Shown here piece after piece: positions 1-64,000 of a stretch of DNA of 64,000 nt. The DNA comes from Candidatus Dormiibacterota bacterium (GTDB lineage: Bacteria > Chloroflexota > Dormibacteria > Aeolococcales > Aeolococcaceae): positions 2,944,001 through 3,008,000 of the forward strand of contig OY970355.1 in NCBI GenBank assembly GCA_963718525.1. Reading direction: 5' to 3'. The position numbers and the translations under genes are program-made. Each line of letters opens with the position of its first letter. Position 1 is the stretch's first letter. The notes beneath the pieces are model-generated. The model searched no databases. It had not been told where the DNA came from and worked only from the letters and a program-made list of their open reading frames with translations.

Positions 1-2
1 TT

Positions 3-233
3 CGCGGCGCGCCACTGCTCTTCGGTCATCGGGGCGCTCCGCCGTGCAATGTCAGCGCGGTCGAGGATGTGCTGTTGCGAGTCGCGCGGCTTGCGGAGCT
101 GGTCCCGCAGCTCGCCGAGATGGATCTCAATCCCGTGATCGCCTCCCCGCTCGGCGCCATGGCCGTCGACGTGCGGATCCGCCTGATGCCATGGCGCCGC
201 CACGCCGAGACGGAGGTCCGGCGCCTGCGCTGA
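3..233 (+). CDS. C-terminal fragment of acetate--CoA ligase / Pat-type acyl-CoA synthetase (ATP-grasp domain), truncated by window edge
   Basis: Frame 3 reads RGAPLLFGHRGAPPCNVSAVEDVLLRVARLAELVPQLAEMDLNPVIASPLGAMAVDVRIRL...*; the LLxGxRG...EMDLNP...AVDxRI motif is typical of ATP-grasp_5. Confidence 0.8.
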   Translation, partial: RGAPLLFGHRGAPPCNVSAVEDVLLRVARLAELVPQLAEMDLNPVIASPLGAMAVDVRIRLMPWRRHAETEVRRLR

Positions 234-410
234 TCTCAGGCAAGGGTCGAATGGCACTGTGCGGCGAGGGCACGACGGCCCTCGCCGAACGGGACTCGAA
301 CCCGGAATCTCATGGCATGTGGCTCTGTCGTCAATGCGCGACCGAGGTCGACCATGGGCATACCGGGTCAGATGGACTCGAAAAACAATAAACACCAAAG
401 GGACACGGCC

Positions 411-1004
411 ATGACAAACGGACTTCGTTGGCGGATCTTCGTTCTTCAGGTGGGACTGATCGGCATCCTCGCGTTCGTGAGCGGGTTCGCCTTCTGGGCG
501 AGCAACTTCGCGACGTCGACCGTGCACGACCAGCTGGCCGCCCAGCAGATCTACTTCCCAGCTGCCAGCTCGACGGCGATCACGTCCCTGCCCAAGGTTG
601 ACGCAACCGCCATGACTCAGTACGCGGGCCAGGAGTTGCTCACCGGACAGCAGGCTCAGGTCTACGCCAACAACTTCATCAACGTCCATCTCGGCGAGAT
701 CGCCAACGGCAAGACCTATTCTCAGCTGAGCACAGAGGCCCAGGCCGCCCCCAACGACACCAAGCTCGCCGGCGAAGTGGCGACCATCTTCAAGGGCACG
801 ACGCTTCGCAGCATGTTGCTGAATGCCTACGGTTGGTCTGAGATCGGCATGTTCGCCGGCTACGCGGCCATCGGACTTGCCATTGCAGCGGTGGTCGTCC
901 TCGGTGCCTTCTTCTTCGAGATCGTCCGCTGGCGCGAGACCGCCAATGCGGGACGGACAGTCCGCCCAGCAGCACTGCCGACGCCAACCCGGCAGCACGC
1001 GTAA
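411..1004 (+). CDS. Hypothetical membrane protein (two TM helices flanking an extracytoplasmic loop)
   Basis: ATG at 411 after AAAGGGAC; GC3-rich codons; hydrophobic N- and C-terminal segments; GKTYSQL motif. Confidence 0.75.
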   Translation: MTNGLRWRIFVLQVGLIGILAFVSGFAFWASNFATSTVHDQLAAQQIYFPAASSTAITSLPKVDATAMTQYAGQELLTGQQAQVYANNFINVHLGEIANGKTYSQLSTEAQAAPNDTKLAGEVATIFKGTTLRSMLLNAYGWSEIGMFAGYAAIGLAIAAVVVLGAFFFEIVRWRETANAGRTVRPAALPTPTRQHA

Positions 1005-1032
1005 GGGACACTCCCGGGCTTCGGTCCCTCTT

Positions 1033-1070
1033 ATGACCCACCGGCCTCCAGGCCGGTGGGTCATTCTTTA
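1033..1070 (+). terminator. Intrinsic terminator
   Basis: Perfect 15-bp inverted repeat ATGACCCACCGGCCT-CC-AGGCCGGTGGGTCAT followed by TCTTTA, between convergent genes. Confidence 0.75.
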
Positions 1071-1183
1071 TGTCGGCCGTCGCGTGGGCGCCCATCGCAT
1101 CGCTCAGGCATTCGCAGGATCGCCACCTCTAGAACGACGCGAGCTCCAAAGACCCAGGAACGCAGGTCCGCACCGTCACGATC

Positions 1184-1759
1184 TCAGCGCAGATACGCCT
1201 CGATGACCGGAGCCACACGTGACACCAGCTCCTCATTGCTCGCCGATACGACCGCGTCAGCCTTCACCACGTGGCGGAGCATCGCGATGCCGATCAGTTG
1301 CGCAGCGACAAGCGACGCGCGAAGTTGCCTGTCGGGATGATCGATGCGAGGGCTCAGGACTGAAAGCATTGCGTGATGCAGGAACTCCCTCAGCATCGTC
1401 GCCGCTCGCTCGCTGGATACGGCCGAGCGAACGAGCCCGAGCATCACGTCTCGGGTCTGCTCCTGATCAAGCATGAGCAGATATCGACGGACGATCAGCG
1501 TTGCAGCCTCCGAGGTGCTCACGGTCGTGAGGCCGTCGAACACCGAGAACGGACTCACGGTGACCTCGAGGGCAGCGATGAACAGCGCCTCCTTCGTACC
1601 GAAGTAATGGACGAGGAGAGCGGGATCGACATCAGCCTGTTTGGCGATGCTTCGCAGAGAGGTGGCGTCGTACCCACGAGCGCCGAACGACCGCCGCGCG
1701 GCAAGCAGGATGTCGTCTCGCGTCCGCGGCGCCCCCGGCCGCCGGCCCGAGCGGGTCAC
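1184..1759 (-). CDS. TetR family transcriptional regulator
   Basis: TRDDILLAARRSFGARGYDATSLRSIAKQADVDPALLVHYFGTKEALF HTH; GTG start overlaps upstream TGA. Confidence 0.9.
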   Translation of the reverse strand: MTRSGRRPGAPRTRDDILLAARRSFGARGYDATSLRSIAKQADVDPALLVHYFGTKEALFIAALEVTVSPFSVFDGLTTVSTSEAATLIVRRYLLMLDQEQTRDVMLGLVRSAVSSERAATMLREFLHHAMLSVLSPRIDHPDRQLRASLVAAQLIGIAMLRHVVKADAVVSASNEELVSRVAPVIEAYLR

Positions 1760-2619
1760 CGCACTGCTCCGCCTGAGACGATGCTGACGAACGCCTCCTC
1801 GAGGTTCGCCGGCACGGTCGCCACGTCGGCTCGGAGGTGGTTTCGCGTCAGCACCTCCTTGACGTGCTGCGGCGATGCGGGCACTCGGAGGATTTCGCCT
1901 TGCACCTGCACGATGAGGCCCTCCGCATCGAGGACTGAAAACGCCTTCTGCCAGCTGTCGCACCGTGCCTCAACCACCTGACGGTCACCAATCACCTCGG
2001 CTACCGTGCCCTCGGCGACGACACGTCCGCCCGCCATCACGACGAGCCGGTCACATTGCTCGGCCTCCTCCATGTTGTGGGTCGTCACCAGGACGCCGGT
2101 ATCGTGTTCGGCGCTGTCCCGGATGTCCTGCCACAGCCGAGCCCGGTTCAGCGCTCCAACCCCGGAGGTGGGCTCGTCGAGCACGAGCAGTTCAGGCTGG
2201 TGGGAGAACGCCATAGCAAAGGCGACTCGCCGCTGCAAACCCAATGGGAGCGTCCCGACGAGTTGGTCTCTCGCATCACTGATGCTCGGCGGGAGCGCGC
2301 GACGAGTTGCGTGAAAGGCGGACGCGGTGAACGTCCAGTTCTCCTCGACCGTCAGATCGTCGTAGAGGCCCAGAGCCTGCGGCACGTAGCCAATCCGGCG
2401 CCGCGTCCTCATCGATGGCGGCGCACCGAACAGCGCGACCTCCCCCCGCGACGGGCGCACCAGTCCGAGCAGGAGACGGATAACCGTGGTCTTGCCGGCA
2501 CCGTTGGCACCGAGGAGCCCGACGACCTCGCCGCCGCCGACCTTGAGATTCACCGAGTCCACTGCGGTGACAGGACCAAAGCGCATGGTCACGTTATGGG
2601 TTTCAGCGAGCGCAAGCAT
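1756..2619 (-). CDS. ABC transporter ATP-binding protein
   Basis: Walker A GANGAGKT, Walker B LLVLDEPT, H-loop TTH; degenerate signature LPLGLQRR. Confidence 0.9.
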   Translation of the reverse strand: MLALAETHNVTMRFGPVTAVDSVNLKVGGGEVVGLLGANGAGKTTVIRLLLGLVRPSRGEVALFGAPPSMRTRRRIGYVPQALGLYDDLTVEENWTFTASAFHATRRALPPSISDARDQLVGTLPLGLQRRVAFAMAFSHQPELLVLDEPTSGVGALNRARLWQDIRDSAEHDTGVLVTTHNMEEAEQCDRLVVMAGGRVVAEGTVAEVIGDRQVVEARCDSWQKAFSVLDAEGLIVQVQGEILRVPASPQHVKEVLTRNHLRADVATVPANLEEAFVSIVSGGAVR

Positions 2620-2623
2620 CGAT

Positions 2624-3442
2624 CTAGGTCTTCCGCTCGTGCAAGAGTGCCGCGATCATCACGGCATCCTCGAAGTCGGGCCGCAAGGACTTCGCTCCCG
2701 GTGGGAGATCCAGCGACGGGGACCAGACTCGCCAGGTTTTGCCCCAGCGCCAGGAGATCCCCTGCGGCCTTTCCCTCGACTCAACGACCCCCAATTTGCC
2801 GGGGACAGCGGCAATGATGTCGGACGGTGATCCGACCGCGATGGATCGGCCGTGTTCCAAGAGGACAACCGTTGATGCGCGTTGAGCCTCTTCGACATAG
2901 GTCGTCGCGACGACGACAGCTGCGCCCTCAGCCGCTGCTCGGGAGATGAGTCGCCATAGCTCGGCGCGGCTCAGCGGATCGACCCCCGTCGTCGGCTCAT
3001 CAAGCACCAGCATCGCCGGGCGATGCAGTAGCGCCATCCCGACCGCGAGCTTCCTCTGCATGCCACCCGAGAGCTGCCCACCGAGGCGAGCACGCGCGTC
3101 GGCCAGGCCGATCCTTTCGAGCATTTCGGTCGATCGCCTGGCCAACTCGACTCCCCGCATGCCATAGGCGGCACCGGAAAACGCCACGTTCTCGTCGACC
3201 GTGAGGTCGACATACAGACCGGCCGTGGCGGGGATGTAGCCGATCTCCTGCTTCGCAGGTCGCCGTGCTACGCCGTGGCTCAGACGGACAAGTCCAACCA
3301 GCGCTCGCAGGAGCGTGGACTTACCCGCGCCATCTCCACCGACGCAGATGCTCACCGTCGAAGGGTCGACCGGCAGGGTCAGGTGGTGGAGCACCGTTCG
3401 CGATGCGAACACAACGCTCGCGTCCTCGAGTTCCCAGGTCAT
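2624..3442 (-). CDS. ABC transporter ATP-binding protein
   Basis: GGDGAGKST, LSGGM, LVLDEPT; ATG overlaps permease TGA. Confidence 0.9.
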   Translation of the reverse strand: MTWELEDASVVFASRTVLHHLTLPVDPSTVSICVGGDGAGKSTLLRALVGLVRLSHGVARRPAKQEIGYIPATAGLYVDLTVDENVAFSGAAYGMRGVELARRSTEMLERIGLADARARLGGQLSGGMQRKLAVGMALLHRPAMLVLDEPTTGVDPLSRAELWRLISRAAAEGAAVVVATTYVEEAQRASTVVLLEHGRSIAVGSPSDIIAAVPGKLGVVESRERPQGISWRWGKTWRVWSPSLDLPPGAKSLRPDFEDAVMIAALLHERKT

Positions 3443-4524
3443 GCCGCCACCGCCTTCGACTCCGCCTCCGCCGTGCGGTCTCGCCTGGCGCTCGGCGCAA
3501 GGTCGCGTCGGAACCGAAGGACGGCCAAACCGAGGACGACGACCGCCATTCCTGCAAGAACGAGCAGGGGACCCCAGAGGGCGGACAATGGCGCGGCTTT
3601 CAGCATCACCCCGCGGCTGATGTCGATGAAGTACTTGAGCGGGAGAACGTAGGCGATCCACTGGACTCCGCTCGCCATCGACGAGACGGGGAAGATCAAG
3701 CCCGACAACAGGATCTGGGGTACGACGAACATGATGGCGAGCTGGATTGCCTGGCCCTGATTCTGCGACACGGTTGAGACCAGGACGCCCATACCCAGGG
3801 TCACGAGAAGAAACAGGAGGGCGCCGAGCGCGAAGGTGGCGACGTTGCCGACGAACGGCACTCCGAAGAGCACCATGCCGATCACAACAATCGCAACGAG
3901 ATCCAGCGCTGCCAGCAGCAGGTACGGGACGATCTTTCCGAAGATGACGTCCCACGGCCTGAATGGCATAACCGCGAGCTGCTCGATGGTCCCCGTTTGC
4001 CGTTCCCGAACGATCCCGAGGCTCGTGATCAAGGTGCCGATGAAAAGCAGGATCAGACCCGTGAGGCCGGGGATCATGATCCAGGAGGTTGTGAGGTTCG
4101 GGTTGTAGAGGATCTGGACGGCGATGGCGGGAACCGCCGCGCCATTCGTCTTGGCCGCCTGGGCCATGTGAGCGAGCGCGCCTTCCGCAGCTTCCACGGC
4201 GAAGAGTTGGGTGCCATCCATCAGCGCCGCGATCTGGGTCGGTCCGGTGACCACCCCGACCACCGCCATTCCATCCTGGAGGCGACTCGCAGCCAGTGAC
4301 CGGTCGCCGTTCGGATCGATCTCGACGACGTCAAACGGCGCGCCGAGGTGGCTTGCGACAAACTCTGCCCGCGAACCGACCACGACGGTCGTGACCTTGG
4401 CGACGTCGAACCTGGCCGCATACCCGAAGACGACGAGCAGCAGGATGGGCAGCACGATCAGCAGCGCGAGGGTCCGCCGGTCTCGTTTCAGCTGCCGGAA
4501 CTCCTTGACGATCATCGTCCACAC
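3439..4524 (-). CDS. ABC-2 type exporter permease (YbhS/YhhJ-like)
   Basis: KEFRQLKRDRRT N-terminus, YNP, VRERQTGTIEQL motif, multiple TM helices; GGAGG RBS. Confidence 0.9.
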   Translation of the reverse strand: MWTMIVKEFRQLKRDRRTLALLIVLPILLLVVFGYAARFDVAKVTTVVVGSRAEFVASHLGAPFDVVEIDPNGDRSLAASRLQDGMAVVGVVTGPTQIAALMDGTQLFAVEAAEGALAHMAQAAKTNGAAVPAIAVQILYNPNLTTSWIMIPGLTGLILLFIGTLITSLGIVRERQTGTIEQLAVMPFRPWDVIFGKIVPYLLLAALDLVAIVVIGMVLFGVPFVGNVATFALGALLFLLVTLGMGVLVSTVSQNQGQAIQLAIMFVVPQILLSGLIFPVSSMASGVQWIAYVLPLKYFIDISRGVMLKAAPLSALWGPLLVLAGMAVVVLGLAVLRFRRDLAPSARRDRTAEAESKAVAA

Positions 4525-4536
4525 GGCTCGCCTCCT

Positions 4537-4559
4537 AATTCACTGACTGTTGAAGTCTA
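4537..4559 (-). promoter_or_regulatory. Putative TetR operator overlapping extended -10 of the ABC operon
   Basis: TTCA-N8-TGAA dyad (4539-4554) next to TGTGTAGACT on the minus strand. Confidence 0.45.
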
Positions 4560-4711
4560 CACATGCAGAATTCTTAGGGTTCAGTCGTCAGTCCACGAGT
4601 TGCCACTTAGGGTCGATCGCCGGTCCATGACGTGACAAAGGACTGTGGTCGCGCGATGGCCCAGCCTGGTTTCCTTGAGCTACGGGTCAGTGCTTACCGG
4701 AGATTCGAGCC

Positions 4712-5647
4712 ATGCAAGTGATCAGCCTTGACGAGAAATTGGGGCAAGGTAGCGTCAGCCTGCAGAACATCCTGCTTGCCACCGACGGTTCCCCGGCTGC
4801 TCACCTGGCGCTCGGTGCCGCCGCCGATCTGGCCAGACGGTCAGGGGCATCACTTCACCTGGTCACGGCGTACGAATTCGCTCCATCCAGCGTGCTGGCG
4901 TATGCGCCATATATCGGTCCGAACAGCGCATGGGATTCGTGCGAAGCTGACGCCCGACGGTTGCTCGACGACGAGCGGGATCGCGTGGTGGGGCTCGGCG
5001 CGTCCGTCGGGAGCCTTCACGTCGCGCGCGAACCGGCCTTCACCGCCGTGATGGAGGTGGCGGAGATGGTCGAGGCGGATCTCGTCGTTCTCGGAAGCCG
5101 CGAGCTCAACGGCCTGAAGCGTCTGCTGGTTGGAAGCGTCTCGGAGCATGTCGTTCACTCCGTGCATCGCCCGGTGCTGATCGTGAGGGGTGGTGAAGGT
5201 TCCTGGCCACCGGCGCAGGTGATCGTCGGCTTTGATAACACGGGTGGCGCCAAATGCGCGGCGCGGTTCGCCGCCACGATCACACACCTCTACCAGGATC
5301 TCCCCATCGCATTGGTTGAAGCCGGCGCAGAGCTGTCGGTGGCCACGGATCGTTTTCTTGTTCCCGACGAGGAAGAACGAGTCGAGGCCCAGCACCTACA
5401 GGAGTACGCCAGGAGCCTGAGCACGATCGCGGGCCGCACCGTGGAGACCCTCGTCGTGGTCAGTGATCCGGCCGACGCTCTCAATGCGACCGGAAGCGGC
5501 CGACCCGGCTCGAGGCTCGTCGTCGTGGGCAGTCGCGATCTCGGCGCCGTGCGACGCTTCTTGCTCGGCAGCGTCTCGACCAAGCTCCTGCATTCAGGGC
5601 ACACAGCGCTGCTGGTTGTGCCGGAGCATTCGATCCAGGCGAATTGA
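4712..5647 (+). CDS. Universal stress protein (tandem USP domains)
   Basis: ILLATDGS ... GSRELNGLKRLLVGSVSEHVV...PVLIVR and a second GSRDLGAVRRFLLGSVS repeat. Confidence 0.92.
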   Translation: MQVISLDEKLGQGSVSLQNILLATDGSPAAHLALGAAADLARRSGASLHLVTAYEFAPSSVLAYAPYIGPNSAWDSCEADARRLLDDERDRVVGLGASVGSLHVAREPAFTAVMEVAEMVEADLVVLGSRELNGLKRLLVGSVSEHVVHSVHRPVLIVRGGEGSWPPAQVIVGFDNTGGAKCAARFAATITHLYQDLPIALVEAGAELSVATDRFLVPDEEERVEAQHLQEYARSLSTIAGRTVETLVVVSDPADALNATGSGRPGSRLVVVGSRDLGAVRRFLLGSVSTKLLHSGHTALLVVPEHSIQAN

Positions 5648-5659
5648 CCGTTGCGGCGG

Positions 5660-6364
5660 TCAGATGCCGCCGAGCTCTTTGGGCGGCCTGACGTTGCGGT
5701 CGTCGAACCGGTACGTCAGCGTTGGTTCGACGTCGATGACACCGTCGACGCCAAGGATCAGGTGGATCAGAATCTCCACGTCACTGCGCCGGTCCACCTC
5801 TCCATGGATGCGCACGGCGCCGTCGTTGACCTCGACCTCGAAGGTCGACGGATCCAGCCACATACTGCCGCGGACAATGCCTTCGACGACGTCCGAGCGA
5901 ATGTCGGCATCGGACCGCAGGTAGCTTGTGAGCACATCTGCGCGGCTGACGATGCCGACCAGCATTCCGTGATCGACGACGGGTAGACGTTTGACGCTCC
6001 GCTGACGCATCAGCCGTGCGGCGGCGGCAAGCGGCATGTCAGGGGTCACGCAGACCGCGGGCGTGGACATCAACCCCGCCGCCGTCTGGGCGCGCCCCTT
6101 GGTCCGCCGGTCGCGCGCACCACGAGTTCAGCCGCCGGGCTCAGAGACCTCGGCTTCGGTCCGCAGCAGAAGATCCGCTTCTGAGACCACGCCGACGACA
6201 CCACCCTCTGGATCCACGACCGGAAGCGCGCTGACGTTGTGATCGTTCATCAGTTGCTCGATGCTTTTGAAAGGCGTGTCGGCGGTGATGGTCACCACGT
6301 CACGGGTCATCACGTCGCCGACCTTGAGCCGGGTGGGTCGTCGAAAAGCTTCGAGCTCGGACAT
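5660..6364 (-). CDS. CBS-pair + BON domain protein, interrupted by in-frame TGA at 6128-6130 (probably TGG miscalled)
   Basis: The two ORFs are in the same frame; KVGDVMTRDVV, LPVVD, GIVSRADVL CBS motifs and C-terminal BON (VEVNDGAVRIHGEV). Confidence 0.85.
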
Positions 6365-6468
6365 AGCTGCGATTCTGGCATCCGAAGGCCGACTCCTTCC
6401 GTCTCTGGTCCAAACCGGTCGAACGGCGCAAAGATATCACTCGTACATGCTCATTCCGAGTGAATGCC

Positions 6469-7440
6469 TTAGTCGCTCGGAGCGACCCTGAGGATCACGT
6501 TTCCGATCTTTTGCCCCGTCTCCACATACCGTACCGCTTCAACTATTTCATCAAGCGTGTACGTCCTGTCGATCAGGGGTTTGTACTCCCCGGACTCGAG
6601 AAGTTGTTTGATGTACTCAATCTTCTCCTTGTCGATCTTGGGGATCGGAAAGATGACTTGTCGGGATCTAGTCATTGCAAACCAGATCGCCAATAGCGGA
6701 TTTTGGAAACCGCGACCCAACTCGGTGGAGTAGTAGGTCCCTCCCGCAGCAAGCAACTTCTTGCATGCGCCATATGAACTCTTACCCACGGCGTCGAAGA
6801 TGAAGTCGAATCTTTCTGGAATCTGACTGAAGTCTTCGGTTTCAAAGTTGATGACGCGATCCGCGCCCAGCTTCTCCACCAGCGGCACGCTGTTCGTGCC
6901 GCAAACCGCCGTGACGCTAACGCCCAAGTGTTTCAGAATCTGTACAGCCGCTGAGCCGATCGCTCCTGAAGCCCCGTAAACAAGCGCACGTTGGCCCGTT
7001 CGGATATGAACCGCACGAATCACATTGATCGCATATGTCGCCCCTTCTCCTGCAGGAGCGACCTGTTCATAACTAACACTATCGGGCATGGTCGTGATCG
7101 GGCCATCGGCGGCCTCGGTCATGTACTCGGCATGCGCTGCACCCCGCAGGTCGTCAAAACCAAAGACCCGATCTCCGACTTTGAAGTCGGTGACGTTAGC
7201 GCCAATTCCAACCACCTTGCCGGCAAATTCACTTCCCGCAACCGTGCGCTTCGGCTTGACCAGACCCGTGAAGAATCGGGATACGAAGTACTTCGCGCTT
7301 CGATATCCACAGTCGGTTCGGTTGACCGTTGTGGCATAGACCTGTATCAGAACCTCATTAGCAGCAGGTACCGGCTTCGCCACGTCGCGAATCCGCAGGA
7401 CTTCGGGTGGTCCGTATCTGGTGTAGACAACCGCCTTCAT
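6469..7440 (-). CDS. NAD(P)-dependent alcohol dehydrogenase/quinone reductase (MDR superfamily)
   Basis: MKAVVYTRYGPPEVL, GSEFAGKV, YGASGAIGSAAVQ Rossmann motif; visibly lower GC than flanks. Confidence 0.9.
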   Translation of the reverse strand: MKAVVYTRYGPPEVLRIRDVAKPVPAANEVLIQVYATTVNRTDCGYRSAKYFVSRFFTGLVKPKRTVAGSEFAGKVVGIGANVTDFKVGDRVFGFDDLRGAAHAEYMTEAADGPITTMPDSVSYEQVAPAGEGATYAINVIRAVHIRTGQRALVYGASGAIGSAAVQILKHLGVSVTAVCGTNSVPLVEKLGADRVINFETEDFSQIPERFDFIFDAVGKSSYGACKKLLAAGGTYYSTELGRGFQNPLLAIWFAMTRSRQVIFPIPKIDKEKIEYIKQLLESGEYKPLIDRTYTLDEIVEAVRYVETGQKIGNVILRVAPSD

Positions 7441-7949
7441 TTGCGGCTGAGCATGCGCTCTTTCGGGACACTCCGTCGCCCGGGTACAGGATACCCGCAT
7501 ATCCCAAGGCGGACTTCTGCTGGTTCGTTTGTCACAGCTCGTGTGGGTCAACTGCGAGCCGAGGACCTCAAGCCGCGCTGGACAGTCGTGGAGGGTTGTA
7601 TCAGCGATTGACCAGGTTGTCGATCTGGCTTGCACGAGTGGCGGACACGCCTTTCGTGAGCTTCATTTATGAATTGGACCTCCCAGCGGGGTTCGGGTCG
7701 CGTAGCTCAAACTCAGTTGGCAGCCATGCCGATTTCGTGTGAGCCGAGGCGGTCACAGGCCCGCCTCGCACGGTGGCCGGACTTCGCGTGATTTCGTGAC
7801 CTTCGCCTCTGACGAAGGCTGCAAGCTATGGCGAGACTGGGTGGAGAAACGCCAGACGCATACTTGAGGTGTTCGACATGGTTGTTCGCACGAAAGTTCG
7901 TCAATCGCTGCCGCTAGACATCGTCGCGACCCGATCATCCTCCACGCAC

Positions 7950-8145
7950 CGGCGGTTGGCACGAGTTGTTGGCGCGCTGTTCATTACCGCCACGGTTGGA
8001 ATCCTGGTGGGTCAGAGTGTGGAAGCGTCCCTGGCCACCACCCCGATCAATCTCATCAGGGTCCACTCAAACGAAACCCAACTTGCTAGCAGCTGTGTTT
8101 CAGTTGGTCGCGGCCATGGCATGCGCCGTTACGGGTGGCATAGGC
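7950..8145 (+). pseudogene. Truncated, frameshifted remnant of a DUF4386-like membrane protein
   Basis: ARVVGALFITATVGIL...HSNETQL continues after a frame change as LLAAVFQLVAAMACAV, then similarity ends. Confidence 0.45.
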
Positions 8146-8164
8146 TTCCTGGAGCCGGAAGGTC

Positions 8165-8218
8165 GTACGGCTTCCGCCGAACGTTCGGTTAACTCCGAAC
8201 GTTCGGCCATCGCCGTAC
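8165..8218. promoter_or_regulatory. Three abutting 18-bp palindromic boxes GTWCGG-N6-CCGWAC
   Basis: GTACGG-cttccg-CCGAAC (8165-82), GTTCGG-ttaact-CCGAAC (8183-8200), GTTCGG-ccatcg-CCGTAC (8201-18); ends 17 bp before the ArsR start. Confidence 0.75.
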
Positions 8219-8235
8219 GATACGACAACGAAACT

Positions 8236-8748
8236 GTGCCGGCAACGCACGACCTCGCGGAAACACCCGACCCGCGCCTCGTCGCACTCTACAGGGCCCT
8301 CGGCGACGGCACCCGCCTGCGGATCCTCCGTCGGCTCGCCGCCGGCCCGGCAACGGTCGGCCGGATCGGTGACGAGCTCGGCCTCGCCAAGTCCACCGTG
8401 CACGAGCACCTCTTCAGCCTGCGCACCGCAGGACTGGTGCGGCTGGTGGTGAACGGAGGGTTTGCCTTGGAGCCGGAGATCCCCGACCTCAACCGCATGC
8501 TCAAAGAGTTCCTCGGCCTCGAGATGCGCCGCCAGTGCGAAGGCTGCGCCAAACCGCTGCGGCCGGGCGGCGTCGCCTTCATCTGCAGCTTCGAGTGCAC
8601 GTTCTGCGACGCCTGCGCAACGCGCCACCGTCACGTCTGCCCCAACTGCGGTGGCGAGCTGGTGCGGCGCCCGCGCCGGGCGTCGAACCGGCGCGCGGCC
8701 CGCACACCGTCGATCACCACGCACCTGAGCGCGCCCGGCCGGCATTGA
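8236..8748 (+). CDS. ArsR-family HTH fused to Cys-rich DUF1272-like domain
   Basis: RALGDGTRLRILRRL...LGLAKSTVHEHLFSLRTAGLV, then LEMRRQCEGC...ICSFECTFCDAC...CPNCGGELVRRPRR. Confidence 0.85.
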   Translation: MPATHDLAETPDPRLVALYRALGDGTRLRILRRLAAGPATVGRIGDELGLAKSTVHEHLFSLRTAGLVRLVVNGGFALEPEIPDLNRMLKEFLGLEMRRQCEGCAKPLRPGGVAFICSFECTFCDACATRHRHVCPNCGGELVRRPRRASNRRAARTPSITTHLSAPGRH

Positions 8749-9752
8749 TGCATGTCCATGGACATGCCTGCCCACGGTGGCGGGTAGTGTGCGTGGCGGC
8801 CTTGCTGATGGCCGCGTGTGGTGGCCAATCTGGCGGCGCCGGAACTCCGTCCGCCACTGCACGAGCGCTGACCCTGCATGCGTCGTTCTTCGCGCTGCCG
8901 ACTGCGGGCTCGGCGCCTACCGGGCTCGTCGTCGGCCCGGATGGGGCGCTGTGGGTCACCGAGGAGAACGGCGACGGCATCGCAAGGGTCACCACCGCGG
9001 GGACGACCTCCGAGTTCGCACTACCTCGACCCGGTGCGCCGGGTCTCAGCATTGTGTCCGGACCGGACGGCGCCCTCTGGTTCACCGATCGCGGCGCCGA
9101 CGAGGTGGATCGCCTGACGCTCTCCGGCTCGTTCCGGGCGATCCACCTCCCGCGTGGCAGTTCGCCGCTGGGCATCTGCGCTGGCCCCTTGCAGTCCTTG
9201 TGGGTGACGCAGAGCAGCACGGGCGAACTGGACCGTATCGCGCTGAACGGAATGGTGACACCGGTCGCGCAGCTCGGCGCCACCGCGTCGCCCGTTGCGA
9301 TCGTGCAAGGCCATGATGGCAACCTTTGGGTGTCCGAGGCGGGCGCCATCGCCCGGGTCACCCCGCAGGGATCCATCACGGCGTACCCGCTGGCGATGCC
9401 GGGGGCCGGCACGCTGCGCATCGTCAACGGCAGCGGTGGAGACCTCTGGTTCACCGAACAGACCGCTGGTGCCGTCGGTCACATCTCGCTGAAGGGCCTG
9501 ATCACCATGCTGCCCGCACTCCTGAACCAACCGACCGGAATTGTCGAGGGTCCCGACGGCCACATGTGGGTCGCCGAGGAGGGTGCGGGCCGCATCGACC
9601 GCGTCGACGGCAGTTCGCTGACGGCCTTCACGGTTCCACAATCGGGCAGTGAGCCGGAGGACATCGTCGCCGGCCCGAGGCGGACGCTGTGGTTCACCGA
9701 CTTCCACACAGGCCTCGTCGCGACGTTCTCAGCCGACGCCCCGGCCGGGTGA
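8748..9752 (+). CDS. Vgb (virginiamycin B lyase)-like beta-propeller lipoprotein
   Basis: Lipobox LMAAC; repeated P.gi..GPDGxLWxTE units; start overlaps ArsR stop (TGATG). Confidence 0.85.
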   Translation: MHVHGHACPRWRVVCVAALLMAACGGQSGGAGTPSATARALTLHASFFALPTAGSAPTGLVVGPDGALWVTEENGDGIARVTTAGTTSEFALPRPGAPGLSIVSGPDGALWFTDRGADEVDRLTLSGSFRAIHLPRGSSPLGICAGPLQSLWVTQSSTGELDRIALNGMVTPVAQLGATASPVAIVQGHDGNLWVSEAGAIARVTPQGSITAYPLAMPGAGTLRIVNGSGGDLWFTEQTAGAVGHISLKGLITMLPALLNQPTGIVEGPDGHMWVAEEGAGRIDRVDGSSLTAFTVPQSGSEPEDIVAGPRRTLWFTDFHTGLVATFSADAPAG

Positions 9753-9870
9753 CGGCTCCTCTGGCGAATCTGGCCCTCGAATCAGGCTCGGGACCGAGTG
9801 TCGGTACCACCTGGCCGCCTTCGGTCCTGGTCGCGAGCACATCGCTGTGCGTGACGTTCTGGAATCGCAG

Positions 9871-10417
9871 CTAAGACAGCGCCGGTTCCAACAGTCGAGC
9901 CAACTCCGAGGCGATGCTAGCGGCCCACGCATCGATGTCCGCCCAATTCCGGAAATCGCCCGCCGGCATGAGCACCCGCGCAGCCGGAATGAGTTGGGCC
10001 GCTCGATGTGAGAAGCCCAGCGTGCCCGGGTTCAGAGCTCCGAAAAACACCCGAGTAGCGCGCGGGCTTACCGCCTCGCGAAATTCGGCGAATTCCTTCG
10101 GCTCCGACGTTAACAGCACGTCGCGCCCCTTCGCATCCGTGGTTGCAGTGCCAAGCGGCCCACTACTGAATAGCCATACGGGACGCGCGGTCAACAACTT
10201 CTGGTTGATTCGCACGAAGTCCCTAGCCTCCCTGAGCCAGGATCCCATATAAGCAGCGCTGCCAATTACATAGGCGTCGTATCTGGCAAGATCGCCGACA
10301 GCCTGTACTGGTCGCGCCTGCGCTCGGTGTCCAGCCGACGCCAGCGTGTCGGCAATTCTCTCAGCGATTCCCTGAGTTCGCGCCGTATCGGCTTGCGTAT
10401 CCGACGAGTGTGGTCAT
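9871..10417 (-). CDS. Flavodoxin-domain protein (HemG-like), apparent +1 frameshift at ~10378
   Basis: MTTLVGYASRYGA|TQGIAERIADTL...YDAYVIGSAAYMGSW...PVWLFSSGP...GDFRNW; removing one base from GAACTC restores the frame. Confidence 0.85.
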
Positions 10418-11223
10418 GGTTCTTACCTCCGCGCCAATCCTGTGCCGGGCGCTAATCGGGAGGCAAGAGGCGAAAGTCACCAGCACCGCAGCCTTGAGTA
10501 GGGGCACTTAATCACCGAGAAGAGCTGACGTTAGGCCCTGTTGTTGGCCGGTCCCGGCCTCGAGCCGGTCCGGCGCTCACCGCGCTTGCAACGGTGATAG
10601 CCCGGGCGGAGTTCAGCGCGGCTGGGGTGTCCGAGCATGAACGCTCACTCGCGCTCCGTACCTGGCGCCGCGCCTTCTTCGCGGCTGCGGTGCGGCCGGG
10701 GAGATCACTAGGCTGAGCAGGCCGTGCGCCTTGAGCGCACCTCGGAGCGCGCGACGCTCGCCGACGCGGCTGAGCAAGACCGTGGCCTACGGGTGTTCGC
10801 GACCAGTCCGCTGACCTCCGCGCGTCAGCGGTGATCGCTCGGGCGGCCGCCTGCTACCCGCTTCATTTCAGACATGGAGTCGAATCCCGCGATCGATCGG
10901 CAGAACCCGGCACACAGCTCGCTGCCGATGGACGGCCTTGACAGCTTGGTTGACCGCTACTAGCTGAACTTCCCGTGGTCAGCCCGTTCGTCCTCTTCGC
11001 CGCCGCAACGATGGGGCCTGGGCGGTGGCGCTCGTCGCCGAGGTGGTGCGCCGGCGCTCCCCCGGAGCATCGCATCATCGCGATGCAATGGCCCGCGTCG
11101 TCCGTCCGTTCACCAGCGCCTTCCACGTCCACTCGCGCGGCGGTTCCTCGCATCGCCAGGGTGTTCCTCGCGCCGTGATGGGTGAGCACTGGATGAACCG
11201 GTGAGTACCACGGAGGCAAGGCG

Positions 11224-11445
11224 ATGATCCCGGTGAGCTACGACATGGCAAAGGCGCGGATGGCGGATCGACTTCGGGAGGCGGAGCGGCACAGGCTGGT
11301 GCAGCAGGCGAAGGCCACCGCGCGCGAGGAGCGCAAGGCCGATGCGGAACTCACCGGCGCACGTCGCTCCGTGACCTCGTGGTTCCGGCCTGTCAGGAAG
11401 GTTTCGCACGTGTCGAACGCCTCGGCGTCTGGATCCACGGTCTGA
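11224..11445 (+). CDS. Small hypothetical helical protein
   Basis: GGAGG RBS; GC3-rich; DMAKARMADRLREAERHRLVQQA pattern. Confidence 0.65.
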   Translation: MIPVSYDMAKARMADRLREAERHRLVQQAKATAREERKADAELTGARRSVTSWFRPVRKVSHVSNASASGSTV

Positions 11446-11493
11446 CACGAGACGGGGGGAACGCCGCTATCATGCGGGGCCGGAGGAAGAGAC

Positions 11494-11760
11494 ATGTCCG
11501 AAGGCCCCCATGCGGCGGCAGTCCGTCCGCCAGACGCCGAGCGCTGTCCCCACTATCACTGGCAGGCGGAGAACAAGCCGAGCAGCAAGAACCCCAATCC
11601 GGACTGCCACGGGCGGTGCGTCTTCTACGCCGGGCATCCCCATCCCCACGGCGGGAACAGAGATCCACTGGAGTACCAGTCGGCTCCCGAGTACAACGAC
11701 AACTGCTGCCTGTGCGAGGTCTGCTCCCTGTGGGTCAGGGACTGGGGTATGACCGGCTAA
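11494..11760 (+). CDS. Small Cys/His-rich hypothetical protein
   Basis: GGAGG RBS; GC3-rich codons; CPHYH, CHGRC, GHPHPH, CCLCEVC. Confidence 0.65.
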   Translation: MSEGPHAAAVRPPDAERCPHYHWQAENKPSSKNPNPDCHGRCVFYAGHPHPHGGNRDPLEYQSAPEYNDNCCLCEVCSLWVRDWGMTG

Positions 11761-14700
11761 CGAACGTCCACCGGGTCGGCTCGGGAGGATCGTAGACGCA
11801 GAGAGTCCCGGTGCGGACCGACCGTCGGAGATGATGGCCAAGGGATGGATGCGCGCTTTCGGTGCGAGTGATCGCATCGCGAATCCGCCAGGTGACCGCC
11901 TTGCGCGCGCGCTCCGAGGGGTCAATGGCGCGCCGAGTGCGACCGTGGAGTCCCACCGCTGCGCGCAACTCCGCGAGCAGGAAATCGCGCTCGTCGCGGG
12001 CTCGCTCCTCACGTATCGGGTCATGCGCCGCAGCGGCATCCTCGAGCTCGAGCTCCAGCTCGCGCACGCGGGAGCGGTACTGCTCGCGAGCCTCAGGATC
12101 GAGCAGGTCACCAGCGTCTCGCTCGACGCCAAACCCCTTGTCTGAGAGGCTGCTGATGCGTGCACCGGCAGGTGTGCGGGCTCCGATGAGATCCACGGCG
12201 GCCACCTCGGTTCCATCCGCCGCAAGCAGGCGTGCGATGTCATGAAGTCCCTTGGTGTCCTTGAGCCGGACCGTGGTCCCAGCGTAGTGCACTGACCAGT
12301 AGTCGCCCTCGAGGACGAACTGGTTCTGCGCCCGGGGCGGCGGCGCGTCTGGAGCCCTCGGCGTGGCCACCGTTGTTGCGTGCGGTGTGCTGACTCGCGT
12401 GCGCAAACGCATCGACCCGGCCGGTCCAGGGCTTTCGTCGACCAGCTGGCGGGCGTCGAGCCAGGCCCGGGCCTGGCTCGACATCGACTCGTCAGTAAGA
12501 ATCTCGTTCGAGGCGGCCGCGAGCATCAGGGTCGCGTCGGTGATTGTCGCGGCCACGCCGACGCTGACCGAGCGGCCGAGAAGAGTGCCCTTGTCGCGAA
12601 GCCCGAGTGCGAAGCGGAGCGCGTTCGTCCAGGCATCCGAGGGCGCTGTTTCGGCGAATGTCGCGATGAGCGCCTCGGGCCCAGCCTCGACAGCCCCGTG
12701 CAGGCGCTGCGCCTCGCGTACTCCCCAGGACCGCCAGGGCTCGTGCAGCCGCGTGCCGGCGGAGGTGGCAACAACGCTCACGGTCCCACGCGGTCCCCGA
12801 GGATCGACGTCGTCTGCCGCAGGCGCGACCGGCGCAGGCACAAGGGCCGAAACCTCAACTTCAGGCAGGCGCAACTCCGTGTGCATCTCCCGCGCGATGC
12901 GCGCAATGAGGTGAATGCCCGAGCGCTCCGCATGCGCCGCCGCATTCGCGAGGTCCACCGCCGCAAGGCTGGTTTCGCCCGCAGCCGCGCGAGCGCGTGC
13001 AAGCAGAAGCCGGGTCCAAAGCTCCTCCCAGCGGGCTCGAGCATCCGCGAACGTCCTGGTTGCGCCCTCCAGCATGGCGATCGCGTCTGCAGTGCGTCCT
13101 TGGGCCAGGGCCAGCGCACCGCCAGCACGGTCCAGATAGGGCGCTCGTGCAGGCCCGGCAAAGTTGTGCGGGTCGGCAAGCAGACGCTGCGCTTCGTCAA
13201 TCCTATGGTCTGCAACCAACGCGCGTACGGCCGCATCCGAGATGTTCGCACCGATTTCGGTATCGGTCAGACGCGCGAGTGCGGTTCGTACTTTCATCAC
13301 CGCGGCTCCGGCATCGTCCTCGACGACATCGAGCGCCACCACCAGCGGCAGGAGCAGCTCGAGCATCGCCGGGGTCGTGGACTCGGTCGGGGATAGTAAC
13401 GACCGTGCCGCGATCAACTCATCGCTGGCGAGATGCGCTGCTGCGCGGAGCAGGGTGGCGCCCTCCGCGACGTGCTCCTGACCGGCGCGACGGGCCAGCT
13501 TCTGCGCATGCTCGACGAGCGCGACGCATCGGGCCACATCGCCCGCATCGAAGGCGACGGTGGCCTCGATGCAGCCCGCGACCGCCTCATCGGCGAGGGA
13601 CATGCCGGGTACGGCTCGAAGCCTGCTGAGCAATGCCGGAATCTCCCGATGGCGCAGCGCCCGGATGAGCACGTCCATCTCGAGTTGCAGTGCCGACGCT
13701 GCGATCCAGTACATCTGCCCGGCGATCGCCTCGTCGCAACACTGCTGGAGGACGGCGAGCCCAGCATCGGTGTCCCCTTGGTCGACCATCGCCGCACCCA
13801 GGTAGCTCCCGGCCCAGATTCGCACCGCATCGGCATGTGCCGACTGCGCAACCTTGATCGCGTCGCCGGCCATGGCGATGGTACCCGCGCCGTCGCAGCG
13901 AATCCATCGCAAACGCGAGAGGCGCAGATACACGGTCGCAAGATCCTCGCTCGGATCGAGCGACGACAGGATCGCGATCGCGGCTTGGTATTCCGCCTCT
14001 TCCTCGTCCGTGCGTCCCTGGTCGTGCAGGCAGGCGCCGAGCAGATGCCGGCTACGAGCCGTCAGCTCTGGGTCATCACGCGGCTCAACGATCGCGATTG
14101 CTTCGCGGAGACATCGTTCAGCGGCGGTGGGCTGACTGCTCCGCCACAGCGATTCGCCGAGCCGGCAGAGCACGCGTCCTCGCAGCGTCGGCTCGCCGAT
14201 GTGCGGCAGGACGCGCGTGTACACCTCGACCGCTGTGCGCGCAGCGAAGTGCGCCATCGCCTCGTCCGCAGCCACCAGCAGCACCGGCACCGCATCGTCG
14301 ACCCGCCCTCCGCGGAGCAGGTGGCTCCCGACCTCCATCGCGGGAGCTCCTGTGCTGCGCAGTACCTTAGCCACGCGCAGGTGCAACTCGTCGCGATGCG
14401 GCGAGAGGATCTGGTCGTACACGGCTTCCTGAATCAGCGCGTGGCGGAAGCGGAAGTGTCCCCGCGTCTCAGGGTCAGGTTCGAGCATCTGCTCCTTCAC
14501 CAACTCCTCGAGCGCCCGACGCACGGTCGAGCCGTCGAGGGCGGTGATGGTCGCGAGCGTGCTGTAGCTGAAGGATCGGCCGAGCACCGACGCGGCGTTC
14601 AGCACGGACGTCTTCTGCTCGTCGAGACGGTCGAGGCGGAGCAGCACGACCTCTGCGAAGGCGCGTGGAATCCGGAGCTCGGTCAGCGGCCTGCGATCCC

Positions 14701-15520
14701 ACCCACGCTCGGCGCGAACGATGTCGCCGCGATCGATCGCCTCGCGGAGCATCTCCTCGAGCGCGAGCGGGCTTCCCTCAGTGCGTTCGTGGATGTAGTC
14801 GCGGAACTCTTCGGACACCGTGTCATCGAGGATGGCCTGGGACATCGCGCCGGCGTCCTCGCGTCGCAACGGCGCCAGCTCGACGAATTCGGCGAGCCCG
14901 CCGCGGCGCCATCCGTGCACGGTCGAGCGAAGCGGATGGCGGCGGTGGAGTTCGTCGCTGCGATACGTGGCCAGCACGAGTAGCGGGAGGCTCGGCGCAC
15001 GGCGGGCCAGGTAGTCCATCAGGTCGCGGGTCGCGGGATCAGACCACTGCAGGTCTTCGATGATGAGTAACAGCGGACCGCCATCGCCGAGCGCATTGAG
15101 GAGGATGAGGACCGACTCGAAGAGGCGCAGCGAAGCGTCGCCTCCAGGGTGGCTGCTCCGCGGTTGTGTCTCGCCCCCCAATTGGGGAAACAGGCCGCCG
15201 AGCGCCGCCGTCGCCGGTCCCACCAGTGCGCGTACGCGGGAAAGCTCAGCGCGGGCGAGCCCGTTGCCCGCCGCTTCGAGCAGGGGCAGATACGGGATCG
15301 CGACGTCCGTCGGCGCACAGCCACCGCGAAGCGTCGTGAAGCCGAGCCTTGCTGCACATGCCTGCGCCTCACTGGTGAGTCGCGTCTTGCCCAACCCCGC
15401 GTCTCCGCAGATCACCACGAAGCGCCCGTCAGCGCGGGCGGCGTCGATCAGGGCGTCTTCCAGAGCGGCCAGTTCGAGCTCGCGACCGACCACAACCGGG
15501 CAGAGGGTGCGCTCCTTCAC
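11735..15520 (-). CDS. STAND/AAA_16 NTPase with TPR-like region, degenerate cyclase-like segment and C-terminal putative DNA-binding domain
   Basis: VGRELEL, GDAGLGKT, IIEDLQWSD, TEGSPL, FRHALIQEAVY; C-terminal EGDYWSVHY...KGLHDIARLL...ERARKAVTWRIR...VRTGTLCVY. Confidence 0.85.
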   Translation of the reverse strand: MKERTLCPVVVGRELELAALEDALIDAARADGRFVVICGDAGLGKTRLTSEAQACAARLGFTTLRGGCAPTDVAIPYLPLLEAAGNGLARAELSRVRALVGPATAALGGLFPQLGGETQPRSSHPGGDASLRLFESVLILLNALGDGGPLLLIIEDLQWSDPATRDLMDYLARRAPSLPLLVLATYRSDELHRRHPLRSTVHGWRRGGLAEFVELAPLRREDAGAMSQAILDDTVSEEFRDYIHERTEGSPLALEEMLREAIDRGDIVRAERGWDRRPLTELRIPRAFAEVVLLRLDRLDEQKTSVLNAASVLGRSFSYSTLATITALDGSTVRRALEELVKEQMLEPDPETRGHFRFRHALIQEAVYDQILSPHRDELHLRVAKVLRSTGAPAMEVGSHLLRGGRVDDAVPVLLVAADEAMAHFAARTAVEVYTRVLPHIGEPTLRGRVLCRLGESLWRSSQPTAAERCLREAIAIVEPRDDPELTARSRHLLGACLHDQGRTDEEEAEYQAAIAILSSLDPSEDLATVYLRLSRLRWIRCDGAGTIAMAGDAIKVAQSAHADAVRIWAGSYLGAAMVDQGDTDAGLAVLQQCCDEAIAGQMYWIAASALQLEMDVLIRALRHREIPALLSRLRAVPGMSLADEAVAGCIEATVAFDAGDVARCVALVEHAQKLARRAGQEHVAEGATLLRAAAHLASDELIAARSLLSPTESTTPAMLELLLPLVVALDVVEDDAGAAVMKVRTALARLTDTEIGANISDAAVRALVADHRIDEAQRLLADPHNFAGPARAPYLDRAGGALALAQGRTADAIAMLEGATRTFADARARWEELWTRLLLARARAAAGETSLAAVDLANAAAHAERSGIHLIARIAREMHTELRLPEVEVSALVPAPVAPAADDVDPRGPRGTVSVVATSAGTRLHEPWRSWGVREAQRLHGAVEAGPEALIATFAETAPSDAWTNALRFALGLRDKGTLLGRSVSVGVAATITDATLMLAAASNEILTDESMSSQARAWLDARQLVDESPGPAGSMRLRTRVSTPHATTVATPRAPDAPPPRAQNQFVLEGDYWSVHYAGTTVRLKDTKGLHDIARLLAADGTEVAAVDLIGARTPAGARISSLSDKGFGVERDAGDLLDPEAREQYRSRVRELELELEDAAAAHDPIREERARDERDFLLAELRAAVGLHGRTRRAIDPSERARKAVTWRIRDAITRTESAHPSLGHHLRRSVRTGTLCVYDPPEPTRWTFVSRSYPSP

Positions 15521-15830
15521 TGCCGTCGCCCAGTCCTTGGACCTCCCTAGTGCTCGATGATGCGAGGGTACTCGAACCCCGATCCTCCGTCCACAACCGC
15601 CGCCTGACGCTGCCCGAGGTCGGCCGGATTGCCAGGGCCATCGGCACCACGGAGGACGGCGAGCTTCGCCGCCAGGAGCAGTTGCTCGTGGAGGAAGGTG
15701 CTCGCGTAGAGCTCCCTCAGGAGGGGCTCCGCGGGCGTGCGTCGTGTCGGCAGCACCTCAAGCCCAACGGCCGTCGGGCGCCGGGCTGTCGCTTCACCCC
15801 GGGCGAGGTCAGGTTTGGAATGGGCAATGG

Positions 15831-15906
15831 TGGTGCCGAGGGACAGGATCGAACTGTCGACACCAGGTTTTTCAGACCTGTGCTCTACCAACTGAGCTAC
15901 CTCGGC
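15831..15906 (-). tRNA. tRNA-Phe(GAA)
   Basis: GCCGAGGTAGCTCAGTTGGTAGAGCACAGGTCTGAAAAACCTGGTGTCGACAGTTCGATCCTGTCCCTCGGCACCA; full cloverleaf with encoded CCA. Confidence 0.97.
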
Positions 15907-15987
15907 GATCCGCGACGCAGTGTAGCGGCACGCCCGGCGCTCCCCATGGCGCGTTTGCTCCAGGGAAGCGCCCGTACAATCTAAGCC

Positions 15988-16614
15988 ATGGCCCGGGTCA
16001 TCCACGTTCGCGTGCGCGGCGTCGCCGCCGACCACCGGGACCGATTACAGGACCGTTTCAGCGAGCTCATCACGACCCGCGAATGGCGCGACCAGCTCCC
16101 CTGGCTGGCGGACGCCGGCTCCACCGGCCTGTTCGAGCAGCTCTTCTTCGAGCAGGCACTCGCAGCAGACCTCCGCGACGAGCCGCACACAGCCGATCTC
16201 TCCGCCGCGGGGTTCATTCGCATCGCAGGCGACGAGACCGACGCGCTCGCCCTGATCTTTGTCCTCCGTGACCTGTCCGAGCGCTTCTCGTGCCGGGTCG
16301 GGATCCGCGACCCGGACAACCCGATCGCCAAGCTCCGCATCGTCGACCTCGTCAGTGGCAGGCTGGCCGACCAGCGCTCGCTCGAGTCGATCCTCGTGCG
16401 CCGGCCGATCTTCAAGCGGATGCGCGATGGCAACCGGATCGAGATGTACCCGCCCCGGGCGCTCGGCAGCGCGTTCGGCACCACCGAGGGAGCTGACGGC
16501 GAACGCCGCGCATGGAGCTTTCTCGTCCACGGCATGCGCGATTCGCGGCCCAGCTTCCTCGAGGCCGAGGCCGAGGCGATGCGGATGTGGCGTGGGCTGC
16601 GATTCCTGGAGTGA
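15988..16614 (+). CDS. Hypothetical protein, coupled to dtd
   Basis: GC3-rich 208-aa ORF; TACAAT 7 nt upstream of ATG; stop overlaps dtd GTG. Confidence 0.75.
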   Translation: MARVIHVRVRGVAADHRDRLQDRFSELITTREWRDQLPWLADAGSTGLFEQLFFEQALAADLRDEPHTADLSAAGFIRIAGDETDALALIFVLRDLSERFSCRVGIRDPDNPIAKLRIVDLVSGRLADQRSLESILVRRPIFKRMRDGNRIEMYPPRALGSAFGTTEGADGERRAWSFLVHGMRDSRPSFLEAEAEAMRMWRGLRFLE

Positions 16615-17078
16615 GGGCTGTCGTCCAGCGCGTCAGCCGCGCCAGTGTGGATGTGGATTCGGAGACGGTGGGATCGATCGGCGCGGGACTGTGCGTGCTT
16701 CTCTCGGTCGGCCCGGCTGACGACGAGGCGGTCGCACAGCGCTTCGCGGGACGCATCGCGGCCCTTCGGATCTTCCCGGATGCCGCCGGCCGGATGAATC
16801 TCGATCTTGGCGCCGCAGGCGGTGCCGCCCTGGTCGTCAGCCAGTTCACCCTCCACGCCGACACCTCGCGCGGCCACCGTCCCTCGTTCATACGAGCCGC
16901 CCCACCGGACCGCGCCGCCCAGCTCTACGAGGCGTTCGTGGCTGCGCTACGTCTGCTCGGGCATCACGTCGAAACGGGCAGCTTTGGCGCCCACATGGCG
17001 GTCGATCTCGTCAACGACGGCCCGGTGACCCTCGTCCTGACCAGCGCCGAGCCGGACTGGGCCGCCGACGCCGGGTAG
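16611..17078 (+). CDS. dtd: D-aminoacyl-tRNA deacylase
   Basis: VRAVVQRVSRASV, VSQFTL, GHRPSF, VNDGPVT motifs. Confidence 0.95.
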   Translation: MRAVVQRVSRASVDVDSETVGSIGAGLCVLLSVGPADDEAVAQRFAGRIAALRIFPDAAGRMNLDLGAAGGAALVVSQFTLHADTSRGHRPSFIRAAPPDRAAQLYEAFVAALRLLGHHVETGSFGAHMAVDLVNDGPVTLVLTSAEPDWAADAG

Positions 17079-17084
17079 CGGCGC

Positions 17085-17813
17085 TCAGCCCGCGCGCCGC
17101 GCCCTGAGCGCCGCCAGCTGCTCATCCTCGCCACCCGCGCCCGAGTAGCGGAGGAGCTCGGGCGGCCTGCCGCCGGTCCCCGCAGGTGACCGGAACCGGG
17201 GGACGCGGAGCCGCAGCGCGGCCACCTCGGTGTCCCTCACGGGCTTCAGCACGCCCGAATCGCGCAACTCCTGGATTCGCCGCCTGAAGGTCCGCTCGCT
17301 GCCCTCGGGGCCGCCGTGGAGGGCAACGTGGAGCCGCAGCAGGTCGTCCCCGGTGAACACGTCGCCGATCAGAGCGGCAGCGCCGGCGAGTTGGCGCGTG
17401 TCGGCACGAAGCCGGTCGAGGGCGGCACGCAGCGCCGCGGCCCCCGGCGCGTCGAGGCGCAAGCCTCGGCCCGTTGCCGACCATGCACCGGGGCCGGGAT
17501 CCGATCCGAAGGGGGCGGCAGCGTAGTACCAGACGGTCACACTGCGGGCCCGCGCCGGATCGTCGTCGACACCGACCAGATGGAGACGCTGGCCTCCCCT
17601 GCTGCCTCGCCGGCCTCCGAGATCGATACCGGCCTCTGTGGCGGCTCGCAGCGCGGCCTCAGGGAACCGCTCCTTGGGGCCGAGATCAGCCGTTGGGAGG
17701 GTTCGTTTCACGGTGAGCACGTGCAACGCCCGGCTCGCCGGGGTCCCGGGCTCAGGATCGAACCCGAAAACCGCAACCCCCGCGCTCAGCGCCGCCATAG
17801 CTCCCTTGGTCAT
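17085..17813 (-). CDS. NrtR-like regulator (degenerate Nudix + winged helix)
   Basis: C-terminal RTFRRRI...GGRPPELLRY resembles the NrtR wHTH; N-terminal Nudix-like strands. Confidence 0.6.
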   Translation of the reverse strand: MTKGAMAALSAGVAVFGFDPEPGTPASRALHVLTVKRTLPTADLGPKERFPEAALRAATEAGIDLGGRRGSRGGQRLHLVGVDDDPARARSVTVWYYAAAPFGSDPGPGAWSATGRGLRLDAPGAAALRAALDRLRADTRQLAGAAALIGDVFTGDDLLRLHVALHGGPEGSERTFRRRIQELRDSGVLKPVRDTEVAALRLRVPRFRSPAGTGGRPPELLRYSGAGGEDEQLAALRARRAG

Positions 17814-17929
17814 GCTCCGGCCTCCTCCAGACTCGGTGTGGTTTCGGAAGATGATGGCACGAACTGGCCAAATTGTGCCACCTGGAGTTGCGTTTTCGCC
17901 CTCCCCGATCTCGGGGAGGGGTCCTTCCC

Positions 17930-19243
17930 CTAGGCCTTGACGCTCGGACGCGCCGGTGCCGGGACGGTCCAGCTGACCGCCGGATCGGCCTCGCCCTGGT
18001 CCTTGGAACTGCTCAGGACGCGCGCCCAACTGACCGCCATCCTAGCGCCGCCAAGCTCCGAGGTGCTCACCTCCCAGCGGCCGTGGGTATGCCGGACGAC
18101 GGCGTCGGCGATCGCCAACCCGAGGCCCGACCCGTAGCCGCCTTGCGCCTCGGCCCGATGGAAGCGATCGAAGATTTTGGGGCGTTCTTCGTCCGGGATC
18201 CCCGGTCCCGAGTCCTCCACGACGAGCCGCACGCGGTTTCCGTCCGCGCCGACGTTGACCGCGACGACCCCGCCCTCCGGCGCGTACTTGAACGCGTTGT
18301 CGAGGAGGACGCCGAGGAGGCGATCGAGCCACTCGGACGAGCCCATCACGACGAGCGGTCCCAGCCCAACAGACACCTGCAGGGTGATCCCCCGGCTCTC
18401 GGCAACCGCCGCGAAGCGCTCGCCCGCCTGGCTCACAACCACCCCGACCTCCACCGGCTCGGACGCCGGCCGGCCCTCGGGCGTGTCCACGCGGGCCAGC
18501 CAGAGCAGGTCGTCGACCAGGCGCCGGATCCGCTTGCTCTCGGAGCCGACCCTCTGGAACGCATTGCGATACCAGGCGGGGTCGCGATCCTGGTTGAGTG
18601 CGAGGCTGGTCTGCGCCTCGATCACGGCGAGCGGCGTGCGGAGCTCATGGGAGGCGTCGGCGGTGAACTCGAGCTGGCGTTGCCGGGCGAGCTCGATCGG
18701 GGCGCCGACCCGTCGGCCGACGAACAGCGTCCCGAAGAACACCAGCAGCAGGATGATGATGCCCACGGCCGTCTCAATGGCGACCAACGATGACCGCGCC
18801 TGGGTCACCGAGTCGACGTTGTAACCGACGACGAGGTGGTACGAACCTACGGGGCCGCCGGCGATGCGAAGGTCGGCGCCGTGCAGTGACGTCGTGATCG
18901 GCGTCGTCACGTTGGCATCCTGTGCCGGGAGCTCGACCGGCGGTTGGATGTTGGTCTGGGTCGGCTGAATGCCGGAAGGGTCGATTGCCCAGATGAGGAG
19001 GGGGGCACCGAAGTCGCCCTGGCCCGAGTCGGTGACGCTGGCAAAGGGCAGCCGGAGCAGGGGTTGCTGCTGGTAGTGCGCCAGCTGGGCGGTCAATCGG
19101 GTGTCCACCTGGGCGGTGAGGTCGTTGGTCACGAACATCACCACCAACACGGCGACCAGCGCGTAAACGACAGCCACAACCCCCATGCCGATCAGGGCAA
19201 CCCGCAGGGAGGCGACATTGACCCGCTCGAGCCGCCGGTTCAT
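17930..19243 (-). CDS. Sensor histidine kinase (HisKA/HATPase)
   Basis: FTADASHELRTPL H-box, LLDNAFKY, EDSGPGI, FDRFHR, GSGLGLAI; two TM helices. Confidence 0.93.
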   Translation of the reverse strand: MNRRLERVNVASLRVALIGMGVVAVVYALVAVLVVMFVTNDLTAQVDTRLTAQLAHYQQQPLLRLPFASVTDSGQGDFGAPLLIWAIDPSGIQPTQTNIQPPVELPAQDANVTTPITTSLHGADLRIAGGPVGSYHLVVGYNVDSVTQARSSLVAIETAVGIIILLLVFFGTLFVGRRVGAPIELARQRQLEFTADASHELRTPLAVIEAQTSLALNQDRDPAWYRNAFQRVGSESKRIRRLVDDLLWLARVDTPEGRPASEPVEVGVVVSQAGERFAAVAESRGITLQVSVGLGPLVVMGSSEWLDRLLGVLLDNAFKYAPEGGVVAVNVGADGNRVRLVVEDSGPGIPDEERPKIFDRFHRAEAQGGYGSGLGLAIADAVVRHTHGRWEVSTSELGGARMAVSWARVLSSSKDQGEADPAVSWTVPAPARPSVKA

Positions 19244-19908
19244 GCCTCCTCCAATCGGTACCCCGAGCCGCGAACCGTCACAATCTGGATCCCGGTGTTC
19301 GGCAGCTTGGCGCGGAGCCGGCTCATCTGAACGTCGATCGCGTTGGAGCCGAGCGGTTGGGTCTCGTCCCGCCAGGCATGCTCGGCGATGGCCTTGCGAT
19401 CCACCACCGCCGGCGACCGCCGGAGCAGCAGCTCCAGGATGTTGAACTCCGTGGACGTGAGGTTCACCGCGGTGCCGTGGACCTCGATCTCGCGACGGGC
19501 GGGGTCGAGCGTGAGCGAGCCGCGGGTGATCGCCGGGCCGTCGACGCTGCGGGGCCGGCGCTGCAGCGCTCGGATCCGGGCGACGAGCTCGCCGAAGTCG
19601 AAGGGTTTGATCAGGTAGTCGTCGGCACCGGCGTCGAGGCCCTCGATGCGATCTGACGGCGTGTCCCGCGCGGTCAGCATCAGCATCGCCGTCGGGCGGT
19701 TGTTCCGGCGCGCCCACGCGACGACCTCAAGCCCGCTCGCGCGGGGCATCCGCCAGTCGATCACCGCCACGTCGTATTCGTAGAAGCGCAGCTGCTCGAT
19801 CGCCTCGTCACCCGCCGCGACGGCGTCGACGAAGTAGCCGGCCTCCTCGAGGCCCTGAACCAGGACCTCACGAAGCCCGCGATCGTCCTCCGCGACCAAC
19901 ACCCGCAT
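19240..19908 (-). CDS. OmpR-family response regulator
   Basis: VLVAEDD, DWRMP, GADDYLIKPF, wHTH ending TVRGSGY. Confidence 0.95.
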   Translation of the reverse strand: MRVLVAEDDRGLREVLVQGLEEAGYFVDAVAAGDEAIEQLRFYEYDVAVIDWRMPRASGLEVVAWARRNNRPTAMLMLTARDTPSDRIEGLDAGADDYLIKPFDFGELVARIRALQRRPRSVDGPAITRGSLTLDPARREIEVHGTAVNLTSTEFNILELLLRRSPAVVDRKAIAEHAWRDETQPLGSNAIDVQMSRLRAKLPNTGIQIVTVRGSGYRLEEA

Positions 19909-19920
19909 CAGTACATCAGG

Positions 19921-20706
19921 CTACGCGCCGGAGACTCCGCCGCCGAAGCCGCCTCCACCGCCGCCACCGAATCCACCCCCAAAGCCTCCACCACCGAACC
20001 CGGCAGTGCAACCGTTCGCCCCTGCCGGCGTGATCGTGAGCGTTCGTGCCGCGACGGTGCCGGAGCTGTTCTTCGGGCCAAGCGCGGTGACGCACTCACC
20101 GGTCTGGAGCGCGGTGGCCTGGATCACCGTTGACGTGGTCACCTTGACGGTGGTCGGAACGTTGATGGTCGTCGTGATCCCGGTCGTCGCGGTGAGCGTG
20201 ACCGATGTGCCCGTCACCGACTTGACCAGGCCCCGTGCCGCGGTGAACCCGGCGGCGCCGGCCGGGGGCGAGAAGCTCGGGCGCGGCGTGGCACCAGGGC
20301 GCGGGCTGAAGGCACCGCCGCCGCCAAATCCGGTCGTTGCGCACGACCCATTGACCGGCGCGCTCAGCAGGACCGTGGTTGCGGTCAGCATCCCGGCCGC
20401 ATTCTTGGTGCCGGTCGCTGTGATGCAGATGCCTGGCATGATGTTTGCAAGGGTCCCGGTGCTGGTCTGGGTGATGGTCGTCGTGGTGGCATAGGTCACC
20501 GTTGAGTCCCCGGTCGTGCCGCTGAGGATGAGCGTCGACCCGTTGATCTGGACCAGCTGGCCGAAGGCTGCATTGCGAGCGAATCCGGCGCGACCGCCGG
20601 TTGACGGCGATGCAGAGGGGGTCGAGCCGCCACTGGCCGCGGCACCTCCGCAGGCGACCATGGCGAGGCAGGCGACGCTGCCGGCGCCGAGAAGGGCACG
20701 GTTCAT
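19921..20706 (-). CDS. Thr/Gly-rich lipoprotein (DUF5666-like repeats)
   Basis: Lipobox MVAC; two repeated beta modules (G.v..i.G..l.l...G......G.ltA..v); GGAG RBS. Confidence 0.7.
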   Translation of the reverse strand: MNRALLGAGSVACLAMVACGGAAASGGSTPSASPSTGGRAGFARNAAFGQLVQINGSTLILSGTTGDSTVTYATTTTITQTSTGTLANIMPGICITATGTKNAAGMLTATTVLLSAPVNGSCATTGFGGGGAFSPRPGATPRPSFSPPAGAAGFTAARGLVKSVTGTSVTLTATTGITTTINVPTTVKVTTSTVIQATALQTGECVTALGPKNSSGTVAARTLTITPAGANGCTAGFGGGGFGGGFGGGGGGGFGGGVSGA

Positions 20707-20743
20707 GAGGTTGGTTCTCCCAGGAGGATGGCGGTGTTCGAAA

Positions 20744-21961
20744 TCATTCGGCGCGAAGTGCTGCGATGGGCGCGAGGCGAGCGGCGCGCGCTGCGGGGTA
20801 GACCCCAAAGATCAGGCCAACTCCGGCAGCAACCGCGACGGCGATGATCACCGGCGTGGGCGTGATGGTCACAGCGATGTTGGCAAGTCGCGGCACCAGG
20901 AATCCCGCGAGCAGGCCGGCGCCGACACCGAGGATGCCCCCCACGAAGCTGAGCGTGGCCGCCTCGATGAGGAACTGACGAAGCAGGTCGCGAGGGGTCG
21001 CACCGAGCGCCTTGCGCAGGCCGATCTCCTGGGTCCGCTCGGTGACCGACACCAGCATGATGTTCATGACGCCGATGCCGCCGACGAGCAGCGAGATCGC
21101 CGCGACGCTGGCAAGCAGGATGGTGAGCGTCGTGGTCACCGATGCCGCGGTGCTGGCCAGCGTCGACGCCGACGTGATGTTGAAGTCGGCAGCCGCGGTG
21201 TTGGTGATGTGGTGCGTCTGGAGCAGGAGTTGATCGGCTTCGAGGTATGCGGAGCCGATGGTCGCGCTGCTGGTCGCGCTGAGCAGGATGCGCTGCACCG
21301 AGTCGGGACTGCCTCCCGTGATCTGATCCTGCGCGATGGTGATCGGCACGACGGCGAGGTCATCGTTGTTCGTGAAACCGGTGCTGCCCGTCGAGGTCAG
21401 CAACCCGATCACGTTGTACGGTGCTCCGGAAATGCTGACCTGCGAACCGACGGTGACACCCAGCTGGCTCGCGGTCGTGACCCCGAGCACCACCACCTGA
21501 GCATGCTTGTCAACCTGCTGCTGCGTGAAGAAGACGCCCGACGACAGCGTTCGGGCATTGGTGGTGAGCCATCCTGGGGTGCTGCCCTGCACGGTCGTCG
21601 ACCAGTTGGAGGCCGTGCTCACGAGCGTCGCGGTCCCCGAGACGACGGCCGCAACCGCCCCGACATCTGGGGCGTCCTGCTTGTCCTCGAGCCCGGCGAC
21701 GTCCTCCATGGTCAGCGTATTGGCGGAGCCTGATCCCCCACGAACACCGAAGCTCGTGGTGCTCCCGGGCGAGACGGTGAGCAGGTTGGTGCCCAGCGCC
21801 GCGATCCGCGAGTTCACCGAGTTGGCAGATGCGGTGCCGATGCCGACGGTGCAGATCACTGCGGCCACGCCGAAGAGAATCCCCAGGGTCGTCAGGATCG
21901 AGCGCAGGCGGTGGCCGAGCAGGCCCCGCATTCCCGTGTCGAACGTGCGCAGCAGGTTCAT
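20744..21961 (-). CDS. MacB-like ABC transporter permease
   Basis: [56 protein letters not shown]. Confidence 0.95.
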
Positions 21962-22638
21962 GCTGCGACCCGGTCTGTGAGCCGGCCGTCCGCCATCTCA
22001 ACGACGCGTTCGGCAACGCCGGCAACGTTGGGATCGTGCGTGATCAGCACGATGGTGTGGCCTGATTTGTGCAGGCCGGACAGGATGCCGAGGACCTCGC
22101 GGCTCGCCTTGGAGTCGAGGTTGCCGGTGGGCTCGTCCGCCAGGATCATGGTGGGATCGGTGACCAATGCCCGAGCGATCGCAACACGTTGCTGCTGTCC
22201 TCCCGAGAGCTCGTTGGGGCGGTGCTGTACGCGTTCACTGAGGCCGACCTGGGCGAGCGCATTGAGCGCCGTCTGCTTGCGATCTCGGGCTGTCCGATAG
22301 AGCAGGGGCAGCTCGACATTGCGCCACGCCGACATCGACGACAACAGGTGAAACTGCTGGAAGACGAAACCGATGCGTCGGTTGCGGATGCTCGCCAGCT
22401 CACGTTCGTTCATCCGGCTGACGTCCTCGCCTGCGAAGAGATAGTCGCCGGTTGTCGGCACGTCGAGGCAGCCGAGGATGTGCATGAGCGTCGACTTACC
22501 CGACCCTGAGGGCCCCATCACCGCAAGGAAATCGCCTTCGTTGACCTTGAGTGACACGTCGTCCACCGCGTGGACCGTCGCGTCGCCGCTGCCGTAGATC
22601 TTGCTGACGTCGACGAGGCGAATGATCTCGGCGGCCAC
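21958..22638 (-). CDS. ABC transporter ATP-binding protein (MacB/LolD-like)
   Basis: [31 protein letters not shown]. Confidence 0.95.
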
Positions 22639-22639
22639 G

Positions 22640-24137
22640 TCAGCCCCCCGTGCGAGCCGCGCCACCACCACCGCCGCCGAAACCGCCACCGCCGAACCCG
22701 CCGCCGGTCAGGCTGCGGCCGGTCCCGGTGGTGGACGATGGAATCGTGCTTGTGATGGTCGCGATCACGACCTGGTCACCGACCTTGATCCCTGAGAGGA
22801 TCTGGGTGAGCGTGGCATCCGAAGCGCCGACCGTCACCGCCGTGGGCACCGGCTTGCCGTTGACGAACAGCGTGACCGTGCTGCCGGCGCCGGTCGTGTG
22901 CACCGCGCTGGTGGGCACCGTGGTGACGCCGACAACCTGGTTGATGATCACGCGCACCGAGGCGGACATCCCCGGCCGGAGCGAGGGGTTGCTGCCGCTG
23001 AGGACGACGGTGACAGGAAAGGTCGCCACGCCTGACGTGACCGTTGCGGCCTCGGCAACGGCGGTCACCCTGCCCGCCACCGCCTCGCTCGACCCTGCGG
23101 CGACCACCTCCGCACTCTGTCCTACGGCGATCTCATTGACGAGCGCATCGCTCACGGAACCGGTGACCTCGAAGACACCGGGAGCGATGATCACGATTGC
23201 ATGTGTCGCAGTCCCACTCGCGCCGGAGGTTGCCCCGCCCGTGCCACCGCTCGAGATCTGCTGCCCGTTGGTGATGTTGACCGCTTCGACGGTGCCGCTG
23301 GTCGGCGCCTTGAGCGTCGCAGCGTTGACGGCGGCCTGGGCGTTGCTCAGGTTGACCTGATCGATCTGGACCTGGCTCTGGGCAACTGCGATCTGGGCTG
23401 ACGTGGTGGTCGATCCGCTCTGGAGCGCCGAGAGGGAGAGCTTCGCGTTCTGCCATTGCACCTTGTCCGCATTGACCTGACCCTGGGCCTGGTCATCGCC
23501 CTGCGTGCTCTTGACCTGGGCGGCCTGCCACGCCTGATAGTCCTGCGCGATCGTGGCCTCGTCCTGCGGACAGGGCGGCGTGGTGTCACCCGATGTGCAG
23601 CCGGCGGCGGTGGCAGTTGCCTGTGCTGCGGTGTATGCGCTGTAGGCCTGAGCCACCATCTGGGCGTTCACAGCTTTCGTGTCCGCAAGACTCGTCACGG
23701 CGTTCGCGTAGGAGACATACGAGCTGTTGACCTGCGCCTCGGCCTGCGCGAGGCTGGTGGCCGACGTGCCCGCCTCGGCCTGGGCGAGATTCGCCTGCGC
23801 CGATGCCAGAGTCGCCTCGGCCTGCGTGAGGCTCGCGTCCACGGTGCTGGGGTCCTGGGTTGCCAGCACTTCGCCGATGGTGACCGTCTGTCCGGACAGG
23901 ACGTTCACGGCCGTCACCTTTCCTGCGCCTGCAAAATCCAGGTCTGTCTCGCCGTCTGGCGCGAGATTCCCCGACAGCGACACCGTCTGCGTCACCGTCC
24001 CGAGCGTCGCGACACCGGTGCGATACGACACGCTCGCCGCATCGCCACGAGTTCAGCATGTACGCCCCGGTCCCTGCTGCAATGACCACGATGACGATGC
24101 CGATGACGAATGGCCTGCGCATCAAGCGACGTCTCAC
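22640..24137 (-). CDS. Efflux membrane-fusion (MacA/HlyD-like) protein, apparent +1 frameshift at ~24052
   Basis: N-terminal TM joins the lipoyl/coiled-coil/LRPGMSA body if GAACTC is read GACTC (MLTRGDAASVSYR). Confidence 0.85.
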
Positions 24138-24265
24138 AGTCGATCACTCCCACAGCCGGTTGCCGCAACGACCATCGGCCATGATCGTGGGCCCGGCATC
24201 CTTTCAGGAGCGTGACAGTATGCGGACACCACGCGGCCGTTGCCCACATGGCATCCCCCCGGGCG

Positions 24266-24339
24266 TGGGCGGAGCAGGGATCGAACCCGCGACCTCCTCG
24301 GTGTAAGCGAGGCGCTCTAACCAGCTGAGCTATCCGCCC
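24266..24339 (-). tRNA. tRNA-Val(TAC)
   Basis: GGGCGGATAGCTCAGCTGGTTAGAGCGCCTCGCTTACACCGAGGAGGTCGCGGGTTCGATCCCTGCTCCGCCCA; CCA not encoded. Confidence 0.96.
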
Positions 24340-25034
24340 GTGACGACTGTATCTCCAGGGGCGCTCAATTGCTCGACGGTGGCATCGCTGTGCCCCACCA
24401 GCACCAGGTCCACCATGCCCAGGAACAGCCCGTGGCCGGCGGCTCCGGGGACCGACGCGATCTCCGCGGCCAGCGTCTCCGGGTCGGCGACGTCGGTGAA
24501 CTCGCTATCCGCGATGAGGTTGCCGTTGTCCGTGGTGAACAGCGCACCATCTCCAGTCGTTCGAAACGCGAAATCGAGCGACGTTCGTTCGGACAGCGCG
24601 CGCAGGGTCCTCGCGCTGCCGAACTTGATGACCTCGACAGGAACGCGTCCGCTGAGCTGGGTCATGTATTTGCTGTCATCGACAATAACAACGAAGCGTG
24701 CTGCGGATGCCGCGACGATCTTCTCGCGCAGCATGGCGCCGCCCCTGCCCTTGATCAGGCGCAACCAAGGATCGACGCTGTCGGCGCCGTCGACGGCAAG
24801 GTCGAGGCCGGCGGAGCCGAGTTCCTGGACCGCGATGCCGTGCTCGGCCGCAAGCGCGGCACTCGCCGTCGAGGTTGCGACGGCGCGAACCGACAGGCCC
24901 TCGCGCACCCGTTTCGCAAGACCGAGGATGAACCACCGCGCAGTGGTGCCGGTTCCCAGGCCGACACGCATGCCGTCCTCGACCAGCGGCACCGCGGCCT
25001 CCCCTGCCGCGCGACGGGCGGCATCGACGTCCAC
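24330..25034 (-). CDS. rpiA: Ribose-5-phosphate isomerase A
   Basis: GLGTGTT, DLAVDGAD, IKGRGGAMLREKIV, TDNGN. Confidence 0.95.
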   Translation of the reverse strand: MDVDAARRAAGEAAVPLVEDGMRVGLGTGTTARWFILGLAKRVREGLSVRAVATSTASAALAAEHGIAVQELGSAGLDLAVDGADSVDPWLRLIKGRGGAMLREKIVAASAARFVVIVDDSKYMTQLSGRVPVEVIKFGSARTLRALSERTSLDFAFRTTGDGALFTTDNGNLIADSEFTDVADPETLAAEIASVPGAAGHGLFLGMVDLVLVGHSDATVEQLSAPGDTVVTGG

Positions 25035-25050
25035 GCGTGCAGCGTAGCGG

Positions 25051-25383
25051 TCAGGAGGCCAGGCGTCTGCTCAGTTCGCTGGACGTTGTGGAGACCGCCT
25101 CGCGATGCACGCCTTCAGGCTGGCGCATGAAGCGCTCCTGGACGACGAACACGGCTTCGATGAGCTCCGCCGCAGAGGTCCGGGGACGGAAGGTCACCCC
25201 GCGGCGCCGGAGCGAAACCAGAACGCGTGTTGGAATTGGACCGCCGCGAAGATTCACCTCCTCGAGCTGGGTGAGCAGGCCGTCGAGCTCGCACAGCGTT
25301 TCGCGTCGCTGCACCCGTTGTCGTTCGTCTTCTGCTGACCACACCAATTGATTGAGGACGCGGTTTCGGACGAAGGTGGCCAT
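25051..25383 (-). CDS. Hypothetical protein (110 aa, helical)
   Basis: GAGGGAG RBS before ATG; GC3-rich. Confidence 0.65.
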   Translation of the reverse strand: MATFVRNRVLNQLVWSAEDERQRVQRRETLCELDGLLTQLEEVNLRGGPIPTRVLVSLRRRGVTFRPRTSAAELIEAVFVVQERFMRQPEGVHREAVSTTSSELSRRLAS

Positions 25384-25503
25384 GACGCTCCCTCGGCTCG
25401 TCCACCGGGTTCGGGGGTTTGATGTGACGTAGGGTGAGTCGGACCGAACAGATGGACGTCCTGTGGTCGCGATCCTACCGATTTGTGGGCCATTTGCATA
25501 GCG

Positions 25504-25515
25504 GAACACATGTTC
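25504..25515. promoter_or_regulatory. Putative LexA (Cheo-type) box
   Basis: GAAC-ACAT-GTTC in an intergenic region; second degenerate GAAC-AGAT-GGAC at 25446-25457. Confidence 0.5.
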
Positions 25516-25534
25516 GCGCCATGGCGGCACCGGC

Positions 25535-26281
25535 TCAGGCCGCGGTCGCCTGAGCGGTGATCGTTTCGAGAAGCGCGCTCACGGGACCCGCGTCCGCCAG
25601 CCGGCAGCCGAACGCCGACGCGAGGGCCGTCGCGAGCACGGGTGCGACCTCTTCAGGTGTGTGACCGGGTGCGCCGAGCGTCTCGAACGAGGCGACGCCG
25701 GCTCCCTCAATGCCGCACGGTGTGACCCTGTCGAACCAGCTCAGGTCGGTGGCGACGTTCAGGGCGACGCCATGCGTGGTGACGCCTCCGGCGAGCTTCA
25801 CGCCGATGGCGGCGAGCTTCTCCTCCCCCGTCCACACGCCCGTGTATGGCGGCCTGCGGGTCACGGTGATCCGGTACTCCGCCGCCGCGGCGATGAGCGC
25901 GGCCTCGAGAGCACGGAGATAGCGTTCGACGTCGCCGTGGGCCTGGTGACCCGGGATCGGGAAGATCCCGTTCAAGCGCACGATCGGATAGGCCACGAGC
26001 TGGCCGGGTCCGTGAAAGGTGACCGACCCACCGCGATCGACCTCGACGAATTCCGCGCCGGCCGCGACCAGCGCCTCGGGCCCGGCGCCGAGATGACGGG
26101 CATCACCGGTGCGACCCATCGTGTAGACGGGAGGGTGTTCGAGCAGGAGCACGGCGTCGTCAGCGAGCGAGCCGGTTCGGCGCGCCAGCGCGATCTCACG
26201 CTGCAGCACCCAGGCATCCTGATAGCCGATCGTCCCCAGCCAGGCCCAGCGAAGGACCGGGCGCTCGGTCACGCCACTCAT
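25535..26281 (-). CDS. lipB: Octanoyltransferase
   Basis: LLLEHPPVYTMG, DRGGSVTFHGPGQLVAYPI, KLAAIG, HGVALNV, PCGI. Confidence 0.93.
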   Translation of the reverse strand: MSGVTERPVLRWAWLGTIGYQDAWVLQREIALARRTGSLADDAVLLLEHPPVYTMGRTGDARHLGAGPEALVAAGAEFVEVDRGGSVTFHGPGQLVAYPIVRLNGIFPIPGHQAHGDVERYLRALEAALIAAAAEYRITVTRRPPYTGVWTGEEKLAAIGVKLAGGVTTHGVALNVATDLSWFDRVTPCGIEGAGVASFETLGAPGHTPEEVAPVLATALASAFGCRLADAGPVSALLETITAQATAA

Positions 26282-27217
26282 CCCGCGTGCGCGGCTACCG
26301 CCTGCTCGTGGGCGTGGTAGCTGGACCGGACGAGCGGCCCCGAACTCGACATGCTTGAATCCGAGCGATTTGCCGTAGGCCTTGAGCTCGGCGAACTCGT
26401 CGGGATGCCAGTAGCGGATGAGCGGATGGTGCTTGAGCGAGGGCCGCAGATACTGCCCGATCGTGATGATCTCGATGTCGTGGGCGCGCATCTGGTCGAG
26501 CAATTCCTTGACCTCGTGCATCTCCTCGCCGAGCCCCACCATGAGCCCCGACTTGGTCCGGCTCTGCGGCTCCATTCGCTTGGCGGCGCGAAGCAGCTCG
26601 AGGCTGCGATCGAGCATCGACTTCGGCCTGACCCTGCGGTACAGGCGGCCCACCGTCTCCACGTTGTGGTTGAAGATCTCGGGGACCTCCTCCATGACGG
26701 TCCGCAGCGCGTCGTGGTCGCCCTGGAAGTCCGGCGTCAACACCTCGATAGTGGTGCCGGGCGACAGGGCGCGAATCGATCGAATCGTCGCTGCGAAGAT
26801 CCCGGCGCCACCGTCGGCGAGATCGTCACGGTCGACGGAGGTCACCACCGCGTGGCGGAGTCCCATGCTGGCGACCGCCTCGCCGACCCGGCGAGGCTCG
26901 TCCCAGTCGATGTCGCCGCCGCGTTTGCCGCTCTTCACGGCGCAGAAGGCGCACGCTCGAGTGCAGACGTCGCCGAGGATCATGAAGGTGGCGGTCCCGT
27001 GTCCCCAGCACTCCGCGATGTTCGGGCAACGGGCCTCTTCGCAGACCGTGTTGAGATTCTGCCCGCGCATGATCCCCTTGATCTGCGAATAGCCGTCGCC
27101 CGCCGGCAGCTTGACGGTGAGCCATTCAGGACGCCGGTCAACGCCGTCGGGAAGCAGCCGCTGATGCAGCGGACGGGGATCGGCCACGGGAACGGGCCGC
27201 AGACGGATCTGGTCCAT
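26278..27217 (-). CDS. lipA: Lipoyl synthase, apparent +1 frameshift at ~26344
   Basis: CEEARCPNIAEC and CTRACAFC clusters; removing one base restores VESGPLVRSSYHA and a TGA overlapping the lipB ATG. Confidence 0.93.
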
Positions 27218-27283
27218 GGGGCGCTCTCACTCTACACACTCGCTGCGGCACAATCGCCCGGATGAGTTCTCCGCACCCGGTCA

Positions 27284-28885
27284 ATGAGCCGGTCCACCTC
27301 TACGCCCCCGGCTCGCCCGAGCGAGCTCGAACTCCGCACCGCCGTCCACGAGATGCAGGCAACCGCCCCTCACAACGTGCCCCTCCATATCGGCGGGCGG
27401 ACGTATGACGGCCACGGCGATCGGATCTCGGTCACCGCGCCGCATCGCCACACCCTTGCGCTCGTGGAGGCCTCGACTGCCACGGCCGACGACGTCCGGG
27501 CCGCGGTCGACGCAGCACTGGCCGCTCACCACGATTGGTCGACGGCGCCGTGGGAGACGCGGGCATCGGTCTTCCTCCGCGCCGCCGACCTGCTGAGTGG
27601 CCCGTATCGAGACCGGCTCAACGCGGCCACCATCCTCGGACAGAGCAAGAGCGTTCAGCAGGCCGAGATCGACGCCGCCTGCGAGCTGATCGACTTCTGG
27701 CGCTGGAACGTGCACTTCGGCGAGCAGCTGCAGAGCATCCAGCCGGTGTCGTCGGGGGGGACGTGGAACCGCATGGAGCACCGCCCGCTCGAAGGCTTCG
27801 TGCTGGCGATCAGCCCGTTCAACTTCACGTCGATCGGCGGCAACCTGGCCGCCGCGCCCGCGATCGTGGGCAACACCGTCGTCTGGAAGCCCGCCACCAC
27901 AGCGCTCCTGGCGGCCCAGGTGATCATGGAGATCCTCGAAGCGGCCGGCCTTCCCCCGGGGGTTATCAACCTGGTCGCCGGGCCGGGAGCCGCTGTTTCG
28001 GAGGCGGCGGTCAAGCACCCGTCGCTCGCCGGCATTCACTTCACCGGATCGACGGACACGTTCCAGCACCTCTGGAGCACCGTCGCCGCCAATCTCGGCA
28101 CGTACAAGACGTACCCACGGCTCGTCGGCGAGACCGGCGGCAAGGACTTCGTGCTCGCCCACCCGTCGGCCTCACAGGACGCGCTGCTCGTCGGCCTGCT
28201 GCGCGGATCGTTCGAGTATCAGGGTCAGAAATGCTCCGCCTCGTCACGCGCGTACATCCCCCGTTCGGTATGGGATCGCCTGCGCGACCCGCTCGCCGCC
28301 GCCACCGAGGCGATCCCCGTAGGCGACCCCGCCGAGTTCTCCACCTTCATGGGCGCGGTCATCGACGAGCCAAGCTACCGAAAGCACGAGGCCGTCCTGG
28401 CCGCGGCGCGCACCGATCCGGAGCTCAGCCTGGTCGCCGGCGGCGAGTGTGACGGGGACGTCGGATGGTTCGTCCATCCCACCATCCTCGAGACCACGAA
28501 TCCGCGCCACGAACTTATGCAGCGTGAGCTCTTCGGCCCGATCCTCACCGTCTATTCGTATCCCGATGCGGAATGGCGCTCGGTCCTCGACCTGGTGGAC
28601 ACGACGTCACCCTATGCGCTTACCGGCGCCGTATTCGCGGATGACCGAGCGGCCATCGACGAGGCGGCGGCACGCCTTCGCTACGCTGCCGGCAACTTCT
28701 ACGTGAACGACAAGCCGACCGGCGCGGTGGTCGGTCAGCAGCCGTTCGGCGGCGCAAGGATGAGCGGGACCAACGACAAGGCAGGGTCCATGCTGAACAT
28801 GCTCCGGTGGGTGTCACCTCGGGTGATCAAGGAGACGTTCATCCCGCCCACCGAGTGGCGATACCCCCACCAGGACCCCGACTGA
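27284..28885 (+). CDS. pruA: L-glutamate gamma-semialdehyde (P5C) dehydrogenase
   Basis: AEIDAACELIDF, SPFNFT, FTGST, GETGGKDF, YQGQKCSASSR, GTNDKAG. Confidence 0.93.
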   Translation: MSRSTSTPPARPSELELRTAVHEMQATAPHNVPLHIGGRTYDGHGDRISVTAPHRHTLALVEASTATADDVRAAVDAALAAHHDWSTAPWETRASVFLRAADLLSGPYRDRLNAATILGQSKSVQQAEIDAACELIDFWRWNVHFGEQLQSIQPVSSGGTWNRMEHRPLEGFVLAISPFNFTSIGGNLAAAPAIVGNTVVWKPATTALLAAQVIMEILEAAGLPPGVINLVAGPGAAVSEAAVKHPSLAGIHFTGSTDTFQHLWSTVAANLGTYKTYPRLVGETGGKDFVLAHPSASQDALLVGLLRGSFEYQGQKCSASSRAYIPRSVWDRLRDPLAAATEAIPVGDPAEFSTFMGAVIDEPSYRKHEAVLAAARTDPELSLVAGGECDGDVGWFVHPTILETTNPRHELMQRELFGPILTVYSYPDAEWRSVLDLVDTTSPYALTGAVFADDRAAIDEAAARLRYAAGNFYVNDKPTGAVVGQQPFGGARMSGTNDKAGSMLNMLRWVSPRVIKETFIPPTEWRYPHQDPD

Positions 28886-28897
28886 CCGAAGCGGCCG

Positions 28898-29116
28898 CTA
28901 TGCGCGCCAGCGGGTGCAGGACCGGGTGGGCCGGCGCCTGCAGGAGCAGCTGCCCGGATGGCGAGGAGTTCGCCGTGGGGTCGACGGGTACTCGGAGGCA
29001 ACCCGGATCAGGGCGTGGAACCGGCTCTCGTCGATGATGCCCTTCTCCAGCGCGCGCTGCGCCCATGCCGGCGGGGTCCGGAGCCCCCATGCATCGAAAG
29101 CGCCTTGCTCGATCAT
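28898..29116 (-). CDS. Small hypothetical protein (3' frame uncertain)
   Basis: TATCAT and AGGAGG upstream of ATG; GC3-rich 5' half. Confidence 0.5.
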   Translation of the reverse strand: MIEQGAFDAWGLRTPPAWAQRALEKGIIDESRFHALIRVASEYPSTPRRTPRHPGSCSCRRRPTRSCTRWRA

Positions 29117-29144
29117 CGTTCCTCCTGATGATAGCCAGGACGGG

Positions 29145-30635
29145 CTAAACCAGCGTACCGGACGGATCCAGTCCTTCGAGGAGCTTCTGAACTGAGGTCA
29201 CGAAGCGCGTCGCCTGAAGGCCGTCGTTGATGCGGTGGTCGAACGACAGGCCCAGGTTCATGATCGGCCGGATCGCGATCGCGTCACCGACGACCACCGG
29301 CCGCTTGACCACGAGATCCATGGTCATGATCGCCGCCTGTGGCTGGTTGATGATCGCCTCGGTCATCACGGCGCCGAGGGCGCCGGTGTTGTTGAGCGTG
29401 AAGGTCCCGCCCTGGATCTCGTCAAGCTTGAGGTGGTTGCTGCGCGCCCGGGCGCCGAGATCCGCCATGGTGGTGGCGAGCCCGACGATGCTCAGCCGGT
29501 CCGCATCGCGCACAACCGGCACGATGAGGTTGTCCTCGAGCGCCACGGCAATGCCGAGGTTGATCGTCCGCTTCATCACGATTCCCGCATCGCTCCACGA
29601 CGCGTTGAGCGTCGGATGCCGTTGCAGCGCCTCGACCACCGCTCGCGCGACGAACGGCAGGAAGGTGAGCTTGACCCCGTGCCGTTCCTCGAACGCAGTC
29701 TTCTCACGATCGCGAATCTTCGATACCGCCGACATGTCGACCTCGACCATCACGTACGCATGCGGCGACGTCTGCTTGCTCCGAACCATGTGCTCCGCTA
29801 TCGCCTTCCGAACCTGCGTCAGCGGCACAACCGTCTCGCCCTCGGCGCCAGTGAAGGAGGCCGGAGCAGCGGAAGCAGGGGCTGGTGCCTGCGCCACCGT
29901 CGAAGCCGGCTGAGGTGCCCGCGTAGGCGACATAGCCGGTGTAGGCGCCGGAGCGGGCACCTCAGCCGGCGCGCGCGCGGGACCAGACCCACCAGACCCA
30001 GCGTCTCTCCGCTGCACGTACTCAAGAACGTCTTTCTTGGAGATCCGCCCGCCGATCCCGCTCCCCGCGATCTGCGAGAGGTCGACACCGTGCTCGCGGA
30101 CCAGCATCCGCACCGCGGGCGTCACGTGATATCCGCCTGCCTGTCCGTTCCCACCGGCTGCTTCATCCGACGCCGGCGCGTCCGACGCCTGTTGCGTGAA
30201 CGCATCCTGGATCGGAGCCACAGCGGTCTCCGCGCCGGCCTCTGCTTCCGCGGGCGCTGCACGCGGCTCGACGGCGGCCGGTTGCGGCTCGGTGGGCTCC
30301 GCTGCTGCCCCCTGCGAGCTCACGGCAGGCGCCGCGGCAACCGCAGCGGTCTCCTTCTCCTGCGCCGCGGGCTCCGCTGCGGCTGCAGCTGCACCATCGA
30401 CGGTGTCGATCGAACAGATCGGCTGACCCACCGGCACCACCGTGCCCTCGGGAGCGATCAGCTCGGACATCACACCATCGGCCGGCGCGGGGATCTCCGC
30501 GTTCACCTTGTCGGTGATCACCTCAGCGATCGATTCGTATTTTGCGATCGCGTCGCCGGGGTGCTTGAGCCAGCGTGCGATGGTGCCTTCGGTGACGCTC
30601 TCACCGAGCTGCGGCATCGTGACGGTCAGGGCCAT
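29145..30635 (-). CDS. 2-oxoacid dehydrogenase E2 (dihydrolipoamide acyltransferase)
   Basis: MPQLGESVTEG, lipoyl TDKVN, E3-binding TPAVR..., catalytic SFDHRINDG. Confidence 0.95.
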   Translation of the reverse strand: MALTVTMPQLGESVTEGTIARWLKHPGDAIAKYESIAEVITDKVNAEIPAPADGVMSELIAPEGTVVPVGQPICSIDTVDGAAAAAAEPAAQEKETAAVAAAPAVSSQGAAAEPTEPQPAAVEPRAAPAEAEAGAETAVAPIQDAFTQQASDAPASDEAAGGNGQAGGYHVTPAVRMLVREHGVDLSQIAGSGIGGRISKKDVLEYVQRRDAGSGGSGPARAPAEVPAPAPTPAMSPTRAPQPASTVAQAPAPASAAPASFTGAEGETVVPLTQVRKAIAEHMVRSKQTSPHAYVMVEVDMSAVSKIRDREKTAFEERHGVKLTFLPFVARAVVEALQRHPTLNASWSDAGIVMKRTINLGIAVALEDNLIVPVVRDADRLSIVGLATTMADLGARARSNHLKLDEIQGGTFTLNNTGALGAVMTEAIINQPQAAIMTMDLVVKRPVVVGDAIAIRPIMNLGLSFDHRINDGLQATRFVTSVQKLLEGLDPSGTLV

Positions 30636-30660
30636 TTCGCGAGGTTCCTTGTGTTCGAGT

Positions 30661-31644
30661 TCAGTACGCGGCAAGCTCGCGGAGCTTGGCCTCGACCTTG
30701 TTTGGCGTTACGAGGTAGAACTGTTCGAGCGGCGGTGAGAACGGCATCGCCGGTATTTCGGGGCCGCCGATGCGCATCACCGGAGCATCAAGGCTCTCGA
30801 AGCAGTCCTCGGCGATGATGGCGGCAACCTCGGAGGCAACGCTCACGGCCAGGTTCGCCTCCTGGACGATCAGGACCTTGCCGCACTTGCTCGCGCTCTC
30901 GACGATCGCTGCGCGATCGAACGGACGCAGCGAGCGCAGGTCGACGACCTCGCAGGAAAACCCATCTGCAGCAAGGCGATCGACCGCTTCGAGCGAGGTG
31001 TGCACCATCATCCCGTAGCTGAACAACGCAATGTCGGTGCCCTCACGGACGACACGGGCGCGATCGAGCGGCACTGTGTACTCGCCATCCGGTACCTCGC
31101 CCTTGATGGCTCGGTAGGCGCGCTTGTGCTCGAAGTAGAGCACAGGGTCCGGGTCGCGCAGCGCAGAGATGATCATGCCCTTCGCGTCGTACGGATTCGA
31201 CGGCACGACCACGCGCAATCCCGGGATGTGAGCAAAGATCGCCTCGATGGACTGCGAGTGATACAGCGCCCCGTGCACGCCACCACCAAACGGTGATCGA
31301 AGCACCATCGGCACGTTCCAGTCACCATTGCTGCGGTAGCTGATCTTGGCTGCCTCGCTGATGATCTGATCGACCGCCGGCATGATGAAATCCTGAAACT
31401 GGATCTCGGCGATCGGACGGAGTCCGTTCATCGCCGCGCCGATGGCGACACCGACGATCAGCGATTCGGCCAGCGGGCTGTCGAGCACCCGCCACTCGCC
31501 GAACTGCTTCTGCAGGCCCTCGGTGACACCGAACACGCCCCCCTTCGCACCGACATCCTCGCCGAGGATCATGACCCGCGGATCACGCTCCATCTCCTCG
31601 CGGATGCCGTCGCGGATGGCCTCGATGTACGACTTCTGCGGCAC
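30661..31644 (-). CDS. 2-oxoacid (probably branched-chain) dehydrogenase E1 beta
   Basis: GEDVGAKGGVF, AEIQF, GALYHSQS, FEHK. Confidence 0.95.
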   Translation of the reverse strand: MPQKSYIEAIRDGIREEMERDPRVMILGEDVGAKGGVFGVTEGLQKQFGEWRVLDSPLAESLIVGVAIGAAMNGLRPIAEIQFQDFIMPAVDQIISEAAKISYRSNGDWNVPMVLRSPFGGGVHGALYHSQSIEAIFAHIPGLRVVVPSNPYDAKGMIISALRDPDPVLYFEHKRAYRAIKGEVPDGEYTVPLDRARVVREGTDIALFSYGMMVHTSLEAVDRLAADGFSCEVVDLRSLRPFDRAAIVESASKCGKVLIVQEANLAVSVASEVAAIIAEDCFESLDAPVMRIGGPEIPAMPFSPPLEQFYLVTPNKVEAKLRELAAY

Positions 31645-31647
31645 GCG

Positions 31648-32652
31648 TCAGTCTCCCGTCTCGGTGTACACGTGCAGCATCGCCGTGTCGGGCGAGGGGA
31701 GCGGCGAAGCCTCGGCCTCATCGGTCGCGCGATCGAGCTCGAGCACCAGCTCGGCTCGCATCTCGTCGGCCTCGCCGGCCTGCATGACACCGAGCTCCTC
31801 GAGCGTTGCCTTGAAGCGCTGCAGCGAGTCCCGCTCGCGCTCGGCCTCGAGCTCCTCGGCGCTGCGGTAGCGCCGCTGATCGTCGTCCGAGCTGTGCGAT
31901 GTCAAACGCAGCACCTTCGCCTCGATGAGCGTAGGTCCGTCGCCGCGGCGCGCGCGCTTGACCGCCTCGCGAGCTGTTCTGTAGCAGGCGATCGCATCGC
32001 ACCCGTCGACGATCACACCAGGAATGCCGTATCCCTTGGCGCGGTCGGCGACATCCTGCGTCGGCATCTGCTTCTGCCACGGGACGCTGATCGCAAAGCC
32101 GTTGTTCTCCACCAGGAAGATCACCGCGAGCTTGTGGATCGCCGCAAAGTTGAGCGCCTCGTGAAAGTCGCCTTCGCTCGTCCCGCCCTCGCCGATCGAG
32201 GTCAGCGTGACCGCGTCCTCGCCGCGCATGCGCGAGGCGAGCGCGATTCCCGCTGCGTGGAGCAATTGCGTCCCGACCGGCGACCCGGTGGTGATGATGT
32301 TCAGGCGCCGGCATCCGTAGTGCGCGGGCATCTGCCGGCCACCGCTGTTCGGGTCGGCGGCGCGTTGCAGCACCGACAGGATGTGGTCCTTGGGGGTCAT
32401 GCCCAGCACGAGCGTCAACGCCAGGTCCCGGTAGTACGGGGCAATCCAGTCGTACGCCGGCCGCAGGTTCATGCCAAAGGCGACCTGAACCGCCTCATGA
32501 CCTTCGGCCGAGATCCAGAACGGCGCCCGACCCTGGCGGTTGAGCACCCACAGGCGCTCGTCGAGCAACCGGGAACGGAGCATGTGCCGGTACATGAGCC
32601 GGAGCGTCTCCGCGTCGAGCCCGGCGCGAGCGTTCGTCTCGGTCCGCGTCAT
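31648..32652 (-). CDS. 2-oxoacid (probably branched-chain) dehydrogenase E1 alpha
   Basis: PYYRD, SGGRQMPAHYG, TPP motif GEGGTSEGDFHE...ENN, HSSDDD. Confidence 0.95.
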   Translation of the reverse strand: MTRTETNARAGLDAETLRLMYRHMLRSRLLDERLWVLNRQGRAPFWISAEGHEAVQVAFGMNLRPAYDWIAPYYRDLALTLVLGMTPKDHILSVLQRAADPNSGGRQMPAHYGCRRLNIITTGSPVGTQLLHAAGIALASRMRGEDAVTLTSIGEGGTSEGDFHEALNFAAIHKLAVIFLVENNGFAISVPWQKQMPTQDVADRAKGYGIPGVIVDGCDAIACYRTAREAVKRARRGDGPTLIEAKVLRLTSHSSDDDQRRYRSAEELEAERERDSLQRFKATLEELGVMQAGEADEMRAELVLELDRATDEAEASPLPSPDTAMLHVYTETGD

Positions 32653-32719
32653 TGCCACGTGTCGATCATGCCTCCGAACCGAGCTGGCGCCACTGGCTAC
32701 TCCGACGTTCCACAGCGGC

Positions 32720-34122
32720 TCAAATGTGGATTGCCTCACCACTCACGGCAAGCGCAGCTTCTGAGAGCACCTCACTGAGTGTAGGGTGCGGTGCCACCGC
32801 GTGGCCCATCTCGAAAGCGGTCGTCTCGAGGAGTCCCCCAGCGCGGGTCCCCAGATGAGCTCGGTCACCTCGTGCCCGATGATGTGCACGCCGAGGACCG
32901 TCCCGTCCGCCTTGTCCGCAACCACCTTGCAGAACCCCCCGGTCTCGCCCCAGATCAGCGCCCTGCCGTTGCCGCGGAACGGCACGACGCCGGTGGCCAC
33001 CTCGTACCCGGCGGCCTGCGCCTCGGTTTCGCTGAACCCCATCGATCCGATCTGTGGCGTGCAGTAGGTCGTGCGGGTCACCAGGCGGGGATCGAGTGGG
33101 TGCGGATCTCGTCCGGCAATCGCCTCGACGGCGAGCACGCCTTCGTGGAGCGCCTTGTGGGCAAGCTGGAAGCCGCCGACAACGTCACCGACGGCGCTGA
33201 CCCCGGGCTCGCCGGTGCGCAGCATCGGATCGACCGCGATGACCCCGCGATCGACGACGACGCCGGTGCCCTCGATGCCGATGTTCTCGACGTTGGCCGC
33301 CCTGCCCACGGCGACGAGCAGGACCTCCGCCTGGAGGCGCTGCTCCTTGCCGTCCTCACCCGCGACGGTCACCCCGACGCCGCCCTCGTTGCGCTCGACC
33401 GAGCCGAGGTCGAGGCGATGCCCGGTCAGGCAGGTGATGCCCCGCGCCTCGAACTGGCGCCGGAGTTCGGTGCCGACGGCGGCATCCTCGAGCGGGACCA
33501 GGTTCGGCAGCATCTCGACGATGGTCACCTCGGCGCCACAGGAGCGATAGAGCGAGGCGAACTCGACGCCCACGGCACCAGCGCCGAGCACGATCGCCGA
33601 CGCCGGCACACGGTTCATGAAGAGCGCCTCGTCGCTGGTGAGGATGACATTGCCGTCGGCTGCAACCCCTGGCAGCTGCTTGGGGCGTGACCCGGTGGCG
33701 AGGATCACCGACCCGGCCTCGAGCTCGACGGCGTCGCCGCTCGGCGGCTCGACCGTGAGCCGGCCGGCGCCATCGAGGCGACCTCGCCCGCTGACGACAC
33801 TCACCTTGTTCTTGCGCAGGAGGAACTGCACGCCCTTGTGCAGCTGGCTCACCACCTGGTCGCGCCGGCGCCCCGCGACTGCGTAGTCGAAATGGACGTC
33901 GCCGGTGGTGACTCCGAAGGCATCAGCGTGCCGCAGCTCGTCGAGCAATCCCGCGCTCTGCAGCAGCGCCTTGGCCGGGATGCAACCGCGGTGCAGGCAG
34001 GTGCCGCCGACCTTGTCCTCCTCCACCAGCACCACGCTCAGCCCGAGCTGGGCCGCGCGGATCGCTGCCGGGTAGCCGCCCATCCCGCCCCCGAGAATGG
34101 CGATGTCAAATCGTTCGGCCAC
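32720..34122 (-). CDS. lpdA: Dihydrolipoyl dehydrogenase, apparent -1 frameshift at ~32835
   Basis: GGTCLHRGCIP, ATGS, AVGR; adding one G in the G-run restores ...PHPTLSE...AIHI*. Confidence 0.93.
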
Positions 34123-34203
34123 GGGCCTTGAGTATATCGGCGGGGTCGACCGCGCCATCCGCGGTGATCGAATTCGTGGGACCGGCGGGCGTCGCCCTCG
34201 GCG

Positions 34204-35097
34204 TCACGCGGAGAGGAAGCGGCGAACCCCGAGGAAGCTGCCGAACGCTCCGACGGCGACGCCGCCGACCAGCAGCACCACGAGCAGGGTGATCGTGTAC
34301 CGCGTGTCGAAGGGCACGCTCAAGAGGTTGCCCTGAGCTGCCTGGACGAAGAGACGGTAGGCGCCGAACACCACCGCTCCGGAGAAGATCGCGGCCAGCA
34401 GCCCCCCGAGCATCCCCTCGAGGATGAACGGCCAGCGAACGAACCAGTCGGTTGCGCCGACGAGCTTCATGATCTCGATCTCGGTTCGTCGTGAGTACAC
34501 CGCAGTTCGGATCGTGTTCATGATGATCACGATGCTGATGGTCAGGAGAATGATCGCGATGATCGCCCCGACCCACTCGATCACCGTGATCACCGTGTTG
34601 AGCTTGCCGATGACGTCCGAGTTGTAGTCCGTCGGGGTCGTGCTGTCGACGATCGGCGTGGCCTTGGCCTCGGCGTTGAACTGACTGAGGTCGGTGAGCT
34701 TGCGGACGTTGAGGTTCAGTGACGCCGGCAGGGGGTTGCTGCCGAGGACGGTGAGCGCGCTGGCGATCGACGGGTTCTGTGAAGCCTGCTGCGCTGCCTG
34801 ATCCTTGGTCTCGAAGCTCACCGAGATGACGCGGGGATCGTGCTTGAGGCGGCTCTCGAAGTTCGTGATCGCCGCCAGGGACGCGTTGTCCGACAGGTAG
34901 ATCTTCAGGTGGCTCGCGTTCTGCTCCTGCCCCTGGAGCACGGAGTCGACCGAGTGTGTGAAGAGCAGCGATCCGCCGACCAGAAAGATGATCAGACCCA
35001 TGGTGAACACGCCCGCGAGCGAGACACCCAGGTTGCGGCGAAAATTCTGTCCGGCGCTGTGAAGCGCGAACCACAGCGAGGCGAGGATCTGCCTCAC
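34204..35097 (-). CDS. ftsX: Cell division permease FtsX
   Basis: NPLPAS, NTIRTAVYSRRTEIEIMKLVGATDWFVRWPFILEG; coupled to ftsE. Confidence 0.93.
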   Translation of the reverse strand: MRQILASLWFALHSAGQNFRRNLGVSLAGVFTMGLIIFLVGGSLLFTHSVDSVLQGQEQNASHLKIYLSDNASLAAITNFESRLKHDPRVISVSFETKDQAAQQASQNPSIASALTVLGSNPLPASLNLNVRKLTDLSQFNAEAKATPIVDSTTPTDYNSDVIGKLNTVITVIEWVGAIIAIILLTISIVIIMNTIRTAVYSRRTEIEIMKLVGATDWFVRWPFILEGMLGGLLAAIFSGAVVFGAYRLFVQAAQGNLLSVPFDTRYTITLLVVLLVGGVAVGAFGSFLGVRRFLSA

Positions 35098-35849
35098 AGG
35101 GTTGCGGTTCCTTCGCGCAGGTAGCTGCCCTCGGCCTCGTCTCTGACGACGCGCCCGTTGTCGATCGCGATGACACGGCGGCGGACGAGGTCGACGACCT
35201 CGCGGTTGTGGGTCGCCATCAGCACGGTTGTGCCGCGGTGATTGATCTGGAGCAGCAGTTGCACGATGCCCCACGACGTGTCGGGGTCGAGGTTGCCGGT
35301 CGGCTCGTCGGCGAGGAAGATGCGTGGCCGGTGCACCAGGGCTCGGGCGATCGCCACGCGCTGCTGCTCACCACCGCTCAGCTCGTCCGGGAACTTGTCG
35401 AGCTTGTCCTCGAGACCGACGATCCAGAGGACCTCCTCCACCTTCTCGCGCAGGTGGCGCTGGCCGGGCCGGGTCACCTGAAGCGCGAACGCGACGTTCT
35501 GCGCCACGGTTCGCCGGGTCAGAAGCTTGTAGTCCTGGAACACGATGCCGAACTTGCGCCGCAGCTTGGGGAGCTTGCGGTGCGACATCCGGCTCACCTC
35601 CTGGCCGTCGATGAAGATCCGCCCTGTCGAGGGAGCCTCGTCGCGAATCAGGAGACGCACCAGGGTCGACTTGCCGGCGCCGCTCGGGCCGACCAGGAAG
35701 CAGAAGTCGCCTTGATGGATCGCCAGATCAACGTCGCGCAGGGCCTCCGTACCGTTCGGGTAGACCTTGCTCACGCCGTGAAACGAGATGACGGGGCGCA
35801 GTGCGTGCTGAGGGGGGGCCGCAGATCGTTCGGCGACCGCCACGCTCAC
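35094..35849 (-). CDS. ftsE: Cell division ATP-binding protein FtsE
   Basis: [35 protein letters not shown]. Confidence 0.93.
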
Positions 35850-35987
35850 CAGGCTGCCCCCTGGGGCGATGTCTTCATAAGATGGTTTCTGGGATCGCTA
35901 CTGAGTCGGCGGCCAGTATAGACCGGGGTCCCGGCGGACTCCCGCGATATTTCACAGATTGGTCACTTCCGTAGTGGGATTGGCCGA

Positions 35988-37107
35988 TCAGGATGCCTTC
36001 GATTCTGGACCCTCGCGCGCCGCCCAGTGCAGGTATCCCTCGATGAACGGGTCGATGTCCCCGTCCAGCACGGCCTGGGCGTTGCCGACCTCGACCCCGG
36101 TCCGGTGGTCCTTCACCATCGTGTACGGCTGGAGCACGTAGGAGCGAATCTGGCTCCCCCACTCGGCGGCGATCAGCTCCCCCTTGAGATCGGCGACCTT
36201 CTGCGCGTGGGCGGCCTGCTGCAACGCGAGGAGGCGGGAGCGCAGCACCCGCCAGGCCACGTCGCGGTTCTGCTGCTGCGATCGCTCGTTCTGACACGTG
36301 ACCACGACGCCCGTCGGGATGTGGGTCAAGCGAACGGCCGACGAGGTCTTGTTGACGTGCTGGCCGCCCGCACCGCTTGATCGGAACACGTCCGTGCGCA
36401 CGTCGTCAGGATCGATCTCGACGGTCACGGTGTCCTCGATCTCAGGCGTGACCTCGACGAGCACGAACGACGTGTGCCTCCGATGGGCAGCGTCGAATGG
36501 GCTGATCCGGACCAGGCGGTGCACGCCGTGCTCCCCCTTGAGCAGGCCGTAGGCACGAGGGCCGGACACGCGAATGGTCGCGGATTTGATGCCTGCCTCA
36601 TCGCCCACCGACTCCTCGAGAAACTCAACCGGCATGCGGTGCTCCTCCGCCCAGAGCAGGTACATGCGCAGGAGCATCTGCGCCCAATCCTGGGAATCGG
36701 TGCCACCCGCACCCGCGTGGATCCCGATCAGCGCCACATGGTCGGTGTACGGATCGCTGAACAGCAGATCGATCTGACGGCGACCGATCTCCCTCTCGAG
36801 GGCTGTCAGCTCATTCTCGATGTCGAGAGTCATCGCATCGTCCGGCTCGGCCTCGACCATTGCGACAAGCTCGCGCGTGTCACGGGCGCGCTGCGACAGC
36901 GATTCCCACGTGCTGAGGTCGTCGCGGATGCGCGAGGCTTCCTGGTTGAGCGACGCCGCATTCTTTGGGTCGTCCCAGAGGTCCGGCGCTGCGATCTCCA
37001 GGTCGAGCTCGATCAGGCGGCGGCGTTTCCCGTCGAGGTCAAAGATGCCCCTGGAGCTCGGCAATGCGGGCGGCGACGTCGGTGGCGCGGTCTGCAAGCT
37101 CGCTCAT
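35988..37107 (-). CDS. prfB: Peptide chain release factor 2 (programmed +1 frameshift)
   Basis: MSELADRATDVAARIAELQGHL then DLDGKRRRL; SPF and GGQ motifs. Confidence 0.97.
37038..37053 (-). promoter_or_regulatory. prfB autoregulatory frameshift site
   Basis: AGGGG-CAT-CTT-TGA-C: internal SD-like sequence plus canonical CTT TGA C. Confidence 0.95.
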
Positions 37108-37132
37108 CTGCCGAGTATTCCACAATGATGTG

Positions 37133-38155
37133 ATGCAAACCGCTGCAACGGTCACGTCTGAGGCGATCGGGGAGCTGTTCCCCGACATGCCCCGCGCGTT
37201 CGACTTCGACGATGTGTCGCTCGTGCCCCGCGTGCGATCGACGCTTGCGCACCGGACCGAAGCCGTGCCGGCGCTGGAGTTCGGACCTGCGCGCCTGACG
37301 ATTCCGCTGCTCGGCTCGCCGATGCCGGACGTTTGCGGCGTCGACATGTGCATCGCGCTGGGGCAGCATGGCGCGCTCGGAATCCTGCCTCGTTTCCAGC
37401 CCGTCAGCGAGCAGGCGGAGGAGCTTCGCGAGGTCGCCGCCGCGGGCGGCGCCGTTGCTGCGGCGCTCGGTGTCACCGGCGACTATCGCGAACGGTTCAC
37501 CCGCATCATCGAATCGGGGTGCCGGATCGTCTGTCTCGATACCGCCAATGGCGCGCACGAGCAGGTGGCCCACGCGGTCCGCTGGGTGCGCGACCAGGAC
37601 GCGAGCGTGTTTCTCATTGCGGGCAATGTCGCCACGGCCGAGACCTTCCGGTGGCTCGAGGACCAGGGAGTCGACGCGATTCGCGTGGGGATCGCGGGCG
37701 GCTCGGTGTGCGAGACACGGACGGAGACCGGCGTCCACGCGCCGACGCCGTACAGCGTCTACGAGTGCGTCCAGGTGCGCCGGCGGGCGCTGATCGTCGC
37801 CGACGGCGGCGTTCGCAGCCCGGCCGACATGTGCAAGCTGCTCGCGTTCGGCGCCGACTGCGTGATGGTCGGGTCGGCGCTGGCCGGGACGTACGAGGCT
37901 CCGGGACGGGTCATCGTCGTGGACGGGAAGAAGTTCAAGATCATGCGGGGGGCGGCTTCGTTCTCGGTGCAGCAGGAGTTCGCCGGCGAGGATCCCGAAT
38001 ACATCGAGGGTGCTGAGTCGATCGTCCCGTACAAGGGCAGGGTCGCGGACGTGATTCAGCGTTACGTGGCAGGGCTTCGCAGCTCGATGTCGTACATGGA
38101 CGCGCGCACGCTGACCGAGTACCGGAGCAACGCCAGCTTCATCCGGATGCGATAG
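37133..38155 (+). CDS. IMP dehydrogenase/GMP reductase family protein without CBS domains
   Basis: FDFDDVSLVP, DTANG, AGNVAT, GIAGGSVCETR, ADGG, GLRSSMSY. Confidence 0.85.
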   Translation: MQTAATVTSEAIGELFPDMPRAFDFDDVSLVPRVRSTLAHRTEAVPALEFGPARLTIPLLGSPMPDVCGVDMCIALGQHGALGILPRFQPVSEQAEELREVAAAGGAVAAALGVTGDYRERFTRIIESGCRIVCLDTANGAHEQVAHAVRWVRDQDASVFLIAGNVATAETFRWLEDQGVDAIRVGIAGGSVCETRTETGVHAPTPYSVYECVQVRRRALIVADGGVRSPADMCKLLAFGADCVMVGSALAGTYEAPGRVIVVDGKKFKIMRGAASFSVQQEFAGEDPEYIEGAESIVPYKGRVADVIQRYVAGLRSSMSYMDARTLTEYRSNASFIRMR

Positions 38156-38166
38156 GCGCTCCTGCG

Positions 38167-38772
38167 CTAGCCGAGTTCGGCGATGAGCTCGGCCGACGTC
38201 ATCGGTTTGGAGAACATCGGGTAGTCGTACTTGAGGGCGTTGTCGTGCTCCTCTTCTGACGTGGCAGCAACGCAATCGCTGAGCGTGATCACCTCGTAGC
38301 CGTTCTCGTAGCCACTGCGCATGGTGGATTCGACGCAACAGTTGGTGAGGAACCCGCCCAGGACGATGGTCGAGATTCCCTTGCTGCGCAGGATGAAATC
38401 GAGATTCGTGCTCGCGAAGGTGTCCAGCCCGCGCTTTCCCTCGATGACGATGTCCCCCTCCTGCGGGTCAAGCTCCTCGGTGATCGCTGCGCCCCAGGTG
38501 CCCTTCACGAAGGCGTTGCCGTCGACGACCCCTTTGAGAATGCCGTAGGGGTGCGCGCTGATCTCGTTGTAGCCCTTGGCGAACATGATCGGCGCGTGCA
38601 TGATCGTCGCGCCGGCTGACCGTGCCGCTTCGACCACGCGTTCCGTGTTGCCCAGCATGTCCGTCTTCTCCATCACGGGTTGGACGGCCCCGTGCAGGAC
38701 GCCACCCTCGGATGTGAAGTCGTTCTGGTATTCGATGAGCACAACGGCGGTCTTGGCTGGGTCGATCGACAT
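38167..38772 (-). CDS. Cysteine hydrolase (isochorismatase family)
   Basis: AVVLIEYQNDF, EGKRG, GFLTNCCVESTMRSGYE; GAGGAGG RBS. Confidence 0.9.
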   Translation of the reverse strand: MSIDPAKTAVVLIEYQNDFTSEGGVLHGAVQPVMEKTDMLGNTERVVEAARSAGATIMHAPIMFAKGYNEISAHPYGILKGVVDGNAFVKGTWGAAITEELDPQEGDIVIEGKRGLDTFASTNLDFILRSKGISTIVLGGFLTNCCVESTMRSGYENGYEVITLSDCVAATSEEEHDNALKYDYPMFSKPMTSAELIAELG

Positions 38773-38978
38773 GCGTCCTGTCCTCCTCGGGTTCGGGTTG
38801 ATCAACGCTCGTTTGACCGGAGTCACATAGCGGATCTGATGGTAGTCCGGCGGTTGGTGGTGGGTTCGACGGCTCCAGATGCGCTCTTCGTCTGTCCAGA
38901 TCGACACCGAGCCTTTCGATTCCGTAACCTCACGGGCGGATCTCAGCGCTCCGGGGCGAATACGCTGATTTCACGGCC

Positions 38979-41363
38979 ATGCGGCGGCCTGTGGCCACCG
39001 TGAGGATCACACCAGGCAGTGCACCCGGCGCGCTCGTGCTGCCGGAGGGCTCAGCCTTGCGCCGACTCGCCCCGCGGATCCCGGCCAATCGACGCCGCTG
39101 GCCCCGGGGAGTGATGGTCCTCGGGCTGGTCACCGGCGTTCTCACCCTGCTGTATCTCGGGTCGACGGTCCTTCGCAGGCCCGGCACGTCCGATTACTTC
39201 TTTGATGTCTGGGTCGCCAATCTCGGGTACGCGGGGTGCGCGACCCTGTGCGCCTGGCGGGCGATCGCTCGACGTCGCGGGCGCTGGGGCTGGGGGGCTC
39301 TGGCGGTCGGCCTCTGGTTCTTCACCGCGGGATCGGTCCTCTGGACCGCCTGGGTGCAGTACTTCGTCCCTCTCCCGTACCCCTCGATCTCCGACGCCTG
39401 CTTCCTTTCGTTCTTCGTGTTCGCGTTCCCGGGCATCGGCCTCCTGGTCCGCGAGACCGTCCCACACACCTCGAAGACCATCTGGGTCGACGGTCTGATC
39501 GCCGCTCTCGGGGTCGCCGCACTCGAGTCCACCCTGGTGATCGGTCCGATCATCAACGCGAGCACTGCGGGTGGCTTCGGAACCCTCGCGACGAACATCG
39601 CGTATCCGATCGGCGACATGGTCCTCGTCACCATGGTGGTCGCGGTCTTTGCCGTTCGAGGCTGGCGGCCGGGACGCCTCTGGTGGACGCTCGGCGCCGG
39701 ACTCGTTGTGTTCGCGGCCGCAGACAGCATCTTTGTGCTGCGCGTGACCTCGAACAACTACGTCACGGGAACCCCACTGGACAGCCTGTGGCTCATCGGC
39801 GCCTTTCTCATGGCCTTCGCCGCCTGGCAGGGCATGGGGATGTCGGCTGCACGGAGCACGACGATCATTCGGCCAACCAACGTCGTTCCGGTCCTGTTCC
39901 TGCTCAGCTCGCTGGGAATCGTGGTGTATGCGGCTGGACGATCGATCTCCCTCGGCGTGGTCCTCGCCGTCGCAACGCTCCTGATCGCCATCGCCCGGTC
40001 CGCATATGCGTTTCGACAGCTGCGCGCGCTCGCCGACAGCCGGCGCGAGGCCCGAACGGACGAACTGACCGGCCTGCCCAACCGCCGGCTGTTCTTCGAG
40101 AGTCTCGCCGCATGCCTCGAACTTGGGGCCTTGGAAACGACCGCGGTGCTCATGATCGACCTTGATCGCTTCAAGGAGATCAACGACAGCCTCGGACACC
40201 ACGTCGGTGATGACGTGCTGCGCCAGCTCGGCCCGCGTCTCACCGCCGCGGTGGGCAGCACAGCGACGGTGGCACGCCTGGGAGGGGATGAATTCGGCTT
40301 GATCCTCTCCCCACTCGTCAATACCGCCGAGGCGACCGGGGCCGCGGAACGAGTTCGTGAGGCCCTGCGGCAGCCGTTTCAACTCGAGGGCATGAGCCTT
40401 CGAGTCGATGCGAGCATCGGGATCGCTCTCGCGCCCGACCACGGCACCACTCCAGAGAGCGTGCTGCAGAAGGCGGATGTCGCCATGTTCGCCGCAAAGC
40501 ACGCGCATGTCCCGTGGGAGATCTACTCGTCAGAGCATGACCAGAATGCGCTGAACCGGCTCGAGCTCATGGAAGACTTGCGCGATGCGTTGCGTCGTCA
40601 CGAGATCGTGCTGCACTACCAACCGATCCTCGACCTGACATCGGGCACCGTCACGGGCGCAGAGGCGCTGGCGCGATGGCAGCACCCCTCACGCGGACTC
40701 CTTCCACCGGGCGTGTTCCTCGGATTGATCACGGATGCAGGGCTCATGGGTCCGTTCACCATGGACGTGCTCGATCAGGCATTGGTCCAGCAGGCCACCT
40801 GGTCTGAGCGGGGATATGACCTCGGTGTCTCGGTCAACATCTCCGCGGCCAGTCTTCGTGACGAGGATCTCCCCGACAAGATTGCCGCGCGAATCGCCGC
40901 GCGCCACGTGAGACCCGCGCGCATCACGCTCGAGATCACCGAGGACTGCTTCATCGCAGACCCCGAGCAGGCGATGCTTGTCCTGGAGCGGTTGCGCGCT
41001 CTTGGCGTCGAGCTCTCGATCGACGACTTCGGTACCGGCTTCTCGTCGCTCACGTACATCCGCCGGCTGCCGGTCAGTGAGCTGAAGCTCGACCGAACCT
41101 TCCTGACCGGCGCACCGCAGGATGCTCGGGCTGTGGCGGTGATTCGCTCCACGGTCGGCCTGGCTCACGCACTCGGATTGCGCATCGTCGCCGAGGGCAT
41201 CGAAACGCTCGATGCACTCGAGCTGGTCGACCGCTTGGGCTGTGACGCAGCGCAGGGCTACCTCATCGGCCGACCCGCGCCCGCCGAGGACTTTGATGTC
41301 AGTGCCGCTGCCCAAGAGGCACGGGTTGACGCGGAGTACGTCTCCGCCACGGTCACTTCATAG
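38979..41363 (+). CDS. Membrane-bound diguanylate cyclase/phosphodiesterase (GGDEF-EAL)
   Basis: Multi-TM N-terminus; DELTGLPNRR, RLGGDEF, EAL, EITE, DDFGTGFSSL, AEGIE, QGY; start uncertain. Confidence 0.93.
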   Translation: MRRPVATVRITPGSAPGALVLPEGSALRRLAPRIPANRRRWPRGVMVLGLVTGVLTLLYLGSTVLRRPGTSDYFFDVWVANLGYAGCATLCAWRAIARRRGRWGWGALAVGLWFFTAGSVLWTAWVQYFVPLPYPSISDACFLSFFVFAFPGIGLLVRETVPHTSKTIWVDGLIAALGVAALESTLVIGPIINASTAGGFGTLATNIAYPIGDMVLVTMVVAVFAVRGWRPGRLWWTLGAGLVVFAAADSIFVLRVTSNNYVTGTPLDSLWLIGAFLMAFAAWQGMGMSAARSTTIIRPTNVVPVLFLLSSLGIVVYAAGRSISLGVVLAVATLLIAIARSAYAFRQLRALADSRREARTDELTGLPNRRLFFESLAACLELGALETTAVLMIDLDRFKEINDSLGHHVGDDVLRQLGPRLTAAVGSTATVARLGGDEFGLILSPLVNTAEATGAAERVREALRQPFQLEGMSLRVDASIGIALAPDHGTTPESVLQKADVAMFAAKHAHVPWEIYSSEHDQNALNRLELMEDLRDALRRHEIVLHYQPILDLTSGTVTGAEALARWQHPSRGLLPPGVFLGLITDAGLMGPFTMDVLDQALVQQATWSERGYDLGVSVNISAASLRDEDLPDKIAARIAARHVRPARITLEITEDCFIADPEQAMLVLERLRALGVELSIDDFGTGFSSLTYIRRLPVSELKLDRTFLTGAPQDARAVAVIRSTVGLAHALGLRIVAEGIETLDALELVDRLGCDAAQGYLIGRPAPAEDFDVSAAAQEARVDAEYVSATVTS

Positions 41364-41515
41364 CCGGAGGTATTCCCCTGGCTGCCGGCCGCAATCCACG
41401 CGCGGCCGGTCGCACAGGACACGACGTTCAGCCCCGATGCGTACTGTGTGCCGATCGGATTCGGGGTCGGCTGGATCCGCCCGAGAGGTGCCTCGCCGCC
41501 CGACCCGCCTACTTA

Positions 41516-41533
41516 CCGTGGCAGAACTTGTAC
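41516..41533. repeat. att direct repeat (displaced original secA 3' end)
   Basis: CCGTGGCAGAACTTGTAC; minus strand 41532-41509 reads YKFCHGK*. Confidence 0.9.
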
Positions 41534-41583
41534 ATCCGTCAGTCGGCCCAAAACAACAGGACTAGCAGCACTTTCTCCGCCTC

Positions 41584-41603
41584 TACCCTCATCAAAACCC
41601 TCA
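41584..41603. repeat. Putative integrase arm-type sites, left end
   Basis: TACCCTCA-tcaa-AACCCTCA, same arrangement as 46676-46695. Confidence 0.7.
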
Positions 41604-42371
41604 AACCGGCCGCACCCCGCGCTCCACAATCTCGCGCAAGGCGGACACCTTCCAGACAAACCCCAAGTCAGACTCCTGATTCACACGCCCCGAGTAAACC
41701 CCAAGCAGTCGCTCGACAGAACCGGCGAACACGGCGACACCGCCGCTGCGCATTGCAACAGCGCCACCTCCGCTGTAGAAGATCACCGGCGACCCGGACT
41801 GTCCCGCCCGGGTCCGGCTGTCCACCAGATACAGCGGCAACCCATCGAATTCGACAGCAGGCTCAGTAGCAATACTCCCGCGCGACCAAATTCCTAATGA
41901 CCCGCCACCGCTCAGACCAAACGGGAACCCAATGATGAACACCCCCTCCGCAACACCTGCAGCAATTTCCGGCTCGACAGTCCAGGGATCGTGTCGGTAG
42001 AGCTCCACATCGTCCATCGAGGAGAGCGGCAACGCGACGACGTCCACGCGGCGCCCAAAATCAGGGTGCTCCCGCCACAAAGGCTGACCCGCGCCATTGT
42101 ATAGCGGGTCGGCGACCTCCCTCCACTGTCCGAGACGATCCTTCACATTGTGCATCGTCCTCAGTTCGCTCGGCACCGCCCCAGACGAGTGAAGCGGCTG
42201 ATTGGTTCGCGGATCCCTCCCACTGACAACGTGCCAGTTCGTTATCAGGTAGTTCACACCGTTCCAGCCTACTGCGAAGCCCGTTGCGCTACCAAGTACA
42301 TTGGAACCCGCTATCGCACGGATTAACAACGACGCCACCGAGGGGCGGGCGATCGCGCTGTCTGCCGTCAC
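41601..42371 (-). CDS. Trypsin-like serine protease, no signal peptide
   Basis: ATGF, ITNWHVV (His), VDVV (Asp), GQSGSPV (Ser). Confidence 0.88.
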   Translation of the reverse strand: MTADSAIARPSVASLLIRAIAGSNVLGSATGFAVGWNGVNYLITNWHVVSGRDPRTNQPLHSSGAVPSELRTMHNVKDRLGQWREVADPLYNGAGQPLWREHPDFGRRVDVVALPLSSMDDVELYRHDPWTVEPEIAAGVAEGVFIIGFPFGLSGGGSLGIWSRGSIATEPAVEFDGLPLYLVDSRTRAGQSGSPVIFYSGGGAVAMRSGGVAVFAGSVERLLGVYSGRVNQESDLGFVWKVSALREIVERGVRPV

Positions 42372-42405
42372 GCGCTAAGCCGGCTCTGAGCGAATGGGCA
42401 TGTCG

Positions 42406-43488
42406 TCACTCTGCTGCCACCACCACACGAACGGCCGGGCCGAAGCGAGCGTTGATACGGTCCACCATTGCCGCCGTCCCCGACGCGTCAGCATGCGCAT
42501 ACGTGTTGTACGTGAATCCCGGCGACGCATGGCCTAGCATCTTCGAGACTAACTGAATCGGCACCCCATCGCCGATCGCGAGGGTAGCAGCCGAATGCCT
42601 AAGATCATGAAAACGGACACGTCGGATTCCTGCCCGTTCGCACATCACGAGCCATCGTTTGTAGAACGTCGACCGCGCCATCGGTTCCGCGTCTGTCCCC
42701 GGCCAGATCAATGCCCCACGGCGAGGCGTCCGCCTAAGCGCGCTAACGCATCGATCCGACAGCTCAAGAGTCCGCCGCCCCGTCGCCGTCTTGGGCGATG
42801 TGACCACCCGACGCCCCTCCTCATCCACGGTCGCCGTGCCGGCCACGCGGAGCGTACGCCGCGCCAGATCTACATGCTCCCACCGCAGTCCAAGAAGCTC
42901 GCCCTCACGAAGGCCATGCAGCGCCGCGAGCGCGTACGCGGCCTCGAACGGATCACCTTCAGCAGCGTCAAGCAACCGCTCAACTTCAGCCCAGCTAAGC
43001 GTCGTAATCTCGTGCTTAGTGCTCCTCGGTTTATCAACGGCCTGAAGTGCGGAGCTAACCCGGTATCCACGCTTGCGCGCAGAGTTAAGAGCGATCGCCA
43101 ACGTCCGCTGAATCTGGCCCACTGTGTTGCCCGTCACCCGGCGTGCCGCGGTTGCGTGGAGCTTGTCGATGTGGTCGGGCTTCAGTACGTCAAGCCGCAC
43201 ATCACCTATTGCGGGAACGATGTGTATTCGGCCGTGCCGCTCATATGTTGCCCAGGTCGAAGCCGCCACAGTCCCTCGGATGAGATCAAGCCATCGCGCG
43301 AACCAATCGCGGACACTTGGTGACTGGGACGCGACGAACCGACGCTCCCTCTTTGCCTGGTCCGCCTTCGCCTGCGCCTCGGCCTGCGTCCGCCCGTAGA
43401 CGCTGATCTGCTGACCGGCCACCCTTACGCGGCACTCCCAGCGGTTACCTCGCCGCCGCATAGTTCCTGTCCCGCGACGCTGCCGCAT
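42406..43488 (-). CDS. Tyrosine recombinase/integrase
   Basis: GLREGELLGLRW (R), PKT (K), FHDLRH (HxxR), LGH, TYAH (Y); N-terminal arm-binding domain. Confidence 0.96.
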   Translation of the reverse strand: MRQRRGTGTMRRRGNRWECRVRVAGQQISVYGRTQAEAQAKADQAKRERRFVASQSPSVRDWFARWLDLIRGTVAASTWATYERHGRIHIVPAIGDVRLDVLKPDHIDKLHATAARRVTGNTVGQIQRTLAIALNSARKRGYRVSSALQAVDKPRSTKHEITTLSWAEVERLLDAAEGDPFEAAYALAALHGLREGELLGLRWEHVDLARRTLRVAGTATVDEEGRRVVTSPKTATGRRTLELSDRCVSALRRTPRRGALIWPGTDAEPMARSTFYKRWLVMCERAGIRRVRFHDLRHSAATLAIGDGVPIQLVSKMLGHASPGFTYNTYAHADASGTAAMVDRINARFGPAVRVVVAAE

Positions 43489-43502
43489 GATTGCCGCCGA
43501 TC

Positions 43503-43751
43503 CTAGCGCCTCACCCGCACCCACGTCCTGGCCGGCCACGGCACCCCTTCGACTGGATCGGTCGCGTGATCTACATAGGCGTTCAGGTCGGCCAAACGAT
43601 AGCGGACGAGCCGACTGCTGATCTGAGTCTTTGGGATGCAGCCCGATCGAACCAGGCGCTTCAGCGTACTAGTGCTACACGCCAAATACAGGGCGGCCTC
43701 ATCAACCCTAAGGAGTTCCGAGCGCACCGCGGGGCCACCTTCTAGATTCAC
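43503..43751 (-). CDS. Excisionase-like HTH protein
   Basis: LLRVDEAALYLACSTSTLKRLVRSGCIP...VRYRLADL; lies between rep and int. Confidence 0.85.
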   Translation of the reverse strand: MNLEGGPAVRSELLRVDEAALYLACSTSTLKRLVRSGCIPKTQISSRLVRYRLADLNAYVDHATDPVEGVPWPARTWVRVRR

Positions 43752-44839
43752 GATGCTCCCACGCCAGCGCCATCGCTAAGGATGGCGGCCGGCTCGCCCG
43801 AGGCCCCGTCGGGAGCAAGGCCCGCGAGCAGCCGCAACTGCCCCACCGTAAGCCGACGAGCTCCGGAGTTGAGCAGCTCACGCACAAACTCAACCCCATA
43901 CCCGAGCTCGACAAGCGCGAGCGACGGTGCAACTTGCTTATAGAGCCACATTGCTATTTGCTCCAGCCCGTCCTCCTTCGACGGCAACCGCAGCATCGCG
44001 CGCTCGGCATCCCCAATGATCGACGCCCACCAATCGAGAAGCTCGGCGCGATCCCCCCGCGACCCGTCTTTCCGCTGCGTGAAGTCCACGAGGCCCCGGA
44101 TCGTTCCGAGCACGTGATTCCCTAGCCTCTCGCCCGCTGCCACGGCGCCCTGGAGAAACGAACCGGCACGCTCATCCCGGAGCTGTACCTCCCACCGTAC
44201 GCCCGCCCCTGCGACGCCCGACTCGGCAGCTTTGTCGTAGACGCGGATCAGGGCCAGCGACTTGACCGAACCAAGATATGTGCTTGCTCCAGCGGCTTCT
44301 AATGCTCCCGGACCTCGTCTCACAAACGTCTGTACTTCGCGGACACGAGTTAGATGCGTAAGTGTGAGTCGCTTACGGAAGGCGTCGGCCACTGTCCCAG
44401 GCTCTGCGCGCCGCAGCCGGTCGTCGTAGTAGCCGTCCACCCGTGTTACGTGCGCCTCCAGCCCGACCACCTGCCTAGCCAGCTCAATGCCAGCCTTTCC
44501 GCCCAGGACGTCGAACCCCGACTGCCGAATCTCCAGGTACGTCTCTTTGGCACCTGGCCGTGTCCGCGGCGACCACGCGAGGAACGCCCAATGGCCCACT
44601 TCGGCGGACGATCGATACCAGCGGTTTCCACCATCCCGGTCTTCCGGCATGGAGCCGAACGCACCACCCACAAGGGCGGCAACGTCAGGAGAGCTCATGC
44701 TCCGTATCGTTGCCTGAAGCCATCCAAGTCCTACGGTTGTCATTTCCACCCCCGTGTTACCCATCGGGGGTTCTGCTTTTGTCGGCTCTAAAGGCACAGG
44801 CCGAAGCCTAGCACAAGGAGATGCTTTTGTCCGCTCCAA
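43748..44839 (-). CDS. Rep_trans family replication initiator / MOBT relaxase
   Basis: TRVDGYYDD, TYLGS...IRVYDK, RWEVQL; start may be 44743. Confidence 0.85.
   Translation of the reverse strand: MERTKASPCARLRPVPLEPTKAEPPMGNTGVEMTTVGLGWLQATIRSMSSPDVAALVGGAFGSMPEDRDGGNRWYRSSAEVGHWAFLAWSPRTRPGAKETYLEIRQSGFDVLGGKAGIELARQVVGLEAHVTRVDGYYDDRLRRAEPGTVADAFRKRLTLTHLTRVREVQTFVRRGPGALEAAGASTYLGSVKSLALIRVYDKAAESGVAGAGVRWEVQLRDERAGSFLQGAVAAGERLGNHVLGTIRGLVDFTQRKDGSRGDRAELLDWWASIIGDAERAMLRLPSKEDGLEQIAMWLYKQVAPSLALVELGYGVEFVRELLNSGARRLTVGQLRLLAGLAPDGASGEPAAILSDGAGVGAS
44748..44771 (-). other. Putative oriT/double-strand origin nick hairpin
   Basis: Minus strand ACCCCCG-ATGGGTAACA-CGGGGGT; resembles ICEBs1/Tn916 nic (ACCCCC...TAACA..GGGGGT) at the 5' end of the relaxase gene. 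Confidence 0.75.
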
Positions 44840-44914
44840 AGCATCCTGGCCTGGCCTCGTCCGGGCAGCTCGCGAGACCTTTCCTCCTCGCGGATCAAAC
44901 CTTTCGTGCGATCG

Positions 44915-45295
44915 TCAGTAGGTCGCTCGTGCCGCGCTGTCGGGGCCGGTCTCGACGCGTCCTGCCAGACGCGTCGTACCCGAGCCGACCGCTCGCCGCT
45001 TCCGCGGCCGGACGACGACCTCGACCTGATCTGGATCCTCTAGAAACACTGTCAGCATGTCCTTCGCATCGAGCTCCAGGAGCAGCATCTCAATGGCTAG
45101 ACGCACGATCTTGCCCATCGGCACGTCGCGCCCCTGGGCTTTCGCCCCCTCCGCTGCGTTCTTAAGCTTCGCGTGAAACTCGGGCGAGACCCGGATCGTC
45201 AGGCGCTCCAGCCCATTAACGCTAACCGGCCGGCCGCCCTTCTTACCCGCGGCTACCTTCACCGGGTCCTTCTCGCGCTGATCCTTGTTAGGCAT
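44915..45295 (-). CDS. Putative ribbon-helix-helix regulator
   Basis: ERLTIRVSPEFHAKLKNAA...MGKIVRLAIE beta-alpha-alpha pattern upstream of rep. Confidence 0.6.
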   Translation of the reverse strand: MPNKDQREKDPVKVAAGKKGGRPVSVNGLERLTIRVSPEFHAKLKNAAEGAKAQGRDVPMGKIVRLAIEMLLLELDAKDMLTVFLEDPDQVEVVVRPRKRRAVGSGTTRLAGRVETGPDSAARATY

Positions 45296-45458
45296 CTGCT
45301 TATGAGCCTACCAAAGCAGAGGGCTTAGGTGAGTCACGTTTTGTGATCGGTGCCTAATTTCAGCGTGACAATGCACGGGGACGCGACCCGCACTCATAGC
45401 GCCTCACTCCTGGTCTCCGCCGCCGAGCGCTTCCCCTGGGCGCATAGAATCGATTGGC

Positions 45459-45923
45459 ATGGACCGGTCCAGAGGCCCCTACCTCATCCACGCTGTGGTG
45501 TGCGAGCGAGTGCTCCAAGAGCAAGACGGCGTGTTGAGCCTAATCCGGGTCATTGATCGAATCACAGCGCTGACGATCCAATACGCTGGCCCCGGCGCCC
45601 CGGCGTTCTCTCCTCCTCCGCCACCTGCCTCGACTTCCGTGACATTCGCTCTCGGCTTCCGCTCCGGAGACTTCCAGGGGACCCTCCCGCTTCGCCTAAG
45701 AATCGACACCCCCTCGGGCTTGAAGCTACCCGAGGTTCAATTGTCGGTCCTCTTCGAAGGAGCCGATCGGGGCGCTAACGTGATCCTCCCCATGCAGTTC
45801 CCCTTGCAGGAGGAGGGACTCCACTGGTTTACCGTAGAGCTTGGCGGCGATGCGGTCACCCGAGTCCCATTGAGAGTCATCCGACAGACTGCGATCCAGA
45901 CCGTCCCCCCGCAGATTGGATAG
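45459..45923 (+). CDS. DUF6941-like beta-rich protein
   Basis: AVVCERV..E.DGVLSLIRVIDRI...EEGLHWFTV...RVPLRV; TAGAAT 8 nt upstream of ATG. Confidence 0.6.
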   Translation: MDRSRGPYLIHAVVCERVLQEQDGVLSLIRVIDRITALTIQYAGPGAPAFSPPPPPASTSVTFALGFRSGDFQGTLPLRLRIDTPSGLKLPEVQLSVLFEGADRGANVILPMQFPLQEEGLHWFTVELGGDAVTRVPLRVIRQTAIQTVPPQIG

Positions 45924-45937
45924 GGAAACGCCTGCCT

Positions 45938-46216
45938 TCAGGCCGCAATCGCCACAGGCGACAGGTATTCATCGAGAACCCGTGGCGTTGCGATCACTCC
46001 CGTCCTGACCTCCCCACGATCAAACCACAGCGATTGCGCTAATAGTTCGTGCCCCGAAAGGGTCCATTTGCCCGCGCGGTCAACTAGGGAGAGGTCATCG
46101 GTTGCGTCGGCTCCTTGGTCCAAGGCCAAGCTCCGCAGCCATCCCATGGCGTCATCGACCATCGGAAAGACGGCTAGCCGGTTCCGGCTTAGCAGACCCC
46201 ACACTTCATATCTCAT
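45938..46216 (-). CDS. Hypothetical protein, candidate antitoxin/partner
   Basis: MRYEVW...NRLAVF..; overlaps the upstream gene by 11 nt. Confidence 0.6.
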   Translation of the reverse strand: MRYEVWGLLSRNRLAVFPMVDDAMGWLRSLALDQGADATDDLSLVDRAGKWTLSGHELLAQSLWFDRGEVRTGVIATPRVLDEYLSPVAIAA

Positions 46217-46550
46217 CGTCTAACGGTACCTCATGAACGGCCCAAACGCTGCGAACGGCCCCCAGGAGCTGATCTGGGGCAACCCCGTGAAGTCCAACGT
46301 GCCCGGTTTCCTCATCGTAACTGTTGATCAGATCCTCTGCGATCTCCATCCGCGCAATGAACCCACCTAGCCTAGGTAGCAATTGCGCCATTTCCATGCC
46401 TCGCCGCGCCGTGTCGAACGTGCTGACCTCCGCCCAGTGGACACGGTCTTCATCGGTCAGGGGCCTACGCGGCTTCGCACCCAGCGCCTCCTGGCTCTTC
46501 ATATCCTCTTCGATAGGCGGATTGTTCTGACAGATCCGATAGACGTGCAT
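46206..46550 (-). CDS. Hypothetical protein, candidate ART-fold toxin
   Basis: VYR...VSTF...GH motif spacing; TATCCT 7 nt upstream of ATG. Confidence 0.6.
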   Translation of the reverse strand: MHVYRICQNNPPIEEDMKSQEALGAKPRRPLTDEDRVHWAEVSTFDTARRGMEMAQLLPRLGGFIARMEIAEDLINSYDEETGHVGLHGVAPDQLLGAVRSVWAVHEVPLDDEI

Positions 46551-46675
46551 CGTATCGAGGATATCTAACCGTCTGGATGCTGTACGCCGCCAGTCGCGCC
46601 TCCCCTCGCTCGCCCATGTCTAGCCGCACGACTCAGTCCCGGTAATCTTGGCCATGACCTCGGCGCTCGCAGCTA

Positions 46676-46695
46676 TACCCTCACAGGAACCCTCA
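46676..46695. repeat. Putative integrase arm-type sites, right end
   Basis: TACCCTCA-cagg-AACCCTCA (plus TAGCCTCG at 46701-46708). Confidence 0.7.
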
Positions 46696-46770
46696 TTCTC
46701 TAGCCTCGGGTGCCTCTCTCTGGCCGTCTATGACACCTCCACGAATTCGGCGCCCCAAAGAGCGACTACG

Positions 46771-49716
<2,946 letters not shown>

Positions 49717-49746
49717 GGTCCATTCCATTCTGGCAGCCCTGGCCAC

Positions 49747-50385
49747 TTACGGCACCACGGCCGCCACCACGACGTCGACGAGCGAAGCGCCCGCCTGAAC
49801 CAGTGCTGAGGCGGCGGCCGCGGCGGTTGCCCCGGTCGTCAAGACGTCATCGACGAGCCAGAGATACCCGCCCTGGAGGTCGTCGCCGGACCAGGCGAAC
49901 GCTCCGTTCACGTTTCCGCGCCGGGTCGCCTCGTCTCGGGCGCTCTGCGGCGGTGTGTCGCGGATCCTGACGAGGTCATCAAGCACGAGGACGTCTCGGG
50001 CCTCGCCAATGACCTCTGCGATCACCAGGGACTGGTTGTAGCCGCGCTGCCGACGCCGGCGCGCGCCCAGCGGCACGGCCACCACGGCGTCTGGCGTGAA
50101 GAGGCGCGGGCCGCCCAGACGGCTCGAGGTCATGGCGGCCAGTTCCCGCAGCACCTGGCGGTCGCCGCCGTACTTGCCCCGATGGAGCGCGGCTCGGATC
50201 GGTTCGACGAACTCGAACCCCGCGAAGGCGCTACCGGCCTCCATCCGGCGCGCCGCCGGGATCGGCATCGCGGTCAGGGCGGCGGCGCACCCGGGGCAGA
50301 TCGGTTGATCGGCGACCGCCTCACACCCGGCGCAGCGCCGCGGGGCAACCGCGTCGAGCAGGAGCCTGGCGAGGGCGGCGAGCAT
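49747..50385 (-). CDS. comF: ComF family phosphoribosyltransferase
   Basis: CAGC...CPGC, RGYNQS, LVDDVLTTGAT. Confidence 0.9.
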   Translation of the reverse strand: MLAALARLLLDAVAPRRCAGCEAVADQPICPGCAAALTAMPIPAARRMEAGSAFAGFEFVEPIRAALHRGKYGGDRQVLRELAAMTSSRLGGPRLFTPDAVVAVPLGARRRRQRGYNQSLVIAEVIGEARDVLVLDDLVRIRDTPPQSARDEATRRGNVNGAFAWSGDDLQGGYLWLVDDVLTTGATAAAAASALVQAGASLVDVVVAAVVP

Positions 50386-50452
50386 GGGTTCAGGTATGCG
50401 GGGTCGGGGGCGACGCCGCCGGGACAGTGCCGCCTGAAAGCGTCGTCAGTCG

Positions 50453-50710
50453 TCAGCTGTCCTCACCGAACGCGTCGAGGGCCGTCTGCATGCAGGAGAT
50501 CAGCTCGCGCGCCGAGGCAATGCTCAGCTCCAACGCGACACGCTCACTCACGGGACGATCCGCATTGACGAAATCGACGAGCAGCGCGTGGTCCAGGGTC
50601 GCGTGGGAGGGATGGTCCACGGAGACGACAGCCGTGCTGATTGGGGTCCAGGCGCCGGCCGCCTTGGCGCTGCCTGTGAGCGCCGCCTTCTCAACGATGT
50701 ACGAGCACAT
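50453..50710 (-). CDS. DUF6295-like small protein
   Basis: MCSYI...GSAK...W...VDHPSHA..DHAL..DF...RVALELS; GGAG RBS. Confidence 0.65.
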   Translation of the reverse strand: MCSYIVEKAALTGSAKAAGAWTPISTAVVSVDHPSHATLDHALLVDFVNADRPVSERVALELSIASARELISCMQTALDAFGEDS

Positions 50711-50720
50711 GAATCGTCTC

Positions 50721-51461
50721 CTAGCTCAGCAGTCGGCCGAAGAAATCGAACACGAGCCGCCAGCCCTGGGCCGCAGCCTCAACCCGGTAGCTGGGACGAT
50801 CGGCGGCGAAGAAGCCGTGCCCAGCGTTGTCGAAGGTGTGGAAATCGTGCTCCTTGCCCAGCCGGGTGAGTTCGGCATCGATCTGCGCGACCTGGTCCGG
50901 CGACGGGTTCTTGTCCTCAACACCGAAGAGCCCAAGGATCGGGCACGAGATCTTTGGCGCGCGGTCGATGACTGGTTCCATCCGGTACGGCAGCTCCGGC
51001 GGTGAGGGGCTGACCACGAAGGCCCCATAGCAGTCCACCGCTGCATCGATCGGGAGCTCGCACGCGGCGAGAAACGACTGACGGCCCCCCGAGCAGTACC
51101 CGATCGTGCCGATCTTGCCATTGCTCACGGGGAGCGCCCGCATGAAGCGCAACGCACCCCCGGCGTCGCCGAGAAACTGGTCCGTGGTGATCCAGCCACC
51201 GGCCCGCGCCGCTGCGGCGGCGTCATCCGCGGAGAGATCCGGCCCGAAGCGGTGATAGAGATTCGGGCAGAGCGCGATGTACCCGTGGTGCGCGAACCGC
51301 CGAGTGATCTCCTTGGTGGCGGCGTCCCACCCGGGCGCGTGGTGGATCACCAGCACTCCGGGGTACGGCCCCGGACCCAGCGGCCGGGCAAGATAGGCGG
51401 CGATTTCGTCGTCGCCGTTACCCGTGATCGTCACAGTTTCGGCGAGCATTCCTTCGTACAC
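50721..51461 (-). CDS. Dienelactone hydrolase family protein
   Basis: GYCSGG nucleophile, GVED, AGHGF. Confidence 0.92.
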   Translation of the reverse strand: MYEGMLAETVTITGNGDDEIAAYLARPLGPGPYPGVLVIHHAPGWDAATKEITRRFAHHGYIALCPNLYHRFGPDLSADDAAAAARAGGWITTDQFLGDAGGALRFMRALPVSNGKIGTIGYCSGGRQSFLAACELPIDAAVDCYGAFVVSPSPPELPYRMEPVIDRAPKISCPILGLFGVEDKNPSPDQVAQIDAELTRLGKEHDFHTFDNAGHGFFAADRPSYRVEAAAQGWRLVFDFFGRLLS

Positions 51462-51598
51462 GGCGTTCCTCCAGTCAGCGATGGGCGGAGGCGACCGTAT
51501 CGAATCAGGACATCGTCAGGCGTCTCGAACAGCGCCCGCCCTTGACCGCGGCCCCCGCCGGGCTGACCCAGCCCGCCCCCGCCGGAGGCCTCGACGCG

Positions 51599-51961
51599 CT
51601 AGCTCGGCAGAGACAGGCGGTCGCCGACCTGAACCCCCGCCGCGGCCAGGCTGCCGGGCGGAAGCTCTATACAGGACTTGGCCTTTCTCACCACACGCGT
51701 GACCCGCCAGGGGCGCAGCGAATGGTAGATCCGGACCACCACACCGTCCTTGTCGAGGAAGACCGCGTCGACCGACATCCTCATGAAGAACATGTGGATG
51801 GAGCTGCACGGACGCAGGCAGAGTCCCGCGTCAGCAGCGAGCTCGCGGCGGCCCATCAGACCCATGAATCGCTGCCAGGGAGTGTCTGCCATCGACACCG
51901 CACGGGCCACGGTGGTGCCGGTCGATGTCGTCAGGCGGAAACTTCGCTGCGTCGTGGACAT
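51599..51961 (-). CDS. DUF192 domain protein
   Basis: ADTPWQRFMGLMGR, IHMFFMRMSVDAVFLD, IELPPG. Confidence 0.88.
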   Translation of the reverse strand: MSTTQRSFRLTTSTGTTVARAVSMADTPWQRFMGLMGRRELAADAGLCLRPCSSIHMFFMRMSVDAVFLDKDGVVVRIYHSLRPWRVTRVVRKAKSCIELPPGSLAAAGVQVGDRLSLPS

Positions 51962-52005
51962 GACCGGGATCCTACCGGGCGATCGCCGGCGCGCTGCGAT
52001 CGTCG

Positions 52006-53110
52006 CTAGGTCGTCGCTCGGCCGTCAGGGATGGTGACTCGGACCTCGGTGCCGAGCCCCAGACCGCTGCGCACCTGAACACGCCCGCCGACGAGTGCAG
52101 CCCGCTCGCGCATCTGGATCAGACCCAGTCCGGCGGTGCGTCCCAGGCGTGCGTCGGTGGCACCGACGTCGAAGCCGTCGCCGTCGTCCTTGACCACACC
52201 AACCACCAGTCGCGGCAGGAACGAGAGGATCGCGTCCACCCGCTGAGGCCGCCCGTGCGCCAGGGCGTTGTCGAGAGCCTGCTCGAGGATCCGGTACATC
52301 GTGATCTCGGCGAGCGTTGGCATCCGGCGTTCGGAGCCGAGGATGTGGAGCAGCACGGTGCCTCGCTCACCCCAGGCGGCGAGCAGATCCCGGATGGCTC
52401 CGACGAGGCCTCGATCCTCGCTCAGCGGCAGCAATCCGGCGATCACCTCGCCGAGCTGTTCCGACGCTTCAGACGCGGCGGTTCGGCACCGCGAGCTCGC
52501 GCCGATCGCCGTGGCCGGTTCGCGGACGAGGCTCCTGCCGATGAGCTCGGCCTCGAGGGCCGCATCGGCAAGGCGCTGCATGGGTCCCTCGAGGATGAGT
52601 TCGCGCGGTCTCCGCATGCTCCACATCCGCGATCTCGTAGATCTGGCGCGCCGCCTGGCTGTAGCGGCTCGCTCGCTGGTTCGGATCGGCGACCGACTGG
52701 CCGGGAACCTGGGCGAGCTGGCGGCTCATCTTGCGAAGCACGGCCTGCTCCGCCATGACGTCACCGAGTTGGATGCGGATCCCGTCAGATCGAGTTTCAA
52801 GGCGGGTGAGCTCGGTGCTCATCTCGAGGCCTTCGGCAAAGGTCGCGGCGATGTCGGGCACGATCGCCGGTGAGGCCAGCCCCGGGAGCACCTCGAGCGC
52901 CTTCTGCCGGGACTCCTCCGAGCGGCGCAGCTTGATGAGCAGATTGGCGCGCCGGGCGCCGACGTCGATCAGCTGACGCTCGAGGTCCACCGCGAGCTCG
53001 TCGAGATCAGCGGCTCGCGCATCGAGGTGAAAGCGCAGTCCGACGAGTGGGGCGCCGGCGACCCGGACATCGATATGACCCGACGTCGTGGCTCGCGGCG
53101 CGGTTCTCAC
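52006..53110 (-). CDS. DegS-like cytoplasmic histidine-kinase-like protein, apparent +1 frameshift at ~52600, phospho-His replaced
   Basis: Coiled-coil N-terminus; corrected H-box ARLILEGPMQ; ALDNALAHG, DDGDGFD, GLGLIQMRERA. Confidence 0.75.
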
Positions 53111-53117
53111 TCCGCGA

Positions 53118-53822
53118 TTATCGCCGGACGATGAACCGAAGACGCACCAGGTCGTAGAGAGTGCCAATGGAGTCGCGCATCGCACTCACACGGGAGTCCT
53201 CCTTGTGCTCCCATCGGACCGGCACCTCCGCCACCGTCCAGCCGAGCCTTCGAGCCCTGAGCAGCACCTCGGCATCGAACCCAAAGCGCAGCGTTCGGAG
53301 TGGGGTGAAGCACGCCACCGCCGCCTCGGCGGTGAATGCCTTGAAGCCACACTGGGTGTCATGCAGTCCACGAAGCGCGGCCAGACGGAGCAACCGGTTG
53401 TACGTGCGCCCCATCACCTCCCGCCGTCCCGGCTGATGGACGTCGATCTGCGACCCCGGGAGGGCGCGCGACGCGATGGCCACTGCGCAAGTCCCCTGCA
53501 GTCGCGCGCGCAAGCGCTCAACCTCCTCGATCGGCGTGCTCAGATCGGCGTCGCTGAAGACACGATGCTCTCCCATGGCACGGAGCATGCCCAGACGTAC
53601 CGCCGCACCCTTGCCGGTGTTGCGCTCGAGCGCGTGGACCTGTAACTGCGGCCAGCCTTCCGCGATGGCGCGCGACATCGCGAGGGTGTTGTCACTGCTG
53701 CCGTCGTCCACGATCAGCACCTCGTAGGGCTCGTCTCGCGAGTCCAGGTAGGAGCGCATCCGCTCCAGCGTTGCCGGCAGGCGCTGCTCCTCGTTGTAGG
53801 CAGGAACGATGATGCTGAGCAT
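53118..53822 (-). CDS. Glycosyltransferase family 2 (polyprenol-phosphate glycosyltransferase-like)
   Basis: IIVPAYNEE, VDDGSSD, GKGAAV, DADLS, DTQCGFK. Confidence 0.92.
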   Translation of the reverse strand: MLSIIVPAYNEEQRLPATLERMRSYLDSRDEPYEVLIVDDGSSDNTLAMSRAIAEGWPQLQVHALERNTGKGAAVRLGMLRAMGEHRVFSDADLSTPIEEVERLRARLQGTCAVAIASRALPGSQIDVHQPGRREVMGRTYNRLLRLAALRGLHDTQCGFKAFTAEAAVACFTPLRTLRFGFDAEVLLRARRLGWTVAEVPVRWEHKEDSRVSAMRDSIGTLYDLVRLRFIVRR

Positions 53823-53829
53823 CGGCCGA

Positions 53830-54603
53830 TCAGCGAGCGGCTCGATGGGCTGCGGCCTCGCGGCGCTCGAGCCACCAGAAGACCGGGAGCACCGACTGCC
53901 GCCGCAAGCGCCACGGCTGGATGGCGAGCCGCCACGCCCACTCGAGGCCGATGCGGCGGACGGCCGAAGGCGCGCGGCGCACCCTGCCTGCGAGGAAATC
54001 GAGAGTGCCGCCGACGCCGATCCCCGACGCGGCCCCGATGGGGACCAGGTATCGATCCAGGAAGAGTTCCTGCCGGCCGGCGCCGAACGCTGCCAGCACC
54101 ATCTCGGGACGCGATTGCTCGACCTCATGCGCCGTCGCCCTTCCCGGTGGCCCGTCACTCACCGCCACGACCTGCAACCGCGGGTGCATCGCCACCATGC
54201 GATCGCGCGCGGCACCAGCGACGCCCGGCGCTCCCCCGACCAGAGCGATGCGGTGAGCGTGGCGTTCCGCCATCGGGAGGTACGCGCCGATGAGGTCGGC
54301 GCCGCCGATGCGCTCCACCTCCGGATGGCCGCGGCGGCGCAGTGCGCGCACCAGGCCGATGCCATCCGGTACCACGAGGGCTGCGGACTCGAGCGCTGAG
54401 CTGAACGGCTGACTGCGCCGCGCCATCATCACCATCTCGGGGTTGAGGGTGACCACCACACCCGGATGCGCCGTCTCGCCCGCCCGGCGTCGCTCCACGA
54501 TCTCAACGAGTGTTTGCACGGCGGTCGCCATGTCGACGATGTCAACCGGGCACCCGAGCACACGAGCCCGCACCGTCGTTCGCGTGGCGCGCCGGACGTC
54601 CAC
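53830..54603 (-). CDS. WecB/TagA/CpsF family glycosyltransferase
   Basis: TLNPE, PDGIG, RIGGADL, GAGRQE, GVGG, RAP, GLEW. Confidence 0.92.
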   Translation of the reverse strand: MDVRRATRTTVRARVLGCPVDIVDMATAVQTLVEIVERRRAGETAHPGVVVTLNPEMVMMARRSQPFSSALESAALVVPDGIGLVRALRRRGHPEVERIGGADLIGAYLPMAERHAHRIALVGGAPGVAGAARDRMVAMHPRLQVVAVSDGPPGRATAHEVEQSRPEMVLAAFGAGRQELFLDRYLVPIGAASGIGVGGTLDFLAGRVRRAPSAVRRIGLEWAWRLAIQPWRLRRQSVLPVFWWLERREAAAHRAAR

Positions 54604-54604
54604 C

Positions 54605-55006
54605 CTACCGCTTGGTGTACTGCGGCGCCTTCCGTGCTCGCTTCAGACCGTACTTCTTGCGCTCTTTCTCACGCGAATCGCGGGTGAGCAGCCCCGCCGT
54701 CTTGAGCACCGCGCGCAGCTCTGGATCGGCGGCGATCAGTGCGCGAGCGATCCCGTGGCACACGGCACCCGCCTGCCCTGCGATACCCCCACCGAAGACC
54801 TTGACCGAGACCTCGAAGCGTCCGGTCGTGTCGGTGACGCGCAAGGGCTGCGTGACCACGGTCTCGAGGTCACGGCGTCCGAAATACTCGCTGGGTGGTC
54901 GGTTGTTGACGACGATGACGCCGTCGCCGGGGACGATGCGCACGCGCGCGACGGCCGTCTTGCGACGGCCGGTGGCCTGCTTGTATGCCTCAACTGGTGC
55001 GGGCAA
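54605..55006 (-). CDS. rpsI: 30S ribosomal protein S9
   Basis: [30 protein letters not shown]. Confidence 0.97.
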
Positions 55007-55463
55007 CGATGATCTCCCCTAGTTCGCCGAACGTGATCGGCTGCGGTCGCTGCGCCTCGTGTTTGTGCTCCGAGCCCGCGTAGACGCGAAGATGGGTGAG
55101 CTGCTCGGCACCGAGGGTGTTGTGCTGCAGCATTCCGCGAACGGCATGCGTGATGGGGAATGTCGCGTCCACGGCCATCGCCTCGTCGAACGTGCGCACG
55201 CGGCGTCCGCTCGGATATCCCGAGTAGCGGTCGTACTGCTTGAGGGTGCGCTTGCGTCCGGTCACCACGATGTCACGGGCATTGATCACGATGACGTGCT
55301 CACCGGTGTTGATGTGCTGCGTGAACTGCGCGCGATGCTTGCCGCGCAGGATGCGGGCGATGTTCGCTGCGAGCCGGCCGAGCGTCTGCCCCCGGGCGTC
55401 GACGAGGAACCAGCGCTGTTCGAGCTCAGCAGGCTTGGCCTGATAGGTCAGCGTGGTGGTCAT
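54990..55463 (-). CDS. rplM: 50S ribosomal protein L13
   Basis: WFLVDA..LGRLA, LRGKH, YSGYPSG, VRGML. Confidence 0.96.
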
Positions 55464-56272
55464 GCCGCGAGCTCCTGGTTGTTCGAGGGTGATTCGTAGC
55501 GCACCGACCACTGGTGCAGTCCGCGAGCCGGTGCAACGGACACCGACGGGTCACGCGTGGTGGCGGTGTCCACCAACGAGGCAAGCCACTCCGGAGCCGC
55601 CCGGCCCTGGCCGACCTTCACGAGCGCACCGGTGAACGATCGCATCATGCCGCGCAGGAATGCGTCGGCGTGCACGGTGATGACGATGGTCTCGAGGACC
55701 GGGTGGCCCTGGTGCGCTGCATCATCGCTTCCGAATGCGCCACGTTCGACGCCGACCGTCGTCACACGACGAACGGTGCTGCCACCCGGACGCGGCGAGC
55801 TCCCGAACGCGGCGAAATCGTGCCTGCCGACCAGGTGTGCGGCGGCAGCTCGCATCGCGTCGAGGTCGAGCGGACCGCGCACCGTCCACGCGGTGCGGCG
55901 CAACACTGGAGACCGGCCGTCACGGCAGACGATGAGGTAGCGATAGGTGCGGTCGACCGCGTCGCGGCGCGCATCGAAGCCGTCGGTCCGGATCGCGACG
56001 TCGCGCACCGCGAGGTCGGCGGGCAGCGTCGCGTTGAGCGCGCCTCGGAGCTCCTCCGGTGGCCAGCCTCGATCGAGCGTGCACCCCACCACCTGTCCGT
56101 GCGCATGCGCGCCGGCGTCGGTGCGTCCGGCCGCGGTGAGGGCAGGCGTCTCGGAGGTGACGGCGCGGAGCGCGTCATTGAACACGCCCATCGCGGTCCG
56201 CACGCTCGGCTGGATCTGCCAGCCGGCGAAGTCGGTGCCGTCGTACTCGAGGGTGAAGCTGTAGGTGGGCAT
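55460..56272 (-). CDS. truA: tRNA pseudouridine(38-40) synthase
   Basis: EYDGTDFAGWQ, AGRTDAGAHA, GRHDF, FLRGMMR. Confidence 0.95.
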   Translation of the reverse strand: MPTYSFTLEYDGTDFAGWQIQPSVRTAMGVFNDALRAVTSETPALTAAGRTDAGAHAHGQVVGCTLDRGWPPEELRGALNATLPADLAVRDVAIRTDGFDARRDAVDRTYRYLIVCRDGRSPVLRRTAWTVRGPLDLDAMRAAAAHLVGRHDFAAFGSSPRPGGSTVRRVTTVGVERGAFGSDDAAHQGHPVLETIVITVHADAFLRGMMRSFTGALVKVGQGRAAPEWLASLVDTATTRDPSVSVAPARGLHQWSVRYESPSNNQELAA

Positions 56273-56286
56273 GAGTCTTCGCCTGC

Positions 56287-56640
56287 CTACTCGACCAGCT
56301 CGATGATCGCCATCGGCGCGGCGTCGCTGTGCCGTGGGGGCAGCTTGACCACGCGGGTGTAGCCGCCGGGCCGCTCCTTGTAGCGCTCGAGATACGTGGA
56401 GAAGAGCTTGTTCGACACCTCGCGGTCGTTGACGTACAGCGCGACCTTGCGGCGTGCGTTGAGGTCGTCCGGCTTGGCGTCGGTGATGACACGCTCGACC
56501 CAGCGCCGCAGCTCCTTGGCTTTCGCCTCGGTGGTCGTGATCCGGCCGTAGCGCAGCAGGGAGGTCACCTGGTTGCGCGTCATCGACTGGCGATGCGCGG
56601 CGCTGCGCCCGAACTTCCGACCGGCAATACGATGTCGCAT
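56287..56640 (-). CDS. rplQ: 50S ribosomal protein L17
   Basis: MRHRIAGRKFGR, ITTTEAKAKE, RPGGYTR. Confidence 0.97.
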   Translation of the reverse strand: MRHRIAGRKFGRSAAHRQSMTRNQVTSLLRYGRITTTEAKAKELRRWVERVITDAKPDDLNARRKVALYVNDREVSNKLFSTYLERYKERPGGYTRVVKLPPRHSDAAPMAIIELVE

Positions 56641-56652
56641 GAGTGGTGCCGG

Positions 56653-57627
56653 TTACCTCGCCATCGGCTGGAAGAGCGTGTCCAGCTCTTCCGGCGTGAC
56701 CAGCTCGCGCTGCACGAGCTTCTCGCGAATCTCATCGAGCGACTTCTGACCGAAGTTGCGCAACGTCAGCAGCTCCTCCTGCTTCATCGCGACCAGCTGA
56801 CCCACCTTGGTGATGTCATTCGCCTTGAGGCAGTTGAGCGCCCGGACGCTGAGCTCGAGGTCCTCGATCGGGACATCGGCGAGGCGGCTCGGGAGGTCGT
56901 TGCCGCGCGCCTGGCGCTGCTGCGGCGCCGCCAGGTTGTCGCCGAACCGGACGAACAGGCCGAGGTGTTCAGTGAAGAGCCCGGCGGCGCGGCTCACGGC
57001 CTCGACCGGCGCCAGCGTCCCATCGGTCCACACCTCGACGACCAGCTTGTCCCATTCCGTCTCCTGACCGACGCGGGTCTTCTCGACGAAGAAGTTGGCC
57101 TTACGCACCGGGGTGAAGATGGCGTCGATCGGGATGACACCGATCGCCTGACCTTCCTTCTTGTTGCGCTCAGCGGTGACATACCCCTTGCCACGCTCGA
57201 CCATCAGGTCCATGCGGAGCTGCGCCTTTGGCGAGTCCAGGGTGGCGATGTGCTGGCCGGGGTTGCGGATCTCAATGTCGCTGGTCGTCTCGATATCGCC
57301 GGCGGTGACGTCTCGGGGGCCGTGGACGTCAAGGCTGATGCGCACCGGGTCGGCGCTGTGCGAGAGGACGTTGATCTCTTTGATGTTGAGCAGGATCTCG
57401 GTCACGTCTTCCTTGACGTTCTCGATCGAGCTGAACTCGTGGGCGATGCCTTCGATCGATACCGAGGTGATCGCGGCGCCGGGGAGCGAGGACAGGAGCA
57501 CGCGGCGAAGCGAGTTGCCGAGCGTGACACCGAATCCGGGCTCGAGCGGCTCGATTTCGAACTTGCCGTAATCGGCGCTGCTCTCGATCTCTTTGACCGC
57601 GGGGGTGGTCATCATGTCAATTGCCAT
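56653..57627 (-). CDS. rpoA: RNA polymerase alpha subunit
   Basis: EPLEPGFGVTLGNSLRRVLLSS, LELSVRALNCLK, NFGQKS. Confidence 0.98.
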   Translation of the reverse strand: MAIDMMTTPAVKEIESSADYGKFEIEPLEPGFGVTLGNSLRRVLLSSLPGAAITSVSIEGIAHEFSSIENVKEDVTEILLNIKEINVLSHSADPVRISLDVHGPRDVTAGDIETTSDIEIRNPGQHIATLDSPKAQLRMDLMVERGKGYVTAERNKKEGQAIGVIPIDAIFTPVRKANFFVEKTRVGQETEWDKLVVEVWTDGTLAPVEAVSRAAGLFTEHLGLFVRFGDNLAAPQQRQARGNDLPSRLADVPIEDLELSVRALNCLKANDITKVGQLVAMKQEELLTLRNFGQKSLDEIREKLVQRELVTPEELDTLFQPMAR

Positions 57628-57683
57628 TCAGGACTCCTCAACAGGGAACGGGGATGTAGCGCCGACCCTGGCGCGGAGCATGG

Positions 57684-58313
57684 TCATCTCGAGTACCACT
57701 CCACGATCAGCTGCTCTTCGATTTGTTGTTCCATCTCATGGCGCTCGGGTAAACGTGTGACCGTTCCCTTGAGCGCGGCGGCGTCGAGGGTCAGCCAGTC
57801 GGGGACCGACCTGCCGGACACCAGCGACTGCGCGTTTTCGAGCACGAGCATCTTCCGGCTCCGCTCGCGCACCTCGACCACATCCCCGGGACGGAGCTGC
57901 GCGGACGCGATGTTCAGCGCCCGGCCGTTGACCCTGAAGTGGCGGTGACTGACCAGCTGACGCGCCTCGCGACGCGAGCTGGCGAGCCCGAGCCGGTAGA
58001 CGACGTTGTCCAGCCGGCGCTCGAGCTGCTGGAGCAGGACCGTGCCGGTGACGCCCTCAGCACCCTCGGCGCGCTCGAAGTAGTGACGGAACTGGGTTTC
58101 CAGGACGCCGTAGATGCGCCGCGCCTTCTGCTTGGCGCGGAGTTGCAGGCCATAATCGCTGGCCTTGCGCCGGCGCGCGAGGCCGTGCTGACCCGGCAGC
58201 AAGCCGCTGCGCTTGTCGAACGTGCAGTTGGTCACGCATTTGGCGCCCTTGAGATAGAGCTTGGCGCCCTCGCGGCGGCAGAGACGGCAGACGGGACCGG
58301 CTTGATTGGCCAT
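57684..58313 (-). CDS. rpsD: 30S ribosomal protein S4
   Basis: CRLCRREG, PGQHG, LERRLDNVVYRLG, IVEWYSR. Confidence 0.97.
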   Translation of the reverse strand: MANQAGPVCRLCRREGAKLYLKGAKCVTNCTFDKRSGLLPGQHGLARRRKASDYGLQLRAKQKARRIYGVLETQFRHYFERAEGAEGVTGTVLLQQLERRLDNVVYRLGLASSRREARQLVSHRHFRVNGRALNIASAQLRPGDVVEVRERSRKMLVLENAQSLVSGRSVPDWLTLDAAALKGTVTRLPERHEMEQQIEEQLIVEWYSR

Positions 58314-58322
58314 CAACTCCGC

Positions 58323-58718
58323 CTAGACCCGGCGCCGCTTTGGCGGGCGGCATCCGTTGTGAGGAATCGGGGTGACGTCGGAGATGGCGCTCACGTCCAG
58401 CCCGCTCGCCTGGAGGCTGCGGATGGCGGCCTCGCGGCCGGCGCCAGGCCCCTTGACGAAGATCTCGATGGACTTCAGGCCGTGCTCCATAGCACGCCGA
58501 GCGGCCGCCTCTGCGGTGACCTGCGCGGCGAACGGGGTGCTCTTACGCGACCCCTTGAATCCCTGTGCACCCGCCGACCCCCAGGCGATGACGTTACCCT
58601 CCGGGTCGGTGAGGCTGACGATCGTGTTGTTGAACGTCGCCAGGACGTGGGCCTGCCCAACCGCGATGTTCTTCCGCTCGCGGCGACGGGTTCGGACGAC
58701 TTTCTTCTTCTTTGCCAC
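58323..58718 (-). CDS. rpsK: 30S ribosomal protein S11
   Basis: [34 protein letters not shown]. Confidence 0.98.
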
Positions 58719-58721
58719 GAT

Positions 58722-59108
58722 CTACTTCGTCGCCTTCTTGCGGCGCACGCCGACGGTCTTTTTGGGGCCGCGCCGCGTGCGGGCATTGGTGCGGGTGCGC
58801 TGCCCGCGAACCGGGAGACCACGCCGATGGCGCAGGCCGCGGTAGGTGCCGATCTCGGTGAGTCGCTTGATGTTGAGGGCGATCGTCCGGCGGAGGTCGC
58901 CCTCGACCCTGCCCTGGAGCTGCTTGGCGATGACGTCGCGCAATTTGCCGACCTGCGCGTCGCTCAAGTCCTTGGTGCGCGTGTCCGCGGGCACGCCGGC
59001 GAGCGACAGCATTCGCTTTGCAGTCGTCGCGCCAATCCCGTAGATGTACGTCAGGGCAATCTCGATCCGCTTGTCCCTGGGGACGTCAACGCCGGCGATA
59101 CGTGCCAT
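58722..59108 (-). CDS. rpsM: 30S ribosomal protein S13
   Basis: [33 protein letters not shown]. Confidence 0.98.
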
Positions 59109-59117
59109 TGCTCGCCG

Positions 59118-59231
59118 TTACCCCTGACGCTGCTTGTGTTTCGGGTTCTCGCAGATCACTCTGACTGCCCCGTGGCGCTTGATGATCTTGCAGTGATCAC
59201 ACAGGCGCTTGACCGATGCTCTGACCTTCAT
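59118..59231 (-). CDS. rpmJ: 50S ribosomal protein L36 (not in ORF track)
   Basis: [37 protein letters not shown]. Confidence 0.97.
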
Positions 59232-59377
59232 CCTGGTGGCGAATTCCTCTTGGTTGGCGGCGTAGGGAGCCGATGGCAATGTGCTCGATGCGTCCCGGGG
59301 CGATCCGTGACGCTGGTGCCGGCGGTACCCCGTTGCGTGCGCGCCGAACCAGGCTCATGCGAGAGCCCGAGGTGATG

Positions 59378-59407
59378 AGTATAAACCGCGTTCGAGCCGC
59401 CAGGCAA
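59378..59407 (-). promoter_or_regulatory. Sigma70-type promoter for rpmJ-rpsM-rpsK-rpsD-rpoA
   Basis: TTGCCT-N18-TATACT in the map-rpmJ intergenic region. Confidence 0.6.
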
Positions 59408-59418
59408 ATCGGGGGGGC

Positions 59419-60213
59419 TCACGCCTTGACTTCCGCCAGGACCGGGTCGGGCCGCAGGGTCAGCACCTCGGGGCCGGACTCGGTGATCGCGACCGTGTGC
59501 TCGAAGTAGCAGGAGAGCTTGCCGTCGGACGTCACCACGGTCCAGTCGTCGTCGAGGACGCGGGTCTCCGGGCGACCGACGTTGACCATCGGCTCGATGG
59601 CGATGACATAGCCGGGCTTGATGAGATTGCCCGTTCCCGAACGGCCGTAGTTCGGTATCTGGGGGAGCTCGTGCATGTCCCGTCCGATCCCGTGGCCGAC
59701 GTACTGGCGGACGACGGAGTACCCCTTGAACTCGACGTACTTCTGCACGGCGGCGCCGATGTCACCGATGTGATTGCCCGGTCGGGCCGCTGCGATGCCC
59801 AGGTTGAGCGCCTCGCGGGTGGTGTCGATCAGGCGGCGCACCTCGGGCGAGCCCTCGCCGCACGCGACCGAGAGGCCGCTGTCGGCCCACCAGCCGTCAC
59901 GTATCAGTCCGCAGTCGAGCGAGACGAGGTCACCGTCCTCGATGACCTGGGGGCCCGGAATGCCGTGAACGACCTGCTCGTTGATCGAGACGCACAGCGA
60001 GTTCGGGAATCCCTCGAACCCGAGGAAGCCCGGGATGCAGTTGTGGTCGCGGATGAATGTCTCGGCCTCGCGGTCGAGATCGAGTGTGGTGATCCCGGCG
60101 CGTACCGAGCCGGCAAGCTGGGCGAGGCAGGCTCCGAGGATCTTTCCGGACGCCCGCATCTTCTCGATCTCATCAGGACGCTTCAAACGGAAGCTGACTG
60201 TCTGCATGTTCAT
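59419..60213 (-). CDS. map: Methionine aminopeptidase type I
   Basis: SINEQVVHGIP, DCG...DSG, GHGIG..MHE, IEPMV, FEHTV. Confidence 0.96.
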   Translation of the reverse strand: MNMQTVSFRLKRPDEIEKMRASGKILGACLAQLAGSVRAGITTLDLDREAETFIRDHNCIPGFLGFEGFPNSLCVSINEQVVHGIPGPQVIEDGDLVSLDCGLIRDGWWADSGLSVACGEGSPEVRRLIDTTREALNLGIAAARPGNHIGDIGAAVQKYVEFKGYSVVRQYVGHGIGRDMHELPQIPNYGRSGTGNLIKPGYVIAIEPMVNVGRPETRVLDDDWTVVTSDGKLSCYFEHTVAITESGPEVLTLRPDPVLAEVKA

Positions 60214-60800
60214 GCCGTCTCCACCATGACACCGTTGCGCTTGAGAGCTTCGATGATGCGTTCGGTAATCGCGTCGATGTCACCGACACCGTCGATCGCA
60301 ACGATCGACGTGCCGGCCACGCGATAGTGCTCGAGGACCGGCGCGGTGTCCTGGCGATACACGACCAGGCGCTGAGCGAGGCCTTCGATGGTGTCGTCGC
60401 TGCGCCCCTCGGTATTCGCGCGCTTGAGGATGCGCCGACGTAGCTCGTCCTCGGGCACTTCCAGCGAGATCACCTCAGCCACGCGATCGTTGCGCTTCTC
60501 GAGCATGGCGTCCAGTGCGACGGCCTGGGGCACCGTGCGGGGAAAGCCGTCGAGGAGCGCTCCGTTCTTCGCGTCCGGCTGGTTCAGGCGGTTCTCGATC
60601 ATGCGGATGACCAGTTCATCGGGGACGAGCCCACCGGAGTCCATGATCGGTTTCGCCTCGCGCCCGAGCTCGGTGCCCTGCACCACCTCGTCGCGCAGCA
60701 TGTCTCCCGCCGCGATGTGCGGGATGCCGAGGCGCACGGCGACCCGCGATGCCTGGGTGCCCTTGCCGCTGCCGGGTGGGCCGAACATCAAGGCGATCAT
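60210..60800 (-). CDS. adk: Adenylate kinase (short LID)
   Basis: GPPGSGKGTQA, GDMLR, LVPD, LDGFPRT, RSDD. Confidence 0.96.
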   Translation of the reverse strand: MIALMFGPPGSGKGTQASRVAVRLGIPHIAAGDMLRDEVVQGTELGREAKPIMDSGGLVPDELVIRMIENRLNQPDAKNGALLDGFPRTVPQAVALDAMLEKRNDRVAEVISLEVPEDELRRRILKRANTEGRSDDTIEGLAQRLVVYRQDTAPVLEHYRVAGTSIVAIDGVGDIDAITERIIEALKRNGVMVETA

Positions 60801-62131
60801 TTGATGAATCCCTTGTACTGGCGCATCAACAGCTGCGTCTCGATCTGTTTCATCGTGTCGAGGGCCACGCCGACGACGATGAGGATCGCCGTGCCGCCGA
60901 GGTAGAGGCTGGTCGATGGGACGCCGGTGAGGACCGCGGTGAGCAGGGGCAGAATCACCGTGATGAGCGCAAGGAAGAGCGCGCCGGCCAGCGTGATCCT
61001 GCCCATGACCTTGCCGAGATACTCGGCGGTGCTCCTGCCGGGACGGATGCCGGGGATGAACGTCGACTGTTTCTTCAGGTTGTCGGCGACATCGACGGGA
61101 TCGAACACGATCGCCGTGTAGAAATACGTGAAGCCCATCACGAGCACGAAGTAGATGGCGTTGTAGACCACGTTCAGAATGATGTTGCCGCCAGTTGCCT
61201 GCCAGTTGTTGGTGATCCACATGGCAACGCTCTGGGTCCACCCGCCGCTGCTCTGGAAGAGGTTGGCGAAGATGGTCGGGAACGTCATGATCGAGATCGC
61301 GAAGATGATCGGGATGACGCCCGCGGCGTTGACTCGGAGGGGTAAGAAGTTCCGGCGTCCCTGGGACGCCTGCCCGGTTCGCACGTTGAGGACTCGTTGC
61401 GCCGATTGCACCGGTATCTTCCGCTGAGCCTGCTGCACCTCGATCACGCCGGCGGTGACCGCGATGGCGATGACCGCCATGGCGAAGATCTGAAGGATGT
61501 GTCCCGTGCCGCCCGTGCCGCCGTAGCTCACGATCGCCGCCGGCAGCCGCCCGATGATCCCGACGAAGATGATCAGCGAGACGCCGTTGCCGACGCCGTA
61601 CTCCGTGATCAGCTCACCGAGCCACATCGCGATGATCGTGCCTGCGGTGAGCGTGAGGATGATGCTGATCTCGGTCGCGCCAGACGGATTGGCGAGGATG
61701 GCCCCGTCCTTGGTCACCGACGGGTTGGTGAACAGCGCGAGATACCCGAACGCCTGCAGCATCGCCAGCGGCACGGTGAGCCAGCGCGTGTAACGCGTGA
61801 TCTTCTTGCGACCGATCTCCCCTTCCTTGCTCAACTCCTTGAGCCGGACGGAGACCACCGTCATGAGCTGCATGATGATCGTGGCGTTGATGTAGGGATT
61901 CAGGCCCAGAGCGACCAGCGTGAAGCGCTGCAGTCCACCACCGCTGAAGAGGTTGAGCAGGCCGAGCAGGGTGTTGCCCGAGAACAGATCGTTGAGGGCC
62001 CGCGGATTGGTCCCGGGGATCGCGATCGCCGCGAGGATGCGAAACGCTGCCAGCAACCCGAGGGTGAAGAGCAGCTTGCGTCGCAGCTCCGGGATCCGGA
62101 TCGCCTGACCGAGCGCCTCGAGGAGATTCAC
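60797..62131 (-). CDS. secY: Preprotein translocase SecY
   Basis: LGLNPYINATII, GVGNGVSLIIF, AGVIPIIFA, IPGIRPG, GGTAILIVVGV. Confidence 0.98.
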   Translation of the reverse strand: MNLLEALGQAIRIPELRRKLLFTLGLLAAFRILAAIAIPGTNPRALNDLFSGNTLLGLLNLFSGGGLQRFTLVALGLNPYINATIIMQLMTVVSVRLKELSKEGEIGRKKITRYTRWLTVPLAMLQAFGYLALFTNPSVTKDGAILANPSGATEISIILTLTAGTIIAMWLGELITEYGVGNGVSLIIFVGIIGRLPAAIVSYGGTGGTGHILQIFAMAVIAIAVTAGVIEVQQAQRKIPVQSAQRVLNVRTGQASQGRRNFLPLRVNAAGVIPIIFAISIMTFPTIFANLFQSSGGWTQSVAMWITNNWQATGGNIILNVVYNAIYFVLVMGFTYFYTAIVFDPVDVADNLKKQSTFIPGIRPGRSTAEYLGKVMGRITLAGALFLALITVILPLLTAVLTGVPSTSLYLGGTAILIVVGVALDTMKQIETQLLMRQYKGFIK

Positions 62132-62886
62132 TCCGCGTCCTCGGTCTCCGCCTCGTTGTCCTGTGCTGGCTCCTGCTCGACGTCGGGTTCGGTGACGCGG
62201 TCCTCGCGGGTTTTTCGCTTGGTGCCACGCTCGGCGCGACCCTGTGCGGTGGGCTTGGATTCCGAGGTTGACTCGGCGCTCGCTCCGCTCGCTCCCTTGG
62301 CGCGCTTCTTGCCGTCGCCTTTGGGCGCCGGCTCAGCGGGCGTGGCTGGGCGGCTGAGCAACTCGGCACGGGCCACGACCGCGTCAGCTCTGCGCTGGGC
62401 TCGCTTGCCCACCGGTTCCGCATCCTCCGCCGCGGGCTGCGGCCCGAGCAACTCAACCGACCCGCCCGCGGACTCGACGGCGGTACGCGCGGCGGCGGAG
62501 ATCCGGTGGACCCGGAGGGTGAGCGCGTGACGCAGGCGTCCGGCCGCGAGCACCTTGACCGGCGACGAGGCCCGTGGGATCAACCCGGCTTCGGTGAGCA
62601 CGTCGGGATCCACCACCGTGTCCTTCTCGAATCGAACCAGCTTGCCGAGGTTGACCACGACGTACTCGTGCCGCCAGCGGTTGTGGAAGCCACGGAGCTT
62701 TGGCAGACGCTGCTTGAGCGGCATCTGCCCGCCTTCGAAACCGGTGGGAAGCCCCACGCTCGAGCGGGAGCCCTGGCCCTTCTGGCCGCGGCCGCTGGTC
62801 TTACCCTGGCCGGCACCCTGGCCTCGACCCACGCGTTTGCGCGGCTTGCGGCTGCCCTTCGCCGGGCTCAGCTCGTGGAGCTTCAC
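62128..62886 (-). CDS. rplO: 50S ribosomal protein L15 with long C-terminal extension
   Basis: [31 protein letters not shown]. Confidence 0.96.
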
Positions 62887-63128
62887 GCCGCAGCCTCCGG
62901 CGCCGATGCAAGTTCCTGGAGGAGGGCGACGCCGGCCGGGGAATCCGCGGGCTCGCCGTTGACGGCAACCAGGTGGCGAACCTTGTGGACCATCCCGCGG
63001 ATCGAGGGCGTGGCCTCGTGCTCGACCGTGTGGTTGAGCTTGCGCAGGCCGAGCGCCGCGAGCGTTGCCTTCTGGTCCCAGGCGTAGCCGATGGCGCTCT
63101 TGCGATAGGTCACGCGAACGGTGCTCAC
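62883..63128 (-). CDS. rpmD: 50S ribosomal protein L30
   Basis: [26 protein letters not shown]. Confidence 0.95.
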
Positions 63129-63715
63129 GGCGCCACCATCTCGGCGGCCGGAGTCTCGGGCACGGCCGGCGTCCTGCCGAGCATGCGGTCGGCCATCTTC
63201 CGACTGCCGACGATCTGCTCCGGGGTCCGGCCCCGAAGCTCGGCCACGGAGGCGAGGGTTCGGAGGCTGGCGAGCGCCGACACGGTTGCCCGCACGACGT
63301 TGATCGGATTGTCGGTCCCGAGGCTTTTGGTGAGGATGTCCTTGATCCCCGCGGCCTCGACGACTGCGCGCATCGAGCTGCCGCTGATGACTCCGGTGCC
63401 CGGAACGCCCGGCTTGAGCATCACCTTGGCAGCGCCGAGCTTGTAGCGCACCTCGTGCGGGATCGTGGTCCCGACCATCGGCACGGTGATCATGTGTTTC
63501 TTGGCATCGTCCACACCCTTGCGGATGGCGTCCGGCACCTCGCCGGCCTTCCCCAGGCCCGCGCCGACGCGCCCCTTGCCGTCACCGACGACGACCAGCG
63601 CGCTGAACGAGAACCGGCGCCCGCCCTTGACCACTTTGGCGACACGGTTGAGCGAGACGATCTTCTCCTGAAACTCGCTGCTGCGATCATCGCGACGATC
63701 CATGCGCATGCCCAT
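63125..63715 (-). CDS. rpsE: 30S ribosomal protein S5
   Basis: [33 protein letters not shown]. Confidence 0.97.
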
Positions 63716-64000
63716 CAGAACTTCAACCCGCCCTCGCGGGCTGCCTCTGCGAGGGCCTTGACCCGCCCGTGGAAGAGATAGCCGGCGCGGTCGAACACCA
63801 CGGTGTCCACGCCGGCCGCCTTGGCGCGCTCCGAGATCGTCTTGCCGATGGCGGCCGCTCCCGCGGTGGTGCACGCATTCGCATCACCGAGCACCGAGCG
63901 GAGTGCCGGCTCGGTGGTGGAAGCGGCAACCAAGGTGCGACCGTTCTCGTCGTCGACGAGCTGTGCGCCGATGTGCCTGAGGCTGCGGAACACCGCGAGG
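63715..64000 (-). CDS. rplR: 50S ribosomal protein L18 (5' end outside window)
   Basis: [39 protein letters not shown]. Confidence 0.96.

What the first reader, a model, noticed from the sequence alone, without database searches (positions are those of the whole stretch)
41509..46798. Integrative element targeting the SEC-C motif of secA and rewriting the SecA C-terminus
Seen: direct repeats CCGTGGCAG(A/T)ACTTGTAC at 41516-33 and 46781-98. The left copy on the minus strand encodes YKFCHGK*, an orphaned secA end, while secA now ends YKYCHGRA*. Int-Xis-Rep_trans lie between. The mismatch position is consistent with crossover in ACTTGTAC. Known: tyrosine integrases often restore target 3' ends (tRNAs, ssrA, guaA, prfC, rpsI), and the SecA C-terminal CxC...CH motif binds metal, SecB and ribosomes. 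secA is not a target I recognise as commonly described. Inference: a family of small elements uses the highly conserved SEC-C coding sequence of an essential gene as attB, preserves the Cys-His ligands and changes terminal residues. It could also target other SEC-C-containing genes.
Basis: partly seen in the sequence, partly recalled or inferred. Interest (0 to 1): 0.85.

Follow-up and report, generated by a model that had tools for sequence, protein, structure and literature searches.

The report
Mobile element docked in secA's tail
A 5.3-kb mobile DNA element has inserted itself into the last few codons of the essential secretion gene secA of a soil bacterium and supplies a replacement gene end, showing that this conserved gene tail serves as a landing pad much as tRNA genes do.

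Summary
An 18-bp direct repeat (one mismatch) at 41516-33 and 46781-98 brackets 5,265 bp. These carry a tyrosine integrase, an excisionase, a Rep_trans protein and five cargo or unknown genes.

The left copy is an orphaned secA end (YKFCHGK*). The working secA now ends YKYCHGRA*.

Metagenome contigs from the same study join 41525 directly to 46791.

A relative (G004, Candidatus Dormibacteraeota) carries a 20-kb element at the same site. Its integrase is 70-80% identical, and paired ACCCT(C/A/G)A motifs sit at the same distances from the core.

The next-nearest integrases (45-57% identity) sit beside tRNA-Leu(CAG). This lineage therefore switched core target while keeping that motif.

A second, phylogenetically separate integrase lineage lies directly downstream of secA in six other genomes. 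Integrase-less cassettes flanked by secA tails occur in three more.

Overall, 11 of 161 genomes of the order show an occupied secA tail.

The mechanism is ordinary site-specific integration into a gene's 3' end, with that end restored. The target is new: five literature searches found no description. Earlier notes of this scan report secA-tail integration in other phyla. The tail change lies within natural variation.

The parts
38979..41363 (+). GGDEF-EAL gene. This is the chromosomal left flank. In empty-site relatives it is followed within about 150 bp by the secA end.
   Evidence: Pfam EAL 2e-69 and GGDEF 8.3e-42; synteny in G016, G010, G007 and G018
41509..41535 (-). Orphaned native secA end (M-Y-K-F-C-H-G-K-stop). 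The stop and the K and G codons are chromosomal.
   Evidence: Read. The empty-site contig keeps this end attached to secA.
41516..41533 (.). attL core, CCGTGGCAGAACTTGTAC
   Evidence: (family D12)
41526..41533 (.). Inferred strand-exchange (overlap) region ACTTGTAC. Its twin is at 46791-46798.
   Evidence: The joint 41525 to 46791 has 8 letters that fit either side, and the empty site carries the attL base A at the mismatch.
41584..41603 (+). Candidate arm-type integrase sites (P' arm): TACCCTCA and AACCCTCA, 12 bp apart, 51 and 63 bp from the core
   Evidence: All 4 window matches to WACCCTCA lie at the two ends of the element. The G004 element has the same pairs at the same distances. Sister tRNA-Leu and tRNA-Gln loci carry such pairs or triplets between integrase and tRNA.
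41601..42371 (-). Cargo: trypsin-like serine peptidase, 256 aa
   Evidence: PF13365 5.1e-10; phrog_7688 8.8e-29; PADLOC candidate PDC-S45 8.7e-15, partial coverage
42406..43539 (-). Tyrosine integrase, 377 aa, lineage A
   Evidence: PF00589 3.2e-25 covering 5-170 of 172 positions, PF14659; phrog_1 2.4e-69. The motifs GLREGE, SPKT, HDLRH, LGHAS and TYAH are visible in the translation; their naming is from my own knowledge.
43503..43751 (-). Excisionase / recombination directionality factor, 82 aa
   Evidence: PF12728 6.5e-10; TIGR01764 'excise' 1.2e-8, above its cut-off
43748..44839 (-). Rep_trans rolling-circle initiator or relaxase-like protein. The real start is probably the ATG at 44743 or 44764.
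   Evidence: PF02486 3.9e-21; weak MobT match, 26 bits against a cut-off of 600; 38 homologues besides its own cluster at 33-61% identity, mostly on short metagenome contigs
44774..44841 (.). Two 20-nt direct repeats, 48 bp apart, just upstream of rep. They could be an operator or origin repeats; the function is inferred.
   Evidence: the repeat finder family D13, 90% identical
44915..45295 (-). 126-aa ORF, possibly a small DNA-binding regulator
   Evidence: Sub-threshold matches only: HicB 0.0026 and phrog_876 repressor 0.0045
45459..45923 (+). DUF6941 protein, 154 aa. The same family sits upstream of a Rep_trans homologue on metagenome locus L080.
   Evidence: PF22091 1.5e-7; L080 DUF6941 2.6e-14 next to Rep_trans
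45938..46216 (-). 92-aa ORF of unknown function. It overlaps the next ORF by 11 nt.
   Evidence: No family in Pfam, NCBIfam, PHROGs or PADLOC; best Atlas score 0.84
46206..46550 (-). 114-aa ORF in an unnamed conserved family
   Evidence: Atlas clusters score 0.95-0.96 but carry no Pfam family. Arr-ms and DUF952 appear only as weak leads.
46676..46695 (+). Candidate arm-type integrase sites (P arm): TACCCTCA and AACCCTCA, 12 bp apart, 105 and 93 bp before the core
   Evidence: The G004 element has TACCCTAA and TACCCTGA at 106 and 94 bp.
46781..46798 (.). attR core, CCGTGGCAGTACTTGTAC, inside the working secA
46771..49746 (-). secA, 991 aa. The second and third bases of the Tyr codon, the Cys-His-Gly-Arg-Ala codons and the stop (46771-46790) are element-derived.
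   Evidence: Six SecA Pfam domains including SEC-C 2.6e-9; the empty-site joint

Best explanation
This is a small integrative element of 5,265 bp that entered the chromosome by tyrosine-integrase site-specific recombination. Its attP core recombined with the DNA encoding the last residues of the SEC-C zinc motif of secA.

The native gene ended ...KKYKFCHGK*. Strand exchange took place in the 8-bp stretch ACTTGTAC, which covers the Tyr-Lys codons just upstream of the last Cys-His ligands. The element therefore now supplies most of the next codon (Phe to Tyr), the Cys, His and Gly codons, a new Arg-Ala end and the stop. The old end is left as an orphan 5.3 kb away.

The integrase probably binds paired ACCCTCA arm-type sites about 100 bp to one side of the core and about 55 bp to the other. 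With the adjacent excisionase it should be able to excise the element as a circle.

The Rep_trans protein would then nick and replicate that circle by rolling circle, or process it for transfer, as the rep-xis-int module of pSAM2-type elements does.

Shown: the anatomy, the empty site in a near-identical strain, a second element with a related integrase and the same att layout, and a second independent integrase lineage at the same target.

Inferred: present-day excision, the role of the ACCCTCA pairs, the role of Rep, and the route of transfer.
For: - Repeat significance: (2 matches, 0 expected).
- Gene content.
- Empty site: in run X4, contig record 20 (1,779 nt, depth 16.7) has 0 other letters on its left part and 1 on its right. 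In run X3 a 151-nt contig (depth 2.4) shows the same joint. Both join 41525 to 46791, skipping 5,265 bp, with 8 ambiguous letters and nothing in between. X4 has no depth over the element. The probable source run X1 has one 6,639-nt contig covering 41300-46808.
- Empty-site synteny in related species: G016, G010, G007 and G018, which are 4 of the 11 relatives' loci fetched.
- G021, with SecA 96% identical, ends KKYKYCHGK*. By eye its 3' flank is homologous to window 41478-41509.
- G004: cores at C5:182766 and C5:202742, a 28-bp repeat by eye, an orphan tail about 100 bp after the EAL gene, and an integrase 70-80% identical but frameshifted.
- The ACCCT(C/A/G)A pairs sit at the same distances in G000 and G004.
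- Integrase tree of 38 rows: G000 and G004 pair with 99/94 support inside a 23-row clade (100/100). Thirteen rows of that clade lie within 67 bp of tRNA-Leu(CAG). Six secA-adjacent integrases form a separate 100/100 clade.
- Order-wide pattern scan: 7 of 161 genomes have two same-strand cores on one contig. All 7 proved to be a working tail plus an orphan.
Against: - No circle junction (a joint running back from 46790 to 41526) was seen. Only assembled contigs were available, and these drop rare forms.
- The empty-site contigs could come from a sister strain that never held the element rather than from excision.
- The element has no FtsK/Tra-type or other transfer gene, so how it moves between cells is unknown.
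- The Rep protein is rare in the order: 3 of 161 genomes match. Its metagenomic relatives sit beside serine recombinases, not this integrase. The element is therefore a mosaic, and Rep's role with this integrase is not established.
- The G004 integrase is frameshifted.
- The closest relative, G021, has Tyr rather than Phe at the mismatch codon. Taken alone, that would have pointed to a crossover on the other side of the mismatch.
Confidence: 0.88

Rival explanations
1. It is a fossil: an element that integrated once and can no longer move. On this view the empty-site contigs come from sister strains that never received it.
For: No circle junction was seen. There is no transfer gene. The only close relative's integrase is frameshifted. 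Three other secA-tail inserts have no integrase at all.
Against: All eight ORFs are open. The integrase matches 5-170 of 172 positions of the Pfam catalytic domain and its active-site motifs are visible. Occupied and empty forms differ by 0-1 letters in their flanks, and both occur in run X3, so the gain or loss is very recent. The orphan tail is still intact, unlike the decayed orphans in G015, G103 and G097.
Confidence: 0.15
2. It is a phage satellite, or a remnant of one, rather than a plasmid-like element. Rep would amplify it after a helper phage induces it, and it would travel in helper capsids.
For: An int-xis-rep layout with a small size fits satellites. A Rep and DUF6941 relative on metagenome locus L080 lies about 4 kb upstream of a small-terminase gene. 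The peptidase matches a PHROG family.
Against: No terminase, capsid or packaging gene lies in the 5.3 kb. Viral contig scans found no relative of either integrase lineage. The G004 element carries a TrwB/TraG-like coupling ATPase, which points to conjugation.
Confidence: 0.08
3. The repeat is a by-product of unrelated events, such as homologous recombination or duplication of the secA end, and the integrase is incidental.
For: The core is only 18 bp. secA tails are highly conserved, so short identities are easy to obtain.
Against: The insert ends exactly at the repeat in the empty-site contigs. Arm motifs sit at fixed distances on both sides in two different elements. The same site is occupied in 11 of 161 genomes by different cargo.
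Confidence: 0.02

Closest known systems
Sister integrases of the same order that sit beside tRNA-Leu(CAG), including a second element in this genome at G000:C1:2827649-2828713
   Same: They fall in the same integrase clade at 45-57% identity. In the five loci L014, L027, L034, L036 and L044 the same ACCCT(C/A)A motif occurs in pairs or triplets at 12-bp spacing between the integrase and the att site, in the same orientation relative to int.
   Different: The core target is a tRNA gene, not secA. The best ungapped match between the secA core and the tRNA-Leu region is 12 of 21. None of the fetched loci has a Rep_trans homologue.
pSAM2-type actinomycete integrative and conjugative elements (AICEs); comparison from my own knowledge, no paper read here
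   Same: Rep, excisionase and integrase lie in a row on one strand next to the att site. The size is small. The expected behaviour is excision to a circle that a rolling-circle initiator replicates.
   Different: The host is Candidatus Dormibacteraeota, not Actinomycetota. The target is a protein gene rather than a tRNA. This element has no FtsK/SpoIIIE-type Tra, Spd or Kor genes.
Elements that integrate into the 3' end of a protein gene and bring a replacement end: e14 and phage 21 in icd, ICESt1/ICESt3 in fda, ICEs and IMEs in rpsI, guaA and others
   Same: The same logic applies. A conserved coding 3' end serves as attB, attP carries a look-alike end, the gene stays functional, and an orphan end is left at the far junction.
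   Different: The target gene is secA, and specifically the codons of the last two zinc ligands. Five full-text searches found no paper that describes this site.
Lineage-B secA-tail islands of the same order (G079, G073, G078, G085, G081, G109)
   Same: They use the same 18-bp core within secA, supply a replacement tail (FCHGA*, YCHGV* or FCHGK*) and leave an orphan tail at the far end where the contig allows it to be seen (G078, G085).
   Different: The integrase is only 35-36% identical and falls in a different major clade. It lies 18-116 bp from the secA end instead of at the far side. The islands are 16 and 34 kb where both ends are seen (G078, G085), and AbiE cargo was found in G079, G073 and G078. 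They share their own conserved arm next to the core.

Membership tests
Tyrosine-integrase integrative element at the 3' end of a gene | Tyrosine recombinase with a complete catalytic domain | tested here: met
   PF00589 3.2e-25 covering 5-170 of 172 positions, plus the N-terminal SAM-like domain. The R, K, H-x-x-R, H and Y motifs were seen by eye; the motif names are recalled.
Tyrosine-integrase integrative element at the 3' end of a gene | Direct repeat of the target (attL and attR) bounding the insert | tested here: met
   18 bp with 1 mismatch, two matches against 0 expected
Tyrosine-integrase integrative element at the 3' end of a gene | Empty site (attB) in the same or related strains that equals the flanks joined at the repeat | tested here: met
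   Contigs in runs X4 and X3 join 41525 to 46791. Four related species have the EAL gene followed directly by the secA end.
Tyrosine-integrase integrative element at the 3' end of a gene | Target gene stays open with a functional end | tested here: met
   secA is open for 991 aa and its SEC-C motif scores above the cut-off. All 11 occupied sites keep C-H-G in the working tail.
Tyrosine-integrase integrative element at the 3' end of a gene | Excised circular form (attP junction) | tested here: inconclusive
   No back-joint appeared among the contigs of 4 runs, and contigs cannot show rare forms.
AICE (pSAM2-like) | FtsK/SpoIIIE-type Tra protein for double-stranded DNA transfer | tested here: not met
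   None of the 8 ORFs has such a domain. The G004 element has a TrwB/TraG/HerA-like ATPase.
AICE (pSAM2-like) | Actinomycete host | tested here: not met
   The contig of relative G004 is titled Candidatus Dormibacteraeota.
AICE (pSAM2-like) | Replication initiator next to xis and int | tested here: met
   Rep_trans lies directly upstream of xis and int on the same strand. Whether pSAM2 RepSA belongs to the same Pfam family is recalled, not checked.
Integrative mobilizable element with a MobT relaxase | MobT-family relaxase | tested here: not met
   NF041493 scores 26.4 bits against a cut-off of 600. This shows only distant Rep_trans kinship.
Phage satellite (PICI-like) | Packaging or capsid-redirecting genes | tested here: not met
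   Pfam and PHROGs found none. Viral contigs hold no relative of the integrase.
SecA with a C-terminal SEC-C zinc motif | SEC-C motif (C-x-C ... C-H) at the C-terminus | tested here: met
   PF02810 at 37.2 bits against a cut-off of 20.4, residues 972-990. It is the only SEC-C match in the genome.

The most novel reading that the evidence does not exclude
The DNA encoding the SEC-C zinc-finger tail of secA may be a general, tRNA-like docking site. Unrelated integrases would have adopted it repeatedly and independently, because the sequence is conserved at the nucleotide level across hosts.

Within one order there are two separate integrase lineages at this site, and one of them arose from a tRNA-Leu-targeting clade while keeping its arm-site motif. 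Integrase-less cassettes also accumulate there. Earlier notes of this scan report the same target in Patescibacteria and gut Bacilli.

If this holds, secA joins tRNA, tmRNA and a few housekeeping genes as a major island hotspot. The lineage A / tRNA-Leu pair would then offer a natural system for studying how core specificity is re-programmed.
Probability: 0.4. Interest if true: 0.7.

Novelty: new member of a known kind. Interest (0 to 1): 0.55.

Why it matters
- It adds an essential, universally conserved protein gene to the list of island docking sites, in a phylum-level group known only from metagenomes.
- After integration, mobile DNA encodes two of the four zinc ligands of SecA.
- The lineage A integrase is nested among tRNA-Leu(CAG)-targeting relatives that share its ACCCT(C/A)A arm motif. 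This gives a clean natural example of a switch in core-site specificity, which matters to anyone trying to retarget integrases.
- In practical terms, many contigs of these assembled genomes break exactly at the secA tail. This probably reflects variable occupancy, so annotators and island finders should treat the site as a hotspot.

Tried and rejected
- **Crossover side.** From G021's Tyr codon I first inferred that the crossover lay in CCGTGGCAG and the native tail was YKYCHGK*. The empty-site contigs overruled this.
- **Similarity of the two targets.** The secA core and the tRNA-Leu(CAG) region share at best 12 of 21 ungapped, which is chance level.
- **Genome-collection scan.** The single-protein scan of genome contigs returned only G004 and one unrelated 33% hit.
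- **Viral contig scans.** Scans with both integrase lineages found nothing.
- **Rep relatives in metagenomes.** Of 21 loci found, I examined the 6 closest (L080-L085). None has a secA tail or a tRNA gene, and the only integrase match is a weak 30% partial one on L082. The ORFs next to Rep in L080, L081 and L084 are serine recombinases. The Rep family therefore does not define a secA-targeting family.
- **Phage records.** A tblastn of the SecA tail against phage records gave 41 records. I looked at three loci. L105 is an unannotated hit beside an rve-type gene. L106 holds a whole secA with ordinary bacterial neighbours. L107 holds a 168-aa SEC-C protein. L108 was fetched but not examined. None showed an attP-like tail beside an integrase, so this gave no cross-phylum test.
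- **Far ends of lineage B.** No second core was found for the G079 and G073 islands within their contigs.
- **Promoter and terminator scan.** Uninformative: 0 promoter-like and 2 terminator-like sites, both below the shuffle means.
- **Other SEC-C genes as targets.** There are none in this genome.
- **Earlier findings by place and by sequence.** Both look-ups returned nothing.
- **Papers.** The TIGER paper was not held under the DOI I tried. The two related papers I searched for 'secA' (PMC12884075 and PMC12424338, passages only) do not mention it. Supplementary tables are closed, and their island tables may list secA targets.

Full report
**What is there**

The window is G000:C1:2944001-3008000 of a 3.34-Mb single-contig genome. 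A same-genus relative's contig is titled Candidatus Dormibacteraeota.

CCGTGGCAGAACTTGTAC at 41516-33 and CCGTGGCAGTACTTGTAC at 46781-98 are the only two matches to the pattern in 64 kb, even with 2 mismatches allowed. None of 100 shuffles gave any match.

On the minus strand the left copy reads MYKFCHGK-stop (41509-41535). The right copy lies inside secA (46771-49746, 991 aa, six SecA domains including SEC-C), which ends [12 protein letters not shown].

All genes between the repeats are on the minus strand except one:
- a trypsin-like peptidase (41601-42371);
- a tyrosine integrase (42406-43539);
- an excisionase (43503-43751);
- a Rep_trans protein (43748-44839);
- a 126-aa ORF;
- a DUF6941 protein (plus strand);
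- two small overlapping ORFs.

GC is about 0.60-0.64 inside the insert and 0.65-0.70 outside.

**The empty site**

Four soil-metagenome runs of one study hold the stretch. When their contigs were laid on 41300-47000, the results were:
- X1, the probable source, has one 6,639-nt contig across attL and the whole element up to 46808.
- X4 has a 1,779-nt contig (depth 16.7) that runs 41300-41525 and then continues directly at 46791-47000. It has 0 other letters on the left part and 1 on the right. X4 has no depth on the element.
- X3 has the same joint in a 151-nt contig (depth 2.4), together with element pieces at depth 2.6-4.2.

The joint has 8 letters that fit either side (ACTTGTAC) and nothing in between. 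The unoccupied site therefore reads ...CCTACTTACCGTGGCAGA-ACTTGTAC-TTCTTCCC..., which gives secA ...KKYKFCHGK-stop.

The mismatch base A belongs to the chromosome and T to the element. Since attR carries T, exchange must have happened to the right of the mismatch, within ACTTGTAC.

It also overrules my earlier inference from G021. That relative has SecA 96% identical and ends [13 protein letters not shown], followed by a 3' flank that by eye matches window 41478-41509.

No circle junction was seen. With contigs only, that says little.

**Related species**

I fetched 11 loci around the best matches to the GGDEF-EAL flank:
- Four (G016, G010, G007, G018) have the EAL gene followed within about 150 bp by the secA end. 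Their native tails are YKYCHGR*, YKYCHGK* or YKFCHGR*.
- G008 has a 1.25-kb gap between the two genes, and G021 a 2.3-kb gap.
- The other five show no secA within the 1.5-kb flank.

**A second element of the same lineage**

In G004:C5 the EAL gene (74% protein identity) is followed about 100 bp later by an orphan tail...YKYCHGK with a TGA stop. The working secA end, 19,976 bp further on, has a TAG stop. By eye the repeat is 28 bp.

The insert holds an integrase 70-80% identical to ours but split by a frameshift, and an excisionase homologue at 50% identity. Its cargo includes a TrwB/TraG/HerA-like ATPase, an M48 peptidase, a DEAD helicase, an MmeI-type restriction-modification gene, a UDG-family protein and a DUF4209 protein.

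**Arm motifs**

All four window matches to WACCCTCA lie at the element's ends. They form two pairs 12 bp apart: 41584 and 41596, and 46676 and 46688 (1.34 matches expected in the whole window, and 4 of 100 shuffles reached 4).

The G004 element has TACCCTAA and TACCCTGA pairs at the same distances from its core: 51 and 63 bp on one side, 106 and 94 bp on the other.

Five sister loci carry the same motif in pairs or triplets at 12-bp spacing between the integrase and a tRNA gene: L014, L027, L034, L036 and L044. I read these as arm-type integrase sites. That is an inference.

**Integrase relatives**

In the order, 75 of 161 genomes have a match at E <= 1e-40. Apart from G004, the best are 45-57% identical.

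In a 38-row maximum-likelihood tree, G000 and G004 pair with 99/94 support inside a 23-row clade supported 100/100. The other rows of that clade are:
- 13 within 67 bp of tRNA-Leu(CAG);
- 1 beside tRNA-Gln;
- 2 pieces of one gene near tRNA-Leu(CAA);
- 5 with no tRNA in the locus, some at contig ends.

Before building the tree I dropped duplicate loci (L048, L033) and integrase pieces under 300 aa. The exception is the 244-aa G004 fragment, which was added as it stands.

A 401-genome sample of the phylum gave no closer relative outside the order.

**A second lineage and bare cassettes**

The core pattern with up to 2 mismatches occurs in 121 of 161 genomes of the order. Seven genomes have two same-strand copies on one contig: G000, G004, G015, G078, G085, G097 and G103. 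All seven proved to be a working secA tail plus an orphan.

In G078 (16.2 kb between cores) and G085 (34.4 kb), an integrase only 35-36% identical to ours lies 49-64 bp from the secA end. The same lineage lies 18-116 bp from the secA end in G079, G073, G081 and G109. These six form their own 100/100 clade, on the other side of the tree from lineage A.

G079 and G073 are 91-97% identical over this region, so they are not independent. Their cargo includes AbiEi/AbiEii.

In G085 an integrase fragment lies just beyond the orphan tail, which suggests tandem accretion.

Three inserts have no integrase:
- G015: 4.6 kb carrying ChrB, a chromate transporter and an MFS transporter.
- G103: 4.7 kb carrying methylase fragments.
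- G097: 1.8 kb carrying TetR and a short-chain dehydrogenase.

Their orphan tails are decayed. In all, 11 of 161 genomes show an occupied secA tail, and every working tail keeps Cys-His-Gly.

The tallies include unpublished genomes (G027, G032, G036, G044, G045, G054, G100, G152). None of the named examples rests on them.

**The Rep module**

Rep is rare in the order: 3 of 161 genomes match. It has 38 homologues besides its own cluster, at 33-61% identity, mostly on short metagenome contigs.

Of 21 metagenome loci found with a Rep alignment, I examined the six closest. None has a secA tail or a tRNA gene, and the only integrase match is a weak 30% partial one on L082. In L080, L081 and L084 the next gene is a serine recombinase. 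L080 also has a DUF6941 gene upstream of Rep and a small-terminase gene downstream.

The element is therefore a mosaic: a Rep/DUF6941 module joined to an int-xis pair of local origin.

**Literature**

Five full-text searches combining secA with integrase, attB, integration-site and island terms found no paper describing secA as an attachment site. The one candidate paper concerned SecA2-SecY2 cargo (passage read).

Two papers from the TIGER/Islander group do not mention secA in their main text (passages read). Their island tables are in supplements I could not open.

Earlier notes of this scan report secA-tail integration in three other genomes, including a Patescibacteria genome and gut Bacilli. 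They are unchecked AI notes. I did not test them, and my one attempt at a cross-phylum check through phage records was uninformative.

**Verdict**

The mechanism is the familiar integration into a gene's 3' end with restoration of that end.

Four things are new:
- the target, the SEC-C coding tail of secA;
- the host group;
- convergent use of the site by two integrase lineages within one order;
- a visible switch from a tRNA-Leu target to secA with the arm motif retained.

The change to SecA itself (F to Y, K* to RA*) lies within the natural variation of tails in relatives and is probably neutral.

Noticed in passing
window 41364-41477; L019 (G021:C41) 3886-6146: G021 has about 2.3 kb between secA and the EAL gene. 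It encodes WNG(T/A)xW-repeat proteins, one of which appears broken. G000 keeps only the last 114 bp of this stretch, so there is a deletion of about 2.1 kb right next to attL.
   Followed up: partly
listing: G060:C21:6-23, G077:C160:4-21, G078:C79:3-20, G084:C8:6-23, G110:C7:26-43, G044:C253:34-51, G096:C190:44-61, G108:C100:55-72: In at least eight genomes a contig starts within about 55 bp of the secA-tail core. This is as expected if assemblies branch there because occupied and empty forms coexist.
   Followed up: no
L067 (G015:C152) 3765-8340; L072 (G097:C139) 386-2148; L068 (G103:C1) 4433-9124: Three cassettes bounded by a working and a decayed secA tail carry no integrase. Their cargo is chromate resistance (ChrB, a chromate transporter, an MFS transporter), a TetR regulator with a short-chain dehydrogenase, and methylase fragments.
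   Followed up: partly
L070 (G085:C12) 1184-1477 and 1845-1862: An integrase fragment lies just beyond the orphan tail of the 34-kb island, and the sequence next to both cores is alike. This suggests two islands stacked in tandem.
   Followed up: partly
G000:C1:2827649-2828713 (L014, L057) and G000:C1:1044113-1045267 (L015), outside the window: The same genome has two more integrases. One is 47% identical and sits beside tRNA-Leu(CAG), with the same ACCCT(C/A)A pair. The other is 33% identical, has an in-frame TGA and sits beside tRNA-Lys(TTT).
   Followed up: partly
L080 3979-13428; L081; L084: Metagenomic relatives of the Rep protein are followed by large serine recombinases. On L080 the neighbourhood also holds DUF6941 and a small-terminase gene. 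This looks like a separate family of small integrative or phage-like elements.
   Followed up: partly
window 46206-46550 and 45938-46216: The overlapping 114-aa and 92-aa ORFs belong to unnamed families. The larger has weak Atlas leads to Arr-ms (feature score 0.82) and DUF952 (structure TM 0.57), so a small toxin-antitoxin-like pair is possible but unsupported.
   Followed up: partly
window 41601-42371: The trypsin-like peptidase partly matches PADLOC defence candidate PDC-S45 (8.7e-15, residues 141-231) and a PHROG family of unknown function. It may be a defence-type cargo gene.
   Followed up: no
G000:C1:118748-118765 and the same variant in G009, G013, G018, G022, G025, G098, G121, G122, G124 and G125: A conserved look-alike of the core, CCGTGCCAGTAGTTGTAC, recurs in at least 11 genomes including G000. 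It would encode Y-N-Y-W-H-G and is not a SEC-C motif. The gene was not identified.
   Followed up: no
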